Shown: positions 1 to 64,000 of the stretch, piece by piece | Layout: every line of letters starts with the position of its first letter | How positions within the stretch are numbered: the first letter of the stretch is position 1 | From: a virus | Lineage: Duplodnaviria > Caudoviricetes | IMG/VR virus record: IMGVR_UViG_2772190736_000001 | Coordinates: 26,634-90,633 of that record | Length of the DNA: 64,000 bases | Direction: 5' to 3' (one strand) | The notes under the pieces: generated by a model | What the model saw: only the letters and a program-made list of their open reading frames with translations | Told to the model about the DNA's origin: nothing | Database searches by the model: none | Program-made: the position numbers and the translations under genes

Positions 1-53
1 GCCTTGGCCATATGGGTGCGATCACCGCACCATCCACAGATCGTGCTTGCCAC
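1..53 (-). CDS. 5' end of a gene running off the window (MASTICGWCGDRTHMAK...), Zn-ribbon N-terminus, possibly DUF4145-like
   Basis: GTG at 53, AGGAGG RBS at 58-63, CxxC motif, promoter at 118-140. Confidence 0.5.
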   Translation of the reverse strand, partial: MASTICGWCGDRTHMAK

Positions 54-117
54 GCTGCCTCCTGAGCTGTACAGAGCACGCCGCCGTACGGTGGTCTGCT
101 ACGTGTCCGATGTTCCG

Positions 118-140
118 ACGGTAGCGACAACCACCGACAA
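118..140 (-). promoter_or_regulatory. RecA-NDp/PafBC-type DNA-damage promoter
   Basis: TTGTCGGTG-N8-TACCGT. Confidence 0.6.
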
Positions 141-226
141 CTGCGGGGCAGCCCCGAGGGAAGCTTGACCAACTTATTTAGTGTGAGAACTCGTAGGACA
201 AGGCCATCCGGAACGGCCCGCAGGAT

Positions 227-946
227 CTACTCGATGGTGTCGTCGGCGATGACGCCCACGGCCGCGAGCGCGGTGAGCAGGTTGGCGAGCGCGGTGCCGT
301 CGGATCGAGAGCCGGTGACGGTCTGCGTGGAGGCGGGGGCTGCGCCTTCGAGAGCCACGATCCGTGCGAGCAGGTCGTTCCCCTGGGCGAGGGGGTAGAA
401 CTGGTCGCTGGCCCAGGAGCGATCTCCGTGCGGGTCGGTGGCCGCAGCGTGGTCGGCGATCTTTTCGAGCGTCCCGGCCGGGGTCTCGGCATCGGTCGCT
501 GGAGGTCCCTGCGGCCCTTGTGGCCCGGACGGGCCCTGCTCACCGCGGGGACCGGGGACGGTGACGTAGAAGGCGCGGGAGGGAGCGACCTGGTCGACGT
601 CGCCGAGGTCGACCTCGGTCTGGGTGGTGGACAGGGAGATGCAGAACCGGCGGGGGCCGGCGCCGACGAGGTTGACGGTGACCTGCCACACCCACTCGGC
701 CGGGTTCGCTCCGGGGATGTCGCAGGGCAGGAGGGGGACGCCCAGGGTGCCGTCGGTGTCGATGAGCCGGCCCTGCTCGTCGAGGGTGTAGACGCCGCGT
801 CCGGAGAAGACGATCCCACGGTCGGGCAGGACGATGGCGGGGGCGACGGGGGTGAACTCGACGGTGCCCTGGGCGGGCTGGCCGCCGGCCGGATTGGCGG
901 CGGTGTAGGTGACGAGGACGGTCGGTACCCCGGGAGGGAACGGCAC
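227..946 (-). CDS. Phage tail-associated/fibre-like protein with short collagen repeat
   Basis: 239 aa, AGGAG RBS, beta-rich N-terminus, GPRGEQGPSGPQGPQGP, last gene of late arm. Confidence 0.65.
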   Translation of the reverse strand: MPFPPGVPTVLVTYTAANPAGGQPAQGTVEFTPVAPAIVLPDRGIVFSGRGVYTLDEQGRLIDTDGTLGVPLLPCDIPGANPAEWVWQVTVNLVGAGPRRFCISLSTTQTEVDLGDVDQVAPSRAFYVTVPGPRGEQGPSGPQGPQGPPATDAETPAGTLEKIADHAAATDPHGDRSWASDQFYPLAQGNDLLARIVALEGAAPASTQTVTGSRSDGTALANLLTALAAVGVIADDTIE

Positions 947-958
947 GGCGGGCTCCTG

Positions 959-1702
959 TCAGTAGCGGCGACGGTCGGGGGCGAGCGCGGCGAGAGCCTT
1001 GATCGCGGTGCGGTTCTGCTGGCCGGGAGTGGACGGGGCGGGGACCGCCGAGGGGGCGCAGGTGTAGCGGGGCGCGGTGGGGTCGAATCCCGTGGCGGGG
1101 GTGCAGGTGTAGGTGACGCCCTGGGGGTCGGTGTACGTCCATCCGGCGGGCGGGCGGCCGTCGGTGCCGTCTCGGCCGGGCGGTCCGTCCTGTCCGTCGG
1201 CTCCGTCTTGGCCCGGGGCGCCGTCCTGACCGTCGACCCCGTCGACCCCGTCGAGGCCGTTGATGCCGTCGGCTCCGTCTTGTCCTGGTGGGCCGCTGGC
1301 GCCGGGCGGCCCGGGCGGGCCGCTCTGGCCGGGCGACGGAGACGAGGCGGCTTGCCCGGGGTCTCCCTTGTCGCCCTTCTCTCCCTTGTCGCCCTTCGGG
1401 CCGGGGATCGGCACGGGGACGGCCGCGCGGTCGGGGAGGTTGTCGACGGCGGCCGTCGGATCGGGGGCGACTGGGGTCTTGCCGTCCGACGTGAGCTGGG
1501 TGCGGAGCTTGCGGACGTCGGTGGCGAGTGTGGTGACGGCGTTTCCGCGCAGGTCTGCCTCGGCCGCGAGCTCTTCGGCCCGCCGGTCGGCGCTGTCGAT
1601 GCGGGCCCAGAGGATGGCGGCGATCCCGAAGAGGGCGACGAGGGCGCACGCGGTGGCGAGGCCGCGCCAGCGGGCGGCCAGGAACCGCTCGGTGCGGCTC
1701 AT
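959..1702 (-). CDS. Membrane-anchored collagen-like protein of the lysis cassette
   Basis: Start MSRTERF at 1702 overlapping upstream stop; TM helix, coiled coil, long G-X-Y repeats. Confidence 0.8.
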   Translation of the reverse strand: MSRTERFLAARWRGLATACALVALFGIAAILWARIDSADRRAEELAAEADLRGNAVTTLATDVRKLRTQLTSDGKTPVAPDPTAAVDNLPDRAAVPVPIPGPKGDKGEKGDKGDPGQAASSPSPGQSGPPGPPGASGPPGQDGADGINGLDGVDGVDGQDGAPGQDGADGQDGPPGRDGTDGRPPAGWTYTDPQGVTYTCTPATGFDPTAPRYTCAPSAVPAPSTPGQQNRTAIKALAALAPDRRRY

Positions 1703-2019
1703 CCGGGATCTCCTCCGAGGTGGGTGATGATCAGGCGTAGGCGGGAGTTCTCCGCCCTCGCGGCGGCCACGGCGGCGGTGGCCTCGGCCAGTGCGACGTC
1801 CTTCGCGACGAGCTGGCTGCGCAGGTCGACGTTCTCCTCCTTGAGGGCTGTCCGCTCCTCCTTGAGGTTCGTCCGTTCTTCCTGCAGCTCGTCCGTCAGC
1901 GTGCTCAAGCTGCTGAGGTTCAGCTCCCCGCGCTTGCCCACGTAAGCCACCACGGCGGTCGCCAGCACGCCAGCGAAGGCGACGAGCGCCCCCGCCAGCG
2001 TGACGGTGGTCGGGTCCAT
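1699..2019 (-). CDS. TM plus coiled-coil lysis-cassette protein
   Basis: 106 aa, N-terminal hydrophobic helix then heptad repeats; follows holin. Confidence 0.75.
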   Translation of the reverse strand: MDPTTVTLAGALVAFAGVLATAVVAYVGKRGELNLSSLSTLTDELQEERTNLKEERTALKEENVDLRSQLVAKDVALAEATAAVAAARAENSRLRLIITHLGGDPG

Positions 2020-2057
2020 TCACGGGGTCCAGTCCATGTGCGTGGGGGAAGGTGAGG

Positions 2058-2417
2058 TCAGGCGCTCGGGAGCGGCTGCTTCGCCGGCACCTTGGCGGTG
2101 ACCTGGCTGCGGTCCCACATGCCGACGGCGACGGTCACGAAGGCCATGACGACGGCCTGGCGTTCGGTGGACCAGTCGAGGCCGAAGCCGATGGACAGCG
2201 CGAGCGCGGCCTGCGCGAAGCCGACGATCGCGGCGCCGAGCCCGTCGTGGACGGCGAGCGCGATGAGGACGCCCATGACCGCCGCGGCGACGGCGTTGAC
2301 GGAGGCCTGTACTTCCGGGGACGCGTTCCAGCCGAATGCGACGACGAGCTTGACGAGGACGGCGATGAGGGCCAGCCACGCGGCGGGTTCACGGCCGAGG
2401 AACAGGGGGGTCTTCAC
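2058..2417 (-). CDS. Holin
   Basis: 119 aa, about 4 TM helices, GREPA motif, directly after endolysin. Confidence 0.8.
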   Translation of the reverse strand: MKTPLFLGREPAAWLALIAVLVKLVVAFGWNASPEVQASVNAVAAAVMGVLIALAVHDGLGAAIVGFAQAALALSIGFGLDWSTERQAVVMAFVTVAVGMWDRSQVTAKVPAKQPLPSA

Positions 2418-2441
2418 GAGGTTCTCCTGGTGGTGGTCGGG

Positions 2442-3527
2442 TCAGAGCTGCTTGGGGACGCGGAGGCGGTCCCACGAGGTCTTGCCGGGGATGCCGTTGG
2501 CGTCCGTGCCGGAGTAGCCGAGCTTGCGCTGCCACTTGGCGTACGACTGCCGGTCTGAGCTGGTGAAATGCGGGCCGGGCCCCTGGGCGTAGGCGGAGCA
2601 ACCTTCGGCGACCAGGCGGCGTCCCATCGCGGTGATGATCGGGGAGCGGCGGCCGGGGCTGAAGAACGCGGCGCCCGGAAACGGCTCGTTCGCCGGGGCA
2701 GCCGGAGCCTTGCCGGGGAGGGTGCCGAGGAGCTTCTTCAGGCTGGCCTCCCCCGGGATGCCGTCGGCGGCCTTCCCGGTGAGGCCCAGGGACTTCTGGT
2801 AGTCGGCGTAGTTCCGGGTGTCGGCGTCGGACCAGGTAGGGCTGGGGCCGTGTGCGTAGTGCTTGCCGAAGCCCTTGGCGACGAGGGCCTTGCCGACGCG
2901 GGTGACGTGGTCACCGACGGCGCCGTACCCGTATGGCAGGCCGTTGATGGTGACCTTGTAGCGGGCCGGGGTGGGGGTGCTGGTGGACGGCTTGCTGCCG
3001 CCGGTGCTTCCGCCAGGTGCGGGCTTCTTACCGACGATGGCGGCCGCGCGGCGGACGATCTCGTCGAGCTGGGCAACGATCTTCGGCCCGGGGCAGTCGG
3101 GGTGGTTGCCCCACGCCTTGCCGCCCATGCCGTGCCATCCGAGTCCCCGGTCGTCCGGCCCGGCGGCCCGCCGGAGAGGGACGTTGTCGTATGTCTGGTG
3201 GACCCAGGCGAAGATTTCGGCGTTGCGGTCGAGCTGCTGCTCGGTAAGGGCCTGGCCTCCGCGGCCCTCGTTCTCCGACGACAGCCAGGTTCGGTTGCCG
3301 TTGCCTTGCGCCCATGCGCGGTCGGCGGTGTCGACCCACTGGTAGAGCTCGCCGGCGCGGCCGGTGCCCCAGTGGGAGGAGGCTTCGGAGGCGGGGTTAC
3401 GGAACCAGGAGTCGGTGCCCATGAGGGTGCCGGCCATGATGTGCACGACGAGGCCGCGGACTTCTTCCTGGCCGCCCTTGCGGAAGTTCGGGACGGGGCG
3501 CCACGTGGCACCAGGCATGCGTGCCAT
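2442..3527 (-). CDS. Endolysin: N-acetylmuramoyl-L-alanine amidase with two peptidoglycan-binding domains
   Basis: LVVH, SSHW, AWAQG, ENEG, CPG amidase_2 motifs; two ADGIPG-type PG-binding repeats. Confidence 0.92.
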   Translation of the reverse strand: MARMPGATWRPVPNFRKGGQEEVRGLVVHIMAGTLMGTDSWFRNPASEASSHWGTGRAGELYQWVDTADRAWAQGNGNRTWLSSENEGRGGQALTEQQLDRNAEIFAWVHQTYDNVPLRRAAGPDDRGLGWHGMGGKAWGNHPDCPGPKIVAQLDEIVRRAAAIVGKKPAPGGSTGGSKPSTSTPTPARYKVTINGLPYGYGAVGDHVTRVGKALVAKGFGKHYAHGPSPTWSDADTRNYADYQKSLGLTGKAADGIPGEASLKKLLGTLPGKAPAAPANEPFPGAAFFSPGRRSPIITAMGRRLVAEGCSAYAQGPGPHFTSSDRQSYAKWQRKLGYSGTDANGIPGKTSWDRLRVPKQL

Positions 3528-3655
3528 CAGGCGTCACCTCGCTCAGCGAGGTCGTCGGCGGTGGCCATGTGGCTGACCTGGTTCTCGGGGGGCGTATCCC
3601 CGTCGTGAACGGGAAGGTCGGCCGAGTCGTTCTCGGTGTTCGCGGTGGCGGGCAT
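3527..3655 (-). CDS. Small acidic 42-aa protein upstream of endolysin (MPATANTEND...)
   Basis: AAGGAG RBS, TGATG coupling with endolysin start; below ORF-track cutoff. Confidence 0.55.
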   Translation of the reverse strand: MPATANTENDSADLPVHDGDTPPENQVSHMATADDLAERGDA

Positions 3656-3750
3656 GCCAGGCTCCTTGTCCCCATGCCGGTGGTCTGGATCGGCGCGCAC
3701 CTGCGGGGGTGCGGTCCCTCGGGGGTTGGAGCGTGGGCGGAGGGTCGCCC

Positions 3751-3800
3751 TGTGATCAGCGTAGAGGCGGGGTGGCGGATCGTTCCCCCTGCTCCCCTGG
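3751..3800 (-). promoter_or_regulatory. Putative phage late promoter (lysis cassette)
   Basis: GGAGCAGGGGGA-N20-TACGCT-GATCACA; same architecture before scaffold, portal, PKS and terS. Confidence 0.65.
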
Positions 3801-3802
3801 CA

Positions 3803-5362
3803 TTACACGGCTCGGGCCAAGGGGTAGTCGGTGGCGAGACCGATGTCCTCGACCAGAAGCCACGCCGGGTTGGAGGCGTTGGCGACCAGCTGGACGTTGC
3901 CGGTGCCGGAGGTGCGCAGCAGGCTGCCGATCAGCGGGGCGACGATGCTCGACCCGGTGGAGTTGATGACGATCTGGTCCATGTCCATGAGGACGTGCTG
4001 GCTGGCGACGGGGATCTGGTAGGAGTTGATGGAGTCGACGAGGGACACGCCAGCTCCGCCGATGCTGCCGCGCCAGACGCGGCAGCGGACGATGTCGTTG
4101 GCTACGGAAGACAGCAGTAGGCCGTGGAAGCTGATCCGGTAGGCGCGTCCGGCTTCGAAGGTGATGTTGGGGGTGGTGATGGCCGCGATCTCAGTGGTCG
4201 TGGTCGTCGCAGTGCTGGTCTGGCTCGCCTGGCACTTCTTGAGGCCCTTCCCCTGGTCGACGCTGCCGATCCGAAACAGCGTGGTGACGTCCAGGCTGGC
4301 GGCGGTGACCGGGCCATTGAGCTTGATGTCCGGGTCTCCGCCGTCGCGGGAGTCGATCCGGAATTCTGAGTTTCCGAGAGTTGAGGTGCCGAGCGTAAGG
4401 CGAGGCACGTTCACGCCGAGGGTGTAGGCCCCGGGGATGATCGTCATGCTGATCTCGTCGTCTTCGGCAGCGATGCCACTCAACGAGATCACGGGGCGGA
4501 TGGCCAACGGCGTGTCCTCGTTGGTCCACTCGATCTGGCCGTTCCCGAAGAACGAGTAGATGTGGGGGACGGACTCGTACCGGGCTATGAAGCCGGGGTC
4601 GTTGAAGAAGCCGCCGGCCAGGGTGACCTCTGCCAGGAGTTTTGCACCCGTCGTGTCCCAGATCTTGTATCCGTCTTCAGAGATGGTGGAGACCACGGCG
4701 CCGGCCGTGTTGCGGATGGTGATCACGCCATCGGGGGTCAGCTCGATGCGCTGTCCTGTGGCGGCGGTACGCAAGGTGGCACCCGTGATGACCTTGCCGT
4801 CGATGGCGTCGGCAGCAAGCTTGGTGCCGGTGATGATCCCGTCGGCGACATCGTCGGCGACGATCAGGGCGGGGGCGATCGGCCCGTTCTCGGCGGAGGG
4901 GGCTGAGGCGGTGCCGGAGGTGGTGCGGGTGAGGAGCCGTACGTACACCGGGGTGGCGGTCGGGATGACGACGATGGCGCCCTGCGCGGTTTCGATCGTG
5001 CCTACGAGGGTGGCCTCGGTCGGGGTGAAACCGGAGGTTGCGGCGGCGTGGACTTCGACGCGGGCGAAGTCGAGGGGGACGCCGACGGTGGTGATGAGCT
5101 GGCCGTCCCACTGGGCCATGACGCCTCCGATGACGGACGCGACGAGGGGCGCGGTGGGGGCGTCGGGGGTGGGGCCGTTGATGACGTTGACGGCGGTGGT
5201 GCCGTCGCCCTGCTGGCCGACGAGCGCGCGCAGGGATCCTGCGTTGTCGCGGACTTCGAGGGCGGTGTCGTCGATGGCGGCGGCTCCGAGGCGGGAGGAC
5301 CGCTCGATGGACGCGATCTTGTTCTCGAGTCGGGTGAGGCGGGTGCCGAGGTCGGCGGTCAT
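3803..5362 (-). CDS. Minor tail protein (receptor-binding/fibre-like)
   Basis: Start MTADLGTR overlapping upstream stop; FN3-like segment, ADAIDGKVITGAT fibre motif. Confidence 0.8.
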   Translation of the reverse strand: MTADLGTRLTRLENKIASIERSSRLGAAAIDDTALEVRDNAGSLRALVGQQGDGTTAVNVINGPTPDAPTAPLVASVIGGVMAQWDGQLITTVGVPLDFARVEVHAAATSGFTPTEATLVGTIETAQGAIVVIPTATPVYVRLLTRTTSGTASAPSAENGPIAPALIVADDVADGIITGTKLAADAIDGKVITGATLRTAATGQRIELTPDGVITIRNTAGAVVSTISEDGYKIWDTTGAKLLAEVTLAGGFFNDPGFIARYESVPHIYSFFGNGQIEWTNEDTPLAIRPVISLSGIAAEDDEISMTIIPGAYTLGVNVPRLTLGTSTLGNSEFRIDSRDGGDPDIKLNGPVTAASLDVTTLFRIGSVDQGKGLKKCQASQTSTATTTTTEIAAITTPNITFEAGRAYRISFHGLLLSSVANDIVRCRVWRGSIGGAGVSLVDSINSYQIPVASQHVLMDMDQIVINSTGSSIVAPLIGSLLRTSGTGNVQLVANASNPAWLLVEDIGLATDYPLARAV

Positions 5363-6456
5363 GCGGTTCCTCCGTACTGGAATGTGTCGGCTGGTGCGAG
5401 GTGGACGGTGGCCTGGGGGCCGCCGGGGGCGTCTGGGCGAGTGGCCCAGCCGGTGATGCGGCACCAGCCGGTGTAGGACGTCCAGGCGTTGTGGATGCGG
5501 GTGTAGATGTCGTCGCCGATCTGCCAGGAGCCGAAGGGGGCGGCTGGGTGGTCGCGGATGACGATCTGGTCGACGGTGCCGAGCTTCTGTCGGCGGACGC
5601 GCTCGCGGGCCGCGCGGGAAGCGAGGACGTCGTTGGCCTTGATGTCGGGCAGGTCCAGGACGTGCTCCAGGCGGAGCCGGCCGTTTCGTACGGCGGAGGT
5701 CTGGCGGCGCTTGGCGGAGCCGTCGCCTTGGCCGGAGGCGATGACGACCTGGGCGTAGTCGTCGCCGGAGAGGACGATCTCGGGGTCCTCGAGGATGTTC
5801 ACGCCGGAGGCGAAGGAGATGTCGGTGCGGCGGGCGCCGAGGCGTGGCCAGCCGATCCTGATCCGCTTGATGACGGCGGTGCGGGATGTGTTCCAGCTGG
5901 TTGCGCAGGTGTAGTCGGGGGTGGCGTCTCCGTCGGCGAGTTCGTCGAAGCGTTCCCCGAGGTTGGGGGTCTCCCAGGCGTTGAACTTGTACGGGTCGGC
6001 GGGCGTGCCGATGGTGGCGCCGGAGGTGGTGGTGTCGACGATGACGCCGAGGGAGCCGTCGGCGACGGACTGCGCGTAGGACCAGATGTCCCGCATCACG
6101 TTCGTGCGGTCGGCGTAGGTGTAGGGGCCGCGGCCGTTGAGCTCGCCGTGGAGGTCGTGGCGGCAGTGCAGGTAGGAGGACCAGGAGGCGGCCTCCAGGG
6201 TGAGTGTGTTGCCGCGGGGGCGGGCGTCCCAGACGAGGCCGCCCCATCGGATCTCGTCGTTCTCCTCCACGTACAGCAGGGTGGTGCCGGGGTCGACGAG
6301 GCGGGTGGCCTGGGCGGCCAGCTTGGGTGCGAGAGTGCCGGTGAGGCTGCCGGGACCGTTGAGGTCGGGCCCGTATTCGAGGCCTTCGAGGGGGAGGTCG
6401 TGGGTGAGCCACTCCCCCGTGACGGCGTGCTGGGTGAGGATCCGCCGGTTGGTCAT
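5359..6456 (-). CDS. Minor tail protein (baseplate hub/Tal-like)
   Basis: Start MTNRRILTQH; LNGPG, WGG motifs; position after Dit. Confidence 0.8.
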   Translation of the reverse strand: MTNRRILTQHAVTGEWLTHDLPLEGLEYGPDLNGPGSLTGTLAPKLAAQATRLVDPGTTLLYVEENDEIRWGGLVWDARPRGNTLTLEAASWSSYLHCRHDLHGELNGRGPYTYADRTNVMRDIWSYAQSVADGSLGVIVDTTTSGATIGTPADPYKFNAWETPNLGERFDELADGDATPDYTCATSWNTSRTAVIKRIRIGWPRLGARRTDISFASGVNILEDPEIVLSGDDYAQVVIASGQGDGSAKRRQTSAVRNGRLRLEHVLDLPDIKANDVLASRAARERVRRQKLGTVDQIVIRDHPAAPFGSWQIGDDIYTRIHNAWTSYTGWCRITGWATRPDAPGGPQATVHLAPADTFQYGGTA

Positions 6457-7388
6457 CGCGGGGCCTCTTCGAACTCGACATCGGCGATCAGCGTCGATGC
6501 CGTGTCGACGCTCATGTTTCCGGCGTTGCCGGGGAAGCAGCGGGCGCGGGCGCGCAGGAGCTGGGTGGTGCCGCGGTAGAGCGGGGGGATGGCGAGGGTG
6601 TCGCCCATGAGGTGGGCGTAGCGGCGCGTGGCTGTCTGGTTGTCGTCGACGCCGACGGCTTCGACGATGAGGAAGGCTCCGTAGGTGGCGGAGATGTCGC
6701 CAAAGACGGCGCCAGAGGCGAGGCGGAGGCCGCCGATGTCGAGGCGGATGCGTGCGGTGGAAGCCCAGGAGGGGACGGGGATGTTCCAGCCGGCGGCGGT
6801 GGAGAAGTAGGAGTAGGTGCTGGCGGTGCCGCCGATGGCGGTGGAGGACGCGGAGGGGGTCTGGGTCCACTGGCGGCGTTCGCGGCGGGGGTTCGCGATC
6901 TTCCGTACGTCTACGACCATGGCGTCGGTGATGGTGGCGGTGGACGCGGGGATGTCGATGCGGGCGAGCGGGATGCCGGTGCGGCCGTCGGGGATCGCCG
7001 TGGTGCTGGAGGAGACGTTGGAGATGACTTGGAAGTAGGTGACGGGGTCGACGGCCGGGTTGAGGGTGCCCTCGTACTGAGGGTCTTCGACGCGGAGGAT
7101 GACCAGGTCGGAGCGTGGTGTTCCTGCGGTGGGGGCGATCTCGATGGTGGCGGCGCCGACGTTGCAGGCGGCGTAGGAGCCCTGGAAGGTGTTGGCGCGG
7201 CCGCGGATGATGCCGGAGCCGTCGGCGATCTGGACGCCGCCTCCGGGGGTGGGCATCTGGGTCACCTTGAGGTCGTCGCCTTGGGTGATGCCTTCGGAGC
7301 CGAGGGACAGGTCGCGCACGAGCATGCGGAAGACCTCGGCGGGGTGGGTGGCGCCGTTGACGAGGATCGGCGCGGGGTACAGGGTCAC
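6453..7388 (-). CDS. Minor tail protein
   Basis: PRSDLVILRVEDP and IPLARIDIPASTATIT motifs typical of actinophage tail proteins. Confidence 0.82.
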   Translation of the reverse strand: MTLYPAPILVNGATHPAEVFRMLVRDLSLGSEGITQGDDLKVTQMPTPGGGVQIADGSGIIRGRANTFQGSYAACNVGAATIEIAPTAGTPRSDLVILRVEDPQYEGTLNPAVDPVTYFQVISNVSSSTTAIPDGRTGIPLARIDIPASTATITDAMVVDVRKIANPRRERRQWTQTPSASSTAIGGTASTYSYFSTAAGWNIPVPSWASTARIRLDIGGLRLASGAVFGDISATYGAFLIVEAVGVDDNQTATRRYAHLMGDTLAIPPLYRGTTQLLRARARCFPGNAGNMSVDTASTLIADVEFEEAPR

Positions 7389-7400
7389 GGTCGCGTCTCC

Positions 7401-8303
7401 TCAGAGGGCGGTGTAGGCGTCGCGCCAGGTCAGGCGCAGTCGGGCGGTGTTGGTGTTGTCGACGGCTGTCCAGCGCATCTCGGACTGCCCGGGTGGCAGG
7501 GAGAACTGGTCGATGCGTGAGGCGGGGCTCAGGTAGGAGAGGGCGTTGCCGCCGGTCTCGCGGGTGACGGTGCGAAACCCGGGCCGGGTGTCGATGTCGA
7601 TCCACTGGCCGGCTGTGAGGGCGAGGGTGGGCAGTTGCAGGGTGCGGCCGGTGGGGACGTGGGTGATCGTGACCTGGGCGCAGGGTCCGGTGATGCGGAT
7701 GATCGGCCAGGTGTCGGTCGTGCCGGCGTTGGTGACCCAGCCGGGGCGGTCGGCGGCGACGGTGCCGTCCTGGACGTAGACCGGGGCGACGACGGGGGCG
7801 GCGAATCCGCCGCCGGTGAGCCAGCCGAGGGGGATCTCGGCGACGGTTGTGGTGTCGGCGTACCAGAGGGGGTCGGTGGCGAGGTACTCGATGTCGAGGG
7901 GGATGTAGCCGTGGATGGAGCGCTGCATGTCGGCGTCGAGGCGGCGCACACGGCCGTGGAGGCGCTTGACGGGGCGGCCGGGCCATGCCAGGCGCAGGTC
8001 CTGGGTGGTGCCGGCGGTGAGGCGGATGGCGGCGGTGTGCAGGGGCTGCTGGAGGTCGGCGAGGAGGTTGAGTGCGGCCGCGCGGTCGCCGGGGATGCGG
8101 ATCGCCGCGTCGATCTGTACGGGGCGGGCGGCGTAGTAGTCGGGGCCGGGCCAGGCGCCGTCGAGGGACGGCTGATCGACGTCGTTGTCGCGTACGGGGG
8201 GCCGGCCGAGGCCGGTGATGTCGCGGATCTGCACGGCGGTGTCGGCGCCGATGACGATGCCGGCGAGGTCCAGTTGTCCGGTGGTCAGGATCGGGTCGGT
8301 CAT
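7401..8303 (-). CDS. Distal tail protein (Dit)
   Basis: 300 aa after tape measure; DPLWY, NAG...WP.I.ITGP, C-terminal WRDAY. Confidence 0.85.
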   Translation of the reverse strand: MTDPILTTGQLDLAGIVIGADTAVQIRDITGLGRPPVRDNDVDQPSLDGAWPGPDYYAARPVQIDAAIRIPGDRAAALNLLADLQQPLHTAAIRLTAGTTQDLRLAWPGRPVKRLHGRVRRLDADMQRSIHGYIPLDIEYLATDPLWYADTTTVAEIPLGWLTGGGFAAPVVAPVYVQDGTVAADRPGWVTNAGTTDTWPIIRITGPCAQVTITHVPTGRTLQLPTLALTAGQWIDIDTRPGFRTVTRETGGNALSYLSPASRIDQFSLPPGQSEMRWTAVDNTNTARLRLTWRDAYTAL

Positions 8304-11300
8304 CGGGTCGCCACTCCCCCTCTGCGTGCGCGGCGCTGCTGACGGTCGATCTCGGCGGCGATCTGGTGGGCGGTGGCGCCCGTACGGAGGGTGGAGACGT
8401 TGATGTTGGTGTCGCCGGTGCTGCCGGGCAGGACGACGATCTGCTGAGAGGAGCGGGCGTCGGTCAGGCCGACGCCCATGCGGCGGGCAGCTTCGCGCAG
8501 GACGGGCAGGGCGCGGGAGCGTTTGTGTGAGCCGAGGGGGATGTAGGCCTCGCCGCCGGTGGAGGGTTCAGCGAAGGTGACGGCGCCGGCGCGGGTGGAG
8601 TAGATGCCTTCGCGGATGCCGCCGTTGGCGTAGGCGAGGCCCCGGTTGGCTCGGGCGAGGTCGGCCAGGAACTTCGTCGAGCGGCTTCCGAGGGACTTCT
8701 TGATCTGTGCGGAGGCCTTGTTGGCGATGGTGATGATCTCGTCCTCGCCGAGACCGGTGGTGGCGGCGACGTCGTGGATGCCGATCCTGGACGTCTTTAC
8801 GGCAGCGATGATCTGCACGAGGGAGGCGAGCTCGTCCTGGCTGAGCTGCTTGTTGGCGGTCTTCGCGGAGTCGTTGGCGGCCGAGGCCTTCTTCTTGTCC
8901 TTCACCGCCTCGACGGCAAGCTTCTGCGCGGCTTCGTCGCCCTGCGCCGCGAGCATCGTGGCGAGGTCGCCGAAGCCCTGGGCGCTCAGGGTGGCGAGGT
9001 TCTGCTGGAAGGCGGCCGTGGTCTGATTGGAGCCGTTCAGCTGCTTGGTGAGGTCGGCGAGGGTGGCCTTGGCGAGCGGGCCGAGTTTGCGCAGGTTGGA
9101 GACGATCTCCCGGAACTGCTTGTTCGACGACTTGGCGAGCGCTGCGACCATCGCGGCGCCTTCTTCGCCGAGGTCGCGGAGCATGCCGATGATGTCGCCG
9201 CCGCCCCGGGCCGCGATCTTCTGCAGGTTCGACTCCCAGGCGCCGTTCGCGGAGATGGCGTCCTTGAGGGTCTTGGCCCAGTCGGTGAGGCTGAACTTCT
9301 GCCGGTAGCGGGTCTCGGCCTTGCTCGCGTTCTCGGTGGCGGTGGTGAGGGCGCGGCGGGCGGAGGCGACCTGCCGTTCGGCGGCCGCGAGCTGCGCGGC
9401 GGTGTGCTTCTTGCTGCGGACCTCGCGGAGTTTGGCCTCGGCGTCCCGCAGCCGGTCGACCGCGTCCGCGCGGGCCCGGATGGCCTTGTTGTAGTCCTCG
9501 CGGGTGATGGGCTGGTGTGTCTCGTCGTAGCGGGACTGCACGTCGCCGGCGCTGCGGCGCAGGGCGGTGGGGGTGTAGGAGAAGCCGCCGGACGCGAAGG
9601 CGTGGATGCCGCCGTTGGCGTTCCATACGATCGCGCGGGGGTCACCGCCCAGGCGCCGGATGGTCTCCTCGGCGATGGCGCGCGAGCGGGGCCGCTTGGA
9701 CGGGGCGAGGGGGATGTACGACTCGCCGCCGGTCTCGGGTTCGGCCCAGATGCGGTAGGTCGCGTGAGGCCGTGCGATCTGCGCGGTGTGCTTCTCCCGC
9801 ATGCCGCCGTCGGCGAAGGTCTCAGCGCCGGCCAGCACGTTGCCGTTCGCGTTGACGACGTTGCGGCTGGTCTGCTGGCGGTTGATGTGCTCGGTGATGC
9901 GTACGTCGCGAGTGGTGATGGTGATGGTGCGGTCCTGCAGCCGGTCGCGTGCTTCCTGCACGGCGCTGATCCCCGCGAGCGCGGTACCGGTCTGGGCGGT
10001 AACCCGGACCTGCCCGTTGGGGAGCTTCTCGGTCTTGTAGCCGAGCTGCTGGAGCAGGGAGATCGCTTCAGCGGTGATCGCCGAGACGACGACCGACTTG
10101 GTGCCCGGGGTCGCCTGGATCTTCTCGATGACCTGGTCGAGTCCCGCGAGGGCGTCCTCGCGGTCCATCTCGACCTTGGTCTCGGTGACGTCAGGGATGG
10201 TGATGATCTGCGCGGCCAGGAGCGCGGCCTGCTCTTTGGTCAGGCCCATGGCCCGCGCGGTGGCGATGAGGCTGGTCTGGCCGCGCCGGTAGATGTCATT
10301 GATCTGCGTCCACGGCGCGTCTGCTTCGCGGGCGGCGGCCGCGGCCTCGTCGGTCTTGGTGCCGAGTGTCTGCAGGGCGGCGGCGGCGTCGCGGGCCTTC
10401 TGGCTGTTCAGGTCGAGCTTGCCGCCGGTCATGGTGAGTGCGCCGGCGTTCTTCTTCGCGGCCTCGGCGGCGTCGTCGATGGCTTGCTCGAAGCCGATCA
10501 TGCCGCCGAGCGCGGCCCGGTTCACGTCATTGAGGGCCTGGATGGCATTCCTGAGCCCGTCGGCCGACTGCTTCTGGGCGTCCAGCTTGACCTTGGTGTC
10601 GAGGGCCTGCTGGCCGAAGACGCCCATGGACTGGGCGGCGAGTTGCTGCTCTGCCTTCAGGTTCTCGACGGCCGCCTGGTACTGCGGCATCAGGCCCTGG
10701 ACGTCCTTGAGGCTGTGGCCCTCCGCGCGGGCGGCTGCTGCGATCTTCTGGAAGTTCGCAGCGGCGAGCTCGGCGTGGCCGGACTGGACGAGCTGGGCCA
10801 TGGCCTCGTCGAGGCCGTTGAAGTCCTCTTCGAGCGCGTTGAGGGACTTCTCGCCCTGGGAGAGCTGGTCGAAGAAGGGCTTCGACTGGCGACGCAGGTC
10901 GTCGAACCAGTCAATGCCGATGGATCCCTCGTCGATGAACTTGTCGAGCTTGTGGCGGGCATAGGCGATCTGGCCCATTTTCTCGATGAGGCCGTCCATG
11001 TCGCCGAACGTCTTGCCCAGCTCGCCGGTGAACTGGGCGGCGACGCCGAGGTTCTTCAGCGACGTCGTGAGCTTGTCGACTTCCGGCGGCGCGCCCTTGG
11101 CTGCTTCGCCGATGGCGGTGACGCCGACCGCCACGAGCGCGAGGACCGCCAGGACGACGGAGGCCCTCTGCATGAGGGTGAGCTGCTGGGTGACGCCGGC
11201 GATGGCGGAGGCGACGCCGCCGAACCTGGCTGCGCGAACGAAGCGGCTGGTGTTGGCGGCGACCAAGGCCATGCCGGGCGCCATCGCTCCGAACGCCATT

Positions 11301-12805
11301 CCTGCGAGCTGGACGGCTTTGAGCGCGAAAGCGACCTGCAGGAGGGTGGAGAGGACGTCGGTGGGGATCGCGTTGACGAGCTGGGCGAAGGCGTTGACGA
11401 CGGTGAGCATGGTGACGCCGGCCTCGGAGCCGGCCGCGACCAGCTTGAGGAGCATACTGAACAGCTCGGACAGGGTGTCGGCGACGGCCGGGCCGTTCTG
11501 GCGGGCGTAGTCGAGGAACTCCCGGAGGTTCTGGCCGACCTTCCCGGTGCTCAGGCCGCGCGTGAGGCTGACGATGCCGGTGTTGGCCCGCGCGAGGGTC
11601 TCGACCGCGAACGTGGTGAAGCGGTCCATGAAGCTGTCGAAGGTCTGGGTGTTCATGCCGCCGGCCAGGATCGTCATGAACCGGCTGGCCTCGCGCGAGG
11701 CTCCCTTCGCCAGGGGCGCCGACCGCTGCATTAGGCCGCTGAAGACGCCCATGGTCTTGATGGCGACGGGCATCGTGTCGCCGGCCAGGGCGTCGGAGAA
11801 GGCCTTGTAGTCGTCGGTGAACACCTCGTACGCGGCGGCGGCCTTCCGGGTCGCGGCCGGGGTGTCGCGCAGGATGCGGAGCCGCTCCTTCTCGGCCTGG
11901 GCGGCTTCCGGGGAGGAGCGGCCGTGCTCGCGGACGGCCTCGTCGTACTTGGTTTGCGCCTCGGCGGCGTCGGCGAGGGCCTTGATCTGGCCGCCGATCG
12001 CGATCCCGAACACTCCGACCGCGATACCGGCCGCCCCCAGACCGGCGGCGATCGGCCCAGCGGTCGCGGCGATCGGCAGCAGGGCGGTGGCGAGCATGCC
12101 GGCGACGACGAGGAGCTGCTGGCCGCTGCCGGTGGTCTGGTTCATCGCGTTGCTGGCGGTGCCGAGGCTGCCCCGTAGGCCGCCCATGCGGCCTCGGACG
12201 TTCCCGAGGGCACCGTTGAGGTCCCCCATGCTGCTCGTCAGCGTCGTGGTACGGGTGTTGAGGGACTCCAGGCGGCCATCGGCGATCCGCGCGGCGGTGT
12301 TGAGGGACCTGAGTCCCCCTGCGGCGAGCAGGGCCCGGTTGCGCAGCTCGTCGAACGCGGACGCGGTCGCGGAGGCGCGGCCGCGGAGGGTCCGCAGGAC
12401 GCGTGCGGTGTCCTGGGCCGCTTCCTGGACCTGCCGCAGGGCCAGGGCGGCGCCGTTGCCGGTGCGGTCGTCGAGGCGGAGCTCGATGGTGACGTTGGTG
12501 TCGAGGCGGCGAAGGCGTTCCTCCGCGCGCCGGGCCTGCTCGGCGATCTGCCGCAGGTTGGTGGCGGCACGGGCGGACTGCCGCTCCAGCCGCTGGAGAC
12601 GGCCGGCGGCCGTGCTCGCCGCGCCCCCCATGCCGCGCAGCGCGCTCTGGGAGGTGCGGGCCGCTGTCCCGAGTTGTCGGATCTCCGTGCGGGCATCGCG
12701 TACGGCGGAGCCGAGGTCGCGGGCGTGGCCGGCGTTGCGGCGCAGGGTCTGCGCGAGGTTCGTTCCCCGGCCGCGCAGGTCGACGGACAGATTCCACTGG
12801 GCCAC
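8300..12805 (-). CDS. Tape measure protein
   Basis: 1501 aa, Ala-rich helical, central TM region, two AEPxTGGExYIPL repeats. Confidence 0.93.
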   Translation of the reverse strand: MAQWNLSVDLRGRGTNLAQTLRRNAGHARDLGSAVRDARTEIRQLGTAARTSQSALRGMGGAASTAAGRLQRLERQSARAATNLRQIAEQARRAEERLRRLDTNVTIELRLDDRTGNGAALALRQVQEAAQDTARVLRTLRGRASATASAFDELRNRALLAAGGLRSLNTAARIADGRLESLNTRTTTLTSSMGDLNGALGNVRGRMGGLRGSLGTASNAMNQTTGSGQQLLVVAGMLATALLPIAATAGPIAAGLGAAGIAVGVFGIAIGGQIKALADAAEAQTKYDEAVREHGRSSPEAAQAEKERLRILRDTPAATRKAAAAYEVFTDDYKAFSDALAGDTMPVAIKTMGVFSGLMQRSAPLAKGASREASRFMTILAGGMNTQTFDSFMDRFTTFAVETLARANTGIVSLTRGLSTGKVGQNLREFLDYARQNGPAVADTLSELFSMLLKLVAAGSEAGVTMLTVVNAFAQLVNAIPTDVLSTLLQVAFALKAVQLAGMAFGAMAPGMALVAANTSRFVRAARFGGVASAIAGVTQQLTLMQRASVVLAVLALVAVGVTAIGEAAKGAPPEVDKLTTSLKNLGVAAQFTGELGKTFGDMDGLIEKMGQIAYARHKLDKFIDEGSIGIDWFDDLRRQSKPFFDQLSQGEKSLNALEEDFNGLDEAMAQLVQSGHAELAAANFQKIAAAARAEGHSLKDVQGLMPQYQAAVENLKAEQQLAAQSMGVFGQQALDTKVKLDAQKQSADGLRNAIQALNDVNRAALGGMIGFEQAIDDAAEAAKKNAGALTMTGGKLDLNSQKARDAAAALQTLGTKTDEAAAAAREADAPWTQINDIYRRGQTSLIATARAMGLTKEQAALLAAQIITIPDVTETKVEMDREDALAGLDQVIEKIQATPGTKSVVVSAITAEAISLLQQLGYKTEKLPNGQVRVTAQTGTALAGISAVQEARDRLQDRTITITTRDVRITEHINRQQTSRNVVNANGNVLAGAETFADGGMREKHTAQIARPHATYRIWAEPETGGESYIPLAPSKRPRSRAIAEETIRRLGGDPRAIVWNANGGIHAFASGGFSYTPTALRRSAGDVQSRYDETHQPITREDYNKAIRARADAVDRLRDAEAKLREVRSKKHTAAQLAAAERQVASARRALTTATENASKAETRYRQKFSLTDWAKTLKDAISANGAWESNLQKIAARGGGDIIGMLRDLGEEGAAMVAALAKSSNKQFREIVSNLRKLGPLAKATLADLTKQLNGSNQTTAAFQQNLATLSAQGFGDLATMLAAQGDEAAQKLAVEAVKDKKKASAANDSAKTANKQLSQDELASLVQIIAAVKTSRIGIHDVAATTGLGEDEIITIANKASAQIKKSLGSRSTKFLADLARANRGLAYANGGIREGIYSTRAGAVTFAEPSTGGEAYIPLGSHKRSRALPVLREAARRMGVGLTDARSSQQIVVLPGSTGDTNINVSTLRTGATAHQIAAEIDRQQRRARRGGVATR

Positions 12806-12820
12806 GCTCCGCTCCCTTCT

Positions 12821-13224
12821 CTACTCGTCGTCTTCGTCGTGGTGGCGTCTGGTGCGGAGGTTCTTCTCGGCGTCGAGGGCGGCCTTCACCGCGGCGGGCA
12901 GGAGGCCGACCTTCAGCCCGTTGGGGTCGATGCCGGTCTTCTGCAGCTCGTCCTGCTTGTCGGCGATGACTTGGCATCCGACGCACCGCTGGACGGTGAC
13001 GTCGTAGGCGTCTTCTTCGTCGTCGTGGCCGTGGTCCCAGTCGTCGTACCGGGTGCCACACTGCGCGCAGAGGGTGAGCTGGTAGGCCTGGTAGGCGAGG
13101 GCTTTCTCGCGGTCGCGGGCGGTCCAGCGGCCTTCGCCGGCGCCGAGGAACTGGGAGTGAGGGATGCCCCACCGGTCGCACAGCTCCAGCTCTGCGCGCA
13201 GGCGCTCATCGTGGATCAGCCTTT
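12821..13224 (-). CDS. Tail assembly chaperone, -1 frameshifted C-terminal part (gpGT-like)
   Basis: Open -1 frame from the GGGAAAA site: KRLIHDERLRAELELC... Confidence 0.8.
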
Positions 13225-13752
13225 TCCCAGGTCGGACCGGACGTGGTTCTGGATGTCCCAGGCGGCGAGGAACAGCTGGCTCGCTTCGCCTTCGGCCCAT
13301 TCGGTCAGGAAGGAGAGGGCGTCATCGGCGGTCAGGCCGTCCAGCGACGAGGCGGCGATCAGCTCCGGTCCGAGGGTCTCGACGTTGAAGCTCTGACCGT
13401 CCTCGGCCTGCGCTTCGGTCGGGGGGTGGGCGCGCTTGAGGGCTTCGAAGTCGGGCCGCGGCAGGGCCTGGAACGTCAGGACGATCGAGACGGCGTCGAA
13501 CTCGGCCTGGGCGGCGTCCAGGGCGGTGGCGGCGGCCTGCTGCTCAGTGTCATCGCCGAGGACCTGGGCGCGGTCGACGCGCCTCTTGGCGGCGTTGAGC
13601 GCCTCGCGGACGGCGGGGTCGTCGCAGATCGTCAGGGGGGTGGTGGGGCGGGTGCGGGCGCGGAGCCGTTCGAGCTTGGCGGCCCAGTGCGCGTCCTGGG
13701 CGACGGCGGCCGGCGGCGGCACGATGGTGCTGGTGGCGGTGGTCTTGGGCAT
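13216..13752 (-). CDS. Tail assembly chaperone (gpG-like)
   Basis: Between major tail and tape measure genes; ends DLGKG*. Confidence 0.85.
   Translation of the reverse strand: MPKTTATSTIVPPPAAVAQDAHWAAKLERLRARTRPTTPLTICDDPAVREALNAAKRRVDRAQVLGDDTEQQAAATALDAAQAEFDAVSIVLTFQALPRPDFEALKRAHPPTEAQAEDGQSFNVETLGPELIAASSLDGLTADDALSFLTEWAEGEASQLFLAAWDIQNHVRSDLGKG
13222..13228 (-). other. Programmed -1 ribosomal frameshift site G GGA AAA
   Basis: X XXY YYZ heptamer in the correct frame just before the stop. Confidence 0.88.
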
Positions 13753-13840
13753 GAGGTGTTCTCCAGGTGGGAAGGGCCCGGCCGGGCCCGAGGCGCCCCT
13801 TCCCGAGCGCGTCGGGACCGGCCGGGGATCAGGGGGTGGG

Positions 13841-14629
13841 TCAGCCGCCGGGCGTGGTCGTGGTGACCTCGACCGCCGGGGTGGTGCCGCCGGTCAGGGA
13901 GGAGGTGGCGGTCATCTCGGCGACGTTCTGGCCGTCGTACTGGCCGCCGAACGTGACCGTGACGGCCGTGCCCGGGAGCGCTCCGCCCGCGCAGACAACG
14001 TCGCCGGGGTTGATGTTCGACAGGCCCTCGAGCGCGGTCTGCACCGCGGCGGCCGCTGCGTCGTAGGAGATGGCGGCGGTGGTCTGGCCGGTGAAGGTCA
14101 GGGTGAACGTGCCGCCGGTCGGCGTGCCGGTGATGGTGATCGTCTGGACCTCGTCGGTCCCGGCCGCGGGGACGGCGGAGTCGAGCACCGGGGTGTCGGT
14201 GATCGAGAACCGGGCGGTCCACTTCGCGGCCTCGTTGTCCACCGTGATCTGCGACGACTTCGAGGCGACACGGACCGGGTAGATGTCCATGGACTGGGAG
14301 GTCGGCACGTCGCCCTTGCGGAGGATGACGATGAAGCCGGTGGTGCCCTTGGCGAGGGCCAGCTCGAGGGTGTTGCTGGTGTCGTCCTCGTAGAACGTCA
14401 GCGAGGAGTCGGCGGCCTGGTCGTCGCCCGGGATCTTCGAGGTGAACGTGCTCTCGAGGTCCGGGGTCTCGATCTCCTGGTTCTCCAGGGCGAAGCCCTC
14501 GACCTCGGCGATCTGCTTGGTCAGCTTCGTCGCGCTGGTCAGCTCGGCGCGGGTCGGAACGTAGTTGGTGTCGGCGATCGTCTCGAGAAACAGGATCTTC
14601 GTGACGCCCTTGCGGGAGAAACGCGGCAT
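13841..14629 (-). CDS. Major tail (tube) protein with C-terminal accessory domain
   Basis: Start MPRFSRKG; tube-like N-terminal ~155 aa plus Thr/Gly-rich beta domain. Confidence 0.88.
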   Translation of the reverse strand: MPRFSRKGVTKILFLETIADTNYVPTRAELTSATKLTKQIAEVEGFALENQEIETPDLESTFTSKIPGDDQAADSSLTFYEDDTSNTLELALAKGTTGFIVILRKGDVPTSQSMDIYPVRVASKSSQITVDNEAAKWTARFSITDTPVLDSAVPAAGTDEVQTITITGTPTGGTFTLTFTGQTTAAISYDAAAAAVQTALEGLSNINPGDVVCAGGALPGTAVTVTFGGQYDGQNVAEMTATSSLTGGTTPAVEVTTTTPGG

Positions 14630-14660
14630 GGTGGGGACCCCTTGGTGCGTACGGCTGTGG

Positions 14661-14695
14661 GCGGCCACCCGATGTGGTGGCGTCCGCGTGGGGTC
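14661..14695 (-). promoter_or_regulatory. Conserved leader hairpin element, copy 1
   Basis: GCCACC-N6-GGTGGC-GTCCGCGTGGGGTC; covarying copy at 21385-21418. Confidence 0.5.
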
Positions 14696-14727
14696 CCGCC
14701 GCGGTGCGGTGTGGGCCTGACCAGAGG

Positions 14728-15177
14728 TCAGGCGGGAGTCAGGTCGAACCTGAACCGCTGCACATTGCTGATGATGGCATCCGGTGGGGCAGATGATCCC
14801 CCCGGTTCGATGTCCAGGCTCCGGCCCATCACCTTCACGCCGTCGATCGTCAGGGCGTGCATCCACTGGCCCGTCGCGGGGTCGCGGGCGAGGAACGCAC
14901 GACGGGCCTTGTCCGCCATCCACTCCGTCTGATCCGCCGATCCGTACGAGCCGGGCGTGCTGGTGGTGGGCCCGGAGACGGCGGTGACCTGATAAACGAC
15001 GCTGAGGTCCTCGCTCTCGTCGGCGAGCGGGGCGCCGGACACGGTGGTGGAGATCGAGTCGAGCAGGTAGTACGGCGGTTCGGCGTCGAGCGGCCGGGCA
15101 CCGCGGCCGACCTTCATGCCGGACACGGTGGCGAGCAGGTCGGCGACTGCGTTGGAGACGGGGAGTCGGTCGATCAC
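14728..15177 (-). CDS. Tail terminator protein
   Basis: GTG start (VIDRLPV); PPYY, YQVTAV motifs; precedes major tail gene. Confidence 0.75.
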   Translation of the reverse strand: MIDRLPVSNAVADLLATVSGMKVGRGARPLDAEPPYYLLDSISTTVSGAPLADESEDLSVVYQVTAVSGPTTSTPGSYGSADQTEWMADKARRAFLARDPATGQWMHALTIDGVKVMGRSLDIEPGGSSAPPDAIISNVQRFRFDLTPA

Positions 15178-15560
15178 GACAGTGCCTCCTGGATCGCGTT
15201 GCGCATCTGGCTCTTCAGGGCCTGTTCGATGAACGGGATGACGGGCCCAACGTGCGGAAAGGGGGGCTGCGCGTACACGCGGCCCAGACTGTCCGGACCG
15301 TAGAACCCGAACTCCAGGCGGCGACCTTGAGGCTGCCGGGTGCCGATGGTGCACTCGGCGCCGTACGGGATCCGTCGGCCTTCCGCATTCCAGGAGGAGC
15401 GGTAGCGGCCGGTGATGACGTTGGGTCCCGGGCGTCCGGAGGCGTTCGCGCGGATACGGCCGATGCCGACCATGGCGGTGTGCGCCACGCCCCGTTCAAT
15501 GGCGCCCGGGAGGGCGTCGGCGGCCGCGTCGAGACGGTCGGCAAGCTCGTCGGGGGTCAC
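15174..15560 (-). CDS. HK97 gp10-like neck/tail completion protein
   Basis: TGRYRSSW, RLEFG, QPPFPH motifs. Confidence 0.85.
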   Translation of the reverse strand: MTPDELADRLDAAADALPGAIERGVAHTAMVGIGRIRANASGRPGPNVITGRYRSSWNAEGRRIPYGAECTIGTRQPQGRRLEFGFYGPDSLGRVYAQPPFPHVGPVIPFIEQALKSQMRNAIQEALS

Positions 15561-16006
15561 GGGGCGCCTGCCGGAGACCGGTTCTGGTCGAGGTAGGTAC
15601 GGCGGACGACTTCCACGGTGGAGGCCTGCCCGGTGTCGACAGCCAGCCAGCTGCGCCCGATCAGCGCGGCACGGGCCGGGTCGTGGACGGAAACGACCTC
15701 GATGAGCGCGCCTTCCGGCGGAATGGGCGCGGTGAGCGGGGTGAGGAGGATGTAGCTGTAGCGGTACTGGCGGGGCCATGGCTGGGTCTGGTCGGGCGCG
15801 ACGGTCCGGTCGGTGCCTCCGACGGCCGGGATGACTGCGCCGTCGCCTTCGTAGAGCACCTCGCCTGGCGGGTACTCCAGTTGGCCGGTGTCCGGGTTGA
15901 GGACGGGCTCGCCCGTGGGCACGGCGCGGACGCGGACAGTGTCGATGAGGAGGTTCGTGCCGAGCCAGCGGGTGACGCCAGCGAGCGCCTGATCGAGGCC
16001 GGGCAT
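15557..16006 (-). CDS. Head-tail adaptor/head closure protein (DUF6093-like)
   Basis: 149 aa, NPDTG...LYEG motif, neck position. Confidence 0.75.
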   Translation of the reverse strand: MPGLDQALAGVTRWLGTNLLIDTVRVRAVPTGEPVLNPDTGQLEYPPGEVLYEGDGAVIPAVGGTDRTVAPDQTQPWPRQYRYSYILLTPLTAPIPPEGALIEVVSVHDPARAALIGRSWLAVDTGQASTVEVVRRTYLDQNRSPAGAP

Positions 16007-16401
16007 CAGCCGGTCGCCTTTCCGAGGGCCCAGTCGGCGAGCTGGGCGAGCATGGCGCGGGTGAGTTCGTGGCGGGAGCCGTCGAGGTCGTCCCGGTCAA
16101 GGGCGGCCCGCTCCAGGGCGGCGGGGTCGACGGCGCGGAGGAACTCGGCGACGGCCGGGCCCGGGTCAGGGGCGTCGCCGATGACCACGTGCGCGAAGCC
16201 CTCGAAGACGGCGGGGGTGGCATGCCCGGAGGCGTAGAGGACGAGGAGTGGTGGCTCGTTGACCCGGTGCTCCAGGGTGTAGCCGCGGAGCTGTCGGGAC
16301 ATGTCAACGCCGCCGATCTCCACCTTCGCGCTGGCGCCGTCGGTGGTGATGCGAACGCCTCGGGTCTGGTCCCCGAGAGAGGGCTCGGCCGGGGTGGTCA
16401 T
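16006..16401 (-). CDS. Hypothetical phage protein
   Basis: Start MTTPAEP, translationally coupled. Confidence 0.7.
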   Translation of the reverse strand: MTTPAEPSLGDQTRGVRITTDGASAKVEIGGVDMSRQLRGYTLEHRVNEPPLLVLYASGHATPAVFEGFAHVVIGDAPDPGPAVAEFLRAVDPAALERAALDRDDLDGSRHELTRAMLAQLADWALGKATG

Positions 16402-16631
16402 GCGTCTTCGTCCTCGTCGTCGGCGGCGGATTCGGGGCTGGGAGCACGTTCCGTGTCGGATTCCACGGACCCGGCGAACCCGATCGGCGGCTTCCCCGAT
16501 TCCGGAATCGGATCGGGAAGTGCCTTGAACAGGCGTAGGGCGGCGGCCTCGGCGTCGGCGAGCGGGGTCCGCTCCTTGGGGCTGGTGACGATCTGCACGG
16601 TGCGGCCTTCGGTGCTGAGGTAGATACGCAT
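16398..16631 (-). CDS. Hypothetical phage protein
   Basis: Start MRIYLST, coupled; PIGF motif and acidic tail. Confidence 0.65.
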   Translation of the reverse strand: MRIYLSTEGRTVQIVTSPKERTPLADAEAAALRLFKALPDPIPESGKPPIGFAGSVESDTERAPSPESAADDEDEDA

Positions 16632-16912
16632 CAGGCGTGGGCTCCTGTCGTGCACGGTTCGCACAAGCAAGCGGCAGCCGCGGCAGCCTTGGTGTGTCGC
16701 CATATGGCGTACAGCTTGATGGCGGCCTCATCGGCTCCTCCACCCTCTACCTTCTCGCCCAAGGCGATGCCGACCGCCCCCTTCAAGCCGATCAGTTCGC
16801 CTCGAATCTGTTCGCCTTGGAGGAAGGTGAGGTTCGCAGCCTGGTTGTCGAAGTGGCTCTGCCGTCGGTGGTACTCGCGCAGGAGCGCCCGGGCGGTAGG
16901 CGGGATACGCAT
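16631..16912 (-). CDS. Hypothetical phage protein
   Basis: 93 aa, TGATG coupling on both sides. Confidence 0.6.
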   Translation of the reverse strand: MRIPPTARALLREYHRRQSHFDNQAANLTFLQGEQIRGELIGLKGAVGIALGEKVEGGGADEAAIKLYAIWRHTKAAAAAACLCEPCTTGAHA

Positions 16913-18741
16913 CAGAAGGGTCCTCCGAAGGCGTAGTCGGGGCGGGAGATGATGTCGGGCCGGGGCCGGAACTCTCTGCGGCAGTTCGGGTGCGCGACGG
17001 GGTGGGCGAGCGCGTCCTGGACGGTGCGCAGGGTGCCGGCGGCCCGGTCGTCATCGTCGTGCGAGGTCCAGCCGCAATTCGCTACGATGATTCCATCAAC
17101 GGTGAAGGTGCCACCGCTTGTTGTCGCGTCGTAGACCCATCCCTCGTAATGCTCTACGTCGACTGACACCACCTGCGAAAGGGTGAACCTGTGGGGAAGC
17201 TGGACAGTCGCAAGGACAGCGTCGTCGTCAGCTGTGAGACCTGTGGCACGTCGTTCCAGCCGCTCTACAACAGCGCGGCCCGGTTCTGCGGGCAGGCATG
17301 CTCGAGGTCCGGCAGTATCCGGCTCCCCCGTGAGGAGATACGCCGCCTCTACGTCGAAGACGGACGCCAGCCGGGCGAGATCGCTGATGTCCTCGGCCTT
17401 CGCGTGTCCCAGGTCTATACAGCCGTCAAGCGCATGGGTATCTCCCGAAGCCGCTCTGAAGCTCTGTCGCTGTGGCATGCGAACGCCGGGGCCGGCGCCA
17501 GGGAAGAACGTGCCAAGGCAGCCCACGACGCCAAGCGCGGACGCCCCTCCAAGCCCGAGAGCTTCGTCAGAAGCGCTATCACCAAGCAGTCCATCGCTTC
17601 GATCATCGGACCGCATGAGGTCAGATTTGCCGAGATGCTGCGAGCCAGAGGCGTCGGATACTCCCAGCAAACTCCGCTGGACGTCTACAACATCGACTTC
17701 ACCCTGACCGAATACCCCGTCGCCGTGGAGATCGTCACCGGTGGCGGTTCGAACGGATACTGGCAGCGCCTTCACAAGCGACGCATACACGTCCTCCACC
17801 ATTGGCACCTGTTTGAGATCAAGTTCCGCAAGGGCCGCCGAGTCCTCACAGAGCCCGTCGTGGACAAGCTGATCGCCTTCGCGGAGAAGGTGAGCGCGGA
17901 CCCAACCCCGTACGGTCAGTACGGGATGGTTTGGCCCAACGGTGAAGACATCCGTACCAACGCTCGTACGCCGCGCTATGCGGTAGGCCGGCCCTGAGAA
18001 CCAGGCTCTGACCATCTGCTTCAGGTGTCCATGCGGAAGGAACGCGCCTCCAGGCATCACGCACTCGGGCCCGTCGCGGACTTCGACCCAGTCGGCGCCG
18101 ACTTCGTCCGCGCAGGTGCGGAGGAAGCCGGTGTTCGCGGTGGTGTAGGTCTGCCAGGAGGTGGCCGCGCGGGCCCAGGATTCGACGGGGTGGCGGGAGG
18201 AGCCGGCGTAGATGACGGTGTCGAGCGGGTGGTCCTGGAGGAGGCGGGCGCGTCCGGGCCATGGCTGGCGGATGCGGTCGACGTGGCCGCGGGCGGCGGT
18301 CAGGGCGTCGCGGAGGAACGCGCGGGCTCGGCGTACGGCTTCACGGATCCGGCCGGTGAGGTCGGCGTAGTACTGCGCGGACAGGGTGGTGATGTGGGCC
18401 TGGTGTCGTGCGGTCCAGGACCATCGGGAGGGGCGGCCGGCGCGGTCCAGGGCGGCGAGGGCACCTTCCCGGTAGGCGATGGGCAGGTCGGTGGCGGCCC
18501 AGCGCTCGACGAGCGCGAGGGCGGCGCGGTCGAAGGCGGCGATCTGCTGCTGGAACGCCTCGCCTGCGGTACGGATCGCGGCGTAGGCGGTGCGGCCGGG
18601 CCGGATGCGGGCGAGGGCGGTGAGGAGCGTGTTCTGGGCGCGGGTGAGGATCCGCCAGGCGGCCGCGAGGGCGTCGGTGGCACCGATGATGAGGGCCAGG
18701 AGCCGGGCCCGTAGGGAGCGGCGGCGTACGGGGGTGGTCAT
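16912..18741 (-). CDS. Minor capsid (MuF-like head morphogenesis) protein interrupted by an intein
   Basis: Start MTTPVRR; extein VEVRDGPE|CGWTSHDD...HPNCRR; 609 aa precursor, 280 aa after splicing. Confidence 0.85.
   Translation of the reverse strand: MTTPVRRRSLRARLLALIIGATDALAAAWRILTRAQNTLLTALARIRPGRTAYAAIRTAGEAFQQQIAAFDRAALALVERWAATDLPIAYREGALAALDRAGRPSRWSWTARHQAHITTLSAQYYADLTGRIREAVRRARAFLRDALTAARGHVDRIRQPWPGRARLLQDHPLDTVIYAGSSRHPVESWARAATSWQTYTTANTGFLRTCADEVGADWVEVRDGPECVMPGGAFLPHGHLKQMVRAWFSGPAYRIARRTSVGTDVFTVGPNHPVLTVRGWVRAHLLREGDQLVHDGLCEDSAALAELDLKQVPMVEDVYASLVKALPVSVRTATGDDLHGDGVFGQGEVDVVDVQRSLLGVSDASGSQHLGKSDLMRSDDRSDGLLGDSASDEALGLGGASALGVVGCLGTFFPGAGPGVRMPQRQSFRAASGDTHALDGCIDLGHAKAEDISDLARLASVFDVEAAYLLTGEPDTAGPRACLPAEPGRAVVERLERRATGLTADDDAVLATVQLPHRFTLSQVVSVDVEHYEGWVYDATTSGGTFTVDGIIVANCGWTSHDDDDRAAGTLRTVQDALAHPVAHPNCRREFRPRPDIISRPDYAFGGPF
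17077..18063 (-). mobile_element. Intein (Hint domain), 329 aa
   Basis: Cys1 CVMPG, block B GPNHPVL..RGW...L..GD, block F WVYDATT, C-terminal IVAN followed by Cys+1. Confidence 0.88.
17191..17997 (+). CDS. Putative homing endonuclease (Zn finger, HTH, Vsr/DUF559-like nuclease) antisense within the intein
   Basis: CETC...CGQAC, HTH PGEIADVLGLRVSQVYT, nuclease E..FAEML...G..YSQQ....YNIDF......VAVEI; RBS-like AAAGGGTG. Confidence 0.82.
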   Translation: MGKLDSRKDSVVVSCETCGTSFQPLYNSAARFCGQACSRSGSIRLPREEIRRLYVEDGRQPGEIADVLGLRVSQVYTAVKRMGISRSRSEALSLWHANAGAGAREERAKAAHDAKRGRPSKPESFVRSAITKQSIASIIGPHEVRFAEMLRARGVGYSQQTPLDVYNIDFTLTEYPVAVEIVTGGGSNGYWQRLHKRRIHVLHHWHLFEIKFRKGRRVLTEPVVDKLIAFAEKVSADPTPYGQYGMVWPNGEDIRTNARTPRYAVGRP

Positions 18742-19067
18742 CGGCGGGGCCGTGCGACGAGCTGGATGACGCCGAGGCCGTCCGGGGTGCTGGTGGCGGG
18801 GTCGTCGGGTGCTGGGGGTTCGCCGTTCTCGAGCTGGGCGATCTGTCGTTCGATCGCGCGGACGTTCTCGGTGTAGGAGAGGGCGACGACGCCGGTCACG
18901 TTGATGGTGGTCGGCTGGTCGTGGACGAGGGCCGCGAGCCGCTCGCGGAGGACTTCGAGGGCGACGGCGCGCGCGGTGCCGAGGCGGGCGTAGCGGGTGT
19001 CGAGGTCGGCGGGGTCGGTGCTGGTGCCGAGCTGCGAGATGAGCCAGGCGCGTGTCGCGACGTCCAT
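18738..19067 (-). CDS. Head-tail connector-like protein
   Basis: 109 aa helical protein, GGAGGAG RBS, downstream of capsid. Confidence 0.7.
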   Translation of the reverse strand: MDVATRAWLISQLGTSTDPADLDTRYARLGTARAVALEVLRERLAALVHDQPTTINVTGVVALSYTENVRAIERQIAQLENGEPPAPDDPATSTPDGLGVIQLVARPRR

Positions 19068-19109
19068 GCGGCTCTCCTCCGGTGGTGGTGTGGGTGGGAA
19101 GGGGTGCGG

Positions 19110-19155
19110 GTACGGGCCCGGCTCCTGGCGCCCCCACCGGGGGCCGGGCCCGTAC
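19110..19155 (-). terminator. Stem-loop after the capsid genes
   Basis: GTACGGGCCCGGC / GCCGGGCCCGTAC 13-bp inverted repeat. Confidence 0.65.
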
Positions 19156-19159
19156 GCGC

Positions 19160-19534
19160 TTACTGACCGCCGGTGCCCTCGGCGGCGGTCTCGGCCGGCT
19201 TCTTCGCGGCCGTCTTCTTGGCCGCGGTGCGCGCGGCCGGCTTGTCCTCGGCGGCGGCCCCGGTGGGGTCAGCGTTGCCGGAGTCGGGTCCCGATCCGTC
19301 GCCAGAGGCGTCGTCCGGGTCGTCGCCGGAAGGGCTGCTGTCGCCCTCCGGGTCCTTGTCGGTCTCGGTCTTGGTCGGGGTCTTCAGGCGGGGCATCTTG
19401 CCGTCGACCCAGGCGGCCGGGTTCGTCACCAGGGCCGCGAGGCGCGGCTCCGGCAGCGTTCCCAGGGCAAGCTCGACCGTCTGGTGGGTGTCCGGGTCCT
19501 TCACGAACACCGTGCTGCGCAGCTGGTAGCCCAT
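19160..19534 (-). CDS. Small head-associated protein with low-complexity tail
   Basis: 124 aa directly after major capsid; AAKK repeats. Confidence 0.75.
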   Translation of the reverse strand: MGYQLRSTVFVKDPDTHQTVELALGTLPEPRLAALVTNPAAWVDGKMPRLKTPTKTETDKDPEGDSSPSGDDPDDASGDGSGPDSGNADPTGAAAEDKPAARTAAKKTAAKKPAETAAEGTGGQ

Positions 19535-19537
19535 GGG

Positions 19538-20602
19538 TCACCACACCGTCGCGGCGATGTGGATGTCGGGGGTGTACATGACCGGCATCGCGGCCGCGTT
19601 GCACTTCGTCCACACCTGAACCGGGTCGTCCTGGTAGCCGGAGGTGACGATGATGCCCGGTGCGACCTCGGCCTCGATGGACGGGTTGCCGCCGGAGGAC
19701 AGGACGATGCCTTCGGCGGTGAGCCCGTACTGGGTCTCGGCCATCTGCCGGGTGTTCGGCGGCAGGAGGAAGAACATGTTCTCCGGCAGGGGCCGCTTGT
19801 TGGTGCCGTCGTCCAGGGGGACCTGCACGTCGTAAACGGTGATCGGCGGCAGTCCGTACCGGCCGCGGACGACGTTGACCTGGTCGGGCGCGAGGACGGA
19901 CGTCGGGATGGTGGACGCGGAGTTCACCGAGCCGTAGTAGGCGGCGCGGTAGGAGTCGTTGCCCATGGCGAGCGCCATCGTCTTGTACGAGGTGAGGGCA
20001 CGGGAGGGCATCGGGGCGCCAGACTTGCGGAGGACCTCGATCCAGGCCATCTCGTCCGCGAGCATGTCGGCGGTCGGGTCGGTCCAGACGGTGGCCGCGG
20101 TCGGCATGTTCGCCGCAGGGACCTTGTGGTCGGCCTCCAGGGTGAGACCGTTCTCGCCGGTGAGGGTGAACTTGCCGTCGACGAGGAGGTCGCCAGCCGC
20201 CAGTTCCATGCGGTTCTGGATCGACAGGACGTGGGCGGCGACGTCGTCGTAGATGGCGCTGACGAGGTCCTCACCGTCCATGCCGCGGGAGACGTTCTGC
20301 AGGATCGTCTCGAGCTCGCCGACGATGTACTTCTGGCCGAGAGGCAGGAGCTTGCCCTCGGTCACGACGCTCGTGATCTCACGGGACGCGACCTTGGTCT
20401 GGGCGTCCCACGCGCGGTAGGACGCGGCGGCGACCCGACGGCGGGTGGAGCGGGTCTGCCACTTCACCGAGTTGACCGTGCGCTCGGGGATGACGGACTG
20501 GGTGAGCTCGTAGTCGGCCGGGGTCTGGATCTCGCGGACGAACGCGTTGATCTCGGTCGGGTTGATGCCCCGCAGGAGGACCTCAAGCATGTCGTTAGGC
20601 AT
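19538..20602 (-). CDS. Major capsid protein (lambda gpE-like)
   Basis: 354 aa, RAWD, NRMEL, DPV.VWTK..A..MPV motifs. Confidence 0.92.
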   Translation of the reverse strand: MPNDMLEVLLRGINPTEINAFVREIQTPADYELTQSVIPERTVNSVKWQTRSTRRRVAAASYRAWDAQTKVASREITSVVTEGKLLPLGQKYIVGELETILQNVSRGMDGEDLVSAIYDDVAAHVLSIQNRMELAAGDLLVDGKFTLTGENGLTLEADHKVPAANMPTAATVWTDPTADMLADEMAWIEVLRKSGAPMPSRALTSYKTMALAMGNDSYRAAYYGSVNSASTIPTSVLAPDQVNVVRGRYGLPPITVYDVQVPLDDGTNKRPLPENMFFLLPPNTRQMAETQYGLTAEGIVLSSGGNPSIEAEVAPGIIVTSGYQDDPVQVWTKCNAAAMPVMYTPDIHIAATVW

Positions 20603-20615
20603 GGGGGGTCCCCTC

Positions 20616-21350
20616 TCAGACCTTGTAGATGAACTGGGTGTTGGAGCCGGCCGGGACGTCGGTCGGGTCGAAGGCGACGGGGAGCTTGGCGACGTCGATC
20701 TGGCCGTGGACCATGAGCGGCGCGGCGGCCTTGGTGGAGCCGGGGTAGAAGGACACCTCGGTGAAGAGGAACCCGGCGAAGATCTGGGAGCCGTCGGTGG
20801 CGGTCGCGGTGTCGCCGCCGGTCGTGGTGGCGATCGTGATGTCCGGGGTGGTGCCGCCGGTGAACGTCTCGGTGGTGGTGGGCGCGGCGACGTTCTCGCC
20901 GAGCTGGGTGCCGCCCCAGGTCAGGGTCCAGGGGCCGCCGGCGTTGCCGGTGACGACGACGTCGCCGGGAGCGATGTTGGACAGGGCCTCGAGCGCGGCC
21001 TGGACCTGCGCGGCGGTGGCGTTGTAGGCGAGGGCGGTTGTGGTCTGTCCGGACCAGGTGATCGTGAAGGTGCCGCCGGTGGGGGCGCCGGTCACGGTGA
21101 GGGTCTGGATCTCGTTGGTGACGGCCGCGTACGGCGCGTACAGCCCCGAGGCAGACAGCTTGCCGAGGGGGATGCCGGACTTCAGCTTCCGCTCGGGCTG
21201 GTGGGCCGAGGCCTCGGTCCAGTGCAGGGTCTCGGAGAACTTCGACAGGTCGAGGGTGATGGTCTGGTTCGCTTCGATGCCGAGCATGCTCATCAGCCAC
21301 GGGCGGCCGACGGCGAGCGTCTCGGTGGTGGTGTACGGCTGGATGTCCAC
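20616..21350 (-). CDS. Head decoration protein with inserted accessory domain
   Basis: GTG start (VDIQPY); LKSGIPLGK...GLY.PY and AGFL...HG....KLP motifs flanking a ~100-aa insert. Confidence 0.82.
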   Translation of the reverse strand: MDIQPYTTTETLAVGRPWLMSMLGIEANQTITLDLSKFSETLHWTEASAHQPERKLKSGIPLGKLSASGLYAPYAAVTNEIQTLTVTGAPTGGTFTITWSGQTTTALAYNATAAQVQAALEALSNIAPGDVVVTGNAGGPWTLTWGGTQLGENVAAPTTTETFTGGTTPDITIATTTGGDTATATDGSQIFAGFLFTEVSFYPGSTKAAAPLMVHGQIDVAKLPVAFDPTDVPAGSNTQFIYKV

Positions 21351-21384
21351 GCCGTGACCCCTTTCGCGTGAGCGCGTGATGGGT

Positions 21385-21418
21385 GCGGGCACCGGGTGTG
21401 GTGCCGTCCACGGGGGTC
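21385..21418 (-). promoter_or_regulatory. Conserved leader hairpin element, copy 2
   Basis: GGCACC-N6-GGTGCC-GTCCACGGGGGTC. Confidence 0.5.
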
Positions 21419-21455
21419 AGGGCGTGGTCCCTCGGGTGGTGCTGGTCTTGTGGGG

Positions 21456-22265
21456 TCAGGCTGCGTCGTCGGTGCGCAGGCCCATCCGGATAGCGCGGGC
21501 GCGGGCAGCGTCGCGGAGCGTGTCCTTGCCCGCGGCCGGGGTGCGGGCGGGAGGTCCGCCGGCCGGGGCGCCGCTGGGGGCGGGCGGCAGACCCTGGGGG
21601 GTGGGGGTGCCACCGAACAGGGTGCTGCGGCGCTCCTTGAGGGCTTCGGCGGCCGCGGTGATGGCGGCGTCGTCGGCGTCCTCAGCCACGCGGGACCGGA
21701 CGAGTTCGAAGGCGTCGTCCAGGTCGTCGCCGGTGGCGCCGAGCTTGACGAGCGCGGCGCGGACGCGGGTCTCGCGCTCTCGTACGGCGGCGGCCTGTTC
21801 CTGTGCCTTTGCGGCGGCCTCGCGGGCGGCGAGCTGCTGCTCCCGGGTATTGAGCTCCTCGGCGCGGCGCTGCTCTTCGGTGAGCTGGGCCTGCCGGGCG
21901 GTCTGGGCGTCCTTGAGGAGCTGGGCGACCTGGGTGGGGTCGAGGTTGTCGGTGGGGAGGCCGGCGGCTTCGGCGATGGCGCGGAGCGCGGCGTTGCGGC
22001 CTTCGTCCTTCTCGTTCTTCATCAGGACGTTCAGGCGCCGCTGGGTGATAGTGACCTTGTCCTCGTCGTCGCCGGTGGCCGCGGTGGCGGGCGGTACGGC
22101 GGGCGGGGTGACGGCGGCCTGCTGCGGCATGTTCGCCGGTGTCGGCGGCGCGGGCGGGGTGGCGGGGTCGCCGTTGTAGAAGACGGCCATGCCCTGGATG
22201 CCGGTGTAGGGGCGGGCCCAGGCAGTGTCGTGCACGGTGGGGCGGTACAGCGCGGGGCGGCGCAT
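21456..22265 (-). CDS. Capsid scaffolding protein
   Basis: GGAGG RBS, Pro-rich ends, central coiled coil, upstream of decoration and capsid genes. Confidence 0.82.
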   Translation of the reverse strand: MRRPALYRPTVHDTAWARPYTGIQGMAVFYNGDPATPPAPPTPANMPQQAAVTPPAVPPATAATGDDEDKVTITQRRLNVLMKNEKDEGRNAALRAIAEAAGLPTDNLDPTQVAQLLKDAQTARQAQLTEEQRRAEELNTREQQLAAREAAAKAQEQAAAVRERETRVRAALVKLGATGDDLDDAFELVRSRVAEDADDAAITAAAEALKERRSTLFGGTPTPQGLPPAPSGAPAGGPPARTPAAGKDTLRDAARARAIRMGLRTDDAA

Positions 22266-22289
22266 GGGGGCACTACCTCCCAAGGAGTG

Positions 22290-22359
22290 TGTCGTCGGCC
22301 CCGCGCCTTGATCCAAGGAGAGCACACTCCATACGGATCGGTCCCCCTGCTCCTCCTGG
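22290..22359 (-). promoter_or_regulatory. Putative late promoter and conserved leader (scaffold/capsid)
   Basis: GGAGCAGGGGGA-N20-TCTCCT-N6-AAGGCGCGGGGCCGACGACA. Confidence 0.6.
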
Positions 22360-22407
22360 ACCCCGAAATCTCAGCGCGTTCCGCCCCTCGGCCCGTATGT
22401 TTCTCCG

Positions 22408-23325
22408 ATGAGACGCGGATGGAAAGAGCTGGCCGAACCCATCGAGCAGCTGTGCCGGGTTTTCGAGACCAGCGCGTCCGTGCATGAGGGATTCTCCTCA
22501 ACGTCCCGTGCCGCTGATGAGGCGCGAGACCGAACGCTCGATGGCCCCTGGGGCGCTCGTGTCACACGAGACGCAAACGTCACTGCTCAGGCCATTGCGG
22601 TGCTGATGATGGACAACCTGGGCTCGCTCGTCGACATCATCAACAGCCCGCGTGGGGTCTACTCGGGATTCACCATGACGCGCGCTGTGGTCGACTCTGC
22701 GACTGGGGCCTGGTACCTCATGGATCCGGAAATTGACGTCCGCGAACGAGTTCGTCGGTTCATGAACTTTCGCCTTGTCAGCTCTCACGAGCGCGGGCGG
22801 CTGCTCCCTGAGGAATGGGACGATCGCCGAGCCCGGATGATTCGCGAGGAGTCGCGCGAGGAGACCGAGAGGATCCTTCAGGGCGCCCGGCTGCACGGCT
22901 ACCAGGTGACGGCAGCGAGCGGCATGAGGGCCCCGTTTCTAGGGGACCGCCTGCCAAGCACGACTGCGTTGGCCAGCCAAGTCGTTCCCCGGGACAACCC
23001 TCTTGGACGAACGTCCTGGAAGCTCACCTCTGCAGTCACTCACGGGACTCTGTATGCCATCTCCATGGCTTTCGAGACGGTCGGCGTAAGCGAGGACCCT
23101 ACTCACGGCGATGTAGCCGTACGTCCTCGCCTCAGCCCTCGTAACGCTGCGGCACAGTTCTCCGCAGCGCCCTTGGCAGCGATCTCGACTCTGGTACGGC
23201 TGTACCGCCAGTTCGGTTGGGACATGCAGGAGCTGGTCCAAGCATCTGCCGCAGTGGAGGCGATGCTGTGGGAGTTCATGCGCGTTCTGTCTCCTCGGGA
23301 GACTCCAGCGACGTTTCGTCCGTGA
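22408..23325 (+). CDS. Moron: all-helical hypothetical protein (DUF5677/HEPN-like)
   Basis: 305 aa, antisense within head module, lower GC; R..VD..A..WY and LTSAVTHG motifs. Confidence 0.65.
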   Translation: MRRGWKELAEPIEQLCRVFETSASVHEGFSSTSRAADEARDRTLDGPWGARVTRDANVTAQAIAVLMMDNLGSLVDIINSPRGVYSGFTMTRAVVDSATGAWYLMDPEIDVRERVRRFMNFRLVSSHERGRLLPEEWDDRRARMIREESREETERILQGARLHGYQVTAASGMRAPFLGDRLPSTTALASQVVPRDNPLGRTSWKLTSAVTHGTLYAISMAFETVGVSEDPTHGDVAVRPRLSPRNAAAQFSAAPLAAISTLVRLYRQFGWDMQELVQASAAVEAMLWEFMRVLSPRETPATFRP

Positions 23326-25135
23326 CCGGGAGCTGGACGACAGGCGGGGCGGGGTCGGGGTTGATGTCGATGCCGAGGTAGGTGGCGACCGCGTCGGTGG
23401 AGCCAGTGGCGTCGGCGAGGTAGCGGGCCTGTTCGAAGCGGCGGGCCTGGATCTGGGCGATCTCGGTCTCGGCGTCGTCCATCGGCCAGCCTGCTTCGGC
23501 GAGGATCCTTACGGCGGTCTCGAGGGACATGACGCCGGCGGTGACGGCCTCGGAGACCTGGGTGAGGACGGCGGCCTTGTCGGTGGGGGTGTACGGGCCG
23601 AAGGAGAGCAGGGCCCGCTGGGTCTGGACGCCGGTCCAGTCGGGGTGCGCTCCGGCGAGGGACATGCGTTGGACGAACTTGAGGAGCAGGGCGTACTTGT
23701 GGGCGCGGGCGAGGCGCATGGAGCCGACGAGGGAGTCAAGCGGGCCGAGGGAGATCTCCAGGGCGTAGCCGGAGGGGACTTCGGAGGGGTTGACGGTGCC
23801 GAGGGTTACGGCGGGCAGGCGGGCGATCGTGGCGGCCCGTTCGGACAGGTCGGTGCGCTGGTTGCGGAGCTCGGCGAGCTGGGGGGAGGTGTCGACGGCG
23901 TCGAGGCGGCCGCCTTCGGGGAGCTCGAGGACGGTGCCGGGGGCGACGGCGAGTTCGCTGCGGCCGTTGGATCGTCCGCCGGAGAGCGCGATGATCGGGG
24001 AGCCGGTGGTGGCGGAGGCCTTTGCGGAGTCGGTGTCGGTGCCGGCCAGCTCGTCGAAGACCTGCAGCACCTTCGCCAGGCTGGATGTGCCCCAGTGCTC
24101 TTCGGCGTCGGGGACGGTGTTGGGGACGTGGATCACTGGGATGAAGTCGAGGTAGAGGTCGAGGTGGTCGAGGACTTCGCCGGTCGGGCCGGTGGCGTAC
24201 TGGGCCTTGTCCATGGGGAGGTTGTCGACGTCGTGGGGGGCTTTGAGGTCGCCGAGGTCCCAGGTGGCGTCGGTGAGGTAGCAGGTGACGTACGACGGGG
24301 TGTCGTTCCACAGGTACTGGCGGGCGATGAACCCGGACTCGGTGGGGATGTCGCCGCGGCCGAGGACCGGTTGGGCGGGGGCGTCGCCGTCGGTGTCGGT
24401 CATGACGGGGGCGCGGACGGGCCGGCCGGTGCGGTCGACGCCGGAGGCGGTGACGGGCCGGATCCAGTCGAGTTCGTAGGTGATGCGGCGCAGCCGCGCG
24501 GGCAGGCCGCGCTTCTTGTCTGCGGGAAGGTCCCAGGCGAGGTGGACGCGTTCGGGGTAGTCGGAGGCGTCGCCGTCTTCGGCGAGGACCGGGTAGTAGA
24601 AGCCGGGGTCGAACGCCTTGAGGCGCACCCTGCCCTTGTTGGGGTCCCAGGCCAGGAGGTAGACGCCGTCGCCGAGGGTCACGGCCTTGCGTTCGGTCTG
24701 GATCATCCGCATGGACAGGAGCTCGTCCTCGGCCCAGTCGCGCAGGAGGGTTTGGACGCGTTCGGCCATCGCCTGGTCGGTGTCGGGGGTGTCGGTGTCG
24801 GTCTGTTCGGCGCTGGGGACGACGATGGTCTGCTCGCGGCCGAGGACGTTGGCGAGGATGGTCTCGATGAACATGGACGGGTCGCCGAACTCGCGGCGGT
24901 CGCTGGCGGTGGGGTCGCGTAGCTGGGCGAGTTCGGCGGCCTGGTTGTTGGCGTAGGCGGCGAGGAGCTTGTAGGCGGCCAGGCGTCGCTCGTCGCCGGC
25001 CGGGACCCAGGAAGCGGCGGCTTCGGGGAAGGCGCGGCGGTGGGGCATGCCGAGGGTGTCGGAGTAGATGGGCTTGTAGTTTGCCCATCCCCAGGCGTCG
25101 ATGACGACGTCCTTGATGCCACTGAGCAGGCCCAC
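23276..25135 (-). CDS. Portal protein
   Basis: ~620 aa, LGDGVY, FIPVIHVPN, WG.S, PSGYAL motifs; first gene of head operon. Confidence 0.88.
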   Translation of the reverse strand: MGLLSGIKDVVIDAWGWANYKPIYSDTLGMPHRRAFPEAAASWVPAGDERRLAAYKLLAAYANNQAAELAQLRDPTASDRREFGDPSMFIETILANVLGREQTIVVPSAEQTDTDTPDTDQAMAERVQTLLRDWAEDELLSMRMIQTERKAVTLGDGVYLLAWDPNKGRVRLKAFDPGFYYPVLAEDGDASDYPERVHLAWDLPADKKRGLPARLRRITYELDWIRPVTASGVDRTGRPVRAPVMTDTDGDAPAQPVLGRGDIPTESGFIARQYLWNDTPSYVTCYLTDATWDLGDLKAPHDVDNLPMDKAQYATGPTGEVLDHLDLYLDFIPVIHVPNTVPDAEEHWGTSSLAKVLQVFDELAGTDTDSAKASATTGSPIIALSGGRSNGRSELAVAPGTVLELPEGGRLDAVDTSPQLAELRNQRTDLSERAATIARLPAVTLGTVNPSEVPSGYALEISLGPLDSLVGSMRLARAHKYALLLKFVQRMSLAGAHPDWTGVQTQRALLSFGPYTPTDKAAVLTQVSEAVTAGVMSLETAVRILAEAGWPMDDAETEIAQIQARRFEQARYLADATGSTDAVATYLGIDINPDPAPPVVQLPVTDETSLESPEETERA

Positions 25136-25152
25136 GGGGCGCACCTTTCCGG

Positions 25153-25208
25153 TGTCGGGCCCCGCGCCTTGTGATCAGCGTACGGCTACACGCCGCTGGC
25201 ACTCCCCC
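25153..25208 (-). promoter_or_regulatory. Putative late promoter and conserved leader (portal)
   Basis: GGGGGA-N20-TACGCT-GATCAC-AAGGCGCGGGGCCCGACA. Confidence 0.65.
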
Positions 25209-26100
25209 GGGCTCGCTCCAGAGCCTTGCGGTACTTGCGGAGCCGGTTGTTCTGGTACCAGTCGAAGCGCCGGATGGTGAAGGAGTCTCTCCACCCGGCG
25301 ATCCTGCTGTGTACGAGCTGCATGCGCGGATCGAGGAGCCGGGTCTGGTCCTGATCGGGTCCGAAGGAGTTACCGAAGAGCGATGCGTCTCCGGCCTCGC
25401 GGAAGAACGCGGTGCCCACGAGGACAGTGTTGATGCGGGCAACCGACCGGAATGCCTTGTGCTCGGCATCGGTCATCCCCTTCTCCACGTTGATCGGGGG
25501 CATGGGTTCGTAGCCGATGTCGTTGACGCCGACGTACCAGGTCCGGTAGCCGCCCGGGTTGCCGAAGTAGAAGGACTCGATGTAGGTGAAGCGACGGGCC
25601 CCAATCCAGGGCCAAAAGTCGTCTGGCTCCGGCATCGCACCAATGCGGGTTTTACCGAGTTTCACCAGGGTGTTTCCGACGAGAAGTCGGGGGCGGAACC
25701 ACCGGCTGGTGGTGGTGATGCCGTAGATCTCAACAGTGCTCTCGGTCGACCAGGTGACCAGATAGCCGAACCGACCGAGCTTCCACGTCCGCTTGGTGAG
25801 TTCTACCTCCAGGTCCTTGTCGGGCACCGGGTTCTCGGGCTGGTACCGGTGGACCGTGCACGGGGAGACCCACGTCGGCTCGCCAAAGAGCTCCTGCATG
25901 TAGTCCGGGCTGACCCAGGGGGCGACCTTCCGGACCCGAGATATGACGTGGCGGCGTCGTCCGAGGGTGCTGCGCCAACCGGCCGCCGCCGTCTTCATCA
26001 GGGTGAGGGTGGCAACGATGGTGGCGGCAAGGGTCCACACGTTCAAGGTGGTGCTGTACCAAGGCTGATCAGCTACGGGCATGGCGGAAGCATGCAACAC
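25186..26100 (-). CDS. Moron: membrane-anchored hypothetical protein (possibly ETEC_3214-like)
   Basis: N-terminal TM helix, YIESFYFGNPGGY...GVNDIG motif, lower GC. Confidence 0.65.
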   Translation of the reverse strand: MLHASAMPVADQPWYSTTLNVWTLAATIVATLTLMKTAAAGWRSTLGRRRHVISRVRKVAPWVSPDYMQELFGEPTWVSPCTVHRYQPENPVPDKDLEVELTKRTWKLGRFGYLVTWSTESTVEIYGITTTSRWFRPRLLVGNTLVKLGKTRIGAMPEPDDFWPWIGARRFTYIESFYFGNPGGYRTWYVGVNDIGYEPMPPINVEKGMTDAEHKAFRSVARINTVLVGTAFFREAGDASLFGNSFGPDQDQTRLLDPRMQLVHSRIAGWRDSFTIRRFDWYQNNRLRKYRKALERARGSASGV

Positions 26101-26337
26101 AGCGCGGCTGCGCGGTACGGCATTTGACAGGGCTCATCGGCTCTACGCTCCCGAAGCTGCCACGAAGTGACAAGTAGCTCTCTGTAATCGCGCTTGACCT
26201 GCGGTGATGCTGTGGTACCTGGTGCCGACTTCACGGCGAAGGCAACACGCTGACATCGGATCAGCGCGTTGACCTGCAAGGTTCTCGAAGCTCCGGATTC
26301 GTGAACTCACCGCATGGCCCGGTACTCCCGAAGGTGT

Positions 26338-26368
26338 CGCCCGCCCCGTGTGTTGCCCGGGGCGGGCG
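26338..26368 (-). terminator. Stem-loop after PKS
   Basis: CGCCCGCCCCG-N9-CGGGGCGGGCG. Confidence 0.6.
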
Positions 26369-26386
26369 CGGCTGCTCGGTGGACCT

Positions 26387-27460
26387 TCAGGTGGTGTGCC
26401 AGGTGCCGCGGAGGGCGGCGGTGGTGAATCCGGGGCCGTAGGCGACGACCACGCCGGCGGCGCCATCCTCGGGCGGGTCGGCGTAGGTGCGCTCGAGGAC
26501 GCGGAGGATCGATACGCCGCCGAGGTTGCCTTCTTCGGTGAGGGTGGCGGTGGAGTGGCGGGTGTCGACGTCGTCGAGGCCGAGGGCGCGTGCGGTGTCG
26601 GTGATGATGCGGGGGCTGCCGGGATGGATCGCGGCCCAGTCGACGCTCTGGTCGGGGCCGATCCAGTCGAGGACGGTGGGCAGGACGTCGTCGGCGGCGG
26701 TGAGGGCTTCCTTCGTGGAGTCGAAGTGGAAGCCGTCGGTTCCGATGCGGCCGCTGTAGCGGTCGACGCTGCCGGGCAGGACGTATTCGAGGGTGTCGTC
26801 GGGGCCGGCGATGTGGAGGCCGGGGCCGAGGGGCTGGTCGGAGACGATGCAGGCGGCGGCGGAGTCGCCGAACAGAGCCTTGTAGATCATCGCCTCGATC
26901 GAGGTGTCGTTGTGGTTGTAGACGCTCGAGATGATCTCGGCGGCGATGACGAGGACCTTGGAGCCGGGTCGGGCGGCGATGAGGTCGACGGCGCGGGTGA
27001 GGGCCTGGGTGCCGCCGGCGCAGGCCATGGTGGTCAGGGCGATCCGGCGGACGGTCGGTCTGAGGCCGAGGGCGGCTATGAGGTGGATGTCGAGGTTGGG
27101 GACGGACCAGCCGGTGGAGTGGGTGGTGATGATCGCGTCGATGTCCGGATAGCTGCCGGGGTCGGGTCCGGGCGTGAGGCCGGCGGCGGCAAGGGCCTGC
27201 TGGGCGGCGTTGGTGGCCAGGGCCAGGGCGTCGGTGAAGGCGGCGGTGGAGCGTTCCTCGATGGTGGCGTCGCCGGACACGGTGGCGGCGGTGAGCGGCC
27301 GGCTGAAGTAGCGGGTCTGCACGCCGAGGTTCCCGATGACGCGGGGTATGACGCGCAGCTGCGGGTGGTCGGGGTGGCGGCCGGCGATGTCGTCGATGAT
27401 TTCGCTGGTCGTCACCTTGTGGGTGGGCAGGGTTGTGATGGGGCGGGAGATGTAGGGCAC
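26387..27460 (-). CDS. Type III polyketide synthase (RppA/PhlD-like)
   Basis: Intact triad: MACAGG (Cys), AIHPGS (His), EGNLGG (Asn); ALFGDS, YGPGF; GGAGG RBS before GTG 27460. Confidence 0.93.
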   Translation of the reverse strand: MPYISRPITTLPTHKVTTSEIIDDIAGRHPDHPQLRVIPRVIGNLGVQTRYFSRPLTAATVSGDATIEERSTAAFTDALALATNAAQQALAAAGLTPGPDPGSYPDIDAIITTHSTGWSVPNLDIHLIAALGLRPTVRRIALTTMACAGGTQALTRAVDLIAARPGSKVLVIAAEIISSVYNHNDTSIEAMIYKALFGDSAAACIVSDQPLGPGLHIAGPDDTLEYVLPGSVDRYSGRIGTDGFHFDSTKEALTAADDVLPTVLDWIGPDQSVDWAAIHPGSPRIITDTARALGLDDVDTRHSTATLTEEGNLGGVSILRVLERTYADPPEDGAAGVVVAYGPGFTTAALRGTWHTT

Positions 27461-27509
27461 GTGGTCCTCCGGCACGGTGGCGGTCGTCGTGGGGGTGCGG
27501 AGTGGGGGT

Positions 27510-27550
27510 GCGGTCAACGTACACACATGCGGCGGAGTTGGTCCCCCCTG
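27510..27550 (-). promoter_or_regulatory. Late-type promoter upstream of PKS
   Basis: CAGGGGGGA-N20-TACGTT-GAC, same spacing as structural-gene promoters. Confidence 0.6.
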
Positions 27551-27559
27551 ACCTGCGGC

Positions 27560-28396
27560 TCAGGTGGTCCGGCGGGCGCGGAGCATGGGCAGTCTGGTGT
27601 GCTGCTTCTTCTGCCCGGGGTGGTAGATGAGGACGATCAGACGAGCTCCTGGGGCGCCGAGGGGCATGGCTGCGCACATGGTGACGTGCCCGGGGCCTTG
27701 GAGGGCGTGGTGTATGGGGCGTTCGTCGCCGTCGGGGTGGATGTGGGCGCCGCCGGATTCCCAGAGGGGTGCGAGATCGGGGTCGGCGCGGGCGTCTTCC
27801 GCGATTTTGAGGAGGGTTTCGTCTTCGGGGCGGAGGGCGAGCGCGGCGCGGAGCTGGGGCAGGACGAGGGGGGCCCAGACTGCTTTCCAGTCGGTGAGCA
27901 TGGTGCGGCCGCGGGGGTCGAGGAGCATCCAGCGCATCGTGTTGGCGGGGACGTGGCTGTCGGGGAAGAGGTCGGCGAAGGCGGCGTTGTGGGCTATGAG
28001 GTTCCAGGAGGCGTCGTTGACGTAGGCGGGGTGGGCGATGCCGTCGACGGCTTCCTGCCAGACGCCGGGGATCTCGAGGCCGGAGGACGGGTTGAGGGGG
28101 TAGGGCGGGTCACCGATGCCGGCGTACCTGCACAGGCAGCCCCACTCCTGCTCGTTGAGGCCGAAGAGGCGGCCGACCTGCTCGAGGTAGTCGACCGGGG
28201 GGTTGGGGTAGCGGCCCGATTCGAGGCGGTAGTACGTGTTGGCGGCGCGGCCGGTGAGTTCGTCGACCTGCTGCTGAGAGAGGCCGGCGGCGCGGCGGCC
28301 TTGACGGCTGGGCCGGGTGAGGCCGTGGTCTTCCGGTTCGATGAGATCGCGGCGCTCGGAGAGGAGCGCCTTGAGGGCCTTGCGGTTCATCTTCAT
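27560..28396 (-). CDS. MmyB/MltR-family regulator (XRE HTH plus PAS-like ligand-binding domain)
   Basis: RR..I.P...GL....GRR..GLSQQQV, YYRLESGR, PAYV.D..WN..AHN, N..RW...DP motifs. Confidence 0.9.
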   Translation of the reverse strand: MKMNRKALKALLSERRDLIEPEDHGLTRPSRQGRRAAGLSQQQVDELTGRAANTYYRLESGRYPNPPVDYLEQVGRLFGLNEQEWGCLCRYAGIGDPPYPLNPSSGLEIPGVWQEAVDGIAHPAYVNDASWNLIAHNAAFADLFPDSHVPANTMRWMLLDPRGRTMLTDWKAVWAPLVLPQLRAALALRPEDETLLKIAEDARADPDLAPLWESGGAHIHPDGDERPIHHALQGPGHVTMCAAMPLGAPGARLIVLIYHPGQKKQHTRLPMLRARRTT

Positions 28397-28442
28397 CGTT
28401 GCCTTTCCCCCGTGTACCGTGCACGCGTGCCCTGGGAGTGTA

Positions 28443-28469
28443 TTTATTGGTGCGCCGTTTCGTAATAAA
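28443..28469. promoter_or_regulatory. AT-rich inverted repeat, candidate operator
   Basis: TTTATT-N15-AATAAA upstream of the MmyB-like gene. Confidence 0.4.
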
Positions 28470-28895
28470 AACTGCGCGTGGATTTCTGTCGGTTGAACGG
28501 TGAAGCTGTGCCCTGTGGGCGCGCTGACCTGCCGGGAAGCGGGGTAGGGCGGCCACACTGCAACACCCCAGGACGGTCCTGCGAGCGGCGGATACGCAAT
28601 CCGTCAAATCGCCTTGTGGGAAAGTCCTGTTGCCCTCGTCGGGCTCCGGCAGGGGCGTTGCCGGACGGTGCTGTATTCCGTGCTTCGGTGCGGATTTCGC
28701 AGCTCGGCACCGTTCCGGTTCGCCTTGCCGGGGCTTTGAGGGCCCCTAGAGCTACGGTCGGCGTCGACAATCGCCCCGATGCCGCGTCCTCGGTGCCGAC
28801 CGTGAAGTACGGGTCAGGTGGCGCTTCCCCCGGCGCCCTCTGGCCAGCCGAGAAGGCCCCGGACGGTCACTCCACCCCCGTTCGGGGCCTTCGGT

Positions 28896-29228
28896 CTACC
28901 CGCCTTCGGATTCCGTGTCGTCGTCGACGAGCGCGTGCTCGGCGTGCGGGTAGCCGCAGGCGCCGGCGCCGAAGTAGCGGGCCTGGCACGGTCCGGGGCC
29001 TTCGTAGGTGTGGTGGGTGATCAGCCGGTGCTGGCCCTCCTCCTTCCGGACCGCGGCCATCACGTCCTTGGCGAGCGTCTCCGCCCATCCCCCGGGGACC
29101 ATGGGCTGACCGGCTGGCCAGGTCAGCTTCTGCACCTGCTCGAGGACGGCCCTGTACCGAGGGTCCTTGCGGGCGTCGGCTCGGGCTCCGGGGTTGAAGT
29201 CGGTGAGGGCGGGTTCTGCGTCGGCCAC
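28896..29228 (-). CDS. Hypothetical phage protein
   Basis: 110 aa, AGGAGG RBS, C-terminal H/C cluster. Confidence 0.65.
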   Translation of the reverse strand: MADAEPALTDFNPGARADARKDPRYRAVLEQVQKLTWPAGQPMVPGGWAETLAKDVMAAVRKEEGQHRLITHHTYEGPGPCQARYFGAGACGYPHAEHALVDDDTESEGG

Positions 29229-29362
29229 AGGGCCTCCTGGTCGTAGGGCGGGCAGGTCCAGTCGAGGGCGATGGCGATCTGGCCATCGAGCGGGGCCGGC
29301 GTCGGGGCGGTGAGCTGCTGCTCCAGGGCGCCGAGGCGGGCGCGGGTCTCAGGCGTCGTCAC
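29123..29362 (-). CDS. Hypothetical phage protein
   Basis: GAGGA RBS; PLDGQ motif; 3' end overlaps next gene. Confidence 0.45.
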   Translation of the reverse strand: MTTPETRARLGALEQQLTAPTPAPLDGQIAIALDWTCPPYDQEALWPTQNPPSPTSTPEPEPTPARTLGTGPSSSRCRS

Positions 29363-29371
29363 CTGCTGTCC

Positions 29372-30064
29372 TCAGATCAGGGCGAGGGCGGACCGCTGAA
29401 CGGTTTCCCCATGGGAGGCGATCAGGCGGAGCTTCGGGAACGACTTGACCGGCTCCTGCCCGGGAACAGCGGGCCACTCGTCGGCGGACAGTCCGTACCC
29501 CGGCGGTCCCCAGCCTGAGTCGAACAGGATGTGCTTCGCGGCCTTCCGGTACTTCGGCTCCCAGTCCCAGGTGAAGAACAGCGGCAGGAGACCGCCGCGG
29601 TTCGGAATGGGTTCCGGTGCCACGGTGCAGCTGTGCCTGGCGCGCTTGTAGATCGGCGTGGCGTACTCGCGGCAGCGTTGGCGGTTGCAGAAGCCCCAGT
29701 GTCGAGACCAGCCGGTGACCGGGTCCCGTTCGCTGAAGCCGTGGACGGTGTTGCGTCCGCAGAGCCGGTCGACGCGGACCATGGGGGCCTGGCATCCGTT
29801 CGGGGTCTGGTCGTGGAGCTTGGAGTCGTAGCGGGGGACGTCGTCGGCGAGGTGGCGCCACATCTGCTCGTTGGTGGCGTTGAGGACTTCGCGGGTGCGG
29901 GTCCAGGTGGTGATCGTGGGGTCGTGGCGGCGGAGGTCCCGGAGACCGACCCAGCCGAGGGCGAGGATGAGGTCGCGGGTGCCGGTGGGCATGCGGCGCT
30001 CGGTGTAGACGCGAGCGAGGAGCTGGTCGTAGCGGGCGAGCGCGTTCTTGTCGTCGATGCTCAC
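29372..30064 (-). CDS. Hypothetical Cys-containing phage protein
   Basis: 230 aa, GAGG RBS, several Cys pairs. Confidence 0.7.
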   Translation of the reverse strand: MSIDDKNALARYDQLLARVYTERRMPTGTRDLILALGWVGLRDLRRHDPTITTWTRTREVLNATNEQMWRHLADDVPRYDSKLHDQTPNGCQAPMVRVDRLCGRNTVHGFSERDPVTGWSRHWGFCNRQRCREYATPIYKRARHSCTVAPEPIPNRGGLLPLFFTWDWEPKYRKAAKHILFDSGWGPPGYGLSADEWPAVPGQEPVKSFPKLRLIASHGETVQRSALALI

Positions 30065-30065
30065 C

Positions 30066-30374
30066 TCAGTCCTCCTCTCCGGTCTTCTTCTGCCGGTGCA
30101 GGGGCCAGGCGGAGGCTCCGCGGAGGCGGTCGGCGTCGATGTCGATGACGCCGAGTTCCAGGAGGTGGAGAAGGGCTTCGTGGACGGCGCCGTCGATGGC
30201 GGTCATGAGAGGCATGGGGTTCTTCAGCGGGCCGTCGGGGCTGTTGCAGGCCCAGGCCATCGCGGCGGAGCCGGCGACCCGGTTGATGATGGCGAAGTCG
30301 CTGCCTTTGCCGGTGTCGACCGGGATGCGGCCCCAGTCGTTGAGGCCGGTGGGAGTCGGGGGCTTGGTCGTCAT
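30066..30374 (-). CDS. Hypothetical phage protein
   Basis: 102 aa, GGAGAGG RBS. Confidence 0.7.
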   Translation of the reverse strand: MTTKPPTPTGLNDWGRIPVDTGKGSDFAIINRVAGSAAMAWACNSPDGPLKNPMPLMTAIDGAVHEALLHLLELGVIDIDADRLRGASAWPLHRQKKTGEED

Positions 30375-30376
30375 GG

Positions 30377-31084
30377 TCAGTCCTCTCCGTCGACAGTGCG
30401 GGCGGCAGCGGCTTCGGTTTCGCCGTTCGGGCCGACCTGGGCGAGTGCGGTGCGGTGCTTCCGGATGATGCGGACGATCTCGGACGACCAGCCGTGCTTG
30501 GTGGCGGTGTCGTCGAGGGCGGCGGGACAGTCGCCGTCGTGGTCGTGGTGCTGTTCGCAGTCCCAGCCGATGAGGAGGGCGTACAGGCGGGCGTCGGTGG
30601 GGTCCTGGGCCCAGTCCCGTTTGCCGTGCTTGATGTGGAGGCGGAGGGACAGCAGGGCGTTGCGGACGCCCGCCGTGAGGGTGGCGCCAGCGTTGAGAAG
30701 GGCGTTCTGGTCCTGCCAGGCCTGGTAGAAGGAGCGACCGACCTCACGGCACTCGGCGTACTGGTCCTCGGCGTCCCAGAGCCTGTCGTACAGCTCGGCC
30801 AGGGTGGCGTCGGTGTGCTCGGCGAGCGGGACGCGAGGGTCCGGCTCGGCGGGCGGGGGCGGTTCCATGTCGGGAAGGGTGCTCGCCGTCTTCAGCTGGC
30901 TGTACTTGGCGTGCCACCGCTTGGCGCGGTGCTTGTACGTATCGCGGTCGGCGATGGCACTCTCTCGGTCGACCTGCAGCTGGTGAAGGGCTTCCGGGGT
31001 GATGGTGTCCATCGTGTACCGGGACTCTTCGGGGCCGAGGAGCTGCGCTTCATCTGTGCCTGAGGCTGGGGAAGGACTGGTCAC
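30377..31084 (-). CDS. Hypothetical phage protein
   Basis: GTG coupled to upstream stop; RDW...DA.LY...IGWDC motif. Confidence 0.7.
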   Translation of the reverse strand: MTSPSPASGTDEAQLLGPEESRYTMDTITPEALHQLQVDRESAIADRDTYKHRAKRWHAKYSQLKTASTLPDMEPPPPAEPDPRVPLAEHTDATLAELYDRLWDAEDQYAECREVGRSFYQAWQDQNALLNAGATLTAGVRNALLSLRLHIKHGKRDWAQDPTDARLYALLIGWDCEQHHDHDGDCPAALDDTATKHGWSSEIVRIIRKHRTALAQVGPNGETEAAAARTVDGED

Positions 31085-31428
31085 TGTCCCCCGCTTTCGT
31101 TGACGTTCTTTCGGTAGGCGATGAGCGCTGATGCGAGGGCGGACTGGTGGATGTCGGAGAACATGACCGCTGCGTGCTCGCCAAAGGCGTTCCGGGCGTC
31201 CTGGAGGGTGACCATGTAGGCGCCCCATGCCTTCTCGAAGGAGTCGTTCTCGCGTTCGTCCTGGATGGCGGCGCGGTGCTCGGGGGTGAGCAGGGCGCGA
31301 CACCCGGCGCAGGGGACGCCCTTTTCGTGGCCGGGCGTGCGGCAGGGACGGGTTCCATCGGGCTGGAGGTCGTGGTCTTCGACGGGGTGGGAGCATGCCC
31401 AGCAGTGGGTGGGGGCTTGGTCGGTCAC
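31081..31428 (-). CDS. Hypothetical Zn-finger-like phage protein
   Basis: GTG 31428, GAGGAG RBS, CxxCxH...C...CxxC. Confidence 0.65.
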   Translation of the reverse strand: MTDQAPTHCWACSHPVEDHDLQPDGTRPCRTPGHEKGVPCAGCRALLTPEHRAAIQDERENDSFEKAWGAYMVTLQDARNAFGEHAAVMFSDIHQSALASALIAYRKNVNESGGQ

Positions 31429-31722
31429 GGCATCGGCTCCTCGGGGCTTGGGGTGATACGGCGGATGCGGAGGGGCGGTCCCAGCGGCGGAGGCGGGTCG
31501 TTGCGGTGCTTCCACGCCTTGAGGGTGCGTACGGGGTGGACAGCGAGAAGGGCGGCGATCTCAACGGCCAACACGGGTTGCGCGGCCCACCAGCGCCAGT
31601 CCCGGCGGGTGATGCGTCGTCCGTACGTCAGCCAGTGGGCCCAGTCGGAGGCGCGGTGGCCGAGGCGGACCCGGCCGAGGGCGTAGCCGACGGCCAGAGA
31701 AGTCAGGATGATGGCCGTCGTC
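31425..31722 (-). pseudogene. Start-less membrane-protein reading frame (...AIILTSLAVGYALGR...)
   Basis: Protein-like frame coupled to next gene at its stop, no nearby start codon. Confidence 0.45.
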
Positions 31723-31962
31723 GCTGGAGTAGGCGGGGAGGTGATGCTGGCAGGTCTTGCAGGCGCGGACGGCGGGGTTCTTCCAGCAGCGTCCGATGTG
31801 CGCGATGGCGGCGGTCTTCTTGCTGCGGGACTGCCGGCAGTGGGGGCACTGGTACCGGGTGACCTGGATGACGAGGGGGTCCTCGGCGGGGATGGGCGGT
31901 GTGACCGGCGCCGGGTCGGGGTTGGGGGTGTTCCAGGGCAGGAGGTCGAGGTCGGTCGTCAT
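31561..31962 (-). CDS. Zn-finger phage protein, probably 3'-truncated
   Basis: CPHC..H...C...CKTC, then non-protein-like read-through. Confidence 0.55.
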   Translation of the reverse strand: MTTDLDLLPWNTPNPDPAPVTPPIPAEDPLVIQVTRYQCPHCRQSRSKKTAAIAHIGRCWKNPAVRACKTCQHHLPAYSSDDGHHPDFSGRRLRPRPGPPRPPRLRLGPLADVRTTHHPPGLALVGRATRVGR

Positions 31963-32348
31963 CGGCGCGGCTCCTGGGCGGGAATGTAGCCGAGGCGGCT
32001 GGCGGCGTTGAGGGCTGCGTCGGCGATGGTCTGGCAGTCGTCGAGGGAGTGCCAGCACTTGAGGGCGTTCAGGGTGGTGCTGACGGCGTTGGTGGCGAGG
32101 GCGCGCTGTTCTTCGCTGTGGGTGGTCTGGTCGTCCCAGATGAGTTCGGTGGCGCCGTTGTGGCCGTGGATGGCGATGGCGTCGTCGAGGTTGTTCCAGG
32201 AGACGGTGGAGGGGCGTTCGCCACGCCAGCGGATGGCGACGGTGCCGTCGGGCCACTGGATGCCGTCGGCGATGCGGCCGCAGCCGGAGACGCCGGAGAT
32301 GTCGGTGTGGCGTTGGAGGTGGAAGCGGCGGGGTTCGGGGTCGGCCAT
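31959..32348 (-). CDS. Conserved actinophage small protein
   Basis: F.L.R..D.SGVSG.G..A.G..W.DG...RW...HGHNGAT motif; GGAGG RBS. Confidence 0.8.
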   Translation of the reverse strand: MADPEPRRFHLQRHTDISGVSGCGRIADGIQWPDGTVAIRWRGERPSTVSWNNLDDAIAIHGHNGATELIWDDQTTHSEEQRALATNAVSTTLNALKCWHSLDDCQTIADAALNAASRLGYIPAQEPRR

Positions 32349-32457
32349 GTGGCGTCTCCTCCGGGGAAGGGCGGGGTGGGTCAAGGGTCGCGCGGTTCGG
32401 CGCGGTTGATGCCCCTGCTCGGCTTGCCCTCGATTGGGGTGGCCGGTGTCCACACTC

Positions 32458-32495
32458 TACCCATACCTCATTGCGTACGCAATGGAATATGGGTA
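32458..32495. promoter_or_regulatory. 38-bp imperfect palindrome (operator-like), copy 1
   Basis: TACCCATA-CCT-CATTGCG-TA-CGCAATG-GAA-TATGGGTA. Confidence 0.7.
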
Positions 32496-32527
32496 CTTGG
32501 GGTGTCCCGTACGGCAGGATGACGCTC

Positions 32528-33130
32528 ATGGACCAGGGGTGGGCGGCTGTCATTGCCGCGGGGGTAGCAGCTGTCGTTGCAGTGGCCGCGAGTTTCATCG
32601 GTGTCTGGCTGGGCCGGCGCACCGTTCGCGACCAGGCGCAGGTCGAGCACGGGCAATGGCTCCGGAACCAGCGCCAGGAGGCCTACGTGCAGTGCCTCGA
32701 CACGTGGGACGGGGCGATGCGCGCCTTCGAGGCGCTCATCGATGAAGCCGAAGAGCGGAAGCGGCAGTACCGATGGGAGACCGACAATGTCGGCGGCAAC
32801 CCGTTCTTTGCCCAGGAGATCTTCGGCGTGGTGGAGGAGATCTCCGGCCCTGTGAATGAGGCCCTGGAACGCGTGCGGCTGCTCGGGCCGGATGCGGTGG
32901 AGAGGGCAGCGAAGAACCTGGAAGACGCCTTGAACGGCATCGGCGGCGCGGTCCGGGCTGGCACCAGTGAGGAGGATTGGGAGGAGTGGCCCAACCACGC
33001 CTTCTGGTACGAGGCGCGAAGAAACGCCACTGAGTGCCGCCGGAATTTCTTCGACGAGGCGCAGGCCGTTATCCGGACTGCGCCAGACACAGCACGGCGC
33101 TCGCTCTGGCGCTCGCGCTCTCCACGCTGA
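32528..33130 (+). CDS. Moron: N-terminal TM plus helical protein
   Basis: Probably leaderless after CAGGAT; TM WAAVIAAGV..., R.EAY motif. Confidence 0.75.
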   Translation: MDQGWAAVIAAGVAAVVAVAASFIGVWLGRRTVRDQAQVEHGQWLRNQRQEAYVQCLDTWDGAMRAFEALIDEAEERKRQYRWETDNVGGNPFFAQEIFGVVEEISGPVNEALERVRLLGPDAVERAAKNLEDALNGIGGAVRAGTSEEDWEEWPNHAFWYEARRNATECRRNFFDEAQAVIRTAPDTARRSLWRSRSPR

Positions 33131-33547
33131 CCAGACGCAAAGGGCCCCGAACGGGGGTGGACATGACGGATCTGTCGAATGGGAGCCTGCTGACCGGCCG
33201 GATTCCCGCAGTCCCTGTCAGCGGAACGCCCGCCCGGTGCAACGTGCGACGGCTTCCCGGGCGGGCCATGCCCTCATCCTCCGCTGGAGCGGCCACGGGC
33301 GCGCGTGGAGCGGTACTTCGGAAGCGAGAGACAGTCACGCATTGCGCCCCCGTACCGGGGATCAATCGGCACGGGGGCGCACAGGGGGTAGCGGGTCAAC
33401 GACCAGTCGGCCCGGCCTCCCGCAGAGCACGGTAGCTGCCTGTCGGCGGCGTCCAGGCGGCGTATCGGTTCGCCGCCGCCCTCACGGGCGACAGGAGCGT
33501 GCGGCTGGTGACGTGCTTGTTGACGACTGCTGTCTCGTAGGGCGGGG

Positions 33548-34129
33548 TCAGGCTGCGGGGGTGGTACGGGAGCGCGGGCGTTCGGTCGACAGGACCGCCC
33601 ACACCCGGCGGCCGTCCTCGGAAGCATCTGTGCCGCAGCTGGCGGTGCCAGGGACTGCGGCGAGGTCGGACAGGATCGTCTGGTCGGGTTCGCCGCCGGT
33701 GTGGCTGAGGACGACGACGAGCAGCATGCCGTCCTGGTCGGCGAGATGGACGCTGATCCGCCGGCCGTCGTCGGCGGTGGCCGCGCCGACGAGGATGCGC
33801 ACGGTCCGCTCGAGGACATCGTCGGTGGGGTGGGCGTACCCCCAGGCGCGGACGGTCTCGAGGACCTTCGTGACGGCCTGGGTCCCGGTCCATGGGTAGG
33901 CGGTCAGTGCCCAGTTCGCGGCGCGCCGGTCTCTGATGGCCATGCGCGGCCGGCGAGTCTCGAGGCGGGCCTGACGGGGCCCGGGGAGCGGGAGTGTCGA
34001 GGTGACGGGCTTGGTCGACGGCTGCGGCCGCGGGGCCTCGACGGGCTTCTTCTGCGGGGGCGGGGTGCGGGGCGGGTAGGTCGGCGGCACCTTCGGGCCC
34101 TTGTCGTTCATGGGCAGCGGATCGGTCAC
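33548..34129 (-). CDS. Hypothetical protein, degenerate HATPase/anti-sigma-like fold
   Basis: C-terminal SCGTD....GRRVWAVL resembles RsbW-like proteins; start uncertain. Confidence 0.55.
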   Translation of the reverse strand: MTDPLPMNDKGPKVPPTYPPRTPPPQKKPVEAPRPQPSTKPVTSTLPLPGPRQARLETRRPRMAIRDRRAANWALTAYPWTGTQAVTKVLETVRAWGYAHPTDDVLERTVRILVGAATADDGRRISVHLADQDGMLLVVVLSHTGGEPDQTILSDLAAVPGTASCGTDASEDGRRVWAVLSTERPRSRTTPAA

Positions 34130-34219
34130 GACAGCCTCCTTGCGCTCCCGACCATCCTGGCAGCCGCCACCGGCCCGTCGAGGCTGATTGCGCAGGTTCC
34201 CCCTGGCGTGCGCCGGTGG

Positions 34220-34573
34220 TCAGTCCTTGTAGCCGATCGGCCCGAGCCCGCTGTGCGCCCGGTTCAGGCCCGCGTACAGCTGCTCCGCCGCGATGCGCGC
34301 GGTCTCCAGGCCGAGCAGCGTCTCGCGCAGATCGTCCTGAAGCTGGTTCTTGTCGCTGCGCAGGTTGCCGCCCCCGTCGAGTTCGGCGATCAGCTGCTGG
34401 GCTTGGTCCAGGGCCTGGGGCAGCTTCATCGCCATCTGCGACAGGCCGGCGACGAGGCTGTAAACGTCGCCGGGGTACTCCCAGCCGTCCCGGGGGCTGC
34501 GGGTCAGGTGGTTGATGGCGCGGATCGCCTCGTCAGCGGCGTCGGCGTGCTGGGCGGGCGTCTTGTCGGTCAC
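34220..34573 (-). CDS. Hypothetical helical protein
   Basis: GGAGG RBS before GTG; EAIRAINHLT...PGDVY. Confidence 0.75.
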   Translation of the reverse strand: MTDKTPAQHADAADEAIRAINHLTRSPRDGWEYPGDVYSLVAGLSQMAMKLPQALDQAQQLIAELDGGGNLRSDKNQLQDDLRETLLGLETARIAAEQLYAGLNRAHSGLGPIGYKD

Positions 34574-34607
34574 GGGCGCGGCCTCCGTCGTTGTGCTGGG
34601 GCCGCCG

Positions 34608-34630
34608 AGTATGTCAGCGGCCACCGACAC
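34608..34630 (-). promoter_or_regulatory. RecA-NDp-type promoter
   Basis: GTGTCGGTG-N8-CATACT. Confidence 0.5.
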
Positions 34631-34666
34631 CCACGTCTGCTTTCCGCCAGGCGAGTATGACCCCTG

Positions 34667-35977
34667 CTAGCCAGATGGGTGCAGCCGCCGCAGAAGTGCG
34701 CCGTCGGTGACATGGCCGATGAGGAAGTCCGCCAGGGCCGCAGTGTCTTCGCCGGGCGGGGCGGGCACCGTCGGCACAGCCACCGCGAACCGGCGCCGAC
34801 GTTTCGGAGCGGGACCGCGTCGGCGCAGCGGCTTGCCGATGACGGTGGCGTAGAGCTTCTTCGCCTCGGCGTCGATGACGTGGATGCCCGTCTCGGCCGG
34901 GGGCGTCTGGCGGGGCTCGTCCCAGGCATCGGGGTGCGGGGCGGGGGCGTCGATATGAGGCAGGGGGTCTGTGCCGGCTACCGCAGCTCTATACGCCGCC
35001 AGCGCGGCTGCCAGGTAGGCGCGGGCGGCACGTTCAGCCAGGTCATGCAGTTCGGCGGTGTGTGTAGCGGCGAGCTCGGCCCGCTGCCGGGCGGTGTCTT
35101 GCCACAGGTGGTGTCGCGCAGCAGCCTGTTCGACGACCACAGGCGGAAGCGGTTCGGGGAGCTTCGGCGGGTCGCTGGCGGCCTCCTTCTCGGCTGCCTG
35201 GCAGGATTCGCTGGCCAGGGTCCACGCCTTGCGCAACGCGCGGTAGGTGCTGCGGTGGTCGTGGAGCAGCTCGTCCGCCTTCTTCGGCCAAGGCTCGGCC
35301 TCGGCGCCGTCGGGGTGCAGAGCGCGGACCTCGGGGTGCGCGGCAGTGTGGGCGGCGTAGTGCTCGCGGTAAAAGTCCCGGCCTCGGTCCGTGATCTGGT
35401 AACCGCAGTAGTCGGTGGTGTGCTCGGCCAACGGCGGCTGATGCTTCTCGATCAGCACGAACTCGATGGTCCTGGAGTAGCCCCACTTCAGCGCTGTTTT
35501 CCGCCGGTCAGCCGCCCATAGAAGGGCCAGGATTTCCCAGGATCTGGCGCTCAGAGCGGCTTTGGGCGCCCCGTCCGGGCGCAGGGAGAGCCCGGCGCGG
35601 GCGGCGGCGCGGCCGGCTCGGGTCAGCGTCACGGTGCGCATGACGCCGAACTGGGTGCCGTAGGCGTCCCTGGTGATGAGGTCGCGTGCGGCGAGCGCCG
35701 CGACGGTGGAACCGTTTCCCTGGTTGTGCCAACCGCGGACCGCGAGCCGGTCCTGCATCTCGGTGGTGCCGAAGATGTCCCTGAGGGATGGGTCGTGGGC
35801 GAAGTCGATGCGGCGCCAGATCGCGGCTGGCGTGTCGTCGAAGTTCCCCTTTGCCGCACGTCGCCCGCGACCGGCTTCATTCTCCTGATCGAGCTCGTAG
35901 ATGACGGCGAGAGTGCCCTGCTGGCGATCGTTCAGCTCGGTCCAGGCGGCCAACGCCTGTGACGTACGCGCTGCCAT
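34667..35977 (-). CDS. Hypothetical protein with tandem winged-helix-like domains
   Basis: 436 aa, GGAGG RBS, LTRAGR and ITDRGR wing motifs. Confidence 0.75.
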   Translation of the reverse strand: MAARTSQALAAWTELNDRQQGTLAVIYELDQENEAGRGRRAAKGNFDDTPAAIWRRIDFAHDPSLRDIFGTTEMQDRLAVRGWHNQGNGSTVAALAARDLITRDAYGTQFGVMRTVTLTRAGRAAARAGLSLRPDGAPKAALSARSWEILALLWAADRRKTALKWGYSRTIEFVLIEKHQPPLAEHTTDYCGYQITDRGRDFYREHYAAHTAAHPEVRALHPDGAEAEPWPKKADELLHDHRSTYRALRKAWTLASESCQAAEKEAASDPPKLPEPLPPVVVEQAAARHHLWQDTARQRAELAATHTAELHDLAERAARAYLAAALAAYRAAVAGTDPLPHIDAPAPHPDAWDEPRQTPPAETGIHVIDAEAKKLYATVIGKPLRRRGPAPKRRRRFAVAVPTVPAPPGEDTAALADFLIGHVTDGALLRRLHPSG

Positions 35978-36018
35978 CGTTCTGCGTCCTCCCGAGCCGG
36001 GCCCGTAGCCCCGCGGTC

Positions 36019-36041
36019 AGCGTAACGAAAGCCACCGACAC
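36019..36041 (-). promoter_or_regulatory. RecA-NDp-type promoter
   Basis: GTGTCGGTG-N8-TACGCT. Confidence 0.6.
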
Positions 36042-36081
36042 CCGTGCCCGTTCGTCAGACCCTCGTGGCAGGATCCGCCGT

Positions 36082-36262
36082 ATGAGTGAGTGGGGGATCG
36101 CCCTGATCGCCGCCGGGTCGGCCATCTTGGGCAGCATCACGACAGGGTTCTTCGCGTGGCGAGCCGGCCACCGGCAAGCCGCCGCCGCAGAAGCTGCGGG
36201 GCAGGCACAGGCGCAGGCGCTGATATCGACCGTGCAGGCCACCCTCGACGAGCAACGGCAGG
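36082..36262 (+). pseudogene. 3'-truncated TM moron gene (MSEWGIALIAAG...)
   Basis: Protein-like to ~36262, then reads the antisense of a convergent gene. Confidence 0.5.
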
Positions 36263-36569
36263 CGTCAGTGCACTCGATCATCCACCCGCCGCCCGGAATG
36301 GCAGAGACCACCGGCGTTGAATCCTCATACAGAGCCGCGAACTTCCCCATGTCTTCTGCACGCGTAAGCCCCCGCGGACCTACGACCAGGGGATGCCCGT
36401 CGTTGTCCCAGGCGATAACGGGCCGCTTGGCTGTCTGCCGGCCCTCCGCGTCCTTGTAGATGGCGTAGTGCGATCGGTCAGCGGGGATCAATCCACGCTC
36501 CTTCAAGTCGATGTGCGGAAAACGGTATGAGCGGGCGAAGGCGTCTGTCAGGCGATCCGCTGTACACAT
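36262..36569 (-). pseudogene. 3'-truncated hypothetical gene
   Basis: RPVIAWDNDG.PLV...IPGGGW, then reads the antisense of the TM gene. Confidence 0.5.
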
Positions 36570-36684
36570 AACGCGTCCCCTGGCAGCTACGGAATGGCCC
36601 GCCACCGACTGGTGAGGGCCATGCGCTGCCGCGATCAGTTGTCCTGGAGGCGCTGGCTGAACTCCTGGACGCTCCGGTCCGGGT

Positions 36685-37488
36685 TCATGCCCTGGAGGCG
36701 TCGACGTCCATGATCCGCCCAATCTGCTCGACCAGCTGGTGAGGGTGGACGATGGCGTCCTTGACGTCGAGACGGCTGCTTCCGGTCCAGCTCATGTTGC
36801 CCTCCGCGTCGGTCACGGCAGCGCCGTGACGGAGCAGGGACCATCCGCCGTCCGAGTAGTCGAAGAAGTACCGCTCGCCCGGGGCCGAGATTTCAAGGAC
36901 ACAGCCGCAGGGGTCATCTGCGTCCCCTTGATCGGCACGGCAGTCCTCCAGGTTGGTGATGGTCTTCGCCTGGTCGCCGAGCAGCGCTGCTACTGCCATC
37001 ACGGTGGCGTGGACGTCTTGGGGCGCCTGGTAGGTGCAGGGGGATGCGTCCAGAGTACGGATAGCCGGACGGAGCAGCTTGAGGTGGGCCTGGATCTCGT
37101 CTGCGGCACCGGTGAGACGGTCCAGCGCGTCGGCCAGGGTGTCCTCACCGGATACCGAGGGGGCCGGGATAGAGACATCACCGCGCGCAGCAATGTGGCG
37201 GACTGCCTGCTCGAGGAGGCGGAGGTTCTCCACCGAGCCTTGAAGGGTGGCGTTGATGGCCGAAGCGACCACCGCGGCATCCTGGGGTGTGTAGATGGCC
37301 CACTCGTGTCCCAGCGCCTTTCCCAGGCCTTCGCTGGCGATCGCGGCTGTGACGGCAAGGGCCAGGGTGTCGGCAGGCTCGTTGGCGTCGGCGGCAACCT
37401 GTTCGGCCGAGCCGGCAAGGTCGTTCACGTACCCCGATGCGTCCTTGCTGTCGCTCCAGCGGAGATGAAGGTCAGGTGCTTCGGTCAC
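36685..37488 (-). CDS. Hypothetical protein
   Basis: 267 aa, GGAGGA RBS. Confidence 0.75.
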   Translation of the reverse strand: MTEAPDLHLRWSDSKDASGYVNDLAGSAEQVAADANEPADTLALAVTAAIASEGLGKALGHEWAIYTPQDAAVVASAINATLQGSVENLRLLEQAVRHIAARGDVSIPAPSVSGEDTLADALDRLTGAADEIQAHLKLLRPAIRTLDASPCTYQAPQDVHATVMAVAALLGDQAKTITNLEDCRADQGDADDPCGCVLEISAPGERYFFDYSDGGWSLLRHGAAVTDAEGNMSWTGSSRLDVKDAIVHPHQLVEQIGRIMDVDASRA

Positions 37489-37584
37489 GGTGGCGTCCTC
37501 CGGTGAGGTTCAGGCAGGCCCGGCGCATGCAGCGCCTGGCGGGACATCGGGAAGCTGGAACCATCTTCGCGGGCTAGGTGAGGC

Positions 37585-37616
37585 GGTGGGTGGGATCCGG
37601 CCGGATCCCACCCACC
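37585..37616. repeat. Perfect 32-bp palindrome (terminator or protein site) after rep
   Basis: GGTGGGTGGGATCCGG|CCGGATCCCACCCACC. Confidence 0.75.
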
Positions 37617-37622
37617 AGACGG

Positions 37623-39077
37623 TCAGAACGGCGCCGGACCCTGGCTGCTGAAGGCTGCGAGGTCGGGGTACTGCTGGGCAAACTCGGCGCGAAGCCGGGC
37701 GTCCTCCTCCGCAACCTTGCGGCGACGCTCCCTCTCGAGAGCCTCACGCGCGGCAGCTTCCTCGTCGAACTCCGCGGCAAGCCCCGCGCCAGCGGCAGCC
37801 TGCTCGGCCGCGTATGCCTCCTCGGCCTCCCACTGGGCAGCGAGCACGGCACCGGCGGCCTCGGTCTCCTGCTGCTCCTGGCACTCCCAGCAGACGGTGG
37901 AGCCGTCCTTGGGGAGCGGGTTGCGGCAGGCGCACTCTGGCATCGGCTGGCGCGGGCCCGGAACGGCCGGACGTTCCTCCGGGGCGGCAGGGGTGGCCTT
38001 CGCCGGTTCGCGGTCGGCGCGGTGGTCCTGCGCGCGGGTCACGCACGCGGTGCACGGCTGGTTGGTGTGGATGTCGACGCGGTCGTCGCAGGCGAGGTTC
38101 CCGCACTCGGCAGTGTCCTTCAGCATCGCTACCAGCGGCCCGAACGGCGCCCGCGGGGACCGGCCAGCATCCCGCTCGGCCTTCCACGCGGGAAGCAGCT
38201 GCCCAGCCCAGTAGCCGTTCCACCGCGGCAGCACCCGGTGCTCGACGAGCTGCTGCACGGTCCGCTCCCGCGGCTGTCCGGTGGCGAGCGCGGTCACAAT
38301 TGCCTGGGAGACGTTCGGGGGTGTCTTGTCGCCGAGAGCGATGTCGAGCTCCCGGGGCAGGAGGTCCCGGAAGGCCTGCACCTGCTCCCGCTGCTGCTTC
38401 GAGAACCGGGGCTTGCTTGTCGCGGGTGCGGCGGAGCCGCCCTCCCTCGGCCCCTTACTACCTGTAGAGGCCTGACGGCATCCAGGGGCGCTACGCGCCG
38501 AAGGCGCAGGTCCAGCAGGCGTCGTACCAAAAGAAGGAACCAGAGGGAGGTCGCGTTCTGGCAGGTCAGGTGCCGGTTCCGGGTCGGAATTCGAACCCCC
38601 TGGGTCGGAATTCCGACCCGACGGGTCGGAATTCCGACCCGCCTCCTGGCTCACCAGGAACGCGAGCTTCACCTCCGCGTTCCGCCACCCCTGGTAGCCA
38701 TCCTTCGGCCTGTCGTTGATGCGGATCCGGATCGGCCGATGCGCTGCCGCGGCCCTGGAGGACGTCTTCAACGGCTCGCCATCAGGGGTCGACACGAGGC
38801 CCACCCTGGAAAGGTTGTCGAGGATCCCCCTCACCCGGGTCAGGCTGCTGGGCTTGCCCTTGGTGCCGCTGGGGATCAGACCGCACAGAGTTGCCAGCGT
38901 CAGCTTGCGGACGGGGTTCTTGAACTTGTCCACCACCAGCGCGCGCAGGATCGCGTAGCCGCGGACGTCCGGGTCCCGGAGGTCGTCACACAGGCCGATC
39001 CAGTCGTGCATGCGGGTGGTGTACCAGCCGCCGTCGTCGGGCCCGTACAGCTCGACGAGGGTGTCCTTCTCGTTCAC
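37623..39077 (-). CDS. Replication initiator-like protein (N-terminal wHTH, internal iterons, Zn fingers)
   Basis: 484 aa; lambda O-like layout; GRNSDP repeats; Cys clusters; ends PF. Confidence 0.7.
   Translation of the reverse strand: MNEKDTLVELYGPDDGGWYTTRMHDWIGLCDDLRDPDVRGYAILRALVVDKFKNPVRKLTLATLCGLIPSGTKGKPSSLTRVRGILDNLSRVGLVSTPDGEPLKTSSRAAAAHRPIRIRINDRPKDGYQGWRNAEVKLAFLVSQEAGRNSDPSGRNSDPGGSNSDPEPAPDLPERDLPLVPSFGTTPAGPAPSARSAPGCRQASTGSKGPREGGSAAPATSKPRFSKQQREQVQAFRDLLPRELDIALGDKTPPNVSQAIVTALATGQPRERTVQQLVEHRVLPRWNGYWAGQLLPAWKAERDAGRSPRAPFGPLVAMLKDTAECGNLACDDRVDIHTNQPCTACVTRAQDHRADREPAKATPAAPEERPAVPGPRQPMPECACRNPLPKDGSTVCWECQEQQETEAAGAVLAAQWEAEEAYAAEQAAAGAGLAAEFDEEAAAREALERERRRKVAEEDARLRAEFAQQYPDLAAFSSQGPAPF
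38581..38640. repeat. Three palindromic 18-bp iterons at 21-bp period (putative origin)
   Basis: GGGTCGGAATTCCGACCC at 38602 and 38623; variant GGGTCGGAATTCGAACCC at 38581. Confidence 0.75.
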
Positions 39078-39254
39078 CGCGCTCCTCCGACCGTGACGGA
39101 AGTGGTGGGGGTAACGCTTCGCTGGGTGTAGATCCCGGGTACGCTCATCACGAGCGACCTCCTTGAAGGGTGGGACGTTCGAGTGCAGCGGGCGACCACC
39201 CGCTGTGGTGCTTCGAAGGCCGGCTGAGCTGCGAACTCGCCGGCCTTCGGCATG

Positions 39255-39530
39255 TCAGCCATCGGACTGGTTGTAGACCGTCCGGAAAAACTCCAGGAAC
39301 GGCTCCGTGGCCATGATCAGGGCGTTGTTGGCCCGGCCGTACGGATGCGGCTTGTCAGGTCCGAACGGCCACTGCTCGGCGTACCTGTCCGAGGTGGCGA
39401 TGTGGCGGACACCCTCTCGGGTGATGCTGCCGACAATCTTCAGGCGCACCAGCAGCTCGGCGCCGGACGTGAAGGTGACAGCTGGGGGCAGACGACTGTC
39501 GTCGGTGCGTTCGGGGTTCCGGGGGCTCAT
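39255..39530 (-). CDS. Small DNA-binding protein (Xis/Cro-like)
   Basis: 91 aa, F.SGAELL.....ITREGVRHIA HTH, WPFG. Confidence 0.65.
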   Translation of the reverse strand: MSPRNPERTDDSRLPPAVTFTSGAELLVRLKIVGSITREGVRHIATSDRYAEQWPFGPDKPHPYGRANNALIMATEPFLEFFRTVYNQSDG

Positions 39531-39553
39531 CGGGACCCCCGGCGGGACGTTCC

Positions 39554-39572
39554 ACTTCGCGTAGCGCGAAGT
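39554..39572. promoter_or_regulatory. Inverted repeat, candidate operator
   Basis: ACTTCGCG-TAG-CGCGAAGT upstream of the HTH/rep operon. Confidence 0.45.
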
Positions 39573-39723
39573 ACACTCATGGCGGATCTCCTAGCGGGGA
39601 TTCAGTAGCCGCGGAAGTCTTCGCAGGACAGCGGCTATAAGAAGGGCGGTCGGCCGGTTGGGAAGCCGGTCGGCCGTCTTGCACGTTCTTGGTCGTCTAC
39701 GGGCCCATCACGTCACTCCCCTC

Positions 39724-40929
39724 TCACGCGGCCAGCGCGTTGATCGCAGCCACGGTCTCGGCGGCAGTCCGATTTCCGGCATACCGGGGCGCACTGAGCA
39801 TTCCCGCCAGCCGGTCAGCTCGCTTCACAATCCACGAGATCTGCTCCTCCTCGGGCAACGAGAGGATCGGCCGGATGGCATCGGCTGCGCCCTCTACGTC
39901 GTCGAGCTGAACGCGCGCCGTCGCCAGGTAGATGTGCGCCAGGCGCTCGTCGTCGAGCGACCGCTCGGCCTCGGGTCCGGTGCGCCACAGCTCGATCGCT
40001 GTGATCGCCTCCCTCTCCGCACGCTCGGCGTCGTGTCCGCCCTGGAGCCAGATCAGTGACGAGCCGGCGTAGTAGGACTGCTTCGCCCTTGAGAACCCGA
40101 AGAGTCCGTGGAGGGAGTCCGGGCGCCGGATCCGCTCGCGCGCGGCCTCCGCCTCGTCGAGCGCGCTGTTCGCCGCCCGGGAGTTGCCGAGGTTCGCCAG
40201 GCACTGGGCCTCGCCGCACCTCAGTCGGGCCTCACCCGTGCCGTGGCCGGAGCCGACCCACTGGTATCCGTCCTGGATGTGTTCCAGGGCCCGCCCGTAG
40301 TCCCCCTGGAACCGGGAGATGAGTGACCTGGTCCCGGCCACCCACGCGGCGAGCTCGGAGTCACCGGCGAACTCGGCGCAGCGGCCTGCGGCAGTCGCGT
40401 GCTCGTGCGCCTCCTCCGCGTCCCCGAGGTCGAGCAGCGCGTACGCGAGGACGCCGGACAGTCTGCCCGCGGCAACGTACAGGTCAGCACGGTCACCGGG
40501 CCTGAAGTGTCCGGAACGCAGCCGTTCGAACGCTTCGCCCCGCAACGCGTGTGCCCGGTTCATCATCGGAGCCGGCGGGTTGCCGAGGTAGTCGAACGCC
40601 GTCGCCTCGACACCTTCCTGGAGCTCCGAGATGTCCAGGTCGGCCAGTGCTGTCAGATCCCTGGACATCGCGAGCGCTGCCGCCCGGGTGCGATGCGCGG
40701 CCGCAGCCGCGCGCCGTTCGGCATCTTCGCGTTGCCACAGGGCGACCAGCTTGCCGTTCGCGCCGAGCACGTCGTCGGCACGGACGGCCACTTCCAGCGG
40801 GGCCAGCCTGCGGCCGGTCTCGAAGGAGTGCAGAGAGGTGCGGTCGTAGTGGATGTGCTGGGCAAGGCCGGCGAGCGACCATCCTGCCTCCATGCGTAGC
40901 TGCCGGAGGCGTTCCGAGAACGTGGTCAT
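39724..40929 (-). CDS. XRE-family HTH regulator with TPR-like C-terminal domain
   Basis: LRQLR...GWSL..LA..IHYD...L..FETGRR HTH plus Ala-rich helical repeats; GGAGG RBS. Confidence 0.85.
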   Translation of the reverse strand: MTTFSERLRQLRMEAGWSLAGLAQHIHYDRTSLHSFETGRRLAPLEVAVRADDVLGANGKLVALWQREDAERRAAAAAHRTRAAALAMSRDLTALADLDISELQEGVEATAFDYLGNPPAPMMNRAHALRGEAFERLRSGHFRPGDRADLYVAAGRLSGVLAYALLDLGDAEEAHEHATAAGRCAEFAGDSELAAWVAGTRSLISRFQGDYGRALEHIQDGYQWVGSGHGTGEARLRCGEAQCLANLGNSRAANSALDEAEAARERIRRPDSLHGLFGFSRAKQSYYAGSSLIWLQGGHDAERAEREAITAIELWRTGPEAERSLDDERLAHIYLATARVQLDDVEGAADAIRPILSLPEEEQISWIVKRADRLAGMLSAPRYAGNRTAAETVAAINALAA

Positions 40930-41005
40930 GCGCTGAGTGTTCCTCCTTCCAGGTGACGTCGACAGGAGTCGTTGCGGCTTATGACCGCGATGCCGGTTCC
41001 TGAGC

Positions 41006-41039
41006 TGTTGTCAGATTCCGGCGGGCCCGGGTGACAACA
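41006..41039. promoter_or_regulatory. Inverted repeat upstream of XRE-TPR gene
   Basis: TGTTGTCA-N18-TGACAACA. Confidence 0.45.
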
Positions 41040-41090
41040 ACACCTTGCGTCGTTGCGGCAGTTGGCGGTGGTGCGATGAGAGCAAGCCGA

Positions 41091-41363
41091 TCACTCGCCC
41101 TCGGAGGTACCCGTGCCGTCCGCTCTTCGTTGCTCCAGGTCCGTCCGCCGGCCCGGCTTCAGAACCCTTGTGTCGAAGTACTCGTCGATCCGGTCCTGCG
41201 GATACTTCGCGCGCGTCGTTCCGGGCACCACCACGGGGGTCGGGAACTCGGGGTCGGTCTTGGCGATGCGGTGCACGCGCTGCCGACTGAGTCCCCGGTG
41301 CTCCGCAATCTCCGGGATGGTCATCAACCTCGGCTCCTCCTTCTCTCTCTCGTTGTCGGCCAT
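41091..41363 (-). CDS. AlpA/Xis-like HTH regulator
   Basis: LMTIPEIAEHRGLSRQRVH...DPEFP.P...PGRRTDL. Confidence 0.8.
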   Translation of the reverse strand: MADNEREKEEPRLMTIPEIAEHRGLSRQRVHRIAKTDPEFPTPVVVPGTTRAKYPQDRIDEYFDTRVLKPGRRTDLEQRRADGTGTSEGE

Positions 41364-41392
41364 GCGGTCCCCTTCAGTATGGCCCAACCCTG

Positions 41393-41421
41393 TTGACAAA
41401 GTCCACCAGGTGTTGGAGTCT
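41393..41421 (+). promoter_or_regulatory. Sigma70-type promoter of the rightward transfer operon
   Basis: TTGACA-N17-GAGTCT. Confidence 0.55.
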
Positions 41422-41550
41422 TGTATCAGCAAAACGACACGACCCCGGGCCAGCAAAAGCCGGACCGGGGTCGCATGTCCCGAGTGGTGTTCCACCACCA
41501 CTCGGGGACGAAGAACCGTCCTACCTGCCACAACAGGAGGTCGATCCGCT

Positions 41551-41874
41551 ATGAGGATCGCATACGTACGCTCGTCCGGGCACTCCACCCTCACGACAAA
41601 GTCCACGCAGTTCGACACCACCGACTCTCTCGCCGAGGCCCTTCGCCGGATGAGGCGTGACGACGAGCTGGTCACGCAGCCGGCCCGTCGGACGCTCGCC
41701 GCGATGGCGCCGGGCTTCGTCCGGCCGCCGGTGCTCCAGCTCGCCCCGAACGTCCGGTTCCTGCCGACGACCGCGAACGACGAGAAGTGCGTCGTCTGCG
41801 AGAAGTGGTTCTGCGACGGGAACTGCGGGTTCGCCCCGGTGCCGTCCGGCGCGGCGCTGAAGGTGGCGGCGTGA
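41551..41874 (+). CDS. Hypothetical protein with C-terminal Cys cluster
   Basis: AGGAGG RBS; CVVCEKWFC...C. Confidence 0.65.
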   Translation: MRIAYVRSSGHSTLTTKSTQFDTTDSLAEALRRMRRDDELVTQPARRTLAAMAPGFVRPPVLQLAPNVRFLPTTANDEKCVVCEKWFCDGNCGFAPVPSGAALKVAA

Positions 41875-42053
41875 TGGCGGGGATCGAGTACGACGAGCTG
41901 GACCCGCTGCTGATCGCGGCGATCGAGGACATGTTCGCGGGCCTGGACCCGACGTCTTTCCTCGACGACGTCCTCGACGGCAACAACCCGCAGGCGTCGG
42001 TCGCCGCGTACGAGGACATGGTGCTCGGCGACTGGGACGGGGAGCAGCGGTGA
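41874..42053 (+). CDS. Small acidic protein
   Basis: TGATG coupling. Confidence 0.6.
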   Translation: MAGIEYDELDPLLIAAIEDMFAGLDPTSFLDDVLDGNNPQASVAAYEDMVLGDWDGEQR

Positions 42054-42469
42054 ACGACTACCCCTCGATCCACGTCCCCGGTGAGATGGCGCCGATCCCG
42101 TCCCGTACCAACCCGGTCCCGCCGCTCGACGACGAGCTCGACGGAGTCCTCGCGGACCTGGCCGGGATCCACCCGGGGATCGACTTCATCCGTGACGGGA
42201 TCCGGCTCCTGGCGCTGGACCGGCTGAACGCCGACCGGACGCAGACGATCCTCTCCACGATCGCCGGCGCCGACGCGAACCTGCTGGCCGCGTTCGGTCT
42301 CCTTGCGCAGCGCCTGACGAACCCCACCTCGAACCCGGCTCTCGATGACCTCGACGCCGAGACGGCGAAGGACGTGCAGCGGCTCGGGGAGCGGTTCGCG
42401 TACGACCTGGCCGAGCTCGCCCCGGGTGACCTGTTGTCCGAGGCGGCCGCCCGTATCGACGGCATCTAG
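42050..42469 (+). CDS. Hypothetical protein
   Basis: 139 aa, GTGA coupling. Confidence 0.75.
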   Translation: MNDYPSIHVPGEMAPIPSRTNPVPPLDDELDGVLADLAGIHPGIDFIRDGIRLLALDRLNADRTQTILSTIAGADANLLAAFGLLAQRLTNPTSNPALDDLDAETAKDVQRLGERFAYDLAELAPGDLLSEAAARIDGI

Positions 42470-42499
42470 CACCGCCCCACCCTTCTGGGGCCCGGCGTA

Positions 42500-42793
42500 C
42501 GGCCGGGCCCCTCCCCCTCCACATCCCTGAAGGAGCCCATCGTGTCCGACTCCCGTCAGCAGGCCATCGAGAACGCCGCCCGCGAGGTCATCGCCCACGA
42601 CGGACCGAACGCCCGCACCGACCCGCACCAGGTCCTCAACGCCATGAACGCCGCCCGCGAGCTCGGCGCCACCGAGCGGGACATCACCGACGAGATGAAG
42701 CGCCAGCGGACCGTCTGACCACCCACCGCGAGGGTCCCAGGTACCGCCCGCCGGGGCCCTCCCCCTCCACACCCCTGAAGGAGCCCCGTCGTG
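42500..42793 (+). repeat. Repeated intergenic leader (two ~45-bp copies; partial third at ~43437-43457)
   Basis: CCCTCCCCCTCCACA(T/C)CCCTGAAGGAGCCC...CGTG before consecutive small genes. Confidence 0.7.
42542..42718 (+). CDS. Small 58-aa protein (MSDSRQQAIEN...)
   Basis: AAGGAG RBS, GC3-biased codons; below ORF-track cutoff. Confidence 0.7.
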   Translation: MSDSRQQAIENAAREVIAHDGPNARTDPHQVLNAMNAARELGATERDITDEMKRQRTV

Positions 42794-43099
42794 CCGAAGA
42801 CCGCCCCGATCACCGCAGACAGCCTGATCGCGAAGTACGCGAGCGACGTTGCGTTCGCCGCCGATAGGACGCCGGCCACCACCGTCGCCGACTTCGTCGA
42901 CCAGCTCCACTTCGCCCACCGCAACCTCACCCACTTCGCCGGAATCAGCCTCGCCGACGAGCTCGACACCGCCGTCATCTACCTGAACGACGCCGAGCAG
43001 GTCACCGACGCCACCGAGAAGCAGGTCCTGCTCAACAAGGCCGCGGCCTACATGCGGGAGATCCCCGACGCGGTCGACGAGTACCGGCTCATGGTCTGA
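42791..43099 (+). CDS. Hypothetical protein
   Basis: AAGGAG RBS, 102 aa. Confidence 0.75.
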   Translation: MPKTAPITADSLIAKYASDVAFAADRTPATTVADFVDQLHFAHRNLTHFAGISLADELDTAVIYLNDAEQVTDATEKQVLLNKAAAYMREIPDAVDEYRLMV

Positions 43100-43191
43100 G
43101 CAGTTCCGCGACCACCCTCCCCACGGGGTCCGGCCCGGGAGCCGACAACGGGCCGGACCCCCACCCACTCCCATCTGAAAGGACCTGCCCC

Positions 43192-43431
43192 ATGGCCCGC
43201 TACAGCGACCAGTACTCCGTCAAGTACACCGGCCCGATCAGCAGCGACTCCGTCACCGCTCGCTGCCCCAGGTGCCACGCGACCCGCGGCCTGACCGTGT
43301 ACGGCCGCCTCGGACAGGCCGGCCGCCTGAAGTGTGAGCGCGGCCACCACTTCGACTACCCGCCCGGCATCGACGCCGTGACCAGTCTCGCCCTGGCCGC
43401 CCGCGACTTCCACGCCGGCCGCACCCGCTAG
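43192..43431 (+). CDS. Small Zn-ribbon protein
   Basis: CPRC...C..GH; AAAGGA RBS. Confidence 0.7.
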   Translation: MARYSDQYSVKYTGPISSDSVTARCPRCHATRGLTVYGRLGQAGRLKCERGHHFDYPPGIDAVTSLALAARDFHAGRTR

Positions 43432-43454
43432 CCACACACCCGAAGGAGCCCGTC

Positions 43455-43757
43455 GTGGCCTTGCGTATGTCCGACCAGATCACGCTCATCGCCTCCGCCG
43501 CCGCCGGTGGCGTCATCACCACCCAGGTGTGGATGTCCGGAGCGACCGCGCACACCACCACCGTCGTCGCCCTGCTCGCCATCATCAACGCCGCCTGGAC
43601 CACCGACGCGCTGCGCCGCAACCGGGCCCAGCACACGGTCACCTGCCCCACGCCCGGATGCGGCGTGAAGGCCGTGTTCTCCAGCGTGAAGCCCGACGAG
43701 CAGGTCCGTCTCATCACGGCCGCCGTCGACCACTCCCGCCACGGGGGTGCGCTGTGA
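43455..43757 (+). CDS. Small two-TM protein with C2H-type motif
   Basis: AAGGAG RBS; CPTPGC...H..H. Confidence 0.7.
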   Translation: MALRMSDQITLIASAAAGGVITTQVWMSGATAHTTTVVALLAIINAAWTTDALRRNRAQHTVTCPTPGCGVKAVFSSVKPDEQVRLITAAVDHSRHGGAL

Positions 43758-43948
43758 CCGCCGCCGAGTTCCGCGCCATCCACGGCGACCCGACCAGCTG
43801 GACGTCGGCCGACCACGAGTCGTACGAGCACCTCGCCGCGATCGACGCCGCGGCCGCGCGGCTCGCCGACGTCCACGTGCTCACCGCCGGCATCACCCGC
43901 TCGGGCAAGTCCGTCGGGCCGGTCCTCGGCCTGCGGGAGGTGTCGTGA
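43754..43948 (+). CDS. Small hypothetical protein
   Basis: GTGA coupling; GDPTSW. Confidence 0.6.
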   Translation: MTAAEFRAIHGDPTSWTSADHESYEHLAAIDAAAARLADVHVLTAGITRSGKSVGPVLGLREVS

Positions 43949-44115
43949 CCGTCAGCCGGGACCAGGCCCTCGCCGCGGCCGCCGAAGGCCTCGCCGTCCT
44001 GACCGCCGAGAAGCAGCAGGCGGACCCGAGCGGCGGGAACCCGGCCACCGACGCGCAGCTGTCCGCCCTCAACGACGCCTACGCCCTCATCGCCCGCACC
44101 CCCGCCTCGGAGTAG
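43945..44115 (+). CDS. Small hypothetical protein
   Basis: GGAGG RBS, coupling. Confidence 0.6.
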   Translation: MTVSRDQALAAAAEGLAVLTAEKQQADPSGGNPATDAQLSALNDAYALIARTPASE

Positions 44116-44153
44116 CCCCCCCCGCTCCTCTTCAGAATCGGAAGGACCCGCCC

Positions 44154-45350
44154 GTGCTTTCCCAGGTACTGAACGCGGTCGAGCAGGTGCCCGTGGAGGC
44201 ATGGGCCGCCCTGCTCGCGCTCGTCACGCTCGGCTTCGGCTACCGACTCGGCCCCAAGCTGAGGGCCCGCACCGGGCACCGCAAGCCCCGGGACCCCCAG
44301 AAGAAGCGCAACCTCATCGGCTTCCTCGGCATGGGCCTCGTCGTCGTCGCCGGCCTCGCCCTGTCCACCAACACCTCCGCCCGCTTCGCCGAGAAGCGCC
44401 TCCACATGGATGCGCCCTGGCACATGACGGTCGGCCTCGTCCTCGAAGCGATCGTCCTCGGCCTGTCCTTCTACGCCTGGGCCTTCCAGGACAAGGGCAC
44501 GACCCGCGTCGTCTACCTCCTGGTCCTCGCCCAGGCCATCGGCGCCATCGAGGTCGTCATCCAGGAACACGAGGACATCGGCACCGCGGTCGTCCGCATC
44601 GTCGGACCGGTCATGCTCGCCTACGGACTCCACAAGCTCCTCGGCCTCGAGGCCAAGCTCGGCAAGGTCGAGATCAAGTCCGACAGCATCCTTGCCCGAG
44701 CCTGGCGGGACCGGCTCAACCGGTTCGAGTCGAAGCTCGGTATCGGCTCGCGTGGCGCGGATGCCGAGTCCATCAGCCGACGCAACGCGCAGGACAAGCT
44801 CGTCACCCTCGTCACTCTGGGTAAGCCCTGGCTCATGGGTAAGCGTGCCTACGAGAAGGCCCTGATGCGCGCCGGCGACGCCTCGTTCCACGGCGTCGGC
44901 GACACCCTCGACGAGTTCGGCATCGAGATGCGAATCACGACCCGCATCGACCGAATGAGGGCCTTCAAGAACCTCCCCGACCGGAACGAGGAGTACTCCC
45001 TCCGCTCCCTGCGCCCCACCACCGGACCCCAGGGCGCACCTGACGCCGCCCCCGGCGACGCCAGCGCTCTGACCAGCGGAGGCGCACCGGGGCACACCTC
45101 CGGCCACGGTGCAGGCGTGCCCGGAGCGAACCCGGGCGAGGCGCAGGCGAACAAGGGGCCCGCCGGGGGCGAGATCGAGCGTCGCACGCAGGCTTTCGAC
45201 CTCTACTTCGACCTCCGTAAGGCTGGCCAGCCGCCCTCGCAGAACGCCTTCGAGAAGGCCTGGCGGGACCACGGATACGGGCTCAAGACCGACGACATCC
45301 GAGCGCTCTACAAGGAAGTCCACACCAAGGTGACCGGGAGCAATCCGTGA
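44154..45350 (+). CDS. Multi-TM plasmid spread/transfer-type protein (Spd/DUF2637-like) with C-terminal HTH-like domain
   Basis: About 5 TM helices, R..GP motif, low-complexity linker, position upstream of traB. Confidence 0.65.
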   Translation: MLSQVLNAVEQVPVEAWAALLALVTLGFGYRLGPKLRARTGHRKPRDPQKKRNLIGFLGMGLVVVAGLALSTNTSARFAEKRLHMDAPWHMTVGLVLEAIVLGLSFYAWAFQDKGTTRVVYLLVLAQAIGAIEVVIQEHEDIGTAVVRIVGPVMLAYGLHKLLGLEAKLGKVEIKSDSILARAWRDRLNRFESKLGIGSRGADAESISRRNAQDKLVTLVTLGKPWLMGKRAYEKALMRAGDASFHGVGDTLDEFGIEMRITTRIDRMRAFKNLPDRNEEYSLRSLRPTTGPQGAPDAAPGDASALTSGGAPGHTSGHGAGVPGANPGEAQANKGPAGGEIERRTQAFDLYFDLRKAGQPPSQNAFEKAWRDHGYGLKTDDIRALYKEVHTKVTGSNP

Positions 45351-46087
45351 CCCACAGCAACCGCCTCTGTGTCGCGAACGACAAAGGACGCGCATGCCAC
45401 CGCCTGGCAGATGCTCAGCTGCCTGTCGCACTGTGCAACGCCCACCGCATCGAGATTGCCCTCGCCGTCGTTCCCGACATGCTCCGCTCCGGGCTCTCGG
45501 TGGCTCTAGCCGACAGCGGCACGGGCGTCGCGGGCCGCGATGACCTGGTCAGAGCGGCCATGGCCACACCAGTTGAGGGTTTGTTGGGCGGGGTCCACGA
45601 CAGCGTCGTCTACTTCATCGCAAACGGTGGACGCGTCAAGATCGGCTACACCACGAACCTGAAGAGCCGCGTAAGCGCGCTCTCGCTGCGCGCCGACAGT
45701 GTGCTCCTCGCTTTGCCGGGTGGGCCCGAGTTGGAGCGGGCGTTGCACGCCAGGTTCGCCCAACACCGCAGTGGCGACACCGAGTGGTTCGAGTTGTCGC
45801 CCGAAATATTCCGGTATGCGTCTGCCCGAAATGCCGCGATCTCGGGTGTAGCTCCACTGGCCTCTGCGGAGGTGGCAGGTGGTCCAAGCGCCGCCACTAC
45901 TGCACGACACGAGCAGCGGAAGTCCCGCGCGTTCCGGATCTACGCAGACCTCGGACAGCCCTCCCAGCGCGCCTTCGTCAAGGCCTGGCGGGAGCACGGC
46001 TACGGCGAGACAGACCAGACCGTCCGCAGCCTCTACGACGAGATGCACGCCGCCTTCGAGAAGTCCCGGAAGGGAAATACGGAATAG
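45347..46087 (+). CDS. GIY-YIG (T5orf172/Mug113-like) protein
   Basis: VVYF....VKIGYT.....R...LE..LH..F...R...EWF. Confidence 0.85.
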   Translation: MTHSNRLCVANDKGRACHRLADAQLPVALCNAHRIEIALAVVPDMLRSGLSVALADSGTGVAGRDDLVRAAMATPVEGLLGGVHDSVVYFIANGGRVKIGYTTNLKSRVSALSLRADSVLLALPGGPELERALHARFAQHRSGDTEWFELSPEIFRYASARNAAISGVAPLASAEVAGGPSAATTARHEQRKSRAFRIYADLGQPSQRAFVKAWREHGYGETDQTVRSLYDEMHAAFEKSRKGNTE

Positions 46088-46137
46088 GCGAGCAATTTGC
46101 CAGAGCCAACCAACGGACCTAATTCAAGGACCTATTC

Positions 46138-46395
46138 ATGTCTGCCAGCCCGCCTGTCCTGCCACAGAACGCCAGCACCGCCATTCGAGCTAGTGCAGCC
46201 GGATTCGCCGATATGACCGGCCCCCTCACTTCGAGCCTGGGAGCGGACCTGGACGCGACCGTGGACGAGCTGTACGCGGCCCTGGAGTACATCGAGAGCC
46301 TGCGCTACGACCCTCAGGACCGGGCCGGCGAGTCCGGGAGCGGATCCACCGGAGCCACCCACCCGACGATCAGCGGAGAGGAGTACGGGAAGTGA
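46138..46395 (+). CDS. Hypothetical protein
   Basis: AAGGA RBS, 85 aa. Confidence 0.6.
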   Translation: MSASPPVLPQNASTAIRASAAGFADMTGPLTSSLGADLDATVDELYAALEYIESLRYDPQDRAGESGSGSTGATHPTISGEEYGK

Positions 46396-48482
46396 GCACG
46401 GACGGAATCACCCTCGTCGACCCCGGAACGGGCTCCCCTGAGGCGGCTACTCCGAGTGACACGGTCGGCGGCGGGGCGGGGCGGGGCGGAAGCGAGAACA
46501 CCGCGCAGGGCCCCCTGGTGGTCGTTCAGCAGCCTCGCGGCACCACCCCGCCCCGCCCCGCCCCGCGCACCAACCGGAGCAATAGCGACAACACGCTACG
46601 AAACGGATACGCCGCGATCTCACACAGCGTGAGCGGTGAGACGGCTGCGATCGGGCTCGGATTCCTCATCGCCGGCCCGGTCGGAGCCGTCATCGGCGGC
46701 ATCACCGGCCCGGCCATCGCCGCCGCCATGATGTGGCGCGGCAGGCGCCGCGAGCACGACGAGAACACCAACACCAACGCCGGCGGCACCACCGGCCAGG
46801 CCCGCGATTCGGCGAGGAACGGGCGCGGAAACCACAGCCCGAACAGCCCCAGGACCACCCGGCCGAACAGCGGAACTCATCAGCAGAACGGCCGCGGAAA
46901 CAACGCGGGCGGCACCGGGAACCACCAGAAGCCCAAGGTGAAAGACCCCGTCGCCGACAAGCTCAGCAAGCTCACGCAGAGCCTCGCCGACAAGCTCAAG
47001 AACCAGCCCAAGTCCGGCCCCTCCGCGAAGGACAACAAGCCCACCACCGACACCTCGACGAAGACCCCCAGCACCAACCGCAAGGACAACACCGGAAAGG
47101 ACCAGAAGTCGCCAGGTGGCGGCAACGGGAGGAAGTGGCTGAAGGACCGGGGCCCCCAGCCCGACAAGCCCAGGCCGTGGGACGGCAGGGGCGACAAGCC
47201 GAAGAAGGACAAGAAGCCCAAGGCCCCCCAGGACAAGCCCGCGAAGCACCGCAAGGACAACAAGAGTCGCGGCACCGACACTGGCGACGTCAGCACCAGC
47301 ACCTCCCCCGACGGCCTTGCCCCCCTCGACCCGAGCGGCAAGCGCATTGCCATGGTCCGCGCCAAGCGAGAGAAGCAGCTTCGCCGCCAGGCTGTCGCCG
47401 CGGGCAAGAAGGCGGCCGACAAGGCCGCGCGCAACGGCAGCGTGGGCGATCCCGCCGAGGTGAAGCTCGAAGTGATCCGGGAAGCCAACCACCGCATCGA
47501 TCTCGCGCTCCGCGCCGAGAACCGGCTGCTCGCCCTGACCGCAGCAGCCGAAAAGCTGAGGAGTACTCCCGTGAACTACCCCGCGATCCAGGCGTCCCCG
47601 GCCAGCCAGAGCCAGCCTGGCACGGCCCTCGCGCGCCAGATCGACGTCCGCAGCTCGACGGCCTACGCGATCCTGACCGCCATGGCCGACCAACTGGCAC
47701 ACGGCCTGCACAGCGACGCCGACGCCGACATGGCCGACCACATCGTTGAGCTGACGGGCGTGCCGAACATGTGCAAGAACCTCGCGGTCGCCGTGCAGGA
47801 GGCCGGTCGTGCGCTCGCCCGGACCGCCCCCCTGCACCCGTCGGTGATCAAGCACCTGAACAACGCGGCCGTCGCCGCCCGCACCGCTGGAGTCATGGCG
47901 GAGAGCATCATGATCGTGTTCGTGCAGGCGCACCGCGAGGACATCATCCGCGTCCTCGACCCGCGCATCGGCGAAGAGCGCTGGAACATCCGCAACGCCC
48001 CCGGCACTCTCGACGCAGCCAAACTCCGCGCCGCGATCGCCGCCGCCCACACCGCGCGCCTCGCCCTGCCCGCAGGAAGCACCCCCAGCGGCCCGCAGGG
48101 CGGCAGCAAGCTCGTCCCGGCCTCCGACGGCAGCACCAAGAAGCTGATCAGCCTCATGAAGGACTTCACCCGCGGGCACATGGTCACCGTCCTGTCCGAG
48201 GTTGCGGGATCCGCCGCCGGTGTCGAGGGCGTCGCCGACTCGATCAACAAGCTCTACCGGCGCATGACGAAGACCTGGCCCACCGAGAACGTCGTCGACG
48301 AGACCGTCGCCCGCACCGCCGGCCAGGTCCGCCGCATCGCGTCCGAGCTCCAGAAGGCCGTCAAGGCCGCGCAGAAGGCACACGCGCGCGAGCTCCGCCT
48401 CAACGCGAAGGGCCGCGCAGGCAAGGGAGCACACGCCGAACAGAAGTGGGACGTCGTAGGCCGCCGCGGTTCGTCCACCTGA
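46392..48482 (+). CDS. Large transfer-associated protein (TraA-like): glycine-zipper TM, basic disordered region, two helical repeats
   Basis: 696 aa directly upstream of traB. Confidence 0.65.
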   Translation: MSTDGITLVDPGTGSPEAATPSDTVGGGAGRGGSENTAQGPLVVVQQPRGTTPPRPAPRTNRSNSDNTLRNGYAAISHSVSGETAAIGLGFLIAGPVGAVIGGITGPAIAAAMMWRGRRREHDENTNTNAGGTTGQARDSARNGRGNHSPNSPRTTRPNSGTHQQNGRGNNAGGTGNHQKPKVKDPVADKLSKLTQSLADKLKNQPKSGPSAKDNKPTTDTSTKTPSTNRKDNTGKDQKSPGGGNGRKWLKDRGPQPDKPRPWDGRGDKPKKDKKPKAPQDKPAKHRKDNKSRGTDTGDVSTSTSPDGLAPLDPSGKRIAMVRAKREKQLRRQAVAAGKKAADKAARNGSVGDPAEVKLEVIREANHRIDLALRAENRLLALTAAAEKLRSTPVNYPAIQASPASQSQPGTALARQIDVRSSTAYAILTAMADQLAHGLHSDADADMADHIVELTGVPNMCKNLAVAVQEAGRALARTAPLHPSVIKHLNNAAVAARTAGVMAESIMIVFVQAHREDIIRVLDPRIGEERWNIRNAPGTLDAAKLRAAIAAAHTARLALPAGSTPSGPQGGSKLVPASDGSTKKLISLMKDFTRGHMVTVLSEVAGSAAGVEGVADSINKLYRRMTKTWPTENVVDETVARTAGQVRRIASELQKAVKAAQKAHARELRLNAKGRAGKGAHAEQKWDVVGRRGSST

Positions 48483-48502
48483 CCAGAGAAGGGAGAGCCA
48501 CC

Positions 48503-50680
48503 ATGTCCACTACAGAGCTACCGATGACACTCACCGACAAGCCGAAGCGATGGGACTTCTCCAGGGACGCCGTCTCCCCTGGCCGTCTCGTCGCCTGGGG
48601 CGGCGAGGCCGCCCTCGCCTCCGCGCTCATCGCCCCGCTCGCCGGCATCCCGTGGGAAGCCGGAGCCGGAGCCGGAGCCCTGTTCACGGCAGCCGCCATC
48701 ACCTACGAGAAGGCCCGCGGATCCTGGCGGCGTGTCGTCACCGCTCGGGCCGCATCCTGGCTCGCGACGACCGGATGGCTCTCGTACACCCTCGCCGAAG
48801 GACCGACACTCCTCACCATGGCCTTCGGCGGCGCCATCTGGGCGACCGGCGCCGCAGTGAACATCGGCATGGACCGGTGGGCCCAGGAGACCAAGGCCGC
48901 TGAGGAAGAGCTCGACCGGCGCCTGGAGCAGGGCGGGAAGATCAAGGCCGCGCAGGACGGCTGGGCGCGGCTCCTGGAGGACATCTGCGGTATCGAAGGG
49001 GCCGTCGCTGACCCCGTTGTCGACCGCTGGCCCAGCGGCGCCGGCTACACCGTCAAGGTCGCTCTTCCCTCGCACCTGAACGTCGACGCCCTGCGCGGCT
49101 ACGAAGCAAGCCTCGCAGGCGCCCTGCACCTTCCCAAGGGCGGCGGTGTCTCCTTCAACGCCGGCGGGCCCGACGTCCCCCGCAACGTCGTCTTCATCGC
49201 CGTCACCGAGAAGAACATGATGAGCGGCGCGATCCCCTACCCGAAGCTGACGCCGACCACCATCAACAAGCCCGTCGGATTCGGTGTCGTCGGCAACGGA
49301 GCCGAAGCCGGCCTGAACCTCAAGGACGAAGGCTTCATCGCGATCGGCGCCCAGGGATCGGGCAAGACCGCCCTGATGAAGACCCTCGGCCTCGGCCTCG
49401 TCCGCTGCGTCGACGCGATCGTCATCGACCTCGACACCTCCGCGAAGATGAGCGCCGTCTTCGTCAACCCCTACCTCCGGCACGGCATCGGCCGCCCGCT
49501 GATCGACTGGCCCGCCACCACCGAAGACGAGTGCCGCCTCGTCATCCAGGCCGCGAAGGCAGCAATCGCCGCCCGCAAGACCGAGTACGCCGACCTCCTC
49601 GAAGACGAGGACGTCGACAACCTCCCGGCACGCCCCGACATCCCGGCCATCCACATCCGCGTCGACGAGACAAAGTCGATGCCCGACGACGTCCTCGACG
49701 GCATCGACTTCATCATCGAGGAAGGCCGCAGCGTCAACGTCCGCGTCTCCAACACCGGACTCCGCGCGACCCGCGAGTACATCACCGGCACCATGGACGA
49801 GCTCACCCCAGGACGAATCGGCCTGCGCACGAACAACTCCAGCGAGCTCTCCATGCTGTTCCCCGACAGCGGCGCCCCCGACATGGCCATCTTCACTGAC
49901 CCCGGCACCGTGGCGTACATGTCGACGACGAAAGGCCCGTACCAGCCGACTCCGGCGAAGGCCTACGCCACCATGGCGGAAGCCTTCACCGAGGGCAGCA
50001 CCGACTACGCCCGCATGCAGAACCTCTTCATGGACGCAGCACGCGAGCTCTCGCCCATCCGCCCCGACATGGACGAGGTCACCGCCCGTGCCATGGGACT
50101 CGCCTGGTCCCAGCGGTGGGCACGCATCATCCCGAACCTGCGCGGAGACGCCTACGGCAACGTGACGGCCGACCGGATGCACGAATCGGTGTGGGAGCTG
50201 TACCGCTCATGGGACAAGCCGGCCTCCTACGACCACCTGCTCGGCCGACTCCTCGACGACGACGGCGACACCATCGCACCGCCCACATCCGGAAGGAGCG
50301 CAGACATCCCGCGCTTGACCGAGGCACTCCTCGACGAGGAAGCCCTGGAGCGCGCCGCCCAGCAGGAAGCGGCCATCGAGCTCGCCAAGGCCTCGCCGCA
50401 TCCCAAGTCGAACGACGACCTGGCCGTCGAGCTGTTCACGGCGCAGGGCCGGCCCGTCAAGCCGTCCGATGTGTACCCGCTGATGGTCCGCGCCGGATAT
50501 ACCAAATCGGACCGAACGTTCCGCGACCTGTGCGCCAAACTCTCGCTGCAAAACCGGCTCGTCAAGGGCCATGATGGAACCTACGCGGCCCCTGAATGCG
50601 ACGAGGTTCCCCATGCAGCCGGACGAGTTCCCGGACCTGAAGATGACGCCCATGGACGAGGCGATGCTCCACATGGCTGA
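48503..50680 (+). CDS. traB: TraB-like FtsK/SpoIIIE conjugative DNA translocase
   Basis: N-terminal TM helices, Walker A GAQGSGKT, Walker B IRVDE, GRS motif, C-terminal wHTH. Confidence 0.82.
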   Translation: MSTTELPMTLTDKPKRWDFSRDAVSPGRLVAWGGEAALASALIAPLAGIPWEAGAGAGALFTAAAITYEKARGSWRRVVTARAASWLATTGWLSYTLAEGPTLLTMAFGGAIWATGAAVNIGMDRWAQETKAAEEELDRRLEQGGKIKAAQDGWARLLEDICGIEGAVADPVVDRWPSGAGYTVKVALPSHLNVDALRGYEASLAGALHLPKGGGVSFNAGGPDVPRNVVFIAVTEKNMMSGAIPYPKLTPTTINKPVGFGVVGNGAEAGLNLKDEGFIAIGAQGSGKTALMKTLGLGLVRCVDAIVIDLDTSAKMSAVFVNPYLRHGIGRPLIDWPATTEDECRLVIQAAKAAIAARKTEYADLLEDEDVDNLPARPDIPAIHIRVDETKSMPDDVLDGIDFIIEEGRSVNVRVSNTGLRATREYITGTMDELTPGRIGLRTNNSSELSMLFPDSGAPDMAIFTDPGTVAYMSTTKGPYQPTPAKAYATMAEAFTEGSTDYARMQNLFMDAARELSPIRPDMDEVTARAMGLAWSQRWARIIPNLRGDAYGNVTADRMHESVWELYRSWDKPASYDHLLGRLLDDDGDTIAPPTSGRSADIPRLTEALLDEEALERAAQQEAAIELAKASPHPKSNDDLAVELFTAQGRPVKPSDVYPLMVRAGYTKSDRTFRDLCAKLSLQNRLVKGHDGTYAAPECDEVPHAAGRVPGPEDDAHGRGDAPHG

Positions 50681-50789
50681 GCTGATCACCGGTCTCAAGA
50701 AGGCCGGCCTCAGCGAGCACTCGGCCGTGCGCTTCGCGGCCATCTACTTCGCCGAGTCGTCTGGGTCCATCAGCGACGAAGACGACTGA
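50613..50789 (+). CDS. Small acidic protein
   Basis: GAGG RBS; L..AGLSE..A motif; overlaps traB end. Confidence 0.6.
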   Translation: MQPDEFPDLKMTPMDEAMLHMAELITGLKKAGLSEHSAVRFAAIYFAESSGSISDEDD

Positions 50790-50806
50790 CCGAACACGCG
50801 ACCGCG

Positions 50807-50837
50807 AGAGCCCCCGGGTCGTACCCGGGGGCTCTTT
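50807..50837 (+). terminator. Intrinsic terminator
   Basis: AGAGCCCCCGGGT-CGT-ACCCGGGGGCTCT-TT. Confidence 0.8.
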
Positions 50838-50870
50838 GCGTCCCGACCCGCCGCCACGAAAGGGAACTTC

Positions 50871-51377
50871 ATGCACGCCGACCTCCCCAACCCGAACAGC
50901 ACGACTGCCCCCGCCTACGACCGGACCACCCTCGACGACCAGGCCAACCAGCTCGTGGCCGCCGTCGATGACGCTCTCCGCGCCTCCTCCTACCGCGACC
51001 CCAGCCCCCTGCCTGCCATTGGGCCCACCCCGCCCGTGCCCCAGCCCGGACGGCCCCCCATGAGTCAGCGAGCCACCGACATCAGCGGCATCACGACCGC
51101 CATCGGCATCGCGTCCCTTCCCGTCTCTCTCGGAGCCTCCGCCATCATGTGGACCGCCGGCCAGGTTGACCCGCTCGTCATCGGCATCCTCCTCGGCGCC
51201 CCCGTCGCCCTCGCGCTGGCCCTCTCCAGGGTGTTCAAGAGCGCCAAGGAGGCCGCCGCTGCCGCACCCGCCGAGCAGCACCACCACTACAACGGGACCG
51301 TCATCCAGGACCAGCGCAGCATCAACACCCAGACCCGCGGCGTCTGGGCCAGCACCCGCAACCAGCTGCCCCGCTAG
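50871..51377 (+). CDS. SpdD-like spread membrane protein
   Basis: Pro-rich N-terminus, two TM helices, HHHYNG.V.Q......TRG.WA.T.N tail. Confidence 0.7.
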   Translation: MHADLPNPNSTTAPAYDRTTLDDQANQLVAAVDDALRASSYRDPSPLPAIGPTPPVPQPGRPPMSQRATDISGITTAIGIASLPVSLGASAIMWTAGQVDPLVIGILLGAPVALALALSRVFKSAKEAAAAAPAEQHHHYNGTVIQDQRSINTQTRGVWASTRNQLPR

Positions 51378-51418
51378 GGCCAGGCTCCGCGGGCGCCAGG
51401 GGGCGGGGGGAGCACCCG

Positions 51419-51460
51419 ATAACCCATATCCCATTGCGTTCGCAATGGGATATGGGTTAT
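51419..51460. promoter_or_regulatory. 42-bp palindrome with perfect 20-bp arms (operator-like), copy 2
   Basis: ATAACCCATATCCCATTGCG-TT-CGCAATGGGATATGGGTTAT. Confidence 0.8.
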
Positions 51461-51489
51461 GTTCTTCCCGCCCACCGAAAGGAGCCCAC

Positions 51490-51870
51490 ATGAACTGCTC
51501 GTTCTGCTCCATCGCCGCAGGCCAGACCCCCGCCGTGATCGTCCGCGAATGGGACGACGCCCTGGCGATCCGCCCCCGCAGCGGGGGCGTGAACGAAAAC
51601 CACGTCCTGGTCCTGCCCCGCGTCCACGTCGACGACGCCGGCACCGACCCGGACGTGACCGCCGCCGTGATGCGCCGGGCCGCCGAGCTGATGGCCGAAC
51701 ACCCCGCCGCGAACCTGATCACCAGCAAGGGCAGTGCGGCGACCCAGACGGTCTTCCACCTCCACGTCCACGTCGTCAGCCGCCAAGACGGCGACGGCCT
51801 GCCCCTGCCGTGGACCCCGCAGCATGCCGCCCGCACCACCACCACGTCGCAGAACGGAGAGGCCCGATGA
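51490..51870 (+). CDS. HIT family nucleotide hydrolase
   Basis: CSFC, HVLVLP..H, QTVFHLHVH. Confidence 0.92.
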   Translation: MNCSFCSIAAGQTPAVIVREWDDALAIRPRSGGVNENHVLVLPRVHVDDAGTDPDVTAAVMRRAAELMAEHPAANLITSKGSAATQTVFHLHVHVVSRQDGDGLPLPWTPQHAARTTTTSQNGEAR

Positions 51871-52361
51871 GCACCACACGCCTGGTCATGGCCCGCGAAC
51901 CCCTCCCCACCGAGGGCCCGTCGGTGTTCCTTGCCGGGCCCACCCCCGACAAGCGGACGCCCGTCCCCTCCTGGCGGCCCGAGGCGGCCCGCCTCCTGGC
52001 CGAGCAGTGGACCGGCAAGCAGCCGCTGACCATCCTGAGCCCCGAGTCCCGCAACGGCGTCCGGGCCGACCGGTACGAGACACAGGTCGACTGGGAGACC
52101 GACGCCCGCGCCGCCGCGACGGCGGTCCTGTTCTGGATCCCCCGCGACGTCGCCACGATGCCCGGCTTCACCACCAACGTCGAGTTCGGCCTGGACGCCG
52201 GCAGCGGCCGCGCGGTCCTCGGCTGCCCGCCCCACTGCCCCAACCCGGAACGTAACCGCTACCTCATCTACGTCGCCCGCCGCCACGACGTACCCATCCG
52301 CTACACCCTCCAGGACACTGCGGCCGCCGCACTCGAACTCATCGCCCGAACGGCCCCGTAG
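51867..52361 (+). CDS. Nucleoside 2-deoxyribosyltransferase-like protein
   Basis: VFLAGP, SWR, QVDWE, LFW.PR, TNVEFG. Confidence 0.85.
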   Translation: MSTTRLVMAREPLPTEGPSVFLAGPTPDKRTPVPSWRPEAARLLAEQWTGKQPLTILSPESRNGVRADRYETQVDWETDARAAATAVLFWIPRDVATMPGFTTNVEFGLDAGSGRAVLGCPPHCPNPERNRYLIYVARRHDVPIRYTLQDTAAAALELIARTAP

Positions 52362-52375
52362 ACCCCGAGGAGGAC

Positions 52376-52654
52376 ATGATGGGCACACGTGCACTCACCT
52401 GCTACATCGCCGTCTGCGACCTGTGCGGCCAGACCAGCGACGACGCCGAGGACGGCCTGCACGCAAGCTCCCCTGAAGAAGCCATCGAGAACGCGACCTT
52501 CGGCACACTCGATGAACGGGGCGGCTGGACCGTGACCCCCGACGGCCGTCTCGTCTGCGACATGCGCACCGACTCCGCTCACGAAGACGTCCACGCCGCC
52601 GCGGGCAAGCGCATGGGCTACGACGCCATGACCGTCGTCTTCACCAACGCCTAG
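52376..52654 (+). CDS. Small Zn-binding protein
   Basis: CDLC...GW......C; GGAGG RBS. Confidence 0.7.
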   Translation: MMGTRALTCYIAVCDLCGQTSDDAEDGLHASSPEEAIENATFGTLDERGGWTVTPDGRLVCDMRTDSAHEDVHAAAGKRMGYDAMTVVFTNA

Positions 52655-52860
52655 AACCGGCAGGGGGATAGCACCTCAGACAAACCGGTCCCCTTCTGCC
52701 ACCATGAATTCCGGTAGCAGCAGTCCGCCTCGCTAGTGTCCCCGCGCTGTGAGACACGACCGCTCGCCCCACGTCGGCCCCGCCATTCCCCCCGTCTGGC
52801 GGGGCCGCCCCGTTTCCCGTACCCAAGACACGCCCTGGCCTTCAAGGGAAGGATGACGAC

Positions 52861-53268
52861 ATGACACCCGAAGAAATCAGTGACCGAATCGCCGCCATCC
52901 ATACCGCCGACCCTTACCAGTACTACTCCAAGTTCCCGCCCCTCTGGCGCGAAGTGCTCTGCGCCATAGCCGACGGGGCTCCCGACCCCCACCTCCTCGC
53001 CGCCGCCGCTCTCAACACCGGAAAGCCAGCCTCGGATATAAGGAAGCCCCTCCTCGGGTACGGGGCACGCCTCTCGCTGATCAAAGCGAGCGAAGGCGTA
53101 AGCGCAGCGAAAGAAGCTGCCGACCTCGGCCTCACCACACAGGCCATCTCCGCAAAACGCCGGAGCGCACTGAAGAAGCTCGGCGCGCGGGACGCCGCCC
53201 ACGCCATCGAGATCCTCCTCGCCTGCGGCGAGATCACCGAAGAAGACCTGGCACCCCCTGCGGAGTAG
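52861..53268 (+). CDS. Protein with C-terminal LuxR-type HTH
   Basis: G....EAA.DLGLT........ALKKLGARDAAHA. Confidence 0.7.
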   Translation: MTPEEISDRIAAIHTADPYQYYSKFPPLWREVLCAIADGAPDPHLLAAAALNTGKPASDIRKPLLGYGARLSLIKASEGVSAAKEAADLGLTTQAISAKRRSALKKLGARDAAHAIEILLACGEITEEDLAPPAE

Positions 53269-53286
53269 CAGGGCAGAACGCCCCTC

Positions 53287-54021
53287 TCACTTCACCGGCT
53301 TCCACACGGCACAGCCCTCGGACGTGAACTGCCCGTCCGACGACCGGATCGTCACCGTGATCTTCCGCGCGCTGGTGGCGAAGTTGTTGTCGATGATCTC
53401 CCCCGACTCACTGGTGCGCTCCCAGTAGCAGTTCTCCATCTTCCCCTCAGCCCGGTACGTCCCCGGTGGAATCGTCTCGTCCTCCCCCTCCGCGTTCGGA
53501 TTCGACGACACCACGAACGTCTCGTTCCCGAACCAGCGGTCGTACTTCCCCGACACCGCCTGCTTCAGCGTCTGCGTCCACTTCGGGCACAGCTTCGGGA
53601 TCCCCGCCTGCAGGATCGCCTTGCCGTCGCCATCTAGATTCCCCGACTCGGCCAGCCACTGCGGCCGCGACGACGAATCCACCGCGCTCACCGGCAGCGA
53701 CACGCAGATGTCCTTCACGAAGTCCGACGCCCTCGAATACAGCCCGTCGAACTCCCAGCCCTTCTCGTGCGCGAGCTTGTCGATCTCCCCCTCCGGGCCT
53801 TCGGCGAAGACCGGCTCCTCCGTGGCGTACGGGTCCTCCGTCGAGAACGGAAACTCCGTCGCCTTCGTCACCGTCGGCTCAACCGTCGGCGTCTCACTCA
53901 CCGCCGCCGGCCCGGCAGCCGCGCCCGACGCCCCGTCACCGTCCCCCGCACACCCGGATATCAGCATCGCCACCGCAGCCACCCCGGCCGCCGTAGCCCC
54001 CACCCCACGTACATGTCTCAT
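53287..54021 (-). CDS. Lipoprotein (possible superinfection exclusion)
   Basis: Lipobox LISG-C; IPPGTYR...CYWER......IIDN..GC..W. Confidence 0.8.
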   Translation of the reverse strand: MRHVRGVGATAAGVAAVAMLISGCAGDGDGASGAAAGPAAVSETPTVEPTVTKATEFPFSTEDPYATEEPVFAEGPEGEIDKLAHEKGWEFDGLYSRASDFVKDICVSLPVSAVDSSSRPQWLAESGNLDGDGKAILQAGIPKLCPKWTQTLKQAVSGKYDRWFGNETFVVSSNPNAEGEDETIPPGTYRAEGKMENCYWERTSESGEIIDNNFATSARKITVTIRSSDGQFTSEGCAVWKPVK

Positions 54022-54050
54022 GCCCCGCAGAATGCCACCCGAGCTCGACC

Positions 54051-54109
54051 GGGGCATCGAAAACGCCCTGATCGGGGATCATCACAGGTAAGGCGCGGGG
54101 CCGACGACA
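54051..54109 (+). promoter_or_regulatory. Putative late promoter and conserved leader (terminase)
   Basis: GGGGCA-N20-GATCAT-N7-AAGGCGCGGGGCCGACGACA; the 20-mer is identical to the scaffold leader. Confidence 0.6.
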
Positions 54110-54131
54110 ACCACACCACGGGAGCCCCACC

Positions 54132-54695
54132 GTGCCAGTCTCGAAAGCCCGGCAAGCAGAGATCGCACAGCGGCGCAGCCAGATGCTCATCATGAAGATC
54201 CAGGGCCGCACCGCAGCCCAGATCGCAGAGCACTTCGACATCTCACCCGCCACCGCGCGCTCCGACCTCTCCCGCGCTATCAAGAAGGCCCGCCGCCTCG
54301 AGGTCCAAGACGCCGAGCTCTACCGCTTCGTCCAGGGCTCCCGCCTCGAACACCTCCTGCGCGCGGTCTGGCCCGCCGCAACAGGTGCTCCCGGACCCGA
54401 CGGAGAACTTGTAGTCGACCTCAAGGCGAGCGAGCAGGCCCGCAAGCTAATCGTCGACATCAGCGACCTGTTCGGGCTCAAGGTCCCCGTGCGTACCGAG
54501 ATCAGCGGCCCTGACGGCGGAGACATCCCCTTCTCCAGCGGCGAGACCGCCGAAGTCATGGCCCTCATCGCCATCTCCGACCGGGACAACGCGGAGATCC
54601 CCGCCATCGACCCCGAAGCCGACTTCGACGACGAAGAAGACGAGGACGACGCCCCCGACGACGAGGACGAGGACGACGATGACGACGGCGCCTGA
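54132..54695 (+). CDS. terS: Terminase small subunit
   Basis: N-terminal HTH, EISGPDGG motif, acidic tail, overlaps terL. Confidence 0.82.
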   Translation: MPVSKARQAEIAQRRSQMLIMKIQGRTAAQIAEHFDISPATARSDLSRAIKKARRLEVQDAELYRFVQGSRLEHLLRAVWPAATGAPGPDGELVVDLKASEQARKLIVDISDLFGLKVPVRTEISGPDGGDIPFSSGETAEVMALIAISDRDNAEIPAIDPEADFDDEEDEDDAPDDEDEDDDDDGA

Positions 54696-56238
54696 CCTCC
54701 AGCCTGGCATCGAAGCGCACTACCGGTCCCTGCCTGCTGCCCAGCGCCGCAGGGTCATCGCCCGCGCCCGGCCCGAGACCCGGATCAAGCTGGCGCGGAT
54801 CGAGCGGCAGATGGCCATGGACCGCTCCCCGGGCGCACTCGCCGCAGTCCTCACAGGAGGCCGGGAGAAGCAGGCCCCCCACCTGGACATGATTGACAGT
54901 GCGTTCCGGCGGATCGCAGCCGGCGAACGCCTCCAGGTGATGCTGACGTGTCCCCCCCGACACGGGAAGTCGCAGCGCGCCTCCCGCTGGGGTCCCCTCT
55001 GGTACCTCCGCCGCCACCCTGAGCACCGTGTCATGATCGCTTGCTACGGCGCCGACCTCGCCGACGACCACGGCCGATGGGTCCGTGACCAGCTCAAGGA
55101 GTACTCACCCGCCCTCGGCATCAAGCTGCACCCCGCCTCCCACGCCGCTAACCGTTTCGACCTCGAACAGCGGCGCGGCTCCAGCGTCCGCGGCGGCATG
55201 GTCACCGCCGGCGTCGGCGGCGGCCTCACCGGCAAGGGCTTCAACCTCGGCATCATCGACGACCCGTTCAAGGGCCACGACGACGCCTCCAGCCCGGCCC
55301 AGCGTGAGCGCGTCTGGGAGTGGTACCGGTCGGTGTTCTTCACCCGCCGCGCGCCCGCCGCCTCCCTCATTTTGATCAACACGCGCTGGCACGAGGACGA
55401 CCTGTCCGGTCGGCTCCTCAAGCACGAACCCCACCGATGGCTGCAGATCGACCTACCCGCCCTCGCCGACAACCCCAGCGACCCCCTCCACCGCCCCATC
55501 GGCGCCCCCCTGTGGCCAGAGCAGTACGACGCGGCCGAGCTCGCCGACATCCGCGAGTCCGTCGGTGAACGCGTTTGGTACGCCTTGTACCAGCAGAAGC
55601 CCCGACCGCTCGAAGGCGGCGTGTGGAAGTGGGCATGGATCACCAACCACCGCCTCGACCTCGAAGCCTGGCCCGGCATTAGCCCGACCCGGATCGTCGT
55701 CGCTGTCGACCACGCCGGCGGCGACGCCATGCGCAACGACGAAGTCGGCCTCGTCTGCGCCGCCAAGGATGCCGAAGGCCACATGTACGTCCTGGACGAC
55801 CGGTCCCGCACCATGGGCGCCGACACCTGGGGCACCGAGGTCTGCCGCCTCGCGATCGAACGCCAAGCCGACGCGATCATCGTGGAGAACAACTTCGGCG
55901 GCGACATGGCCAAGCAGGTCGTCTCCCAAGCGTGGCGGGAGCTCGAGCGCGAAGGCGGTACCCAGCGCATGCTGATGCCTTCGGTCATCGAGGTGAACGC
56001 CAAGCAGGGCAAACGCTTGAGGGCCGAGCCGATTGCCCAGCTGTACCGCCAGGGCCGCATCCACCACGTCGGCGAGTTCACCGAGCTCGAAGGCCAGATG
56101 GTCACCTGGCTGCCTGGCATGGACTCTCCCGACCGTATGGATGCCGCAGTGCACGCCTTGACCGAACTCGCCGATCCGGCGGCCGTCGCCACGGGCAGCG
56201 GTTCGTACAACGACCAGCGGCTCGCGGGACGCCGCTGA
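54679..56238 (+). CDS. terL: Terminase large subunit
   Basis: PPRHGKS, IIDDP, TRWHEDD, LYQQ.P, VEN, SPDRMDA. Confidence 0.95.
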   Translation: MTTAPDLQPGIEAHYRSLPAAQRRRVIARARPETRIKLARIERQMAMDRSPGALAAVLTGGREKQAPHLDMIDSAFRRIAAGERLQVMLTCPPRHGKSQRASRWGPLWYLRRHPEHRVMIACYGADLADDHGRWVRDQLKEYSPALGIKLHPASHAANRFDLEQRRGSSVRGGMVTAGVGGGLTGKGFNLGIIDDPFKGHDDASSPAQRERVWEWYRSVFFTRRAPAASLILINTRWHEDDLSGRLLKHEPHRWLQIDLPALADNPSDPLHRPIGAPLWPEQYDAAELADIRESVGERVWYALYQQKPRPLEGGVWKWAWITNHRLDLEAWPGISPTRIVVAVDHAGGDAMRNDEVGLVCAAKDAEGHMYVLDDRSRTMGADTWGTEVCRLAIERQADAIIVENNFGGDMAKQVVSQAWRELEREGGTQRMLMPSVIEVNAKQGKRLRAEPIAQLYRQGRIHHVGEFTELEGQMVTWLPGMDSPDRMDAAVHALTELADPAAVATGSGSYNDQRLAGRR

Positions 56239-56464
56239 ACCCCCACCGCATATGCCGTTGGCGAGTTCGTGCACGCCTCTGGTGTATCCGCGCAGCCTGG
56301 TGGCAGGGTGAACGGCATGCGGCGCCCCGCCCCCACCCCCGCGGGCTGCCGACGGCCTTGCCTCCGAGCCGACGGGGGCAAGGCCGCGCCCGCCTCCCGG
56401 CTCCCCACGGGAGGCCACAGGCGTGAGCACCGTCGGCACCCGATGCCGACAGCAAGGGGACGAC

Positions 56465-56755
56465 ATGGCCGTCGTTGAAGCAAGGGCGCGGCTACCGCGG
56501 TGCTCCCGCTGTCGCGGCGGCTTGATCATCAGCGCAGTTGCCCCTCAGAACGACGTGCACGGCCGCCCTATCCATCTGGAACTGTGCCGAGCATGCGACC
56601 GGGGGGCGATCGATCGCCCTGCCGCAGGGATTCTGCTCCAGTGGTTTGCCGATGGCGGCGGCCACGACATCACCCGCGCCCAAGAGGGCGTCCACCTGCT
56701 CGTCGAATGGACCAGGGAGTGCATGGCCGCCCACGGCCTGCACTGGGCGCCCTGA
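56465..56755 (+). CDS. Small Zn-binding protein
   Basis: CSRC...ELC.ACD. Confidence 0.65.
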   Translation: MAVVEARARLPRCSRCRGGLIISAVAPQNDVHGRPIHLELCRACDRGAIDRPAAGILLQWFADGGGHDITRAQEGVHLLVEWTRECMAAHGLHWAP

Positions 56756-56794
56756 GCTCCCTGGACAGCAGTTGAACGGCCCGCGCCCCGGGCC

Positions 56795-56817
56795 TTGTCA
56801 GTGCCTCGTGGCAGGCT
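56795..56817 (+). promoter_or_regulatory. RecA-NDp-type promoter
   Basis: TTGTCAGTG-N8-CAGGCT. Confidence 0.55.
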
Positions 56818-56892
56818 GGCGATGCCTGGCGGCGCCCATCCTTGAAGCCGATGCCGCCGCCGGGCGCCCCCTCAACCACCAGGAGGATCCAC

Positions 56893-57054
56893 GTGGAGAA
56901 CTACCGGCTGGCATGGACGCAGGACGGACGGGACGGACGTCAGGTCTCCGCCGTCACCTACGGTCTGTCCGCTGCCGAGGACTACAAGCTCCTCAAGGAA
57001 GCCCAGGATGGCGTCACCGACGTCGAGATCGTTCCAGTGAAGCCCGGCGGGTAA
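56893..57054 (+). CDS. Small hypothetical protein
   Basis: AGGAGG RBS; VENYRLAW...VKPG. Confidence 0.7.
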   Translation: MENYRLAWTQDGRDGRQVSAVTYGLSAAEDYKLLKEAQDGVTDVEIVPVKPGG

Positions 57055-57068
57055 CCGGCGCCCGGACG

Positions 57069-57091
57069 TTGTCAGTGGCGGCTCGTAGCGT
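57069..57091 (+). promoter_or_regulatory. RecA-NDp-type promoter
   Basis: TTGTCAGTG-N8-TAGCGT. Confidence 0.65.
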
Positions 57092-57143
57092 CGTAAGCAC
57101 GAAGGCCGGGACCCGCCCGGCCAGGCGACGCAAGGAGTCGGTC

Positions 57144-57404
57144 ATGGGTGAGATAACGGTCAGCGCGCAAGACATGGACCACCTCCTGTGCGACCCCGCG
57201 AGCGCGTACGGCACCCCGTACCAGCAGGCCTACGCCGAGCTCGCCGCCTCGCACCGCGGCCGGCCGACCGCCGAGATCGTGCCGCTGCTCCGTGCCGCCG
57301 CCGACCGTGCGCTCCTCGGCTTCACCGACGCCGACCTCGCCGAGCAGGCCTGGGCGATCAGCAGCGGCGCCCCGTACGAGCTCCGCGTCCGCGTCACCCG
57401 GTAG
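57144..57404 (+). CDS. Small hypothetical protein
   Basis: AAGGAG RBS; MGEITVS... Confidence 0.7.
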   Translation: MGEITVSAQDMDHLLCDPASAYGTPYQQAYAELAASHRGRPTAEIVPLLRAAADRALLGFTDADLAEQAWAISSGAPYELRVRVTR

Positions 57405-57479
57405 GCCCGGAGGAGTGCGATCACGGGCCTGGGCTGCGTAGCCTGGAAGCACGTCCAGGGGGGTCCTGAAGGAGTACGG

Positions 57480-58391
57480 ATGCCCCGACCCCTATGGTCC
57501 GGAGCGGTGTCGTTTGGCCTGGTCACGGTGCCTATCAAGCTGGAGGCCGCGACCGAGAAGCACGACGTCTCACTGCGGCAGGTGCACCTGGAGGACGACG
57601 GTCGCGTCCGGTACCGCAAGACCTGCGAGATCGACGGCCAGGTCCTGGCCGAGGACGAGATCGGCAAGGGCTACGAGGTCCACAAGGACGCGGTCATCCC
57701 GATCACCGACGCGGACCTCGCGAACATGCCGCTGCCGACGGCGAAAGCCATCGAGATCGTGGCGTTCATCGACCGGGCCGCCGTCGACCCCGTCCAGTAC
57801 GGCGCCGGCTCGTACTACCTCACCGCTGACGGCCCGGTGGCCGCGAAGCCGTACGTCCTGCTCAGGCAGGCACTGGAGCGCAACGAGAAGGTCGCCGTCG
57901 CCAAGTTCGCCCTGCGCGGGCGCGAGCGCCTGGGCCTGCTCCGCCCCCTGGGTGACGCCCTGCTGCTGTCCGGGCTGCACTGGGCCGATGAGATCCGCTC
58001 CCCCGCCGAGCTCGCCCCACCGGACACCGAGCTGACCGACGAGGAGATCGAGGGTGCCCTCACCCTGATGAACACCATGGCCACCGGCCGCCTGGACGAC
58101 CTCGGTGACGAGCTCACCGACCACTACACCGAGGCACTCCATGAGGTGATCGCGGCGAAGGCTGAGCACCGGGCCCCGCAGCCGGTCGCGGAGAGCCATG
58201 AGCCGGTCGGAAAGGTCGTCGACCTGATGGCGGCGCTGGAGAAGTCGGTCGCCGAGGCCCGCGAGCGCCGCGGCGAGACCGATTCCGGGGGCGAGGCGAC
58301 GGTGCACGAGATGCCGAAGCCAAAGAAGGCAGCAGCGAAGAAGACCGCACCGAAGAAGACGTCAACGCCGCGGCGCCGGAAGACGGCCTGA
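57480..58391 (+). CDS. ku: NHEJ DNA end-binding protein Ku
   Basis: W.G..SFGLV.VP.KL, RVRY, KGYE, YYL, VVDLMAALE.S, basic tail. Confidence 0.96.
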   Translation: MPRPLWSGAVSFGLVTVPIKLEAATEKHDVSLRQVHLEDDGRVRYRKTCEIDGQVLAEDEIGKGYEVHKDAVIPITDADLANMPLPTAKAIEIVAFIDRAAVDPVQYGAGSYYLTADGPVAAKPYVLLRQALERNEKVAVAKFALRGRERLGLLRPLGDALLLSGLHWADEIRSPAELAPPDTELTDEEIEGALTLMNTMATGRLDDLGDELTDHYTEALHEVIAAKAEHRAPQPVAESHEPVGKVVDLMAALEKSVAEARERRGETDSGGEATVHEMPKPKKAAAKKTAPKKTSTPRRRKTA

Positions 58392-58393
58392 GG

Positions 58394-58783
58394 TCAGGGG
58401 AACTCGACCTCTGGAGCCGGCGCACGCCCTCCGTCGGGCCGCGTGACGCCAAGGCTTCCCCACGGGGAGCAGATGTCGCACATCTGCAGGTCCGGGTACT
58501 CCTCGGCCGCAGCCAGGACCCCGTCGCGGTCCAGGAGCTCCCCAGCCCCGTACTTGGCCCTGAGGCCGCAGTTGCCCCGGTGGAGGACCGGATGGCCCTC
58601 GGCGGCCCGCGGCGCCGAGATCACCCACGCCTGCTCGCGGCGCGCGACCTCCCTGCGCCGCTTCTCCTCCGCGACCTCGCGCTCCAGGTCCCGGATCTCC
58701 CGCTCCGTGGTCACGGCCTGGTACCGCAGCCACTCCAGCAGCGTCCGCTTCTTCTCCAGCCGGGCGGCTATCGGCAGGCCCAT
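58394..58783 (-). CDS. DUF6233-like Zn-binding protein
   Basis: Coiled coil, LH.G.C...C.IC.P. Confidence 0.7.
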   Translation of the reverse strand: MGLPIAARLEKKRTLLEWLRYQAVTTEREIRDLEREVAEEKRRREVARREQAWVISAPRAAEGHPVLHRGNCGLRAKYGAGELLDRDGVLAAAEEYPDLQMCDICSPWGSLGVTRPDGGRAPAPEVEFP

Positions 58784-58797
58784 GACGGCACCCCTGC

Positions 58798-59196
58798 TCA
58801 CGCCGCCTCGGCGGCCGCGGGCTGGCCGTCAGCCACGGCCAGGACATCGGGGTGGGACTGTAGGGCGGTGCGGGCCTCGATGACCATCGGCCCGCGCTCC
58901 AGGGTGCTCCAGAAGACGTGGGTGACGACAGCGGTCGACAGGTCCCGAATGAGGGCGCGCAGCCGCTCATCTTCAGCGCGCTGCTCCGGGGTGTAGCCCG
59001 GGGACGGAGCTCGCCCATCGGAGATGACGGCATTGGTGGTGCTGTTCACAACGGGCTCCCATCCGGGCATCGGCTCGACGGACCACGGAAGGGTCCGGCA
59101 CAGCGCCTCATGCTCGGCTCGGGCACGGTACAGCCGGGCCTGGAGCTCGGTGAGGTCCGCCGGGAAAGGGAAGGGGGTGGTGTCGTTCGCGCTCAC
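58798..59196 (-). CDS. Hypothetical protein
   Basis: FP.DL...Q...LPWS.EP..GW...H.FW motif. Confidence 0.75.
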   Translation of the reverse strand: MSANDTTPFPFPADLTELQARLYRARAEHEALCRTLPWSVEPMPGWEPVVNSTTNAVISDGRAPSPGYTPEQRAEDERLRALIRDLSTAVVTHVFWSTLERGPMVIEARTALQSHPDVLAVADGQPAAAEAA

Positions 59197-59204
59197 ACCA
59201 GGAA

Positions 59205-59220
59205 ACGTACCTCTGTTCGA
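59205..59220 (-). promoter_or_regulatory. LexA (SOS) box-like site
   Basis: TCGAAC-AGAG-GTACGT just upstream of the 59196 start. Confidence 0.5.
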
Positions 59221-59309
59221 TTTCCGGAGGCTAGTCGTACACACCACCTGCGACTACGGTCACCCAGACGGGCCAGCACCCGCAGCCCGCAACACGGGAG
59301 GGGACCCTC

Positions 59310-59426
59310 ATGAGCGACATCGGATGGGGCATCGTGGCCGACCCGGGCTGGGGCCTGGCCGACCCGGAGTGGGGCGTAGCGCGAGAACCCGAGTGGGGCG
59401 CGGCCGGCGACCCGAACTGGGGCTGA
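59310..59426 (+). CDS. 38-aa peptide with five D/E-x-x-W-G repeats
   Basis: MSDIGWGIVADPGWGLADPEWGVAREPEWGAAGDPNWG*; GGGAGGGG RBS; below ORF-track cutoff. Confidence 0.7.
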   Translation: MSDIGWGIVADPGWGLADPEWGVAREPEWGAAGDPNWG

Positions 59427-59483
59427 AACGCGAACGGCCCGCGCCCAAGACTTCTTGGACGCGGGCCGATCAACACGGCTTCC

Positions 59484-60338
59484 TTACACGGACGCCAGAC
59501 GCTCGCCCCGAGCCGTCAGATCCACGTCAATGACTTCCTCGACCTCATCCGACACATCCTGCTCAGCCGGGCTGATCGTAAGCAGCCGCTTCGCGGCCAG
59601 CTGGTGCATCAGGCCCACGATCGCCATGCTCTTCCCGGCTCCCGCCATGAGATGGAGGCGCATCCCCGTCTCCTCGGCAGCGAGCGTTTCTACGCGCATG
59701 ACGTCCTCAATCGGGCCGCTCAGGGCGCGAGCGTGTGCGTGCAGCAGATCGAGCAAGCAGCCCGCGTCACGTTCGCCGTGAACGATCGCGTTGCGTGCGA
59801 TACTCAGCGCGGCCAGGAGGTCACGCTCGGCGCTCGACAGGTCGACGGGCTTCGGCGGCCGACCGCCCCGCCGCTCCCAGCGCCGCTCGAACGCCTCGAC
59901 CTGCTCCTTCACGTAGACCGGGCCGGCCTTCAGGCGCGCCACGGCGGGCGGAAAGTCTTCGCGGTCCGTGAGCTGCTTGGCACGGGGGCGGCTGACGCCG
60001 AGCATCTCGGCGATCTCGGCGACGCCAACCAGGGCGGGAATGGCGGGCTCGGCGTTGCGCCGGTCCAGTTCCTGCTCGGTCATGGCCTCGATGCCGACAA
60101 CCGGGGCCTTCAGGCCGAGGTCGCGGGCGGCGGCCGTGACGTCCTTGAGGCCGGCGTCGGTGGCGTGCCTGACGGTGGACGCTTCGATGAAGAGCTGAAC
60201 GGTCAGGTTGCCATTGGGGGCGGTGCCGATGGCGGGCGCGGTTCCTGCGAGGCGATCGTGGTCGAGAAGCGCGTCGTAGAGGTCGTCCGGAGCATCGCGG
60301 TGGCCGAGCTCGACGTAGATGCTCCAGGCCTGGGTCAT
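59484..60338 (-). CDS. HicB-like antitoxin/HTH protein with C-terminal extension
   Basis: LVGVAEIAEMLGVSR.R...DFP HTH; follows HicA-like gene. Confidence 0.7.
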   Translation of the reverse strand: MTQAWSIYVELGHRDAPDDLYDALLDHDRLAGTAPAIGTAPNGNLTVQLFIEASTVRHATDAGLKDVTAAARDLGLKAPVVGIEAMTEQELDRRNAEPAIPALVGVAEIAEMLGVSRPRAKQLTDREDFPPAVARLKAGPVYVKEQVEAFERRWERRGGRPPKPVDLSSAERDLLAALSIARNAIVHGERDAGCLLDLLHAHARALSGPIEDVMRVETLAAEETGMRLHLMAGAGKSMAIVGLMHQLAAKRLLTISPAEQDVSDEVEEVIDVDLTARGERLASV

Positions 60339-60411
60339 GGTCGTCTCCGTTCGTGTCGTGATTCAAGGGCGGTGGTGTGGCCCGCCCGAATATCCGGGCG
60401 GGCCGCATGGT

Positions 60412-60609
60412 CTACGGGATGAATCCGTGTCGCTTCATGTGCGCGATGCAGTTGAGGAGGCTTCGCCTGTCCGAAGGAGTGCCCGGGAGGGTGGTGACCC
60501 GCACTCCGCCCTTTTTCACCAGCCAGTGACCGTTCTTGGTCGGAGTGACCTCGAAGCCCTGACTCTCCGCCTTCCTGATCAGCTGCTGGACGTCCCGCTT
60601 GCTGCTCAC
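60412..60609 (-). CDS. hicA: HicA-like mRNA interferase
   Basis: 65 aa; GF......GHW...TPSD. Confidence 0.75.
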   Translation of the reverse strand: MSSKRDVQQLIRKAESQGFEVTPTKNGHWLVKKGGVRVTTLPGTPSDRRSLLNCIAHMKRHGFIP

Positions 60610-60627
60610 CTTGACCTTACCCCCATT

Positions 60628-60677
60628 CCCTTAACACCGTCTAGAGATACTGTGACAGAAACCCTTAACATCGTCAA
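60628..60677 (-). promoter_or_regulatory. hicAB promoter with 14-bp direct-repeat operators
   Basis: TTGACG-N17-CACAGT; CCCTTAACAYCGTC at 60628 and 60662. Confidence 0.6.
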
Positions 60678-60805
60678 CCGTTTCCCGTCCCGGTGAGATC
60701 CGCACGGCACAACAAGCGGCGTGACAGATAGTTACGAATCACGACGCCTTACTGGTGAGTACGGGTCTCGGCCCCGCCAGGAAGGAGACCCGACAGCCAG
60801 TTCGG

Positions 60806-61285
60806 CTACGCAGCGTCCTGCTCCGGGCGCGGCGGCCGTATCAGTCCCGCGCCGATCGCGAGCGCCACAGCGTGCGCCCGGTCCCGCGCACCAAGGCGCC
60901 GCATGACGTCCCGCATCCGCTCCGCCGCCCAGTACTCCGAGCGCCCCATGCGCCGGCCCACTTCCGCGTTCGTGCACCCCTGAGCCACCAGTCCCAGCAC
61001 CTCGACGAGGACCGGCGGGACGACCACCGCAGGCGGAGGATCCAGCAGCCCGAGCTGACCCGCCACGTGCACGGCGTTCACCGTGTTCGCGGCGCCGAGC
61101 CGCGTGAACGTACGGGACAGCACGGAATGCACCCCGGTCGTGGAGAGGAACAGGGCGGCCCCGATGTCCCGGAGCCGCTCCCCGCGGGCCACCCTCCGCA
61201 GAATGTCGACCTCGCGGTCGGTCAGGTACGGGACGGGCCCGCCACCAGCCGGTGACGGGCCCGCCGCGCTGCTCGTACGGGTCAT
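60806..61285 (-). CDS. Tandem LuxR-HTH transcriptional regulator
   Basis: LTDRE..IL..VARG and L.LVAQG.TN.EV...LGARDRAHAV. Confidence 0.88.
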   Translation of the reverse strand: MTRTSSAAGPSPAGGGPVPYLTDREVDILRRVARGERLRDIGAALFLSTTGVHSVLSRTFTRLGAANTVNAVHVAGQLGLLDPPPAVVVPPVLVEVLGLVAQGCTNAEVGRRMGRSEYWAAERMRDVMRRLGARDRAHAVALAIGAGLIRPPRPEQDAA

Positions 61286-61881
61286 GCCGATCGCTCCTCC
61301 GCCAGGCCAAGGAGGTGCTCGTGGATCAGCCGGCTGTACTCGGCGTCCGCGAGCGCGTGGTGCTCCCCAGCCCGCTGCTCGGGCAGCCGCGGGTTCCCGG
61401 CATCGACGATGAGGGCCTGGAGCTCGGTGAACCACTGCGGGATGTACTGCGGCATGACGGGCCAGTTGTTGTCCCAGAGCATGTGGAGCCGGCCGATGTC
61501 CTGGCCGCCGTAGTACGCGTACAGGCGGGTCTCCGACGCATGGGTGTCGGCGAAGTAGCGGGACACCTCGGAACGGATCGTCTCGAGCGGCTTCACATCG
61601 GCGTGGGCCCAGTCCACCTGCCACTCGACCACGACGGAGCTGCCGACTGTGTTCCCGAACGGGTTCGGAGTGGCGTCGACGGACTCTCGTGTGCGCGGCA
61701 GGTAGGGGACCACGTGGTTACGCATCCACGTGTTCCGCAGCAGCGCGTCCGCGTCGACGTCGCGGTTCACGGCGTAGTACGAGCGGTTCTGGTCGTCGGT
61801 GAGGCCGATGGAGACGAGACCGCGGTTGGTGGGATCGGCGGGCAGGAACTCGGTGTCGAGGTAGACGCGGCGAACGCGCAC
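61282..61881 (-). CDS. DEDD 3'-5' exonuclease (Rv2179c/RNase AS-like)
   Basis: YLDTEF, LVSIG, H.ALADA. Confidence 0.88.
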   Translation of the reverse strand: MRVRRVYLDTEFLPADPTNRGLVSIGLTDDQNRSYYAVNRDVDADALLRNTWMRNHVVPYLPRTRESVDATPNPFGNTVGSSVVVEWQVDWAHADVKPLETIRSEVSRYFADTHASETRLYAYYGGQDIGRLHMLWDNNWPVMPQYIPQWFTELQALIVDAGNPRLPEQRAGEHHALADAEYSRLIHEHLLGLAEERSA

Positions 61882-61895
61882 GGGGGCTCCTTCGG

Positions 61896-62072
61896 TCAAA
61901 GGGTGGGGACGACGTCGGTGATGGGGCGGGTCTGCGGTACGGCCGGGCCGCCACACGGCCGGCCGTGGTCCGCGAGCGGGAACGCCAACGGGGCATGCAG
62001 GTCGAGGAACGCCTGCAAGTCGGGGTCGACCGCCGGCGAGTCGTACGGGGCCGCTGCATCGGGCTGCATCAC
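61896..62072 (-). CDS. Small hypothetical protein
   Basis: GTGA coupling with upstream gene. Confidence 0.45.
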   Translation of the reverse strand: MMQPDAAAPYDSPAVDPDLQAFLDLHAPLAFPLADHGRPCGGPAVPQTRPITDVVPTL

Positions 62073-62398
62073 GCCTGGTCCTTCGAGTCGGGATGGGCGT
62101 CAGGGATGGACAGGTCGCGGCTGCCCTGAGTGAGCCAGGAGGTGAGCGGCTGGCGGCTGTTGCCGAGGGGGCAGGGGGCGTCGTTGGGGCACGGCTTGTC
62201 GCGGGCTTCCTGGCAGAGCTCCAAGGAGCGGCGGCCGGAAGTGAAGCTGGGGTGGCCTTCGTCGTCGCGGTCAGGGTCGCGGGCGACGATCCAGTCGGGG
62301 CCGACGGCTTCGATGCGGACGCAGTGGTAGTGGTCGCGGCCGAAGGCGCCGTGGGCGAAGCCATGGATGATGTCGCCGGGGGTGAGGGGCGCGGTCAC
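62069..62398 (-). CDS. Hypothetical phage protein
   Basis: GF..G.FGRD.Y....IEA.G.DWIVAR. Confidence 0.7.
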   Translation of the reverse strand: MTAPLTPGDIIHGFAHGAFGRDHYHCVRIEAVGPDWIVARDPDRDDEGHPSFTSGRRSLELCQEARDKPCPNDAPCPLGNSRQPLTSWLTQGSRDLSIPDAHPDSKDQA

Positions 62399-62640
62399 AT
62401 CTGGTCCTTGGGGCCGGGGGTGGGCTGTTCGAGGACGTAGCCGGTACGCCGGGGCTGGCCGGTCTTGGTGACGCGGCTGGCGTGGAGGTTGCGGATGAGG
62501 ACCCAGCGGGCGCGCTTGCCGGTGTCTGCATCTACGACCCAGGCGTGGTTGTGGCCAGGGGTGAAGCTCTCGATGCGGATGCGGATGGTTGCGTTCTCGG
62601 TGCGGTCGTAGCGTCGGTAGGTCTGGCCGGGCTGGATCAC
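62395..62640 (-). CDS. Hypothetical phage protein
   Basis: GTG start (VIQPGQTY), RRTGY motif. Confidence 0.7.
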   Translation of the reverse strand: MIQPGQTYRRYDRTENATIRIRIESFTPGHNHAWVVDADTGKRARWVLIRNLHASRVTKTGQPRRTGYVLEQPTPGPKDQM

Positions 62641-63080
62641 GTCTGGTCCTTGGGGTTGGTGTGGGCGTGGAGGGCGGCGCGAATGCGGGTCGTAGCCGTG
62701 TTCATGCCGCACTCCCGGGCGGTGAGCGGTACGCCGTCGGCGCTCAGGGCCGCTGCGTCCAGACGGTCTAGTTCGGCGCGGACGGCGTCGAGGGCGGCCT
62801 CGGCCTTGGCGCGCCGCTGCTGCTCGTACTTCCAGCCCTCGCGGTAGCTGGCCTTCTCGTTCATCAGGACGCGGTAGTTGCGGTCCTGCTGCTCGGCGTC
62901 CAGCTCGGCCTGCTCCAGGGCGGCCTCGGCCTTCTCCGCGCGGGTCCGCTCCGTGAGGTAGTCCTTGCGGAGCCGGTCCGTCTCGCGGCCGAGCATGTCG
63001 CGCTCGTTGTAGAGCGTGGTCAGCATCGGGTCGGTGATGCTGTCGACGGTGTGCCGGCTGTCCGGGGCGGGCTGGGTCAT
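62637..63080 (-). CDS. Coiled-coil phage protein
   Basis: 147 aa; HTVDSITD..L..LY. Confidence 0.7.
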   Translation of the reverse strand: MTQPAPDSRHTVDSITDPMLTTLYNERDMLGRETDRLRKDYLTERTRAEKAEAALEQAELDAEQQDRNYRVLMNEKASYREGWKYEQQRRAKAEAALDAVRAELDRLDAAALSADGVPLTARECGMNTATTRIRAALHAHTNPKDQT

Positions 63081-63403
63081 GGGGTGTCCTCTCCGAGGAT
63101 CTGGCGGGCGACAGCGAGGGCGTGCGCGTGGAGGGCGGGGAAGTTGTCGTTCTCCAGGTGCACCATTTCGACGGTGAGCCAGTCGGCAAGGGCCGTACCG
63201 ACGCTGGGCCCCATGAGGGCGGCAAGATCGCCGGAGGGCCCTCCAAGGCCGTTGCGGACGCCGTTGGCGTACCAGTCGGGGCGTTCGGTGAGGGCGGATT
63301 GCCAGTACGGGTTGGTGTCGACGTCGGCCTCGGCAGCGTTGGCGGCCTGGCGGAGCTTGTCGGCTGCGGTCCGGAGTTGGTCGGCGGAGCTGGGTTGGGT
63401 CAT
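63077..63403 (-). CDS. Hypothetical phage protein
   Basis: ALM.P.VG.ALADWL...HALAVAR. Confidence 0.75.
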   Translation of the reverse strand: MTQPSSADQLRTAADKLRQAANAAEADVDTNPYWQSALTERPDWYANGVRNGLGGPSGDLAALMGPSVGTALADWLTVEMVHLENDNFPALHAHALAVARQILGEDTP

Positions 63404-64000
63404 CGGGGGGTCTCCTCGTCGGCCATGTGGTCGAGACGTGCGGCTACGGCGTGGAGCTGCTTGGCGACACGGGCCATGTCGGGGTCGTAGCTCTTGCGGG
63501 CGGTTCGGGCGGTCTCGGCGGCGTCGGCTCGGAAGGCGTCGGCGGCTTCGCGGAGGACGGCGGCGCGGTCGTTGGTCGGCTGGGTGTCGGACAACCCGGC
63601 GGCGGGCTCGTTGTCGTTGAGCGCCTGGTGCTGGCGGATGACCATGGCGGTGTAGGCGTACATCCGCTCCCGTGCGATGTCGGGGCCCTGGCCGGCCATG
63701 AGGAGGAGTTCGAACAGGTCAGCGCCGGGGTGGTTCTGCGGCTCGGTGGTGTTCGGCTCGGCGAGGTCGTCGCGGAGCGCCTGCACCCGCTCGGGGTCGA
63801 GCTCCAACCAGTACGGCTCCCGGTCCGGCCCGGAGAGGCAGATGATCCGGCTGTCGTCGTCGCTGTGGAGGACGTCACCGAGGCCCCAGCGGAGCTGCAC
63901 CGGGTCGTCGGCGGTGGTCGGGTCCGGGTCGGCGGCCGCGCGCTCGGGGTTCGTCAGGCAGGTGTCGGGATCGATGCCGTCGCAGTTGCTGCAGCTGTGC
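63400..64000 (-). CDS. Hypothetical phage protein, 5' end outside window
   Basis: Frame appears open to the window end; RAAVLREAAD motif. Confidence 0.65.
   Translation of the reverse strand, partial: HSCSNCDGIDPDTCLTNPERAAADPDPTTADDPVQLRWGLGDVLHSDDDSRIICLSGPDREPYWLELDPERVQALRDDLAEPNTTEPQNHPGADLFELLLMAGQGPDIARERMYAYTAMVIRQHQALNDNEPAAGLSDTQPTNDRAAVLREAADAFRADAAETARTARKSYDPDMARVAKQLHAVAARLDHMADEETPR

What the first reader, a model, noticed from the sequence alone, without database searches (positions are those of the whole stretch)
17077..18063. Intein whose homing endonuclease is encoded on the opposite strand
Seen: a 329-aa intein in the minor capsid gene has clear splicing blocks but a featureless middle with no LAGLIDADG or HNH motif. 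The antisense strand holds a 268-aa ORF (17191-17997) with Zn finger, HTH and Vsr/DUF559-like nuclease motifs, fully nested and in exact codon register (offset 114 nt). About 45 C-terminal codons of the nuclease overlap intein block B, so that stretch is truly dual-coding. Inference: the nuclease invaded a mini-intein in antisense, using the stop-free shadow frame of high-GC DNA, and can be expressed independently of late genes. I recall alternative-frame endonucleases being reported for actinophage inteins, so novelty needs checking.
Basis: partly seen in the sequence, partly recalled or inferred. Interest (0 to 1): 0.86.

Follow-up and report, generated by a model that had tools for sequence, protein, structure and literature searches.

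The report
Intein with antisense homing-endonuclease gene
A self-splicing protein insert (intein) in a head gene of a Streptomyces phage-like element carries, on the opposite DNA strand and codon against codon, a real and conserved DNA-cutting enzyme gene; this layout was already described in a 2025 preprint on actinophages, so this is a well-supported new example, not a new kind of element.

Summary
A 329-aa intein (17077-18063, minus) interrupts a 609-aa head-module gene. A 268-aa plus-strand ORF (17191-17997) lies inside it in exact codon register.

The antisense ORF is a real gene:
- Its model has a Vsr-like nuclease domain (1cw0 Z 10.9; I-Bth0305I Z 9.1).
- The same DNA read as intein gives only Hint-fold ends (Z up to 13.0) and a 220-residue stretch at pLDDT 22-39.
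- Homologues lie antisense and in the same register in 12 of 12 related loci, GC 0.39-0.70.
- Conservation follows the nuclease frame in the middle and the intein frame over block B.
- A public DNA run holds an allele about 96% identical that lacks exactly these 987 bases.

Low-GC relatives keep both frames open against odds of 1e-5 to 1e-14.

The architecture is in print (bioRxiv 10.1101/2025.01.02.630785). This scan has also found it before on other DNA.

Possibly new here: a different host protein and insertion site, a zinc-ribbon module, and relatives in proteobacterial phages. Expression, splicing and cleavage are untested.

The parts
16912..18741 (-). Host gene: 609-aa precursor (226-aa N-extein, 329-aa intein, 54-aa C-extein, stop). 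It lies in the head/tail structural module.
   Evidence: Translation. PHROG 37388, unknown function, E 8e-90 over residues 1-227. Neighbours on the same strand are scaffold, decoration, major head, major tail and tape measure genes. No Pfam MuF match.
17077..18063 (-). Intein, 329 aa. Cys1, block B with His46, terminal Asn329, followed by Cys+1.
   Evidence: Sequence. Hint fold Z 13.0-5.1 in the top 32 rows. 45% identical over 154 aa to the Rhodococcus phage REQ3 minor-capsid intein. Exactly these 987 nt are missing from an allele about 96% identical.
17851..18063 (-). N-terminal Hint lobe (intein residues 1-71), including block B at 17914-17937.
   Evidence: AlphaFold2 pLDDT 70-78 for about residues 15-71. 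Here the intein frame is better conserved than the nuclease frame.
17191..17850 (-). Intein 'linker' (residues 72-291): the read-through of the antisense nuclease gene, with no predicted structure of its own.
   Evidence: pLDDT 22-39. Amino-acid identity among relatives is 0.16-0.22 in this frame against 0.28 in the nuclease frame. tblastn gives 19-43.5 bits against 50.8-67 bits.
17077..17190 (-). C-terminal Hint lobe (intein residues 292-329, blocks F and G). The nuclease ORF does not overlap it.
   Evidence: pLDDT 73-77 for residues 291-310. The nuclease start codon at 17191 abuts it.
17191..17997 (+). Antisense homing-endonuclease gene, 268 aa, GTG start, stop at 17995-17997.
   Evidence: ORF. 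Homologues at 77, 72 and 55% identity start at the same position, two of them with ATG. Codon-position GC is 0.63/0.49/0.78 in this frame. 864 cluster representatives match at E<=1e-30.
17177..17183 (+). Shine-Dalgarno-like purine run, 7 nt before the GTG start.
   Evidence: Read directly from the sequence. Function is inferred only.
17233..17301 (+). Putative zinc ribbon of the nuclease (residues 15-37, CxxC...CxxxC).
   Evidence: The model is low-confidence here.
17326..17457 (+). Helix-turn-helix DNA-binding module of the nuclease (about residues 46-89).
   Evidence: PDB repeat-HTH protein E 3.4e-8. Structural matches to HTH domains at Z 4.7-5.5. Pfam HTH_29 E 0.037, below its cutoff.
17599..17961 (+). 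Vsr-like nuclease domain (residues 137-257), with invariant Asp169 and Glu180.
   Evidence: 1cw0_A Z 10.9, rmsd 2.8, 113 aligned. 3hrl_A Z 9.7. 3r3p_B Z 9.1. Foldseek top hit is 1vsr, E 3.5e-3. Invariant columns.
17851..17994 (.). Truly dual-coded stretch: nuclease residues 221-268 opposite intein residues 24-71.
   Evidence: Both models are structured here. Nucleotide identity at nuclease codon positions 1/2/3 is 0.38/0.72/0.54, so the intein frame dominates.

Best explanation
This is a composite mobile element. A class-1-type intein sits in a head-module gene of a ZL12-like Streptomyces phage or phage-plasmid. Its homing endonuclease is not a domain of the intein but a separate gene on the opposite strand, with zinc ribbon, HTH and Vsr-like nuclease parts.

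The nuclease gene occupies the space between the two Hint lobes and uses the same codon triplets (the aligned 'frame -0'). In that register, stops on either strand arise only from TTA, CTA and TCA, and each of these has synonyms. The host frame can therefore read through the nuclease gene as a structureless 220-residue linker.

After translation the intein splices out and restores the 280-aa head protein. The nuclease is made from its own antisense message. It cuts the intein-less allele at or near the insertion point, and repair copies in the whole element.

Shown: the anatomy, both folds, conservation of the arrangement, frame-specific selection, and a presence/absence polymorphism with exact boundaries.

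Inferred: splicing, antisense expression, cleavage specificity and ongoing homing.
For: Anatomy and register.

Nuclease fold: Vsr Z 10.9, DUF559-like 3hrl Z 9.7, homing endonuclease I-Bth0305I Z 9.1. Foldseek puts 1vsr, 1cw0 and 3r3p among its top five.

Intein fold: the top 32 rows are all Hint/intein domains, Z 13.0-5.1, then a drop to 3.0. Only about 100-114 of 329 residues align. The middle has pLDDT 22-39.

Conserved arrangement:
- tblastn of the nuclease hits 103 phage records.
- In 7 of 7 records opened, the match is antisense to the annotated head gene and is itself unannotated.
- 12 of 12 related loci share the register.

Selection by frame:
- Middle: 50.8-67 bits in the nuclease frame in 8 of 8 loci, against 19-43.5 bits in the intein frame.
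- Block B region: the reverse.
- Codon-position identities switch accordingly.

Double openness is improbable in low-GC relatives: P = 8.5e-6 to 1.8e-14 in L001, L003, L007 and L024.

Mobility:
- A contig of DNA run X2 joins 17072 to 18060, skipping 987 nt with a 4-nt ambiguity, which is exactly the intein. Its flanks are about 96% identical.
- ZL12 has an intein-less homologue.
- The host gene occurs in 10 of 401 family genomes; the nuclease occurs in 1 of 401, the window's own.
- The intein has lower GC3 than the exteins.

Register logic is from DeRisi et al. 2019, PMC6884476 (passages).
Against: - No expression data. No RNA holder is listed, and no promoter-like site was found.
- No sequence-family model assigns the nuclease. 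Pfam and NCBIfam give nothing significant, and the profile match to 3r3p is only E 0.45.
- A literal EDxHD motif and an obvious equivalent of Vsr His69 are not seen in this subfamily, so catalytic competence is uncertain.
- Block B has Gly where Thr is usual, and the penultimate residue is Ala rather than His.
- The intein alignment for folding had only 4 sequences, which by itself lowers confidence in the middle.
- The codon alignment was built on the nuclease frame, which favours that frame. One search does not share this bias.
- The presence/absence polymorphism fits homing but equally fits a precise loss.
Confidence: 0.8

Rival explanations
1. The antisense nuclease gene is real but no longer drives homing here. 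It would be an inactive relic, or domesticated for another use such as DNA binding or regulation, and the intein would now be inherited vertically.
For: No literal EDxHD motif or clear His69 equivalent is seen. The preprint reports that some VSR-like-HEN inteins show vertical inheritance (section 15). Only one copy exists in the genome.
Against: The full-length ORF is intact, with invariant Asp169 and Glu180. Close homologues at 55-77% identity keep their length and start. An allele about 96% identical lacks the intein exactly. The intein has foreign-looking GC. The preprint argues that idle antisense ORFs should soon collect stops (section 15).
Confidence: 0.12
2. The nuclease is an independent selfish gene that uses the intein only as a safe harbour. 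It would cut some other target, for example as a weapon against competing phages, and would not promote copying of this intein.
For: Vsr-like endonucleases also occur free-standing and in introns (Dassa et al. 2009, section 13). The family is very large: 864 representatives at E<=1e-30, contexts unknown.
Against: Nuclease and intein co-occur in a fixed relative position and register in 12 of 12 loci, across four kinds of insertion site. 143 of 155 family proteins held carry a C-terminal motif that is the reverse reading of intein block B, against 2 of 155 in an N-terminal control (suggestive only, since the search profile contains the motif).
Confidence: 0.06
3. The plus-strand ORF is a non-coding shadow frame of GC-rich DNA, and the element is a mini-intein with a long disordered linker.
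For: Long shadow ORFs are common in this window. For the window alone, P(open) is only about 0.015. No family model assigns the ORF.
Against: A confident nuclease fold. Homologues in phages with gene GC 0.36-0.51. Higher conservation in the plus frame. GC3 signature of the plus frame. Gene callers elsewhere predicted it.
Confidence: 0.02

Closest known systems
Inteins with an anti-sense VSR-like homing endonuclease in actinobacteriophage minor capsid proteins (Gosselin, Arsenault and Gogarten, bioRxiv 10.1101/2025.01.02.630785). Seen: abstract, sections 8 and 15, and found passages.
   Same: A full intein in a phage head gene, with the endonuclease ORF on the antisense strand between the splicing blocks. 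Their nuclease model matches 1CW0 at Z 10.6 over residues 144-267; here it is Z 10.9 over 137-257. The sense-frame middle has no recognisable structure. The window's intein is 45% identical over 154 aa to the REQ3 minor-capsid intein, which the preprint lists.
   Different: - The host protein has no detectable similarity to REQ3's minor capsid protein (E 0.62) and no Pfam MuF match.
- The insertion site is GPE|CGW, not the xN|C(R/K/G)(C/S/H) site seen in 8 of the 11 loci whose site was read.
- The nuclease has a zinc ribbon where relatives have an extra HTH repeat.
- The element sits in a bacterial genome contig, not a PhagesDB phage.
- The preprint's main text mentions neither the codon register nor proteobacterial phages.
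Vsr-like / EDxHD homing endonucleases. Sources: Dassa et al. 2009, PMC2677866 (abstract and section 13 read); I-Bth0305I, Taylor et al. 2011, PMC3239194 (search listing and start of abstract only).
   Same: A Vsr-type nuclease fold with a separate N-terminal DNA-binding module, carried by mobile elements of phages. There is a structural match to the I-Bth0305I catalytic domain (Z 9.1).
   Different: Those are free-standing genes between split-intein halves, or lie inside group I introns, on the sense strand. Here the gene is antisense inside a contiguous intein. The EDxHD motif is not literally present.
Anti-sense LAGLIDADG endonucleases in inteins (Gorbalenya 1998; Gogarten et al. 2002). Known to me only as cited in the preprint, not read.
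   Same: An endonuclease encoded on the strand opposite the intein.
   Different: A different nuclease family and different hosts (Synechocystis dnaX, Chloroflexus SpoVR-like).
Ambigrammatic narnaviruses (DeRisi et al. 2019, PMC6884476; passages read).
   Same: Long forward and reverse ORFs with aligned codons. This is the only register in which all reverse-strand stops can be removed by synonymous changes.
   Different: They are RNA viruses and their reverse ORF has no known function. Here the reverse ORF has a recognisable fold and a likely role.

Membership tests
Intein (Hint domain, class 1 type) | N-terminal nucleophile (Cys/Ser/Thr) at intein position 1 | tested here: met
   Cys1, codon ending at 18063.
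Intein (Hint domain, class 1 type) | Block B histidine (TxxH) | tested here: met
   His46 is present and invariant in the 4-sequence alignment. The usual Thr is Gly43 here, but Thr in relatives.
Intein (Hint domain, class 1 type) | C-terminal Asn followed by Cys/Ser/Thr at +1 | tested here: met
   Asn329 then Cys. The penultimate residue is Ala rather than the common His; relatives have H, S or R there.
Intein (Hint domain, class 1 type) | Hint fold | tested here: met
   2imz_A Z 13.0 (rmsd 3.3, 112 aligned) and 4o1r_A Z 12.9 (rmsd 1.9, 107 aligned). The top 32 rows are all Hint/intein, then Z falls to 3.0. Pfam Intein_splicing is below its cutoff.
Intein (Hint domain, class 1 type) | Precise in-frame insertion absent from homologous alleles | tested here: met
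   A contig of DNA run X2 skips exactly 987 nt. ZL12's homologue is 277 aa and uninterrupted at the site.
Intein (Hint domain, class 1 type) | Protein splicing activity | not testable with these tools
   Needs expression of the 609-aa precursor.
Vsr-like / EDxHD homing endonucleases | Vsr-type nuclease fold | tested here: met
   1cw0_A Z 10.9, 3hrl_A Z 9.7, 3r3p_B Z 9.1. Model pLDDT is mostly 80-93 over residues 140-250, with dips to 67 and 76.
Vsr-like / EDxHD homing endonucleases | Conserved catalytic residues (Vsr Asp51, His69, Asp97, plus the family's invariant Glu; EDxHD motif) | tested here: inconclusive
   Asp169 and Glu180 are invariant in 8 sequences and sit in the expected strands by motif analogy. 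No literal EDxHD and no clear His69 equivalent was seen. No residue-level structural superposition was available.
Vsr-like / EDxHD homing endonucleases | Separate DNA-binding module N-terminal to the nuclease | tested here: met
   HTH at about residues 39-89, plus a zinc-ribbon pattern.
Vsr-like / EDxHD homing endonucleases | Significant sequence-profile match | tested here: inconclusive
   Pfam and NCBIfam give none. The profile against PDB gives 3r3p E 0.45 and 3hrl E 1.1. One homologue is named 'very-short-patch-repair endonuclease' by its source.
Vsr-like / EDxHD homing endonucleases | Site-specific cleavage of the element-free allele | not testable with these tools
   Needs a cleavage assay.
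Inteins with anti-sense VSR-like HEN (Gosselin et al. 2025 preprint) | HEN ORF on the antisense strand inside a contiguous intein of a phage gene, with an unstructured sense-frame middle | tested here: met
   The match to 1CW0 agrees with the preprint's (against the passage).
Inteins with anti-sense VSR-like HEN (Gosselin et al. 2025 preprint) | Homology to that paper's members | tested here: inconclusive
   45% identity over 154 aa to the REQ3 minor-capsid intein, which the preprint names. Antisense nuclease homologues occur in Gordonia and Mycobacterium phages. Which phages the preprint counts as VSR-like is in supplements that I could not open.
MuF-like minor capsid protein (host gene) | Match to the Phage_Mu_F family or to known MuF proteins | tested here: inconclusive
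   No Pfam hit for the precursor or for the intein-less ZL12 homologue at E<=5. BLASTP against the REQ3 minor capsid protein gives E 0.62. Only a short HPNC motif near the C-terminus resembles the motif seen at the insertion site of relatives. I therefore call it a head-module protein, not MuF.

The most novel reading that the evidence does not exclude
The intein and its antisense nuclease form one ancient composite that has spread as a unit through phages of Actinobacteria and Proteobacteria. The aligned 'frame -0' would then be the general rule by which a free-standing endonuclease gene can live inside an intein without breaking it. In this window the composite has switched to an unrelated head protein at a new site. 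The switch coincides with replacement of the nuclease's first HTH repeat by a zinc ribbon, which would be modular re-targeting of a homing endonuclease. Antisense placement would also uncouple nuclease expression from the late operon.
Probability: 0.3. Interest if true: 0.55.

Novelty: new member of a known kind. Interest (0 to 1): 0.35.

Why it matters
- It is a clean natural case of about 800 nt read on both strands, with about 48 codons where both products are folded. Selection can be seen switching from one strand to the other along the DNA.
- These nuclease genes go unannotated. None of the 7 phage records opened lists it.
- They make head genes look oddly long, and they are a source of site-specific nucleases with modular DNA-binding parts.
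- The near-identical intein-less allele and the ZL12 homologue give ready substrates for testing homing in Streptomyces.
- The kind of element is already in a preprint and has turned up repeatedly in this scan, so the surprise to a specialist is modest.

Tried and rejected
- **Close relatives with DNA.** The pattern scans gave no close relative: viral contigs gave one zinc-ribbon-only match and then none, genome contigs gave none, and the metagenome scan gave five loci at 30-37% identity. Megablast of the gene against phages found nothing. I used frame-specific tblastn and codon-position identities on distant loci instead.
- **Expression.** No RNA holder is listed.
- **Promoters.** The sigma-70-type scan found 0 sites in the window. 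In the relatives L001, L003 and L007 the counts were no higher than in shuffles. So I make no statement about a promoter.
- **Family models.** Pfam, NCBIfam and PHROGs gave no significant nuclease family for the 268-aa protein. The only hits were weak HTH or zinc-ribbon matches to PHROGs labelled HNH endonuclease (E 8.6e-5 and 0.0025).
- **Foldseek.** Against PDB no hit reached E<=0.001. The VIA search was clearer.
- **Motif count.** The C-terminal motif count is partly circular and is given only as a hint.
- **High-GC shadow-frame origin.** Rejected, as set out in the report.
- **Host gene as MuF.** I did not adopt this label, for lack of any match.
- **Literature.** I looked for earlier print of the antisense arrangement outside the preprint, and of its presence in proteobacterial phages. 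Only the Gosselin preprint describes it. A Jerseyvirus paper (PMC8425127, passages) mentions an intein-containing capsid morphogenesis protein but no antisense gene. The library lacks many subscription papers.
Full report
**What is there**

The minus strand of 16912-18741 encodes a 609-aa protein. It lies in a run of minus-strand structural genes: scaffold, head decoration, major head, then this gene, then major tail and tape measure.

Residues 227-555 are an intein. It begins with Cys and has a block B with His46. It ends in Asn and is followed by Cys. This fixes it at 17077-18063, 987 nt.

The plus strand holds a 268-aa ORF from GTG 17191 to the stop at 17995-17997. The offset of 114 nt is a multiple of three, so both frames use the same triplets. 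Nuclease residue r therefore lies opposite intein residue 292-r. A purine-rich Shine-Dalgarno-like run sits 7 nt before the GTG.

**Is the antisense ORF more than a shadow?**

In this GC-rich DNA an open antisense frame is cheap. Shadow ORFs of 184-526 aa surround the locus. Given the exteins' synonymous codon usage, the chance of no TTA, CTA or TCA in the 276 codons is about 0.015. Four other lines of evidence decide the matter.

- *Codon-position GC.* The exteins have GC3 of 0.92-0.93. Inside the overlap the minus frame drops to 0.63, and the plus frame shows the coding-like pattern 0.63/0.49/0.78.
- *Fold of the plus-strand product.* With an 8-sequence alignment, AlphaFold2 gives mean pLDDT 74.7, mostly 80-93 over residues 140-250, with dips to 67 and 76. 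The all-against-all structure search puts Vsr endonuclease first (1cw0_A: Z 10.9, rmsd 2.8, 113 residues). A DUF559-like protein follows (3hrl_A, Z 9.7), then the catalytic domain of the homing endonuclease I-Bth0305I (3r3p_B, Z 9.1). Residues 39-89 match HTH DNA-binding domains at Z about 5. Foldseek agrees on rank but only weakly on E-value.
- *Fold of the same DNA read as intein.* It gives confident structure only at the ends: about residues 15-71 at pLDDT 70-78, and 291-310 at 73-77. Residues 72-291 score 22-39 (only 4 sequences in the alignment). That model's top 32 structural matches are all intein or Hint domains (Z 13.0 to 5.1), followed by a drop to Z 3.0. Only about 100-114 residues align, even to large inteins that carry endonuclease domains.
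- *Homology.* Gene callers elsewhere predicted proteins 77, 72 and 55% identical, with the same length and start position. A profile search finds 864 cluster representatives at E<=1e-30.

**The arrangement is conserved far beyond this genome**

tblastn of the nuclease against 50,697 phage records finds 103 records. By first word of the organism name they are Salmonella 61, Pseudomonas 14, Klebsiella 8, Gordonia 7, Vibrio 4 and others. Almost all matches lie under genes annotated as head morphogenesis or minor capsid.

I opened 7 of these records: Salmonella BPS11Q3, Gordonia Angelicage, Klebsiella RCIP0015, Rhodococcus REQ3, Pseudomonas CF74b, Vibrio PvVp04 and Mycobacterium Sejanus. In all 7 the match is antisense to the annotated gene, and no CDS is annotated for it.

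Five metagenome loci were added. In 12 of 12 loci the nuclease frame and the longest host frame share the codon register. GC of the match ranges from 0.39 to 0.70, and two of the loci are cut by contig ends.

In the lower-GC relatives (host-gene GC 0.36-0.51) keeping both frames open is far from free. Given each host gene's own synonymous usage, P(no antisense-stop codon) is:

| Locus | Nuclease frame | Intein frame |
|---|---|---|
| L001 | 1.3e-7 | 6.7e-9 |
| L003 | 8.5e-6 | 9.8e-8 |
| L007 | 9e-13 | 1.8e-14 |
| L024 | 9.6e-10 | 1.7e-12 |

In the high-GC loci L002 and L023 the test has no power (0.12/0.096 and 0.42/0.4). In L008 and the window it reaches only about 0.01 (0.0084/0.0088 and 0.015/0.011).

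The aligned register is the one in which reverse-strand stops come only from Leu and Ser codons that have synonyms. This was worked out for ambigrammatic narnaviruses (PMC6884476, passages).

**Which strand is under selection, and where**

Each frame was allowed to find its own best tblastn alignment against 8 loci.

- The window's middle (nuclease residues 1-200) scores 50.8-67.0 bits in the nuclease frame in 8 of 8 loci. The intein frame scores 19-43.5 bits.
- Over the part opposite the N-terminal Hint lobe the order reverses. The intein frame scores 32-45 bits in the 6 loci that cover this part. The nuclease frame scores at most 32.7.

A codon alignment of 11 sequences gives the same picture (it was aligned on the nuclease frame, which favours that frame).

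| Nuclease residues | nt identity at nuclease codon positions 1/2/3 | aa identity, nuclease frame | aa identity, intein frame |
|---|---|---|---|
| 45-135 | 0.42/0.47/0.32 | 0.28 | 0.16 |
| 136-221 | 0.42/0.53/0.40 | 0.28 | 0.22 |
| 222-252 | 0.38/0.72/0.54 | 0.29 | 0.45 |

So the conserved C-terminal nuclease motif is largely the mirror image of intein block B. About 48 codons (17851-17994) are truly dual-coded.

**Mobility**

Contigs of a public DNA run (X2) are about 96% identical to the exteins: 11 differences in 307 aligned bases. One contig joins 17072 to 18060, skipping 987 nt. The 4-nt ambiguity comes from the two Cys codons, so the gap is exactly the intein. Run X1, from the same sample, shows the same junction with a 10-nt overhang.

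The closest phage record for the N-extein is Streptomyces phage/plasmid ZL12 (58.7% identity). Its homologue is 277 aa and uninterrupted at the corresponding site. Among 401 genomes of the family, 10 carry the host gene but only the window's genome carries the nuclease.

The intein is 45% identical over 154 aa to that of Rhodococcus phage REQ3 (E 3e-34), while the two host proteins show no similarity (E 0.62).

I read the insertion site in 11 loci: the window and 10 relatives. Eight sit before the Cys of an xN|C(R/K/G)(C/S/H) motif of MuF-like proteins. One is in a terminase-like protein, and one is elsewhere in a protease/MuF fusion. The window's is at GPE|CGW.

The element has therefore changed host proteins.

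**Known or new**

A bioRxiv preprint (10.1101/2025.01.02.630785; abstract, sections 8 and 15, and passages read) reports inteins with anti-sense VSR-like homing endonucleases in actinobacteriophages. It states that inteins in minor capsid proteins all have non-canonical endonucleases. It matches its nuclease model to 1CW0 at Z 10.6 and finds the sense-frame middle unstructured. It proposes invasion of inteins by free-standing endonuclease genes.

[quoted passage not shown] 2009 (PMC2677866; abstract and section 13).

The preprint's main text does not mention the codon register, Streptomyces or Salmonella. My five literature searches found no other description.

This scan's own notes show the same architecture found many times on other DNA: 301 notes in at least 216 genomes hold the search words. 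Of the 8 shown, 7 describe it, and two of those cite the preprint.

**Verdict**

This is a new member of a known kind. Three features go modestly beyond what the preprint's text covers: a new host protein and site, the zinc-ribbon module, and breadth across phages of different host phyla with strand-switching selection. Expression, splicing and cleavage remain untested.

Noticed in passing
window 1-64000 (contig C27 of G000, 90,633 bp): The contig is almost the same length as the circular Streptomyces phage-plasmid ZL12 (90,435 bp). ZL12 is also the only phage in the collection (two records, GenBank and RefSeq copies) that matches the N-extein (58.7% identity). The window may be a ZL12-like phage-plasmid and not an integrated prophage.
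   Followed up: partly
L008 1753-4551 (metagenome contig): The same intein-plus-antisense-nuclease composite, in the same register, sits in a 932-aa protein that looks like a terminase large subunit by eye (no family search was run). The element is therefore not restricted to MuF-like genes.
   Followed up: partly
L022 1809-2483 (Rhodococcus phage REQ3): REQ3's 225-aa intein starts with Ala rather than Cys, and its antisense frame keeps only the nuclease half (window residues 129-251, 41.6% identity). This may be a shortened variant of the nuclease.
   Followed up: no
window 17851-18063 against 18064-18741: GC3 falls from 0.92-0.93 in the exteins to 0.64 across the whole intein, including the parts the nuclease does not overlap. 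This is consistent with recent arrival from a lower-GC source.
   Followed up: partly
phage records opened: L001-L003, L022-L025: None of the 7 annotated phage records opened lists a CDS for the antisense nuclease. Several label the interrupted head gene 'hypothetical protein', 'NAD+--asparagine ADP-ribosyltransferase' or 'capsid maturation protease'.
   Followed up: partly
L004 2476-2595 (IMG/VR contig): The zinc-ribbon part alone (window nuclease residues 10-45) matches a viral contig at 40% identity. It also matches a PHROG labelled HNH endonuclease (E 0.0025). This suggests a DNA-binding module shared among phage nucleases.
   Followed up: no

Follow-up and report, generated by a model that had tools for sequence, protein, structure and literature searches.

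A regulator and a type III polyketide synthase gene form a two-gene unit

In the window, the whole 64,000-nucleotide stretch of viral DNA analysed here, a gene for an XRE-family regulator stands directly upstream of a gene for a polyketide synthase (PKS) of type III, and GC-rich inverted repeats bound the pair on either side (Table 1). The longest reading of the PKS frame is 26387..27526(-), with a start at 27526; homologues and PGAP starts place the start instead at the GTG at 27460. The encoded protein contains Chal_sti_synt_N (2.3e-20, 73.5 bits) and Chal_sti_synt_C (1.2e-6, 29.1 bits), both above the Pfam cut-off of 27 bits for these domains, and its closest solved structures are THNS (1u0m, 6e-45) and then germicidin synthase (3v7i, 2.6e-36). 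The catalytic residues Cys147, His279 and Asn312 (357-aa numbering) line up with the Cys-His-Asn triad of THNS 1u0m and do not vary in any of 27 aligned orthologues. NCBIfam provided no equivalog for either gene; the top-scoring model, DpgA, reached 87 bits where 425 are required. All 30 species loci have both frames open. Each of the ten pairs compared gave a dN/dS below 1, for the PKS and for the regulator alike; the highest PKS value, 0.70 against the nearest relative, is a crude estimate, as a GC3 of about 0.93 depresses dS.

Table 1 Features of the regulator–PKS unit and its boundaries
Feature	Position	Strand	Basis
Perfect 11-bp GC-rich inverted repeat, 9-nt loop; terminator-like downstream boundary	26338..26368	-	Repeat search
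vioA-like type III PKS, 357 aa	26387..27460	-	Pfam, solved relatives, identity to VioA by proxy
PKS promoter-like element in the 99-nt regulator–PKS gap	27516..27549	-	Sequence, recurrence in loci
vioB-like regulator, 278 aa; XRE HTH and MmyB/MltR PAS-like domain	27560..28396	-	Pfam, AlphaFold2, identity to pCQ4.19c
Putative regulator promoter region	28437..28471	-	Sequence inspection, recurrence in other copies
Hairpin, 15-nt arms, 93% complementary; terminator-like upstream boundary of the cassette	28852..28892	-	Repeat search

The regulator combines HTH_31 (9.4e-10) with MLTR_LBD (7.9e-21), the same arrangement of XRE helix-turn-helix and PAS-like ligand-binding domain as in the MmyB/MltR family (PF17765; PDB 3pxp). 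Its AlphaFold2 model (pLDDT 90.4) has MltR 3pxp as top fold match (E 3e-11, 281 columns), although the two are only 18% identical in the fold alignment; the sequence profile of the regulator matches 3pxp weakly and over the HTH region only (E 0.0018), a phmmer search against solved structures returned no match, and the regulator has the lowest Pfam score among the seven family members of its host. We class it as a predicted ligand sensor of the MmyB/MltR type. Pfam and NCBIfam profiles placed none of the neighbouring genes in a tailoring or export family. The original prediction of an intact Cys-His-Asn type III PKS, an MmyB/MltR-family regulator directly upstream and no adjacent tailoring or export genes thus agrees with what lies at the locus.

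The contig that contains the window (C27; 90,633 bp, GC 0.696) has ends that overlap by 85 bp and is therefore read as a circle of about 90.5 kb. It encodes homologues of the pZL12 portal (65%), terminase (68%) and tape measure (48%) proteins, of capsid-region proteins and of other pZL12 genes, and by our definition of a pZL12-like replicon (circular, about 85–100 kb, with pZL12-homologous tailed-phage structural genes) its sequence points to a circular ~90.5-kb pZL12-like Streptomyces phage-plasmid. The gene comparison with pZL12 gave no partition-gene match to ParAB. Between the PKS and the portal gene, 25186-26100 encodes an ETEC_3214-domain protein. A PF08281 (sigma-factor) search of the contig returned two weak matches only, one of which lies in the gene preceding the terminase and is probably a small-terminase HTH.

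The pair resembles the violapyrone cassette vioB-vioA

In Streptomyces somaliensis SCSIO ZH66, vioA is reported on a circular plasmid of about 85 kb, and knock-outs delimit the violapyrone cluster to vioA and vioB only: deletion of vioA abolishes violapyrone B and deletion of vioB raises it about eightfold (PMC4924298). The products of VioA are described as 3-methyl-4-hydroxy-6-alkyl-alpha-pyrones and VioB as a negative regulator (PMC4924298, PMC5898002). We judged orthology by proxy, through pCQ3.110c for VioA and pCQ4.19c for VioB, with a reported identity of 95% in each case (PMC4924298 Table 1). The window PKS is identical to pCQ3.110c (WP_012840496.1) at 230 of 349 aligned residues (65.9%) and the regulator to pCQ4.19c (WP_015060958.1) at 169 of 273 (61.9%). 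A homologue that is 94.8% identical to pCQ3.110c (L061) falls with the window PKS in one 30-row clade (SH-aLRT 99), within which the window copy occupies a different sub-clade, a phage-plasmid clade of five rows (SH-aLRT 99).

With pCQ3 numbering used as VioA numbering, since both proteins have 350 aa, the VioA triad C141/H273/N306 corresponds to C147/H279/N312 of the window PKS, and the probed VioA residues I174, L190, Y229 and S242 correspond to V180, L196, Y235 and S248. Mutagenesis has shown I174, Y229 and S242 to matter in VioA (PMC5898002); two of these are identical in the window PKS (Y235, S248) and one is conservatively replaced (V180). Across the family the catalytic and most cavity residues are conserved, and beyond the I174 to V180 difference two further cavity positions vary. 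Both pairs consist of an XRE-family regulator and a type III PKS of about 350 aa with no tailoring genes, and both reside on circular plasmids of about 85–90 kb of the pCQ3/pCQ4/pZL12 kind, the window pair being set apart by its position directly upstream of the portal operon and by the V in place of VioA I174. On these comparisons we regard the window pair as orthologous to vioB-vioA, the cassette characterised in S. somaliensis; at 62–66% identity, the product spectrum of the window PKS may differ from that of VioA.

Cpz6 (presulficidin synthase, from the caprazamycin cluster) and the germicidin synthase Gcs, whose structure (3v7i) is the second-best solved relative of the window PKS, are bacterial type III PKSs that form alkyl-pyrones and have been grouped with VioA (PMC5898002). 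VioA is reported to be 53% identical to Cpz6 (PMC4924298); Cpz6 differs in working within a large cluster, where it makes a sulfate carrier. The older annotation of pZL12.100, 'similar to RppA', would instead make the protein a tetrahydroxynaphthalene (pigment) synthase, as would its top solved relative by sequence, THNS 1u0m. We consider this very improbable. A match was found in 345 of 401 Streptomyces genomes (own included), and most of them carry a separate type III PKS, 31–35% identical; the host has its own, 32% identical to the window PKS. In S. somaliensis the THNS-like PksIII-1 is a different gene, whose deletion reportedly left violapyrone unaffected (PMC4924298), and no P450 or other THN-tailoring gene adjoins the window PKS.

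The orthology also removes the claim that the PKS–regulator system is new. The related ~90-kb phage-plasmid pZL12 (GQ919031) carries the same pair as pZL12.99 and pZL12.100 (64.5% and 66% identity); these genes and the pSLE1 PKS had been annotated before, the PKS genes of pSLE1 and pZL12 have been noted as lying outside any cluster (PMC4487206), and type III PKS genes on plasmid prophages have likewise been noted (PMC10023795). The two replicons differ in layout: pZL12 has adjacent terminase and portal genes, with some 25 kb between the portal and the pair, whereas on C27 the two genes border directly on the portal operon, with the terminase about 29 kb off on the opposite strand. Our literature search returned no paper joining 'MmyB' with 'type III polyketide synthase', and the words 'phage' and 'MmyB' have 0 occurrences in PMC4924298 and PMC5898002. 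The comparison brings together two literatures without mutual citation: vioAB chemistry, in which the cluster was described only as 'plasmid-situated', and the genomics of pZL12/pCQ3-type Streptomyces phage-plasmids, whose genome papers had noted an orphan type III PKS. For natural-product mining, the implication is that these 'orphan' phage type III PKS genes probably make alkyl-pyrones.

The cassette is shared by phage-plasmids and other replicons

The two genes keep each other's company across a wide range of surroundings. In every one of 30 species loci the regulator lies directly upstream of the PKS and on its strand, an arrangement repeated in 35 of the 40 plasmid records listed; IMG/VR yielded 28 loci, of which three were cut at a contig edge, and 25 of 25 that could be evaluated have it too. 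Table S3 of PMC5898002 is described as listing 21 genomes with vioAB loci. Of the 34 PLSDB plasmids with a portal homologue, at least 26 appear in the list of PKS carriers, pCQ3 and pCQ4 included, and the vio cassette is thus a common cargo of the pZL12/pCQ3-type phage-plasmid family. It is also found on other large contigs and on linear plasmids. The cassette moves as a unit among phage-plasmids, large linear plasmids and large contigs, several of them chromosome-sized.

The original prediction proposed that the pair gives the phage a chemical signal. In this autoinducer circuit, the alkyl-pyrone made by the PKS would be the ligand of the adjacent regulator and would accumulate as carriers become denser; either the regulator itself or a shared promoter class would couple the pyrone to induction, lysis or transfer, as a small-molecule analogue of arbitrium. 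That a synthase and a ligand-binding regulator travel inseparably, without export or tailoring genes, would fit such a circuit, as would a more distant relative that adjoins an ScbR-family gene. The wider distribution argues the other way. Of 20 species loci inspected, 18 have the pair among ordinary genes as the only thing shared with C27; their contigs measure 56 kb to 7.9 Mb, and several are chromosome-sized. An orthologue is present in 30 further species genomes, of which only 2 have the portal homologue on the same contig, and phage-plasmid copies are interleaved with other copies in the PKS tree. Close homologues of the regulator (61–63%) exist without a PKS. The conservation of the catalytic residues, of most cavity residues and of many regulator residues throughout the family is unlike the diversified signals of arbitrium. 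Closest homologues in ordinary chromosomal clusters with no phage linkage would have spoken against a phage signal, and the loci bear this out by half: the nearest relatives (75–80% identity) are on phage-plasmid-like replicons, yet those 18 loci have ordinary surroundings. What survives of the earlier reading is an intact, self-contained pair of a type III PKS and an MmyB-family regulator on a phage-plasmid, with small pyrones as expected products; novelty and a phage-specific signal do not, and the arbitrium-like idea is weakened.

We think it likely, instead, that this pair is one more copy of the violapyrone cassette vioB-vioA, and that a circular ~90.5-kb pZL12-like phage-plasmid carries it as accessory cargo. 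By analogy with the characterised orthologue, the PKS would condense fatty-acid-derived beta-ketoacyl starters with methylmalonyl-CoA and release 3-methyl-4-hydroxy-6-alkyl-alpha-pyrones or close analogues, for which a tailoring enzyme would be unnecessary. The XRE/MmyB-family protein would be the cassette's own transcription factor and, like VioB, would hold the synthase low until relieved, probably through a hydrophobic ligand in its PAS-like pocket. The solved member of the MmyB/MltR family has a fatty acid in this pocket, and MmyB is said to respond to alkyl-furan signals (PMC3406030), two features that would also suit an autoinducer circuit. MmyB itself is portrayed as an activator (PMC3406030); by contrast, the orthologue VioB is reported to be negative (PMC4924298). 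The most likely beneficiary of the cassette would be the cell that carries it, to which a lipophilic pyrone with mild antibacterial action might be of use, and a phage-specific signal is the less likely role.

A chemical weapon or shield, with pyrones directed at competing bacteria or superinfecting phages and the cassette kept as a lysogenic-conversion trait, would fit the frequency of the cassette on phage-plasmids and the anti-MRSA activity of violapyrones (best MIC 25 ug/mL; PMC4924298). We nevertheless hold this role to be improbable, in view of the weakness of the reported activity and of domain searches that place no resistance or export gene nearby. We know of no anti-phage test of violapyrones, which also counts against it. 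Among actinobacterial prophages, no BGC for any known anti-phage molecule is reported in PMC10023795.

Promoter-like elements and a motif before portal and lysis genes

The accessory cassette appears to carry its own control and boundary elements. The upstream hairpin closely follows the stop of the gene at 28896-29228 and closes the upstream operon, and the downstream inverted repeat begins 19 nt past the PKS stop, where its perfect 11-bp GC-rich arms are terminator-like and agree with the expectation that the unit has its own terminator, although a simple promoter/terminator scan that required a T-run for terminators found 0 sites in 25000-29500. Upstream of the regulator, an AT-rich dyad, GTTT-N8-AAAC (28471-28456), overlaps a -35-like TTACGA (28465-28460) that is followed by a 17-nt spacer and a -10 TACACT (28442-28437). 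The AT-rich element and a TAGACT/TACACT hexamer recur 5' of the regulator, in copies on phage-plasmids as well as elsewhere, and a strict AT-rich inverted repeat with 5-nt arms is present in 13 of 47 loci. None of 235 control windows from coding sequence contains it, although their GC-richness makes them a weak control. In the regulator–PKS gap, an AGGGGGG box (27549-27543) is separated by 21 nt from TACGTT (27521-27516); in 40 of 47 loci the PKS start is preceded, at a distance of 41–63 nt, by a TAnnnT hexamer, and a conserved cAGGGGnAA box stands upstream of the hexamer. A k-mer search of this gap against C27 gave no useful match, and a generic ECF-type pattern, GG[AG]A[CGT]-N16-CGTA, matches C27 twice, the Markov mean being 2.23. 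A search for sequencing runs listed no RNA data set with this sequence and two DNA sets, each with a small share. Each gene of the cassette has its own conserved element with putative promoter function, and the hairpins would insulate the unit.

The PKS element resembles sequences elsewhere on the replicon. The pattern GGGGG-N21-TACGYT, written after two of its sites had been seen, occurs three times in the window against 0.04 expected, preceding the lysis genes (3758-3789), the portal gene (25177-25208) and the PKS (27516-27547), and similar site pairs are present in pZL12 and in a further contig (G139:C21). The likeness could mean that the PKS is co-expressed with late genes, which plain cargo would not predict, and the recurrence would favour the autoinducer circuit. 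Several observations weigh against that circuit here too. The pattern is post hoc, and neither of two position-weight scans of the PKS element, both trained on other loci, exceeds chance: with a fixed register the window's site reached 9.3 and the highest-scoring site elsewhere 14.4, against 9.1–15.4 in shuffles, and a two-block variable-spacer scan gave 8 matches of at least 11 against 12–32 in shuffles. The motif upstream of the portal also occurs in pSAM1 and an S. janthinus plasmid, which the list of carriers of the pair does not include, and so does not depend on this regulator. Taking the distribution and the motif scans into account, we consider an autoinducer circuit unlikely.

A related reading keeps the vio cassette and has it recruited to the late programme of the phage-plasmid, with the PKS promoter in the portal/lysis class and the VioB-like protein sensing the alkyl-pyrone. 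We regard this as decidedly unlikely. If true, induced or dense carriers would release a lipophilic pyrone that acts on induction, transfer or exclusion in neighbouring carriers, and phage communication would then have its first signal that is a small molecule and not a peptide.

Organization of the two-gene unit and its replicon

The regulator and PKS genes occupy the minus strand of the window in the order of transcription hairpin, promoter-like region, regulator, gap, PKS and hairpin (see table). The original prediction of an intact type III PKS with a regulator directly upstream, forming a self-contained unit, is borne out by the protein domains, the invariant catalytic triad and the bracketing hairpins, with a single change: orthologue starts and annotated starts make GTG 27460 a more likely PKS start than 27526. 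The Cys-His-Asn triad is invariant across all 27 orthologues aligned, and among solved structures the PKS comes closest to THNS (1u0m) and germicidin synthase (3v7i). The modelled regulator (pLDDT 90.4) finds its best match in MltR (3pxp). Small genes of unknown function lie upstream of the pair and an ETEC_3214-domain gene and the portal gene lie downstream; domain-family scans of these neighbours returned no tailoring or export families, as had been noted at the outset.

Coordinates of features in the window
Feature	Position	Strand	Remarks
Hairpin	28852-28892	minus	closes upstream operon; inverted-repeat search
AT-rich promoter-like region	28437-28471	minus	before regulator
Regulator gene, 278 aa	28396-27560	minus	XRE HTH and MmyB/MltR ligand-binding domain
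Gap, 99 nt, with second promoter-like element	element 27549-27516	minus	between regulator and PKS
Type III PKS gene, 357 aa	27460-26387	minus	both chalcone-synthase domains
Perfect 11-bp GC hairpin	26368-26338	minus	after PKS
GGGGG(A)-N21-TACG(C/T)T site	3758-3789	minus	before lysis genes
GGGGG(A)-N21-TACG(C/T)T site	25177-25208	minus	before portal gene
GGGGG(A)-N21-TACG(C/T)T site	27516-27547	minus	before PKS
ETEC_3214-domain gene, 304 aa	25186-26100	minus	between PKS and portal
Portal gene	23276-25144	minus
Gene with Sigma70_r4_2 match	54132-54695	plus	precedes large terminase
Large terminase gene	54679-56238	plus

The window belongs to C27, a contig of 90,633 bp that an 85-bp terminal overlap indicates is circular, with a GC content of 0.696 versus about 0.72 for larger contigs. 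Many C27 genes have homologues in the Streptomyces phage-plasmid pZL12, including the portal (65%), large terminase (68%), tape measure, capsid region and integrase-like genes, and judged by its genes C27 is a pZL12-like phage-plasmid. pZL12 also carries the pair (pZL12.99 and pZL12.100, 64.5% and 66% identical to those of the window). Terminase and portal genes are adjacent in pZL12 but approximately 29 kb apart on opposite strands in C27; in C27 the vio-like pair and the ETEC_3214-domain gene also stand directly upstream of the portal. This layout recurs in the Streptomyces contig G139:C21 and in CP042280, and is therefore a lineage-specific inversion or rearrangement. G139:C21 conserves the ETEC_3214-domain protein (NCBIfam NF043066, 1.1e-39; no Pfam match) at 67%; pZL12 lacks a counterpart. 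The weak Sigma70_r4_2 match (32 bits) before the large terminase probably reflects a helix-turn-helix belonging to a small terminase subunit.

Orthology to the vioAB cassette

The window PKS and regulator share 65.9% and 61.9% identity with pCQ3.110c (WP_012840496.1) and pCQ4.19c (WP_015060958.1), which are described in PMC4924298 as 95% identical to VioA (350 aa) and VioB, respectively, the PKS and regulator of the Streptomyces somaliensis violapyrone cassette. VioA residues I174, Y229 and S242, which influence activity according to PMC5898002, correspond to V, Y and S in the window PKS. By these identities and the residue match the window pair is an orthologue of the characterised cassette, and thus a further member of the vioAB kind. 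The pairing of a PKS with a ligand-sensor-family protein on a phage replicon stands, and the interpretation given to it is partly supported; the pair is not a new kind of system, vioAB having already been characterised.

According to PMC4924298, vioA lies on a circular plasmid of about 85 kb, its deletion abolishes violapyrone B, deletion of vioB causes an about eightfold rise, and the cluster consists of the two genes alone because flanking ORFs are dispensable. The authors of PMC5898002 group Cpz6, DpyA and Gcs with VioA and list 21 further vioAB loci, plasmid-borne for the most part. The words 'phage' and 'MmyB' are absent from both vio papers; PMC4487206 and PMC10023795 place the PKS on phage-plasmids, with its product unnamed.

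Regulator and PKS are strictly linked, have separate conserved promoter-like elements and form a unit insulated by hairpins. By analogy with the vio orthologues, the PKS would produce alkyl-alpha-pyrones from fatty-acid-derived starters and methylmalonyl-CoA, and the regulator would exert negative control over the synthase. This repression may be lifted when the PAS-like pocket takes up a hydrophobic ligand, since MltR holds a fatty acid (PMC3406030); the ligand could be substrate, product or something else.

Distribution of the cassette

A search of phage genomes, proposed with the original prediction, found the pair in ZL12 and in 25 of 25 evaluable IMG/VR loci. ZL12 alone matched among 50,697 phage records, as two accessions of one genome. 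In IMG/VR the PKS is present on 28 viral contigs. The contig edge truncates three of these loci, and the regulator is upstream in the other 25; the terminase lies within 6 kb in four contigs, of which three or four have names that point to a metagenome.

PKS orthologues (at least 47% identity) occur in 30 of 400 other Streptomyces species genomes, and most genomes searched hold PKS relatives of 31-35% identity at best. Of the 30 loci returned, one is that of the window and 29 belong to other species; in every one the regulator is immediately upstream in the same orientation and both reading frames are open, and all 10 pairs compared give a dN/dS below 1. Flanks of ±10 kb were compared for 20 of these loci. 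Further genes are common with C27 in just two, G139:C21 (90,021 bp) and G369:C32 (99,867 bp), and the same two contigs are the only ones that unite the PKS with a portal homologue, found in 42 of 400 genomes. The contigs that carry the remaining 18 loci range from 56 kb to 7.9 Mb, four exceeding 7 Mb. The 10 neighbouring genes scanned, from three of these loci, are ordinary (GNAT, Gfo/Idh/MocA, TetR, MFS and SDR), and a 578-kb linear plasmid has a similar neighbourhood around the pair.

Among PLSDB plasmids the distribution is more phage-linked than in the species genomes. A portal homologue is encoded in 34 records (33 of 85-94 kb, one of 152 kb), 26 of which are among the 40 PKS matches listed; the other eight are neither among those 40 nor among the 60 regulator matches listed. 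Both pCQ3 and pCQ4 encode the portal homologue.

Promoter-like elements

A TAnnnT hexamer precedes the PKS start by 41-63 nt in 40 of 47 loci, with a conserved cAGGGGnAA box some 21 nt ahead of it in both phage-plasmid and non-phage copies. The pattern GGGGG-N21-TACGYT, written post hoc after two of its three window sites were known, has three occurrences in the window, before the lysis genes, the portal and the PKS, where 0.04 would be expected. Copies also lie at 33763-33794 of pZL12 (L005) and 11158-11189 of L037, with related sites ahead of the lysis genes in pZL12 and ahead of the portal in G139:C21, pSAM1, NBC_01353 and a S. janthinus plasmid. When matrices were built from other loci, the scans scored no higher than shuffles. 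A promoter class common to PKS, portal and lysis genes is plausible on motif evidence, and may be a late class of these phage-plasmids. Its control by the window regulator is not indicated, because the pattern is post hoc, the scans remain at shuffle level and the portal-upstream motif occurs in pSAM1 and the S. janthinus plasmid, neither of them a listed carrier. Phage signalling by the pair survives as a low-probability reading.

Phylogeny and variant forms

Phage-plasmid and other copies are interleaved in a 49-row tree, with at least four changes of the phage-plasmid label on well-supported branches, labels being drawn from contig size, shared genes and portal search and context being unknown for nine rows. 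The window falls in a five-row phage-plasmid clade (SH-aLRT 99). Two or three diverged PKS copies, 47-69% identical to that of the window, occur in some genomes (G274: C13, C18, C16; G143: C2, C1; G167: C5, C84). One clade that lies outside the phage-plasmids (L042, L069 and five more loci) has a GNAT acetyltransferase gene 62-82 nt after the PKS on the same strand, which may be a third cassette member there. In the more distant L070 (NZ_CP108821.1) and L071 (NZ_CP108098.1), with PKSs 44-48% identical to that of the window, a gene for a metallo-beta-lactamase-fold hydrolase separates regulator and PKS, and fabG is divergent; the cluster may here have an older or an extended form. Two linear plasmids, L073 (NZ_CP108296.1) and L074 (NZ_CP109039.1), encode regulators 61-63% identical to that of the window without a PKS, followed by a 76-aa ORF and near parAB.

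Follow-up and report, generated by a model that had tools for sequence, protein, structure and literature searches.

The locus studied here raises the question of whether a polyketide synthase (PKS) gene carried among the genes of a Streptomyces phage is transcribed under the control of the phage, under that of its own neighbouring regulator, or under both. The window, meaning the whole stretch of 64,000 nucleotides that was analysed, comprises positions 26634-90633 of C27, a 90.6-kb (90,633 bp) ZL12-like phage-plasmid found in an 8.1-Mb Streptomyces genome; this Streptomyces phage can also exist as a plasmid. Its genes match those of the Streptomyces plasmid-phage ZL12 (90,435 bp) over most of its length. 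Profile searches placed a holin (2058-2417), an endolysin (2442-3527), the capsid protein (19538-20602) and the scaffold (21456-22265) on the minus strand, which also carries the portal protein gene (23276-25144; phrog_64, E 2.7e-16) and a 1,501-aa open reading frame (8300-12805) assigned as the tape measure by size and position alone; the terminase genes (54132-56238) are on the plus strand. One inversion of ~27 kb distinguishes C27 from ZL12; it reaches from terS/terL to just past the PKS gene (window ~25150 to ~56240 versus ZL12 54100-81600), parts terS/terL from the portal gene and puts the regulator-PKS cassette immediately before the portal promoter, whereas ZL12 has 25 kb between cassette and portal gene, with the cassette on the opposite strand. 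Six elements were compared (C27, ZL12, G001, G004, G005 and G007), together with loci from GTDB genomes, here given L-numbers. The portal-after-PKS arrangement of C27 was also seen in L052-L054, and G001 has the cassette and backbone as in its relatives, with a different structural module. Between the PKS and portal genes of C27 lies an ETEC_3214-domain open reading frame (25186-26100, minus strand; NF043066, E 1.1e-39), with no homologue in ZL12, G001, G004, G005 or G007 and no PADLOC match. It lies outside the cassette, inserted after the PKS hairpin and before the portal promoter; by eye, this stretch is less GC-rich.

The synthase gene (26387-27460, minus strand) encodes a type III PKS of 357 aa with Pfam Chal_sti_synt_N/C domains, a relative of the VioA-like alkyl-alpha-pyrone synthases. 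Its best PDB match was 1U0M (E 5.5e-45), with the Cys, His and Asn triad aligned and the alignment starting from residue 3. It did not qualify as a THN synthase (RppA) equivalog, the 1U0M match being distant and no NCBIfam model reaching its cut-off, and its products are, judged by sequence, probably alkyl-alpha-pyrones. Upstream, adjoining the PKS gene and co-oriented with it, lies the gene for a VioB-like, MmyB-like/XRE regulator of 278 aa (27560-28396, minus strand; HTH_31 and MLTR_LBD), and just after the PKS stop codon there is a GC-rich, terminator-like hairpin lacking a T tract (26338-26368, minus strand; centroid -28.4 kcal/mol, z -2.5). PADLOC gave no match for the PKS, the regulator or their neighbours. 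The PKS was 65% identical to pCQ3.110c and the regulator 62% identical to the neighbouring regulator of pCQ3, a pair that is in turn 95% and 94% identical to VioA and VioB (PMC4924298), and the pair in the window is by these similarities a relative of the studied vioB-vioA violapyrone cassette. Violapyrones are 3-methyl-4-hydroxy-6-alkyl-alpha-pyrones. According to the accessible parts of that report, vioA lies on a circular plasmid of ~85 kb in S. somaliensis SCSIO ZH66 and makes violapyrones, of which the wild type produces little; vioB is a negative regulator whose deletion gave ~eightfold product, with no phage induction reported in those parts; and a host wblA mutant had more vioA transcript and less vioB transcript (PMC4924298). 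Since the two transcripts moved in opposite directions, vioA would have a promoter of its own, and since the ΔvioB effect came without induction, this homologous promoter should be able to fire in the plasmid state (PMC4924298). Another paper has a list of 21 vioAB loci (PMC5898002), and type III PKS genes on pZL12, pSLE1 and plasmid prophages had been noted earlier, in the accessible parts of the papers concerned, with no function given (PMC4487206, PMC10023795). Nothing was found in the literature searched on the promoters of type III PKS genes on such plasmids or prophages.

The gap between the regulator stop codon (27562-27560) and the PKS start codon is 99 nt long, and the motif that an earlier note on this DNA had described was indeed present in it: on the minus strand, from 27547 to 27516, the sequence reads GGGGGA, 20 nt, TACGTT and then GAC. 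The promoter-like element (27516-27549, minus strand) is composed of a G-box CAGGGGGGA (core 27547-27542), the 20-nt spacer and the -10-like hexamer TACGTT (27521-27516). The same spacing before the lysis and portal genes, also claimed in that note, was found at both places as GGGGGA-N20-TACGCT-GAT, the two copies reading on as GGGGGA-N20-TACGCT-GATCACA. The TCCGCC that the note had seen as shared between the PKS and lysis spacers does occur in both, although one position out of register (5-10 versus 6-11), and since the spacer is moreover not conserved among relatives we treated it as chance. Translation of the PKS from GTG 27460, the start that the note had proposed, agreed with a GGAGG 7 nt upstream, with homologues aligning to the same start and ribosome binding site (RBS), and with the PDB alignment beginning at residue 3. 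The transcription start site would be expected at ~27510-27508. The PKS leader is C-rich (27461-27515, minus strand; GACCGCACCCCCAC..., with the RBS GGAGG 7 nt before the GTG) and of a type also found in chromosomal copies; this leader reads GACCGCACCCCC and is without the late leader GGCGCGGGGCC described below. The hexamer agrees with the housekeeping sigma-70 -10 consensus TANNNT. A scan of 24900-29400 for consensus promoters and terminators gave 0 promoters and no terminator, a TTGACA-like -35 at 16-18 nt being absent, and a search of 25000-29000 against Rfam gave nothing near threshold.

Exact matches to GGGGGA-N20-TACGNT numbered three in the window (3758-3789, 25177-25208 and 27516-27547, all on the minus strand) versus 0.01 expected from 100 shuffles, a test that is partly circular because the pattern was defined on the tested sites themselves. 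With TGA added, the pattern had three matches in the whole 8.1-Mb genome, all of them on C27, and a reversed control had 0; a looser pattern gave three matches on C27, two elsewhere in the genome and one in the control, with no enrichment in the host. The motif is specific to the phage-plasmid. ZL12 carries it at three orthologous places (lysis, portal and PKS), and CAGGGG followed by TA(C/G/T)G(T/G)T, ~22 nt apart, was conserved in 7/7 aligned phage-borne cassettes, with a spacer that was not conserved. TGATCA, which contains GATC, was also seen to flank the motif: many PKS sites have it immediately before the G-box, and at the late sites GATCACA sits just downstream of the hexamer; because the ZL12 annotation includes an adenine methyltransferase, a link to methylation is possible.

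Each element has four late-type sites, before the small terminase (terS), portal, scaffold and lysis genes, where a G-box is followed after 20 nt by a hexamer ending in T (GATCAT, TACGCT, TCTCCT and TACGCT, respectively); the copies before the scaffold and small-terminase genes add to those at the lysis, portal and PKS genes. After the hexamer, 8-9 nt further on, comes the leader GGCGCGGGGCC (or GGGCGACCCTCC), with GGGCGACCCTCCGCC at the lysis site. The portal site (25158-25210, minus strand) reads GGGGGA-N20-TACGCT-GATCACAA-GGCGCGGGGCC and is orthologous in ZL12, G004, G005, G007, L053 and L054. The scaffold/head site (22297-22349, minus strand), CAGGGGGA-N20-TCTCCT-TGGATCAA-GGCGCGGGGCC, and the small-terminase site (54051-54102, plus strand), GGGGCA-N20-GATCAT and then GGCGCGGGGCC, were the same in ZL12, G004, G005 and G007, and the lysis site (3735-3791, minus strand), CAGGGGGA-N20-TACGCT-GATCACAG-GGCGACCCTCCGCC, was the same in ZL12, G004 and G005 and degenerate in G007. 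As a group, the late sites are conserved in C27, ZL12, G004, G005 and G007, the leader GGCGCGGGGCC being exact at the terS, portal and scaffold sites of all five (in C27 at 22297-22307, 25158-25168 and 54092-54102). The leader is reminiscent of the start-associated sequences known from Cluster K mycobacteriophages. Its GGGGC is able to base-pair with a GCCCC found immediately ahead of each start codon, which would leave the RBS in the loop, and these hairpins folded modestly better than shuffled sequences (z -0.9 to -1.4), a difference so modest that no structure is claimed. A literature search found nothing on a promoter-plus-leader signature of this kind (the original pZL12 paper, Zhong et al. 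2010, may treat transcription or induction), and within the literature searched the putative signature of ZL12-like elements appears to be previously undescribed.

Compared with this late class, the PKS site has the same box, GGGG(G/C)A, at the same distance of exactly 20 nt before a hexamer that ends in T. It lacks the leader GGCGCGGGGCC / GGGCGACCC that is present at all four late sites, and what it heads is one metabolic gene with a hairpin behind it, not a structural, packaging or lysis unit. Using a position weight matrix (PWM) trained only on the late sites of other elements, the PKS site ranked 5 on C27, 2 on G004 and G001 and 6 on G005, and fell outside the top 6 on ZL12; its score on C27, 13.6, was below the mean maximum of shuffled C27, 15.1, and the PKS site taken alone is therefore not significant genome-wide. 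Same-strand G-boxes with NACCCT-type hexamers were also found upstream of the regulator, at a distance of 1-7 kb, in C27, ZL12, G001, G004, G005, L011 and L012, and since G-box sites also precede non-structural genes the box need not be late-specific. One further site in the window (32384-32417, minus strand), GGGGCA-N20-GACCCT with a PKS-like C-rich leader (TGACCCACCCC), lies before a phrog_7499 gene of unknown function. In G001, two back-to-back G-box sites were seen at 69409-69515, one before an amidase endolysin with the hexamer TAGCCT, and the other, in the opposite direction, with its hexamer 6 nt from an ATG, possibly giving a leaderless transcript.

We scanned GTDB genomes for the cassette and obtained 44 loci, 43 of them usable. 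The regulator adjoined the PKS in 42/43, matched over 256-278 aa, and in L089 it was cut by the contig end after 45 aa. By eye, the 43 raw stretches upstream of the PKS look alike. Fifteen copies were aligned, with the plasmid clades and every chromosomal clade represented; the -10 hexamer, the C-rich leader and an RBS (GGAGG or GGGAG-like) were found upstream of the PKS in all 15, chromosomal copies included, which means that the phage was not the source of the core promoter. The G-box was counted as GGGG-N22-TAnnnT within 125 nt of the PKS start over 48 rows, where contigs of 80-105 kb were taken as plasmid-size and where L093, L014 (PKS frameshifted) and L095 (a 41-aa fragment) were left out, as they were from the tree. 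An in-phase box was present in 17/18 plasmid-size contigs, 2/23 large contigs and 3/7 fragments, with 0.17/48 in shuffled sequences; the sole plasmid-size exception, L071, reads GGGT, and in 21/23 large-contig copies the box was altered or absent. None of the 10 tested genomes with large-contig copies had a ZL12-type portal, which the same query found in 3/3 plasmid-type control genomes. L091, one of the two large-contig positives, comes from a genome that does have a ZL12-type portal, and its copy looks like part of an integrated prophage. On these sequence counts, the phage context appears to maintain the in-phase G-box. The cassette is also common in the phage family, 26/34 PLSDB plasmids with a ZL12-type portal carrying the PKS, which argues for a retained function without telling which one. 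The other 8/34, without the PKS at E 1e-60, would be natural controls for the contribution of the cassette.

In a PKS tree built by a quick method from tblastn segments and rooted on one long branch, a chromosomal clade of nine rows was nested inside a plasmid clade with support 99. This clade retains TGATCAGGG, together with a loss of 1-3 nt that breaks the phase. The tree holds only two independent changes of context, both accompanied by loss of the box in the expected direction (p = 0.5), and with only two such changes significance is out of reach. The cassette itself is, as far as can be judged from sequence, older than its phage context.

Regarding the factor that might read the G-box, the MmyB-like regulator was rejected as unlikely, both because G007, an 83-kb element with an estimated completeness of 92%, carries the sites before the terS, portal, scaffold and lysis genes with neither regulator nor PKS, and because chromosomal cassettes have the regulator and no box. 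A phage sigma factor was likewise set aside: no sigma region 2 (Sigma70_r2) was found on C27, the Sigma70_r4_2 matches were the putative small terminase and an HTH/endonuclease-like protein, and pZL12.7c, annotated as 'sigma-H', had no Pfam match. Candidate readers are a WhiB+HTH protein (C27 4991-5461) and a second Wbl protein that is found in all six elements (C27 17990-18838), both outside the window (L050), and a sigma-region-4-like HTH protein (C27 4428-4994). Wbl proteins may bear on the PKS promoter, because deletion of host wblA activates vioA in the homologous system (PMC4924298, accessible part).

Taking these results together, we consider it about an even chance that the gap holds a hybrid promoter, in which the core belongs to the cassette and the G-box to the phage, giving the synthase an input from the phage programme. 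The core (-10 hexamer TACGTT, C-rich leader, GGAGG and GTG 27460) would be part of the widespread two-gene cassette and would presumably be read by the principal sigma factor of the host. In the ZL12-like copies the place of the -35 would be held by a G-box (cAGGGGSA) that precedes the hexamer by exactly 20 nt, the box and phase that also head the four late units (small terminase, portal, scaffold/head and lysis), and a factor encoded by the phage-plasmid would read it; if so, the synthase would receive the phage input on top of repression by its own regulator. That the PKS and late-gene promoters have this box in common suggests that the phage switches the synthase on in its lytic programme. 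In favour of such a hybrid promoter we counted the motif with its spacing, its specificity for the element, the orthologous sites of ZL12, the 7/7 conservation of box and hexamer and the contrast between plasmid-size and large contigs, as well as the nested clade with its broken phase, the lack of a canonical -35, the box and portal site of pCQ3, the promoter of vioA's own and the 26/34 plasmids. Against it we counted the PWM score, the missing late leader, the -10 and leader in phage-free genomes, the G-boxes before non-structural genes, the two context changes only, the root on one long branch, the ΔvioB release without induction and the lack of sigma region 2 on C27. The claim of the earlier note that the PKS is wired to the late-promoter motif consequently survives in part: the box, its phase shared with the terS, portal, scaffold and lysis sites, and its presence in 17/18 plasmid-size copies stood, whereas the PKS site has no late leader, its -10 and leader belong to the cassette and are seen in phage-free genomes as well, G-boxes also precede non-structural genes, and the vioA homologue is, in the accessible part of its report, mainly under VioB repression (PMC4924298).

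Some of the same observations would fit a promoter that is purely the cassette's own, with the VioB-like repressor, through its ligand-responsive MmyB domain, and host developmental regulators governing the PKS; it would then be a moron whose expression, if any, falls in the plasmid (lysogenic) state, and the G-box likeness would have no effect on timing. We regard this as possible, if clearly short of probable. The -10 and leader in 15/15 aligned copies and the adjacent regulator in 42/43 speak for it and hold for copies from the 10/10 genomes without a ZL12-type portal, as do the ~eightfold product of ΔvioB and the raised vioA transcript upon host wblA deletion, both from the accessible part of that report (PMC4924298), and the PKS has its own hairpin terminator, no late leader and a PWM score below the shuffled maxima. 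However, a promoter of this kind leaves unexplained why the box is in phase in 17/18 plasmid-size versus 2/23 large contigs while the spacer drifts, and why a canonical -35 is absent. A different possibility, which we find unlikely, is that promoters with a G-box form a general class on the phage-plasmid and that the element-encoded factor reading them is not confined to late expression (being active, e.g., in the plasmid state or a middle phase), so that the PKS would be tied to the element and not to lysis. Such a class would account for the G-box and NACCCT-type sites upstream of the regulator in C27, ZL12, G001, G004, G005, L011 and L012 and for the window 32415 site with its PKS-like C-rich leader before the phrog_7499 gene, but these extra sites score near the shuffled maxima, and every one of the clearest copies stands before a structural or lysis unit, with none in the replication/partition half of C27. 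Read-through from the regulator promoter, with the motif as a chance match, is very improbable. In the window the box follows the regulator stop after only 11-12 nt, with no terminator in between, yet the gap measures 150-250 nt in ZL12 and others, a hairpin follows the ZL12 regulator stop, the box is in phase in 7/7 cassettes, and the vioA and vioB transcripts of the homologue, as given in the accessible part of its report, move oppositely (PMC4924298).

The literature treats vioAB as a cryptic plasmid-borne antibiotic cluster, and here its usual home is a phage-plasmid family (26/34 in PLSDB), the phage-borne copies of which retain a phage-type box that chromosomal copies have lost; should this specialised metabolite be under the control of a temperate phage, 'cryptic' may stand for 'waiting for the phage'. 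The suggestion in the earlier note that the PKS product would report ongoing lysis is speculation. A further-reaching idea, to which we give little credence, is that the phage-plasmid couples a diffusible alkyl-alpha-pyrone to its lytic programme, with lysing cells releasing a burst that acts on neighbours as an antibacterial weapon or as a signal, the latter being read by the MmyB-type regulator of sister lysogens. If true, this would be a small-molecule counterpart of peptide-based phage communication, in which the late programme would be wired in through the G-box and the VioB-like protein would act as receiver.

Among known systems, the vioB-vioA unit of S. somaliensis SCSIO ZH66 is alike in pairing a type III PKS with a co-oriented XRE/MmyB-type regulator as two genes, theirs on a circular plasmid of ~85 kb. 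The G-box-N20-hexamer arrangement is also found in the pCQ3 copy, where the synthase is preceded by GGGGCA-N20-TACCGT and which has a late-type portal site as well; the copy in the window differs in lying directly upstream of the portal promoter and in being known from sequence alone. The accessible text of the vioB-vioA papers treats the replicon as a plasmid and mentions no phage genes, late promoters or motif (PMC4924298, PMC5898002). pZL12/phage ZL12 (GQ919031) is alike in size, in its syntenic structural, lysis, replication and partition genes, in its late sites and in its cassette (pZL12.99/.100), and differs by the ~27 kb inversion and by protein identities that are mostly 45-75%. Promoters that keep a -10 and have their -35 replaced by the box of a factor are known from phages, as in the middle promoters of T4 (MotA) and in those of Mu (Mor/C) and P2 (Ogr). 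The likeness to these is in logic only, a -10-like hexamer and a non-canonical box at fixed spacing before several phage units, whereas the sequences are unrelated, the factors here are only candidates and the host is a high-GC actinomycete. Prophage morons, finally, have their own promoter and terminator within the late region, the classic moron promoter being independent of the phage programme. The PKS gene resembles them with its own promoter-like element, the hairpin after its stop codon and its position among phage genes, and differs from them in that its element has the upstream box of the late promoters.
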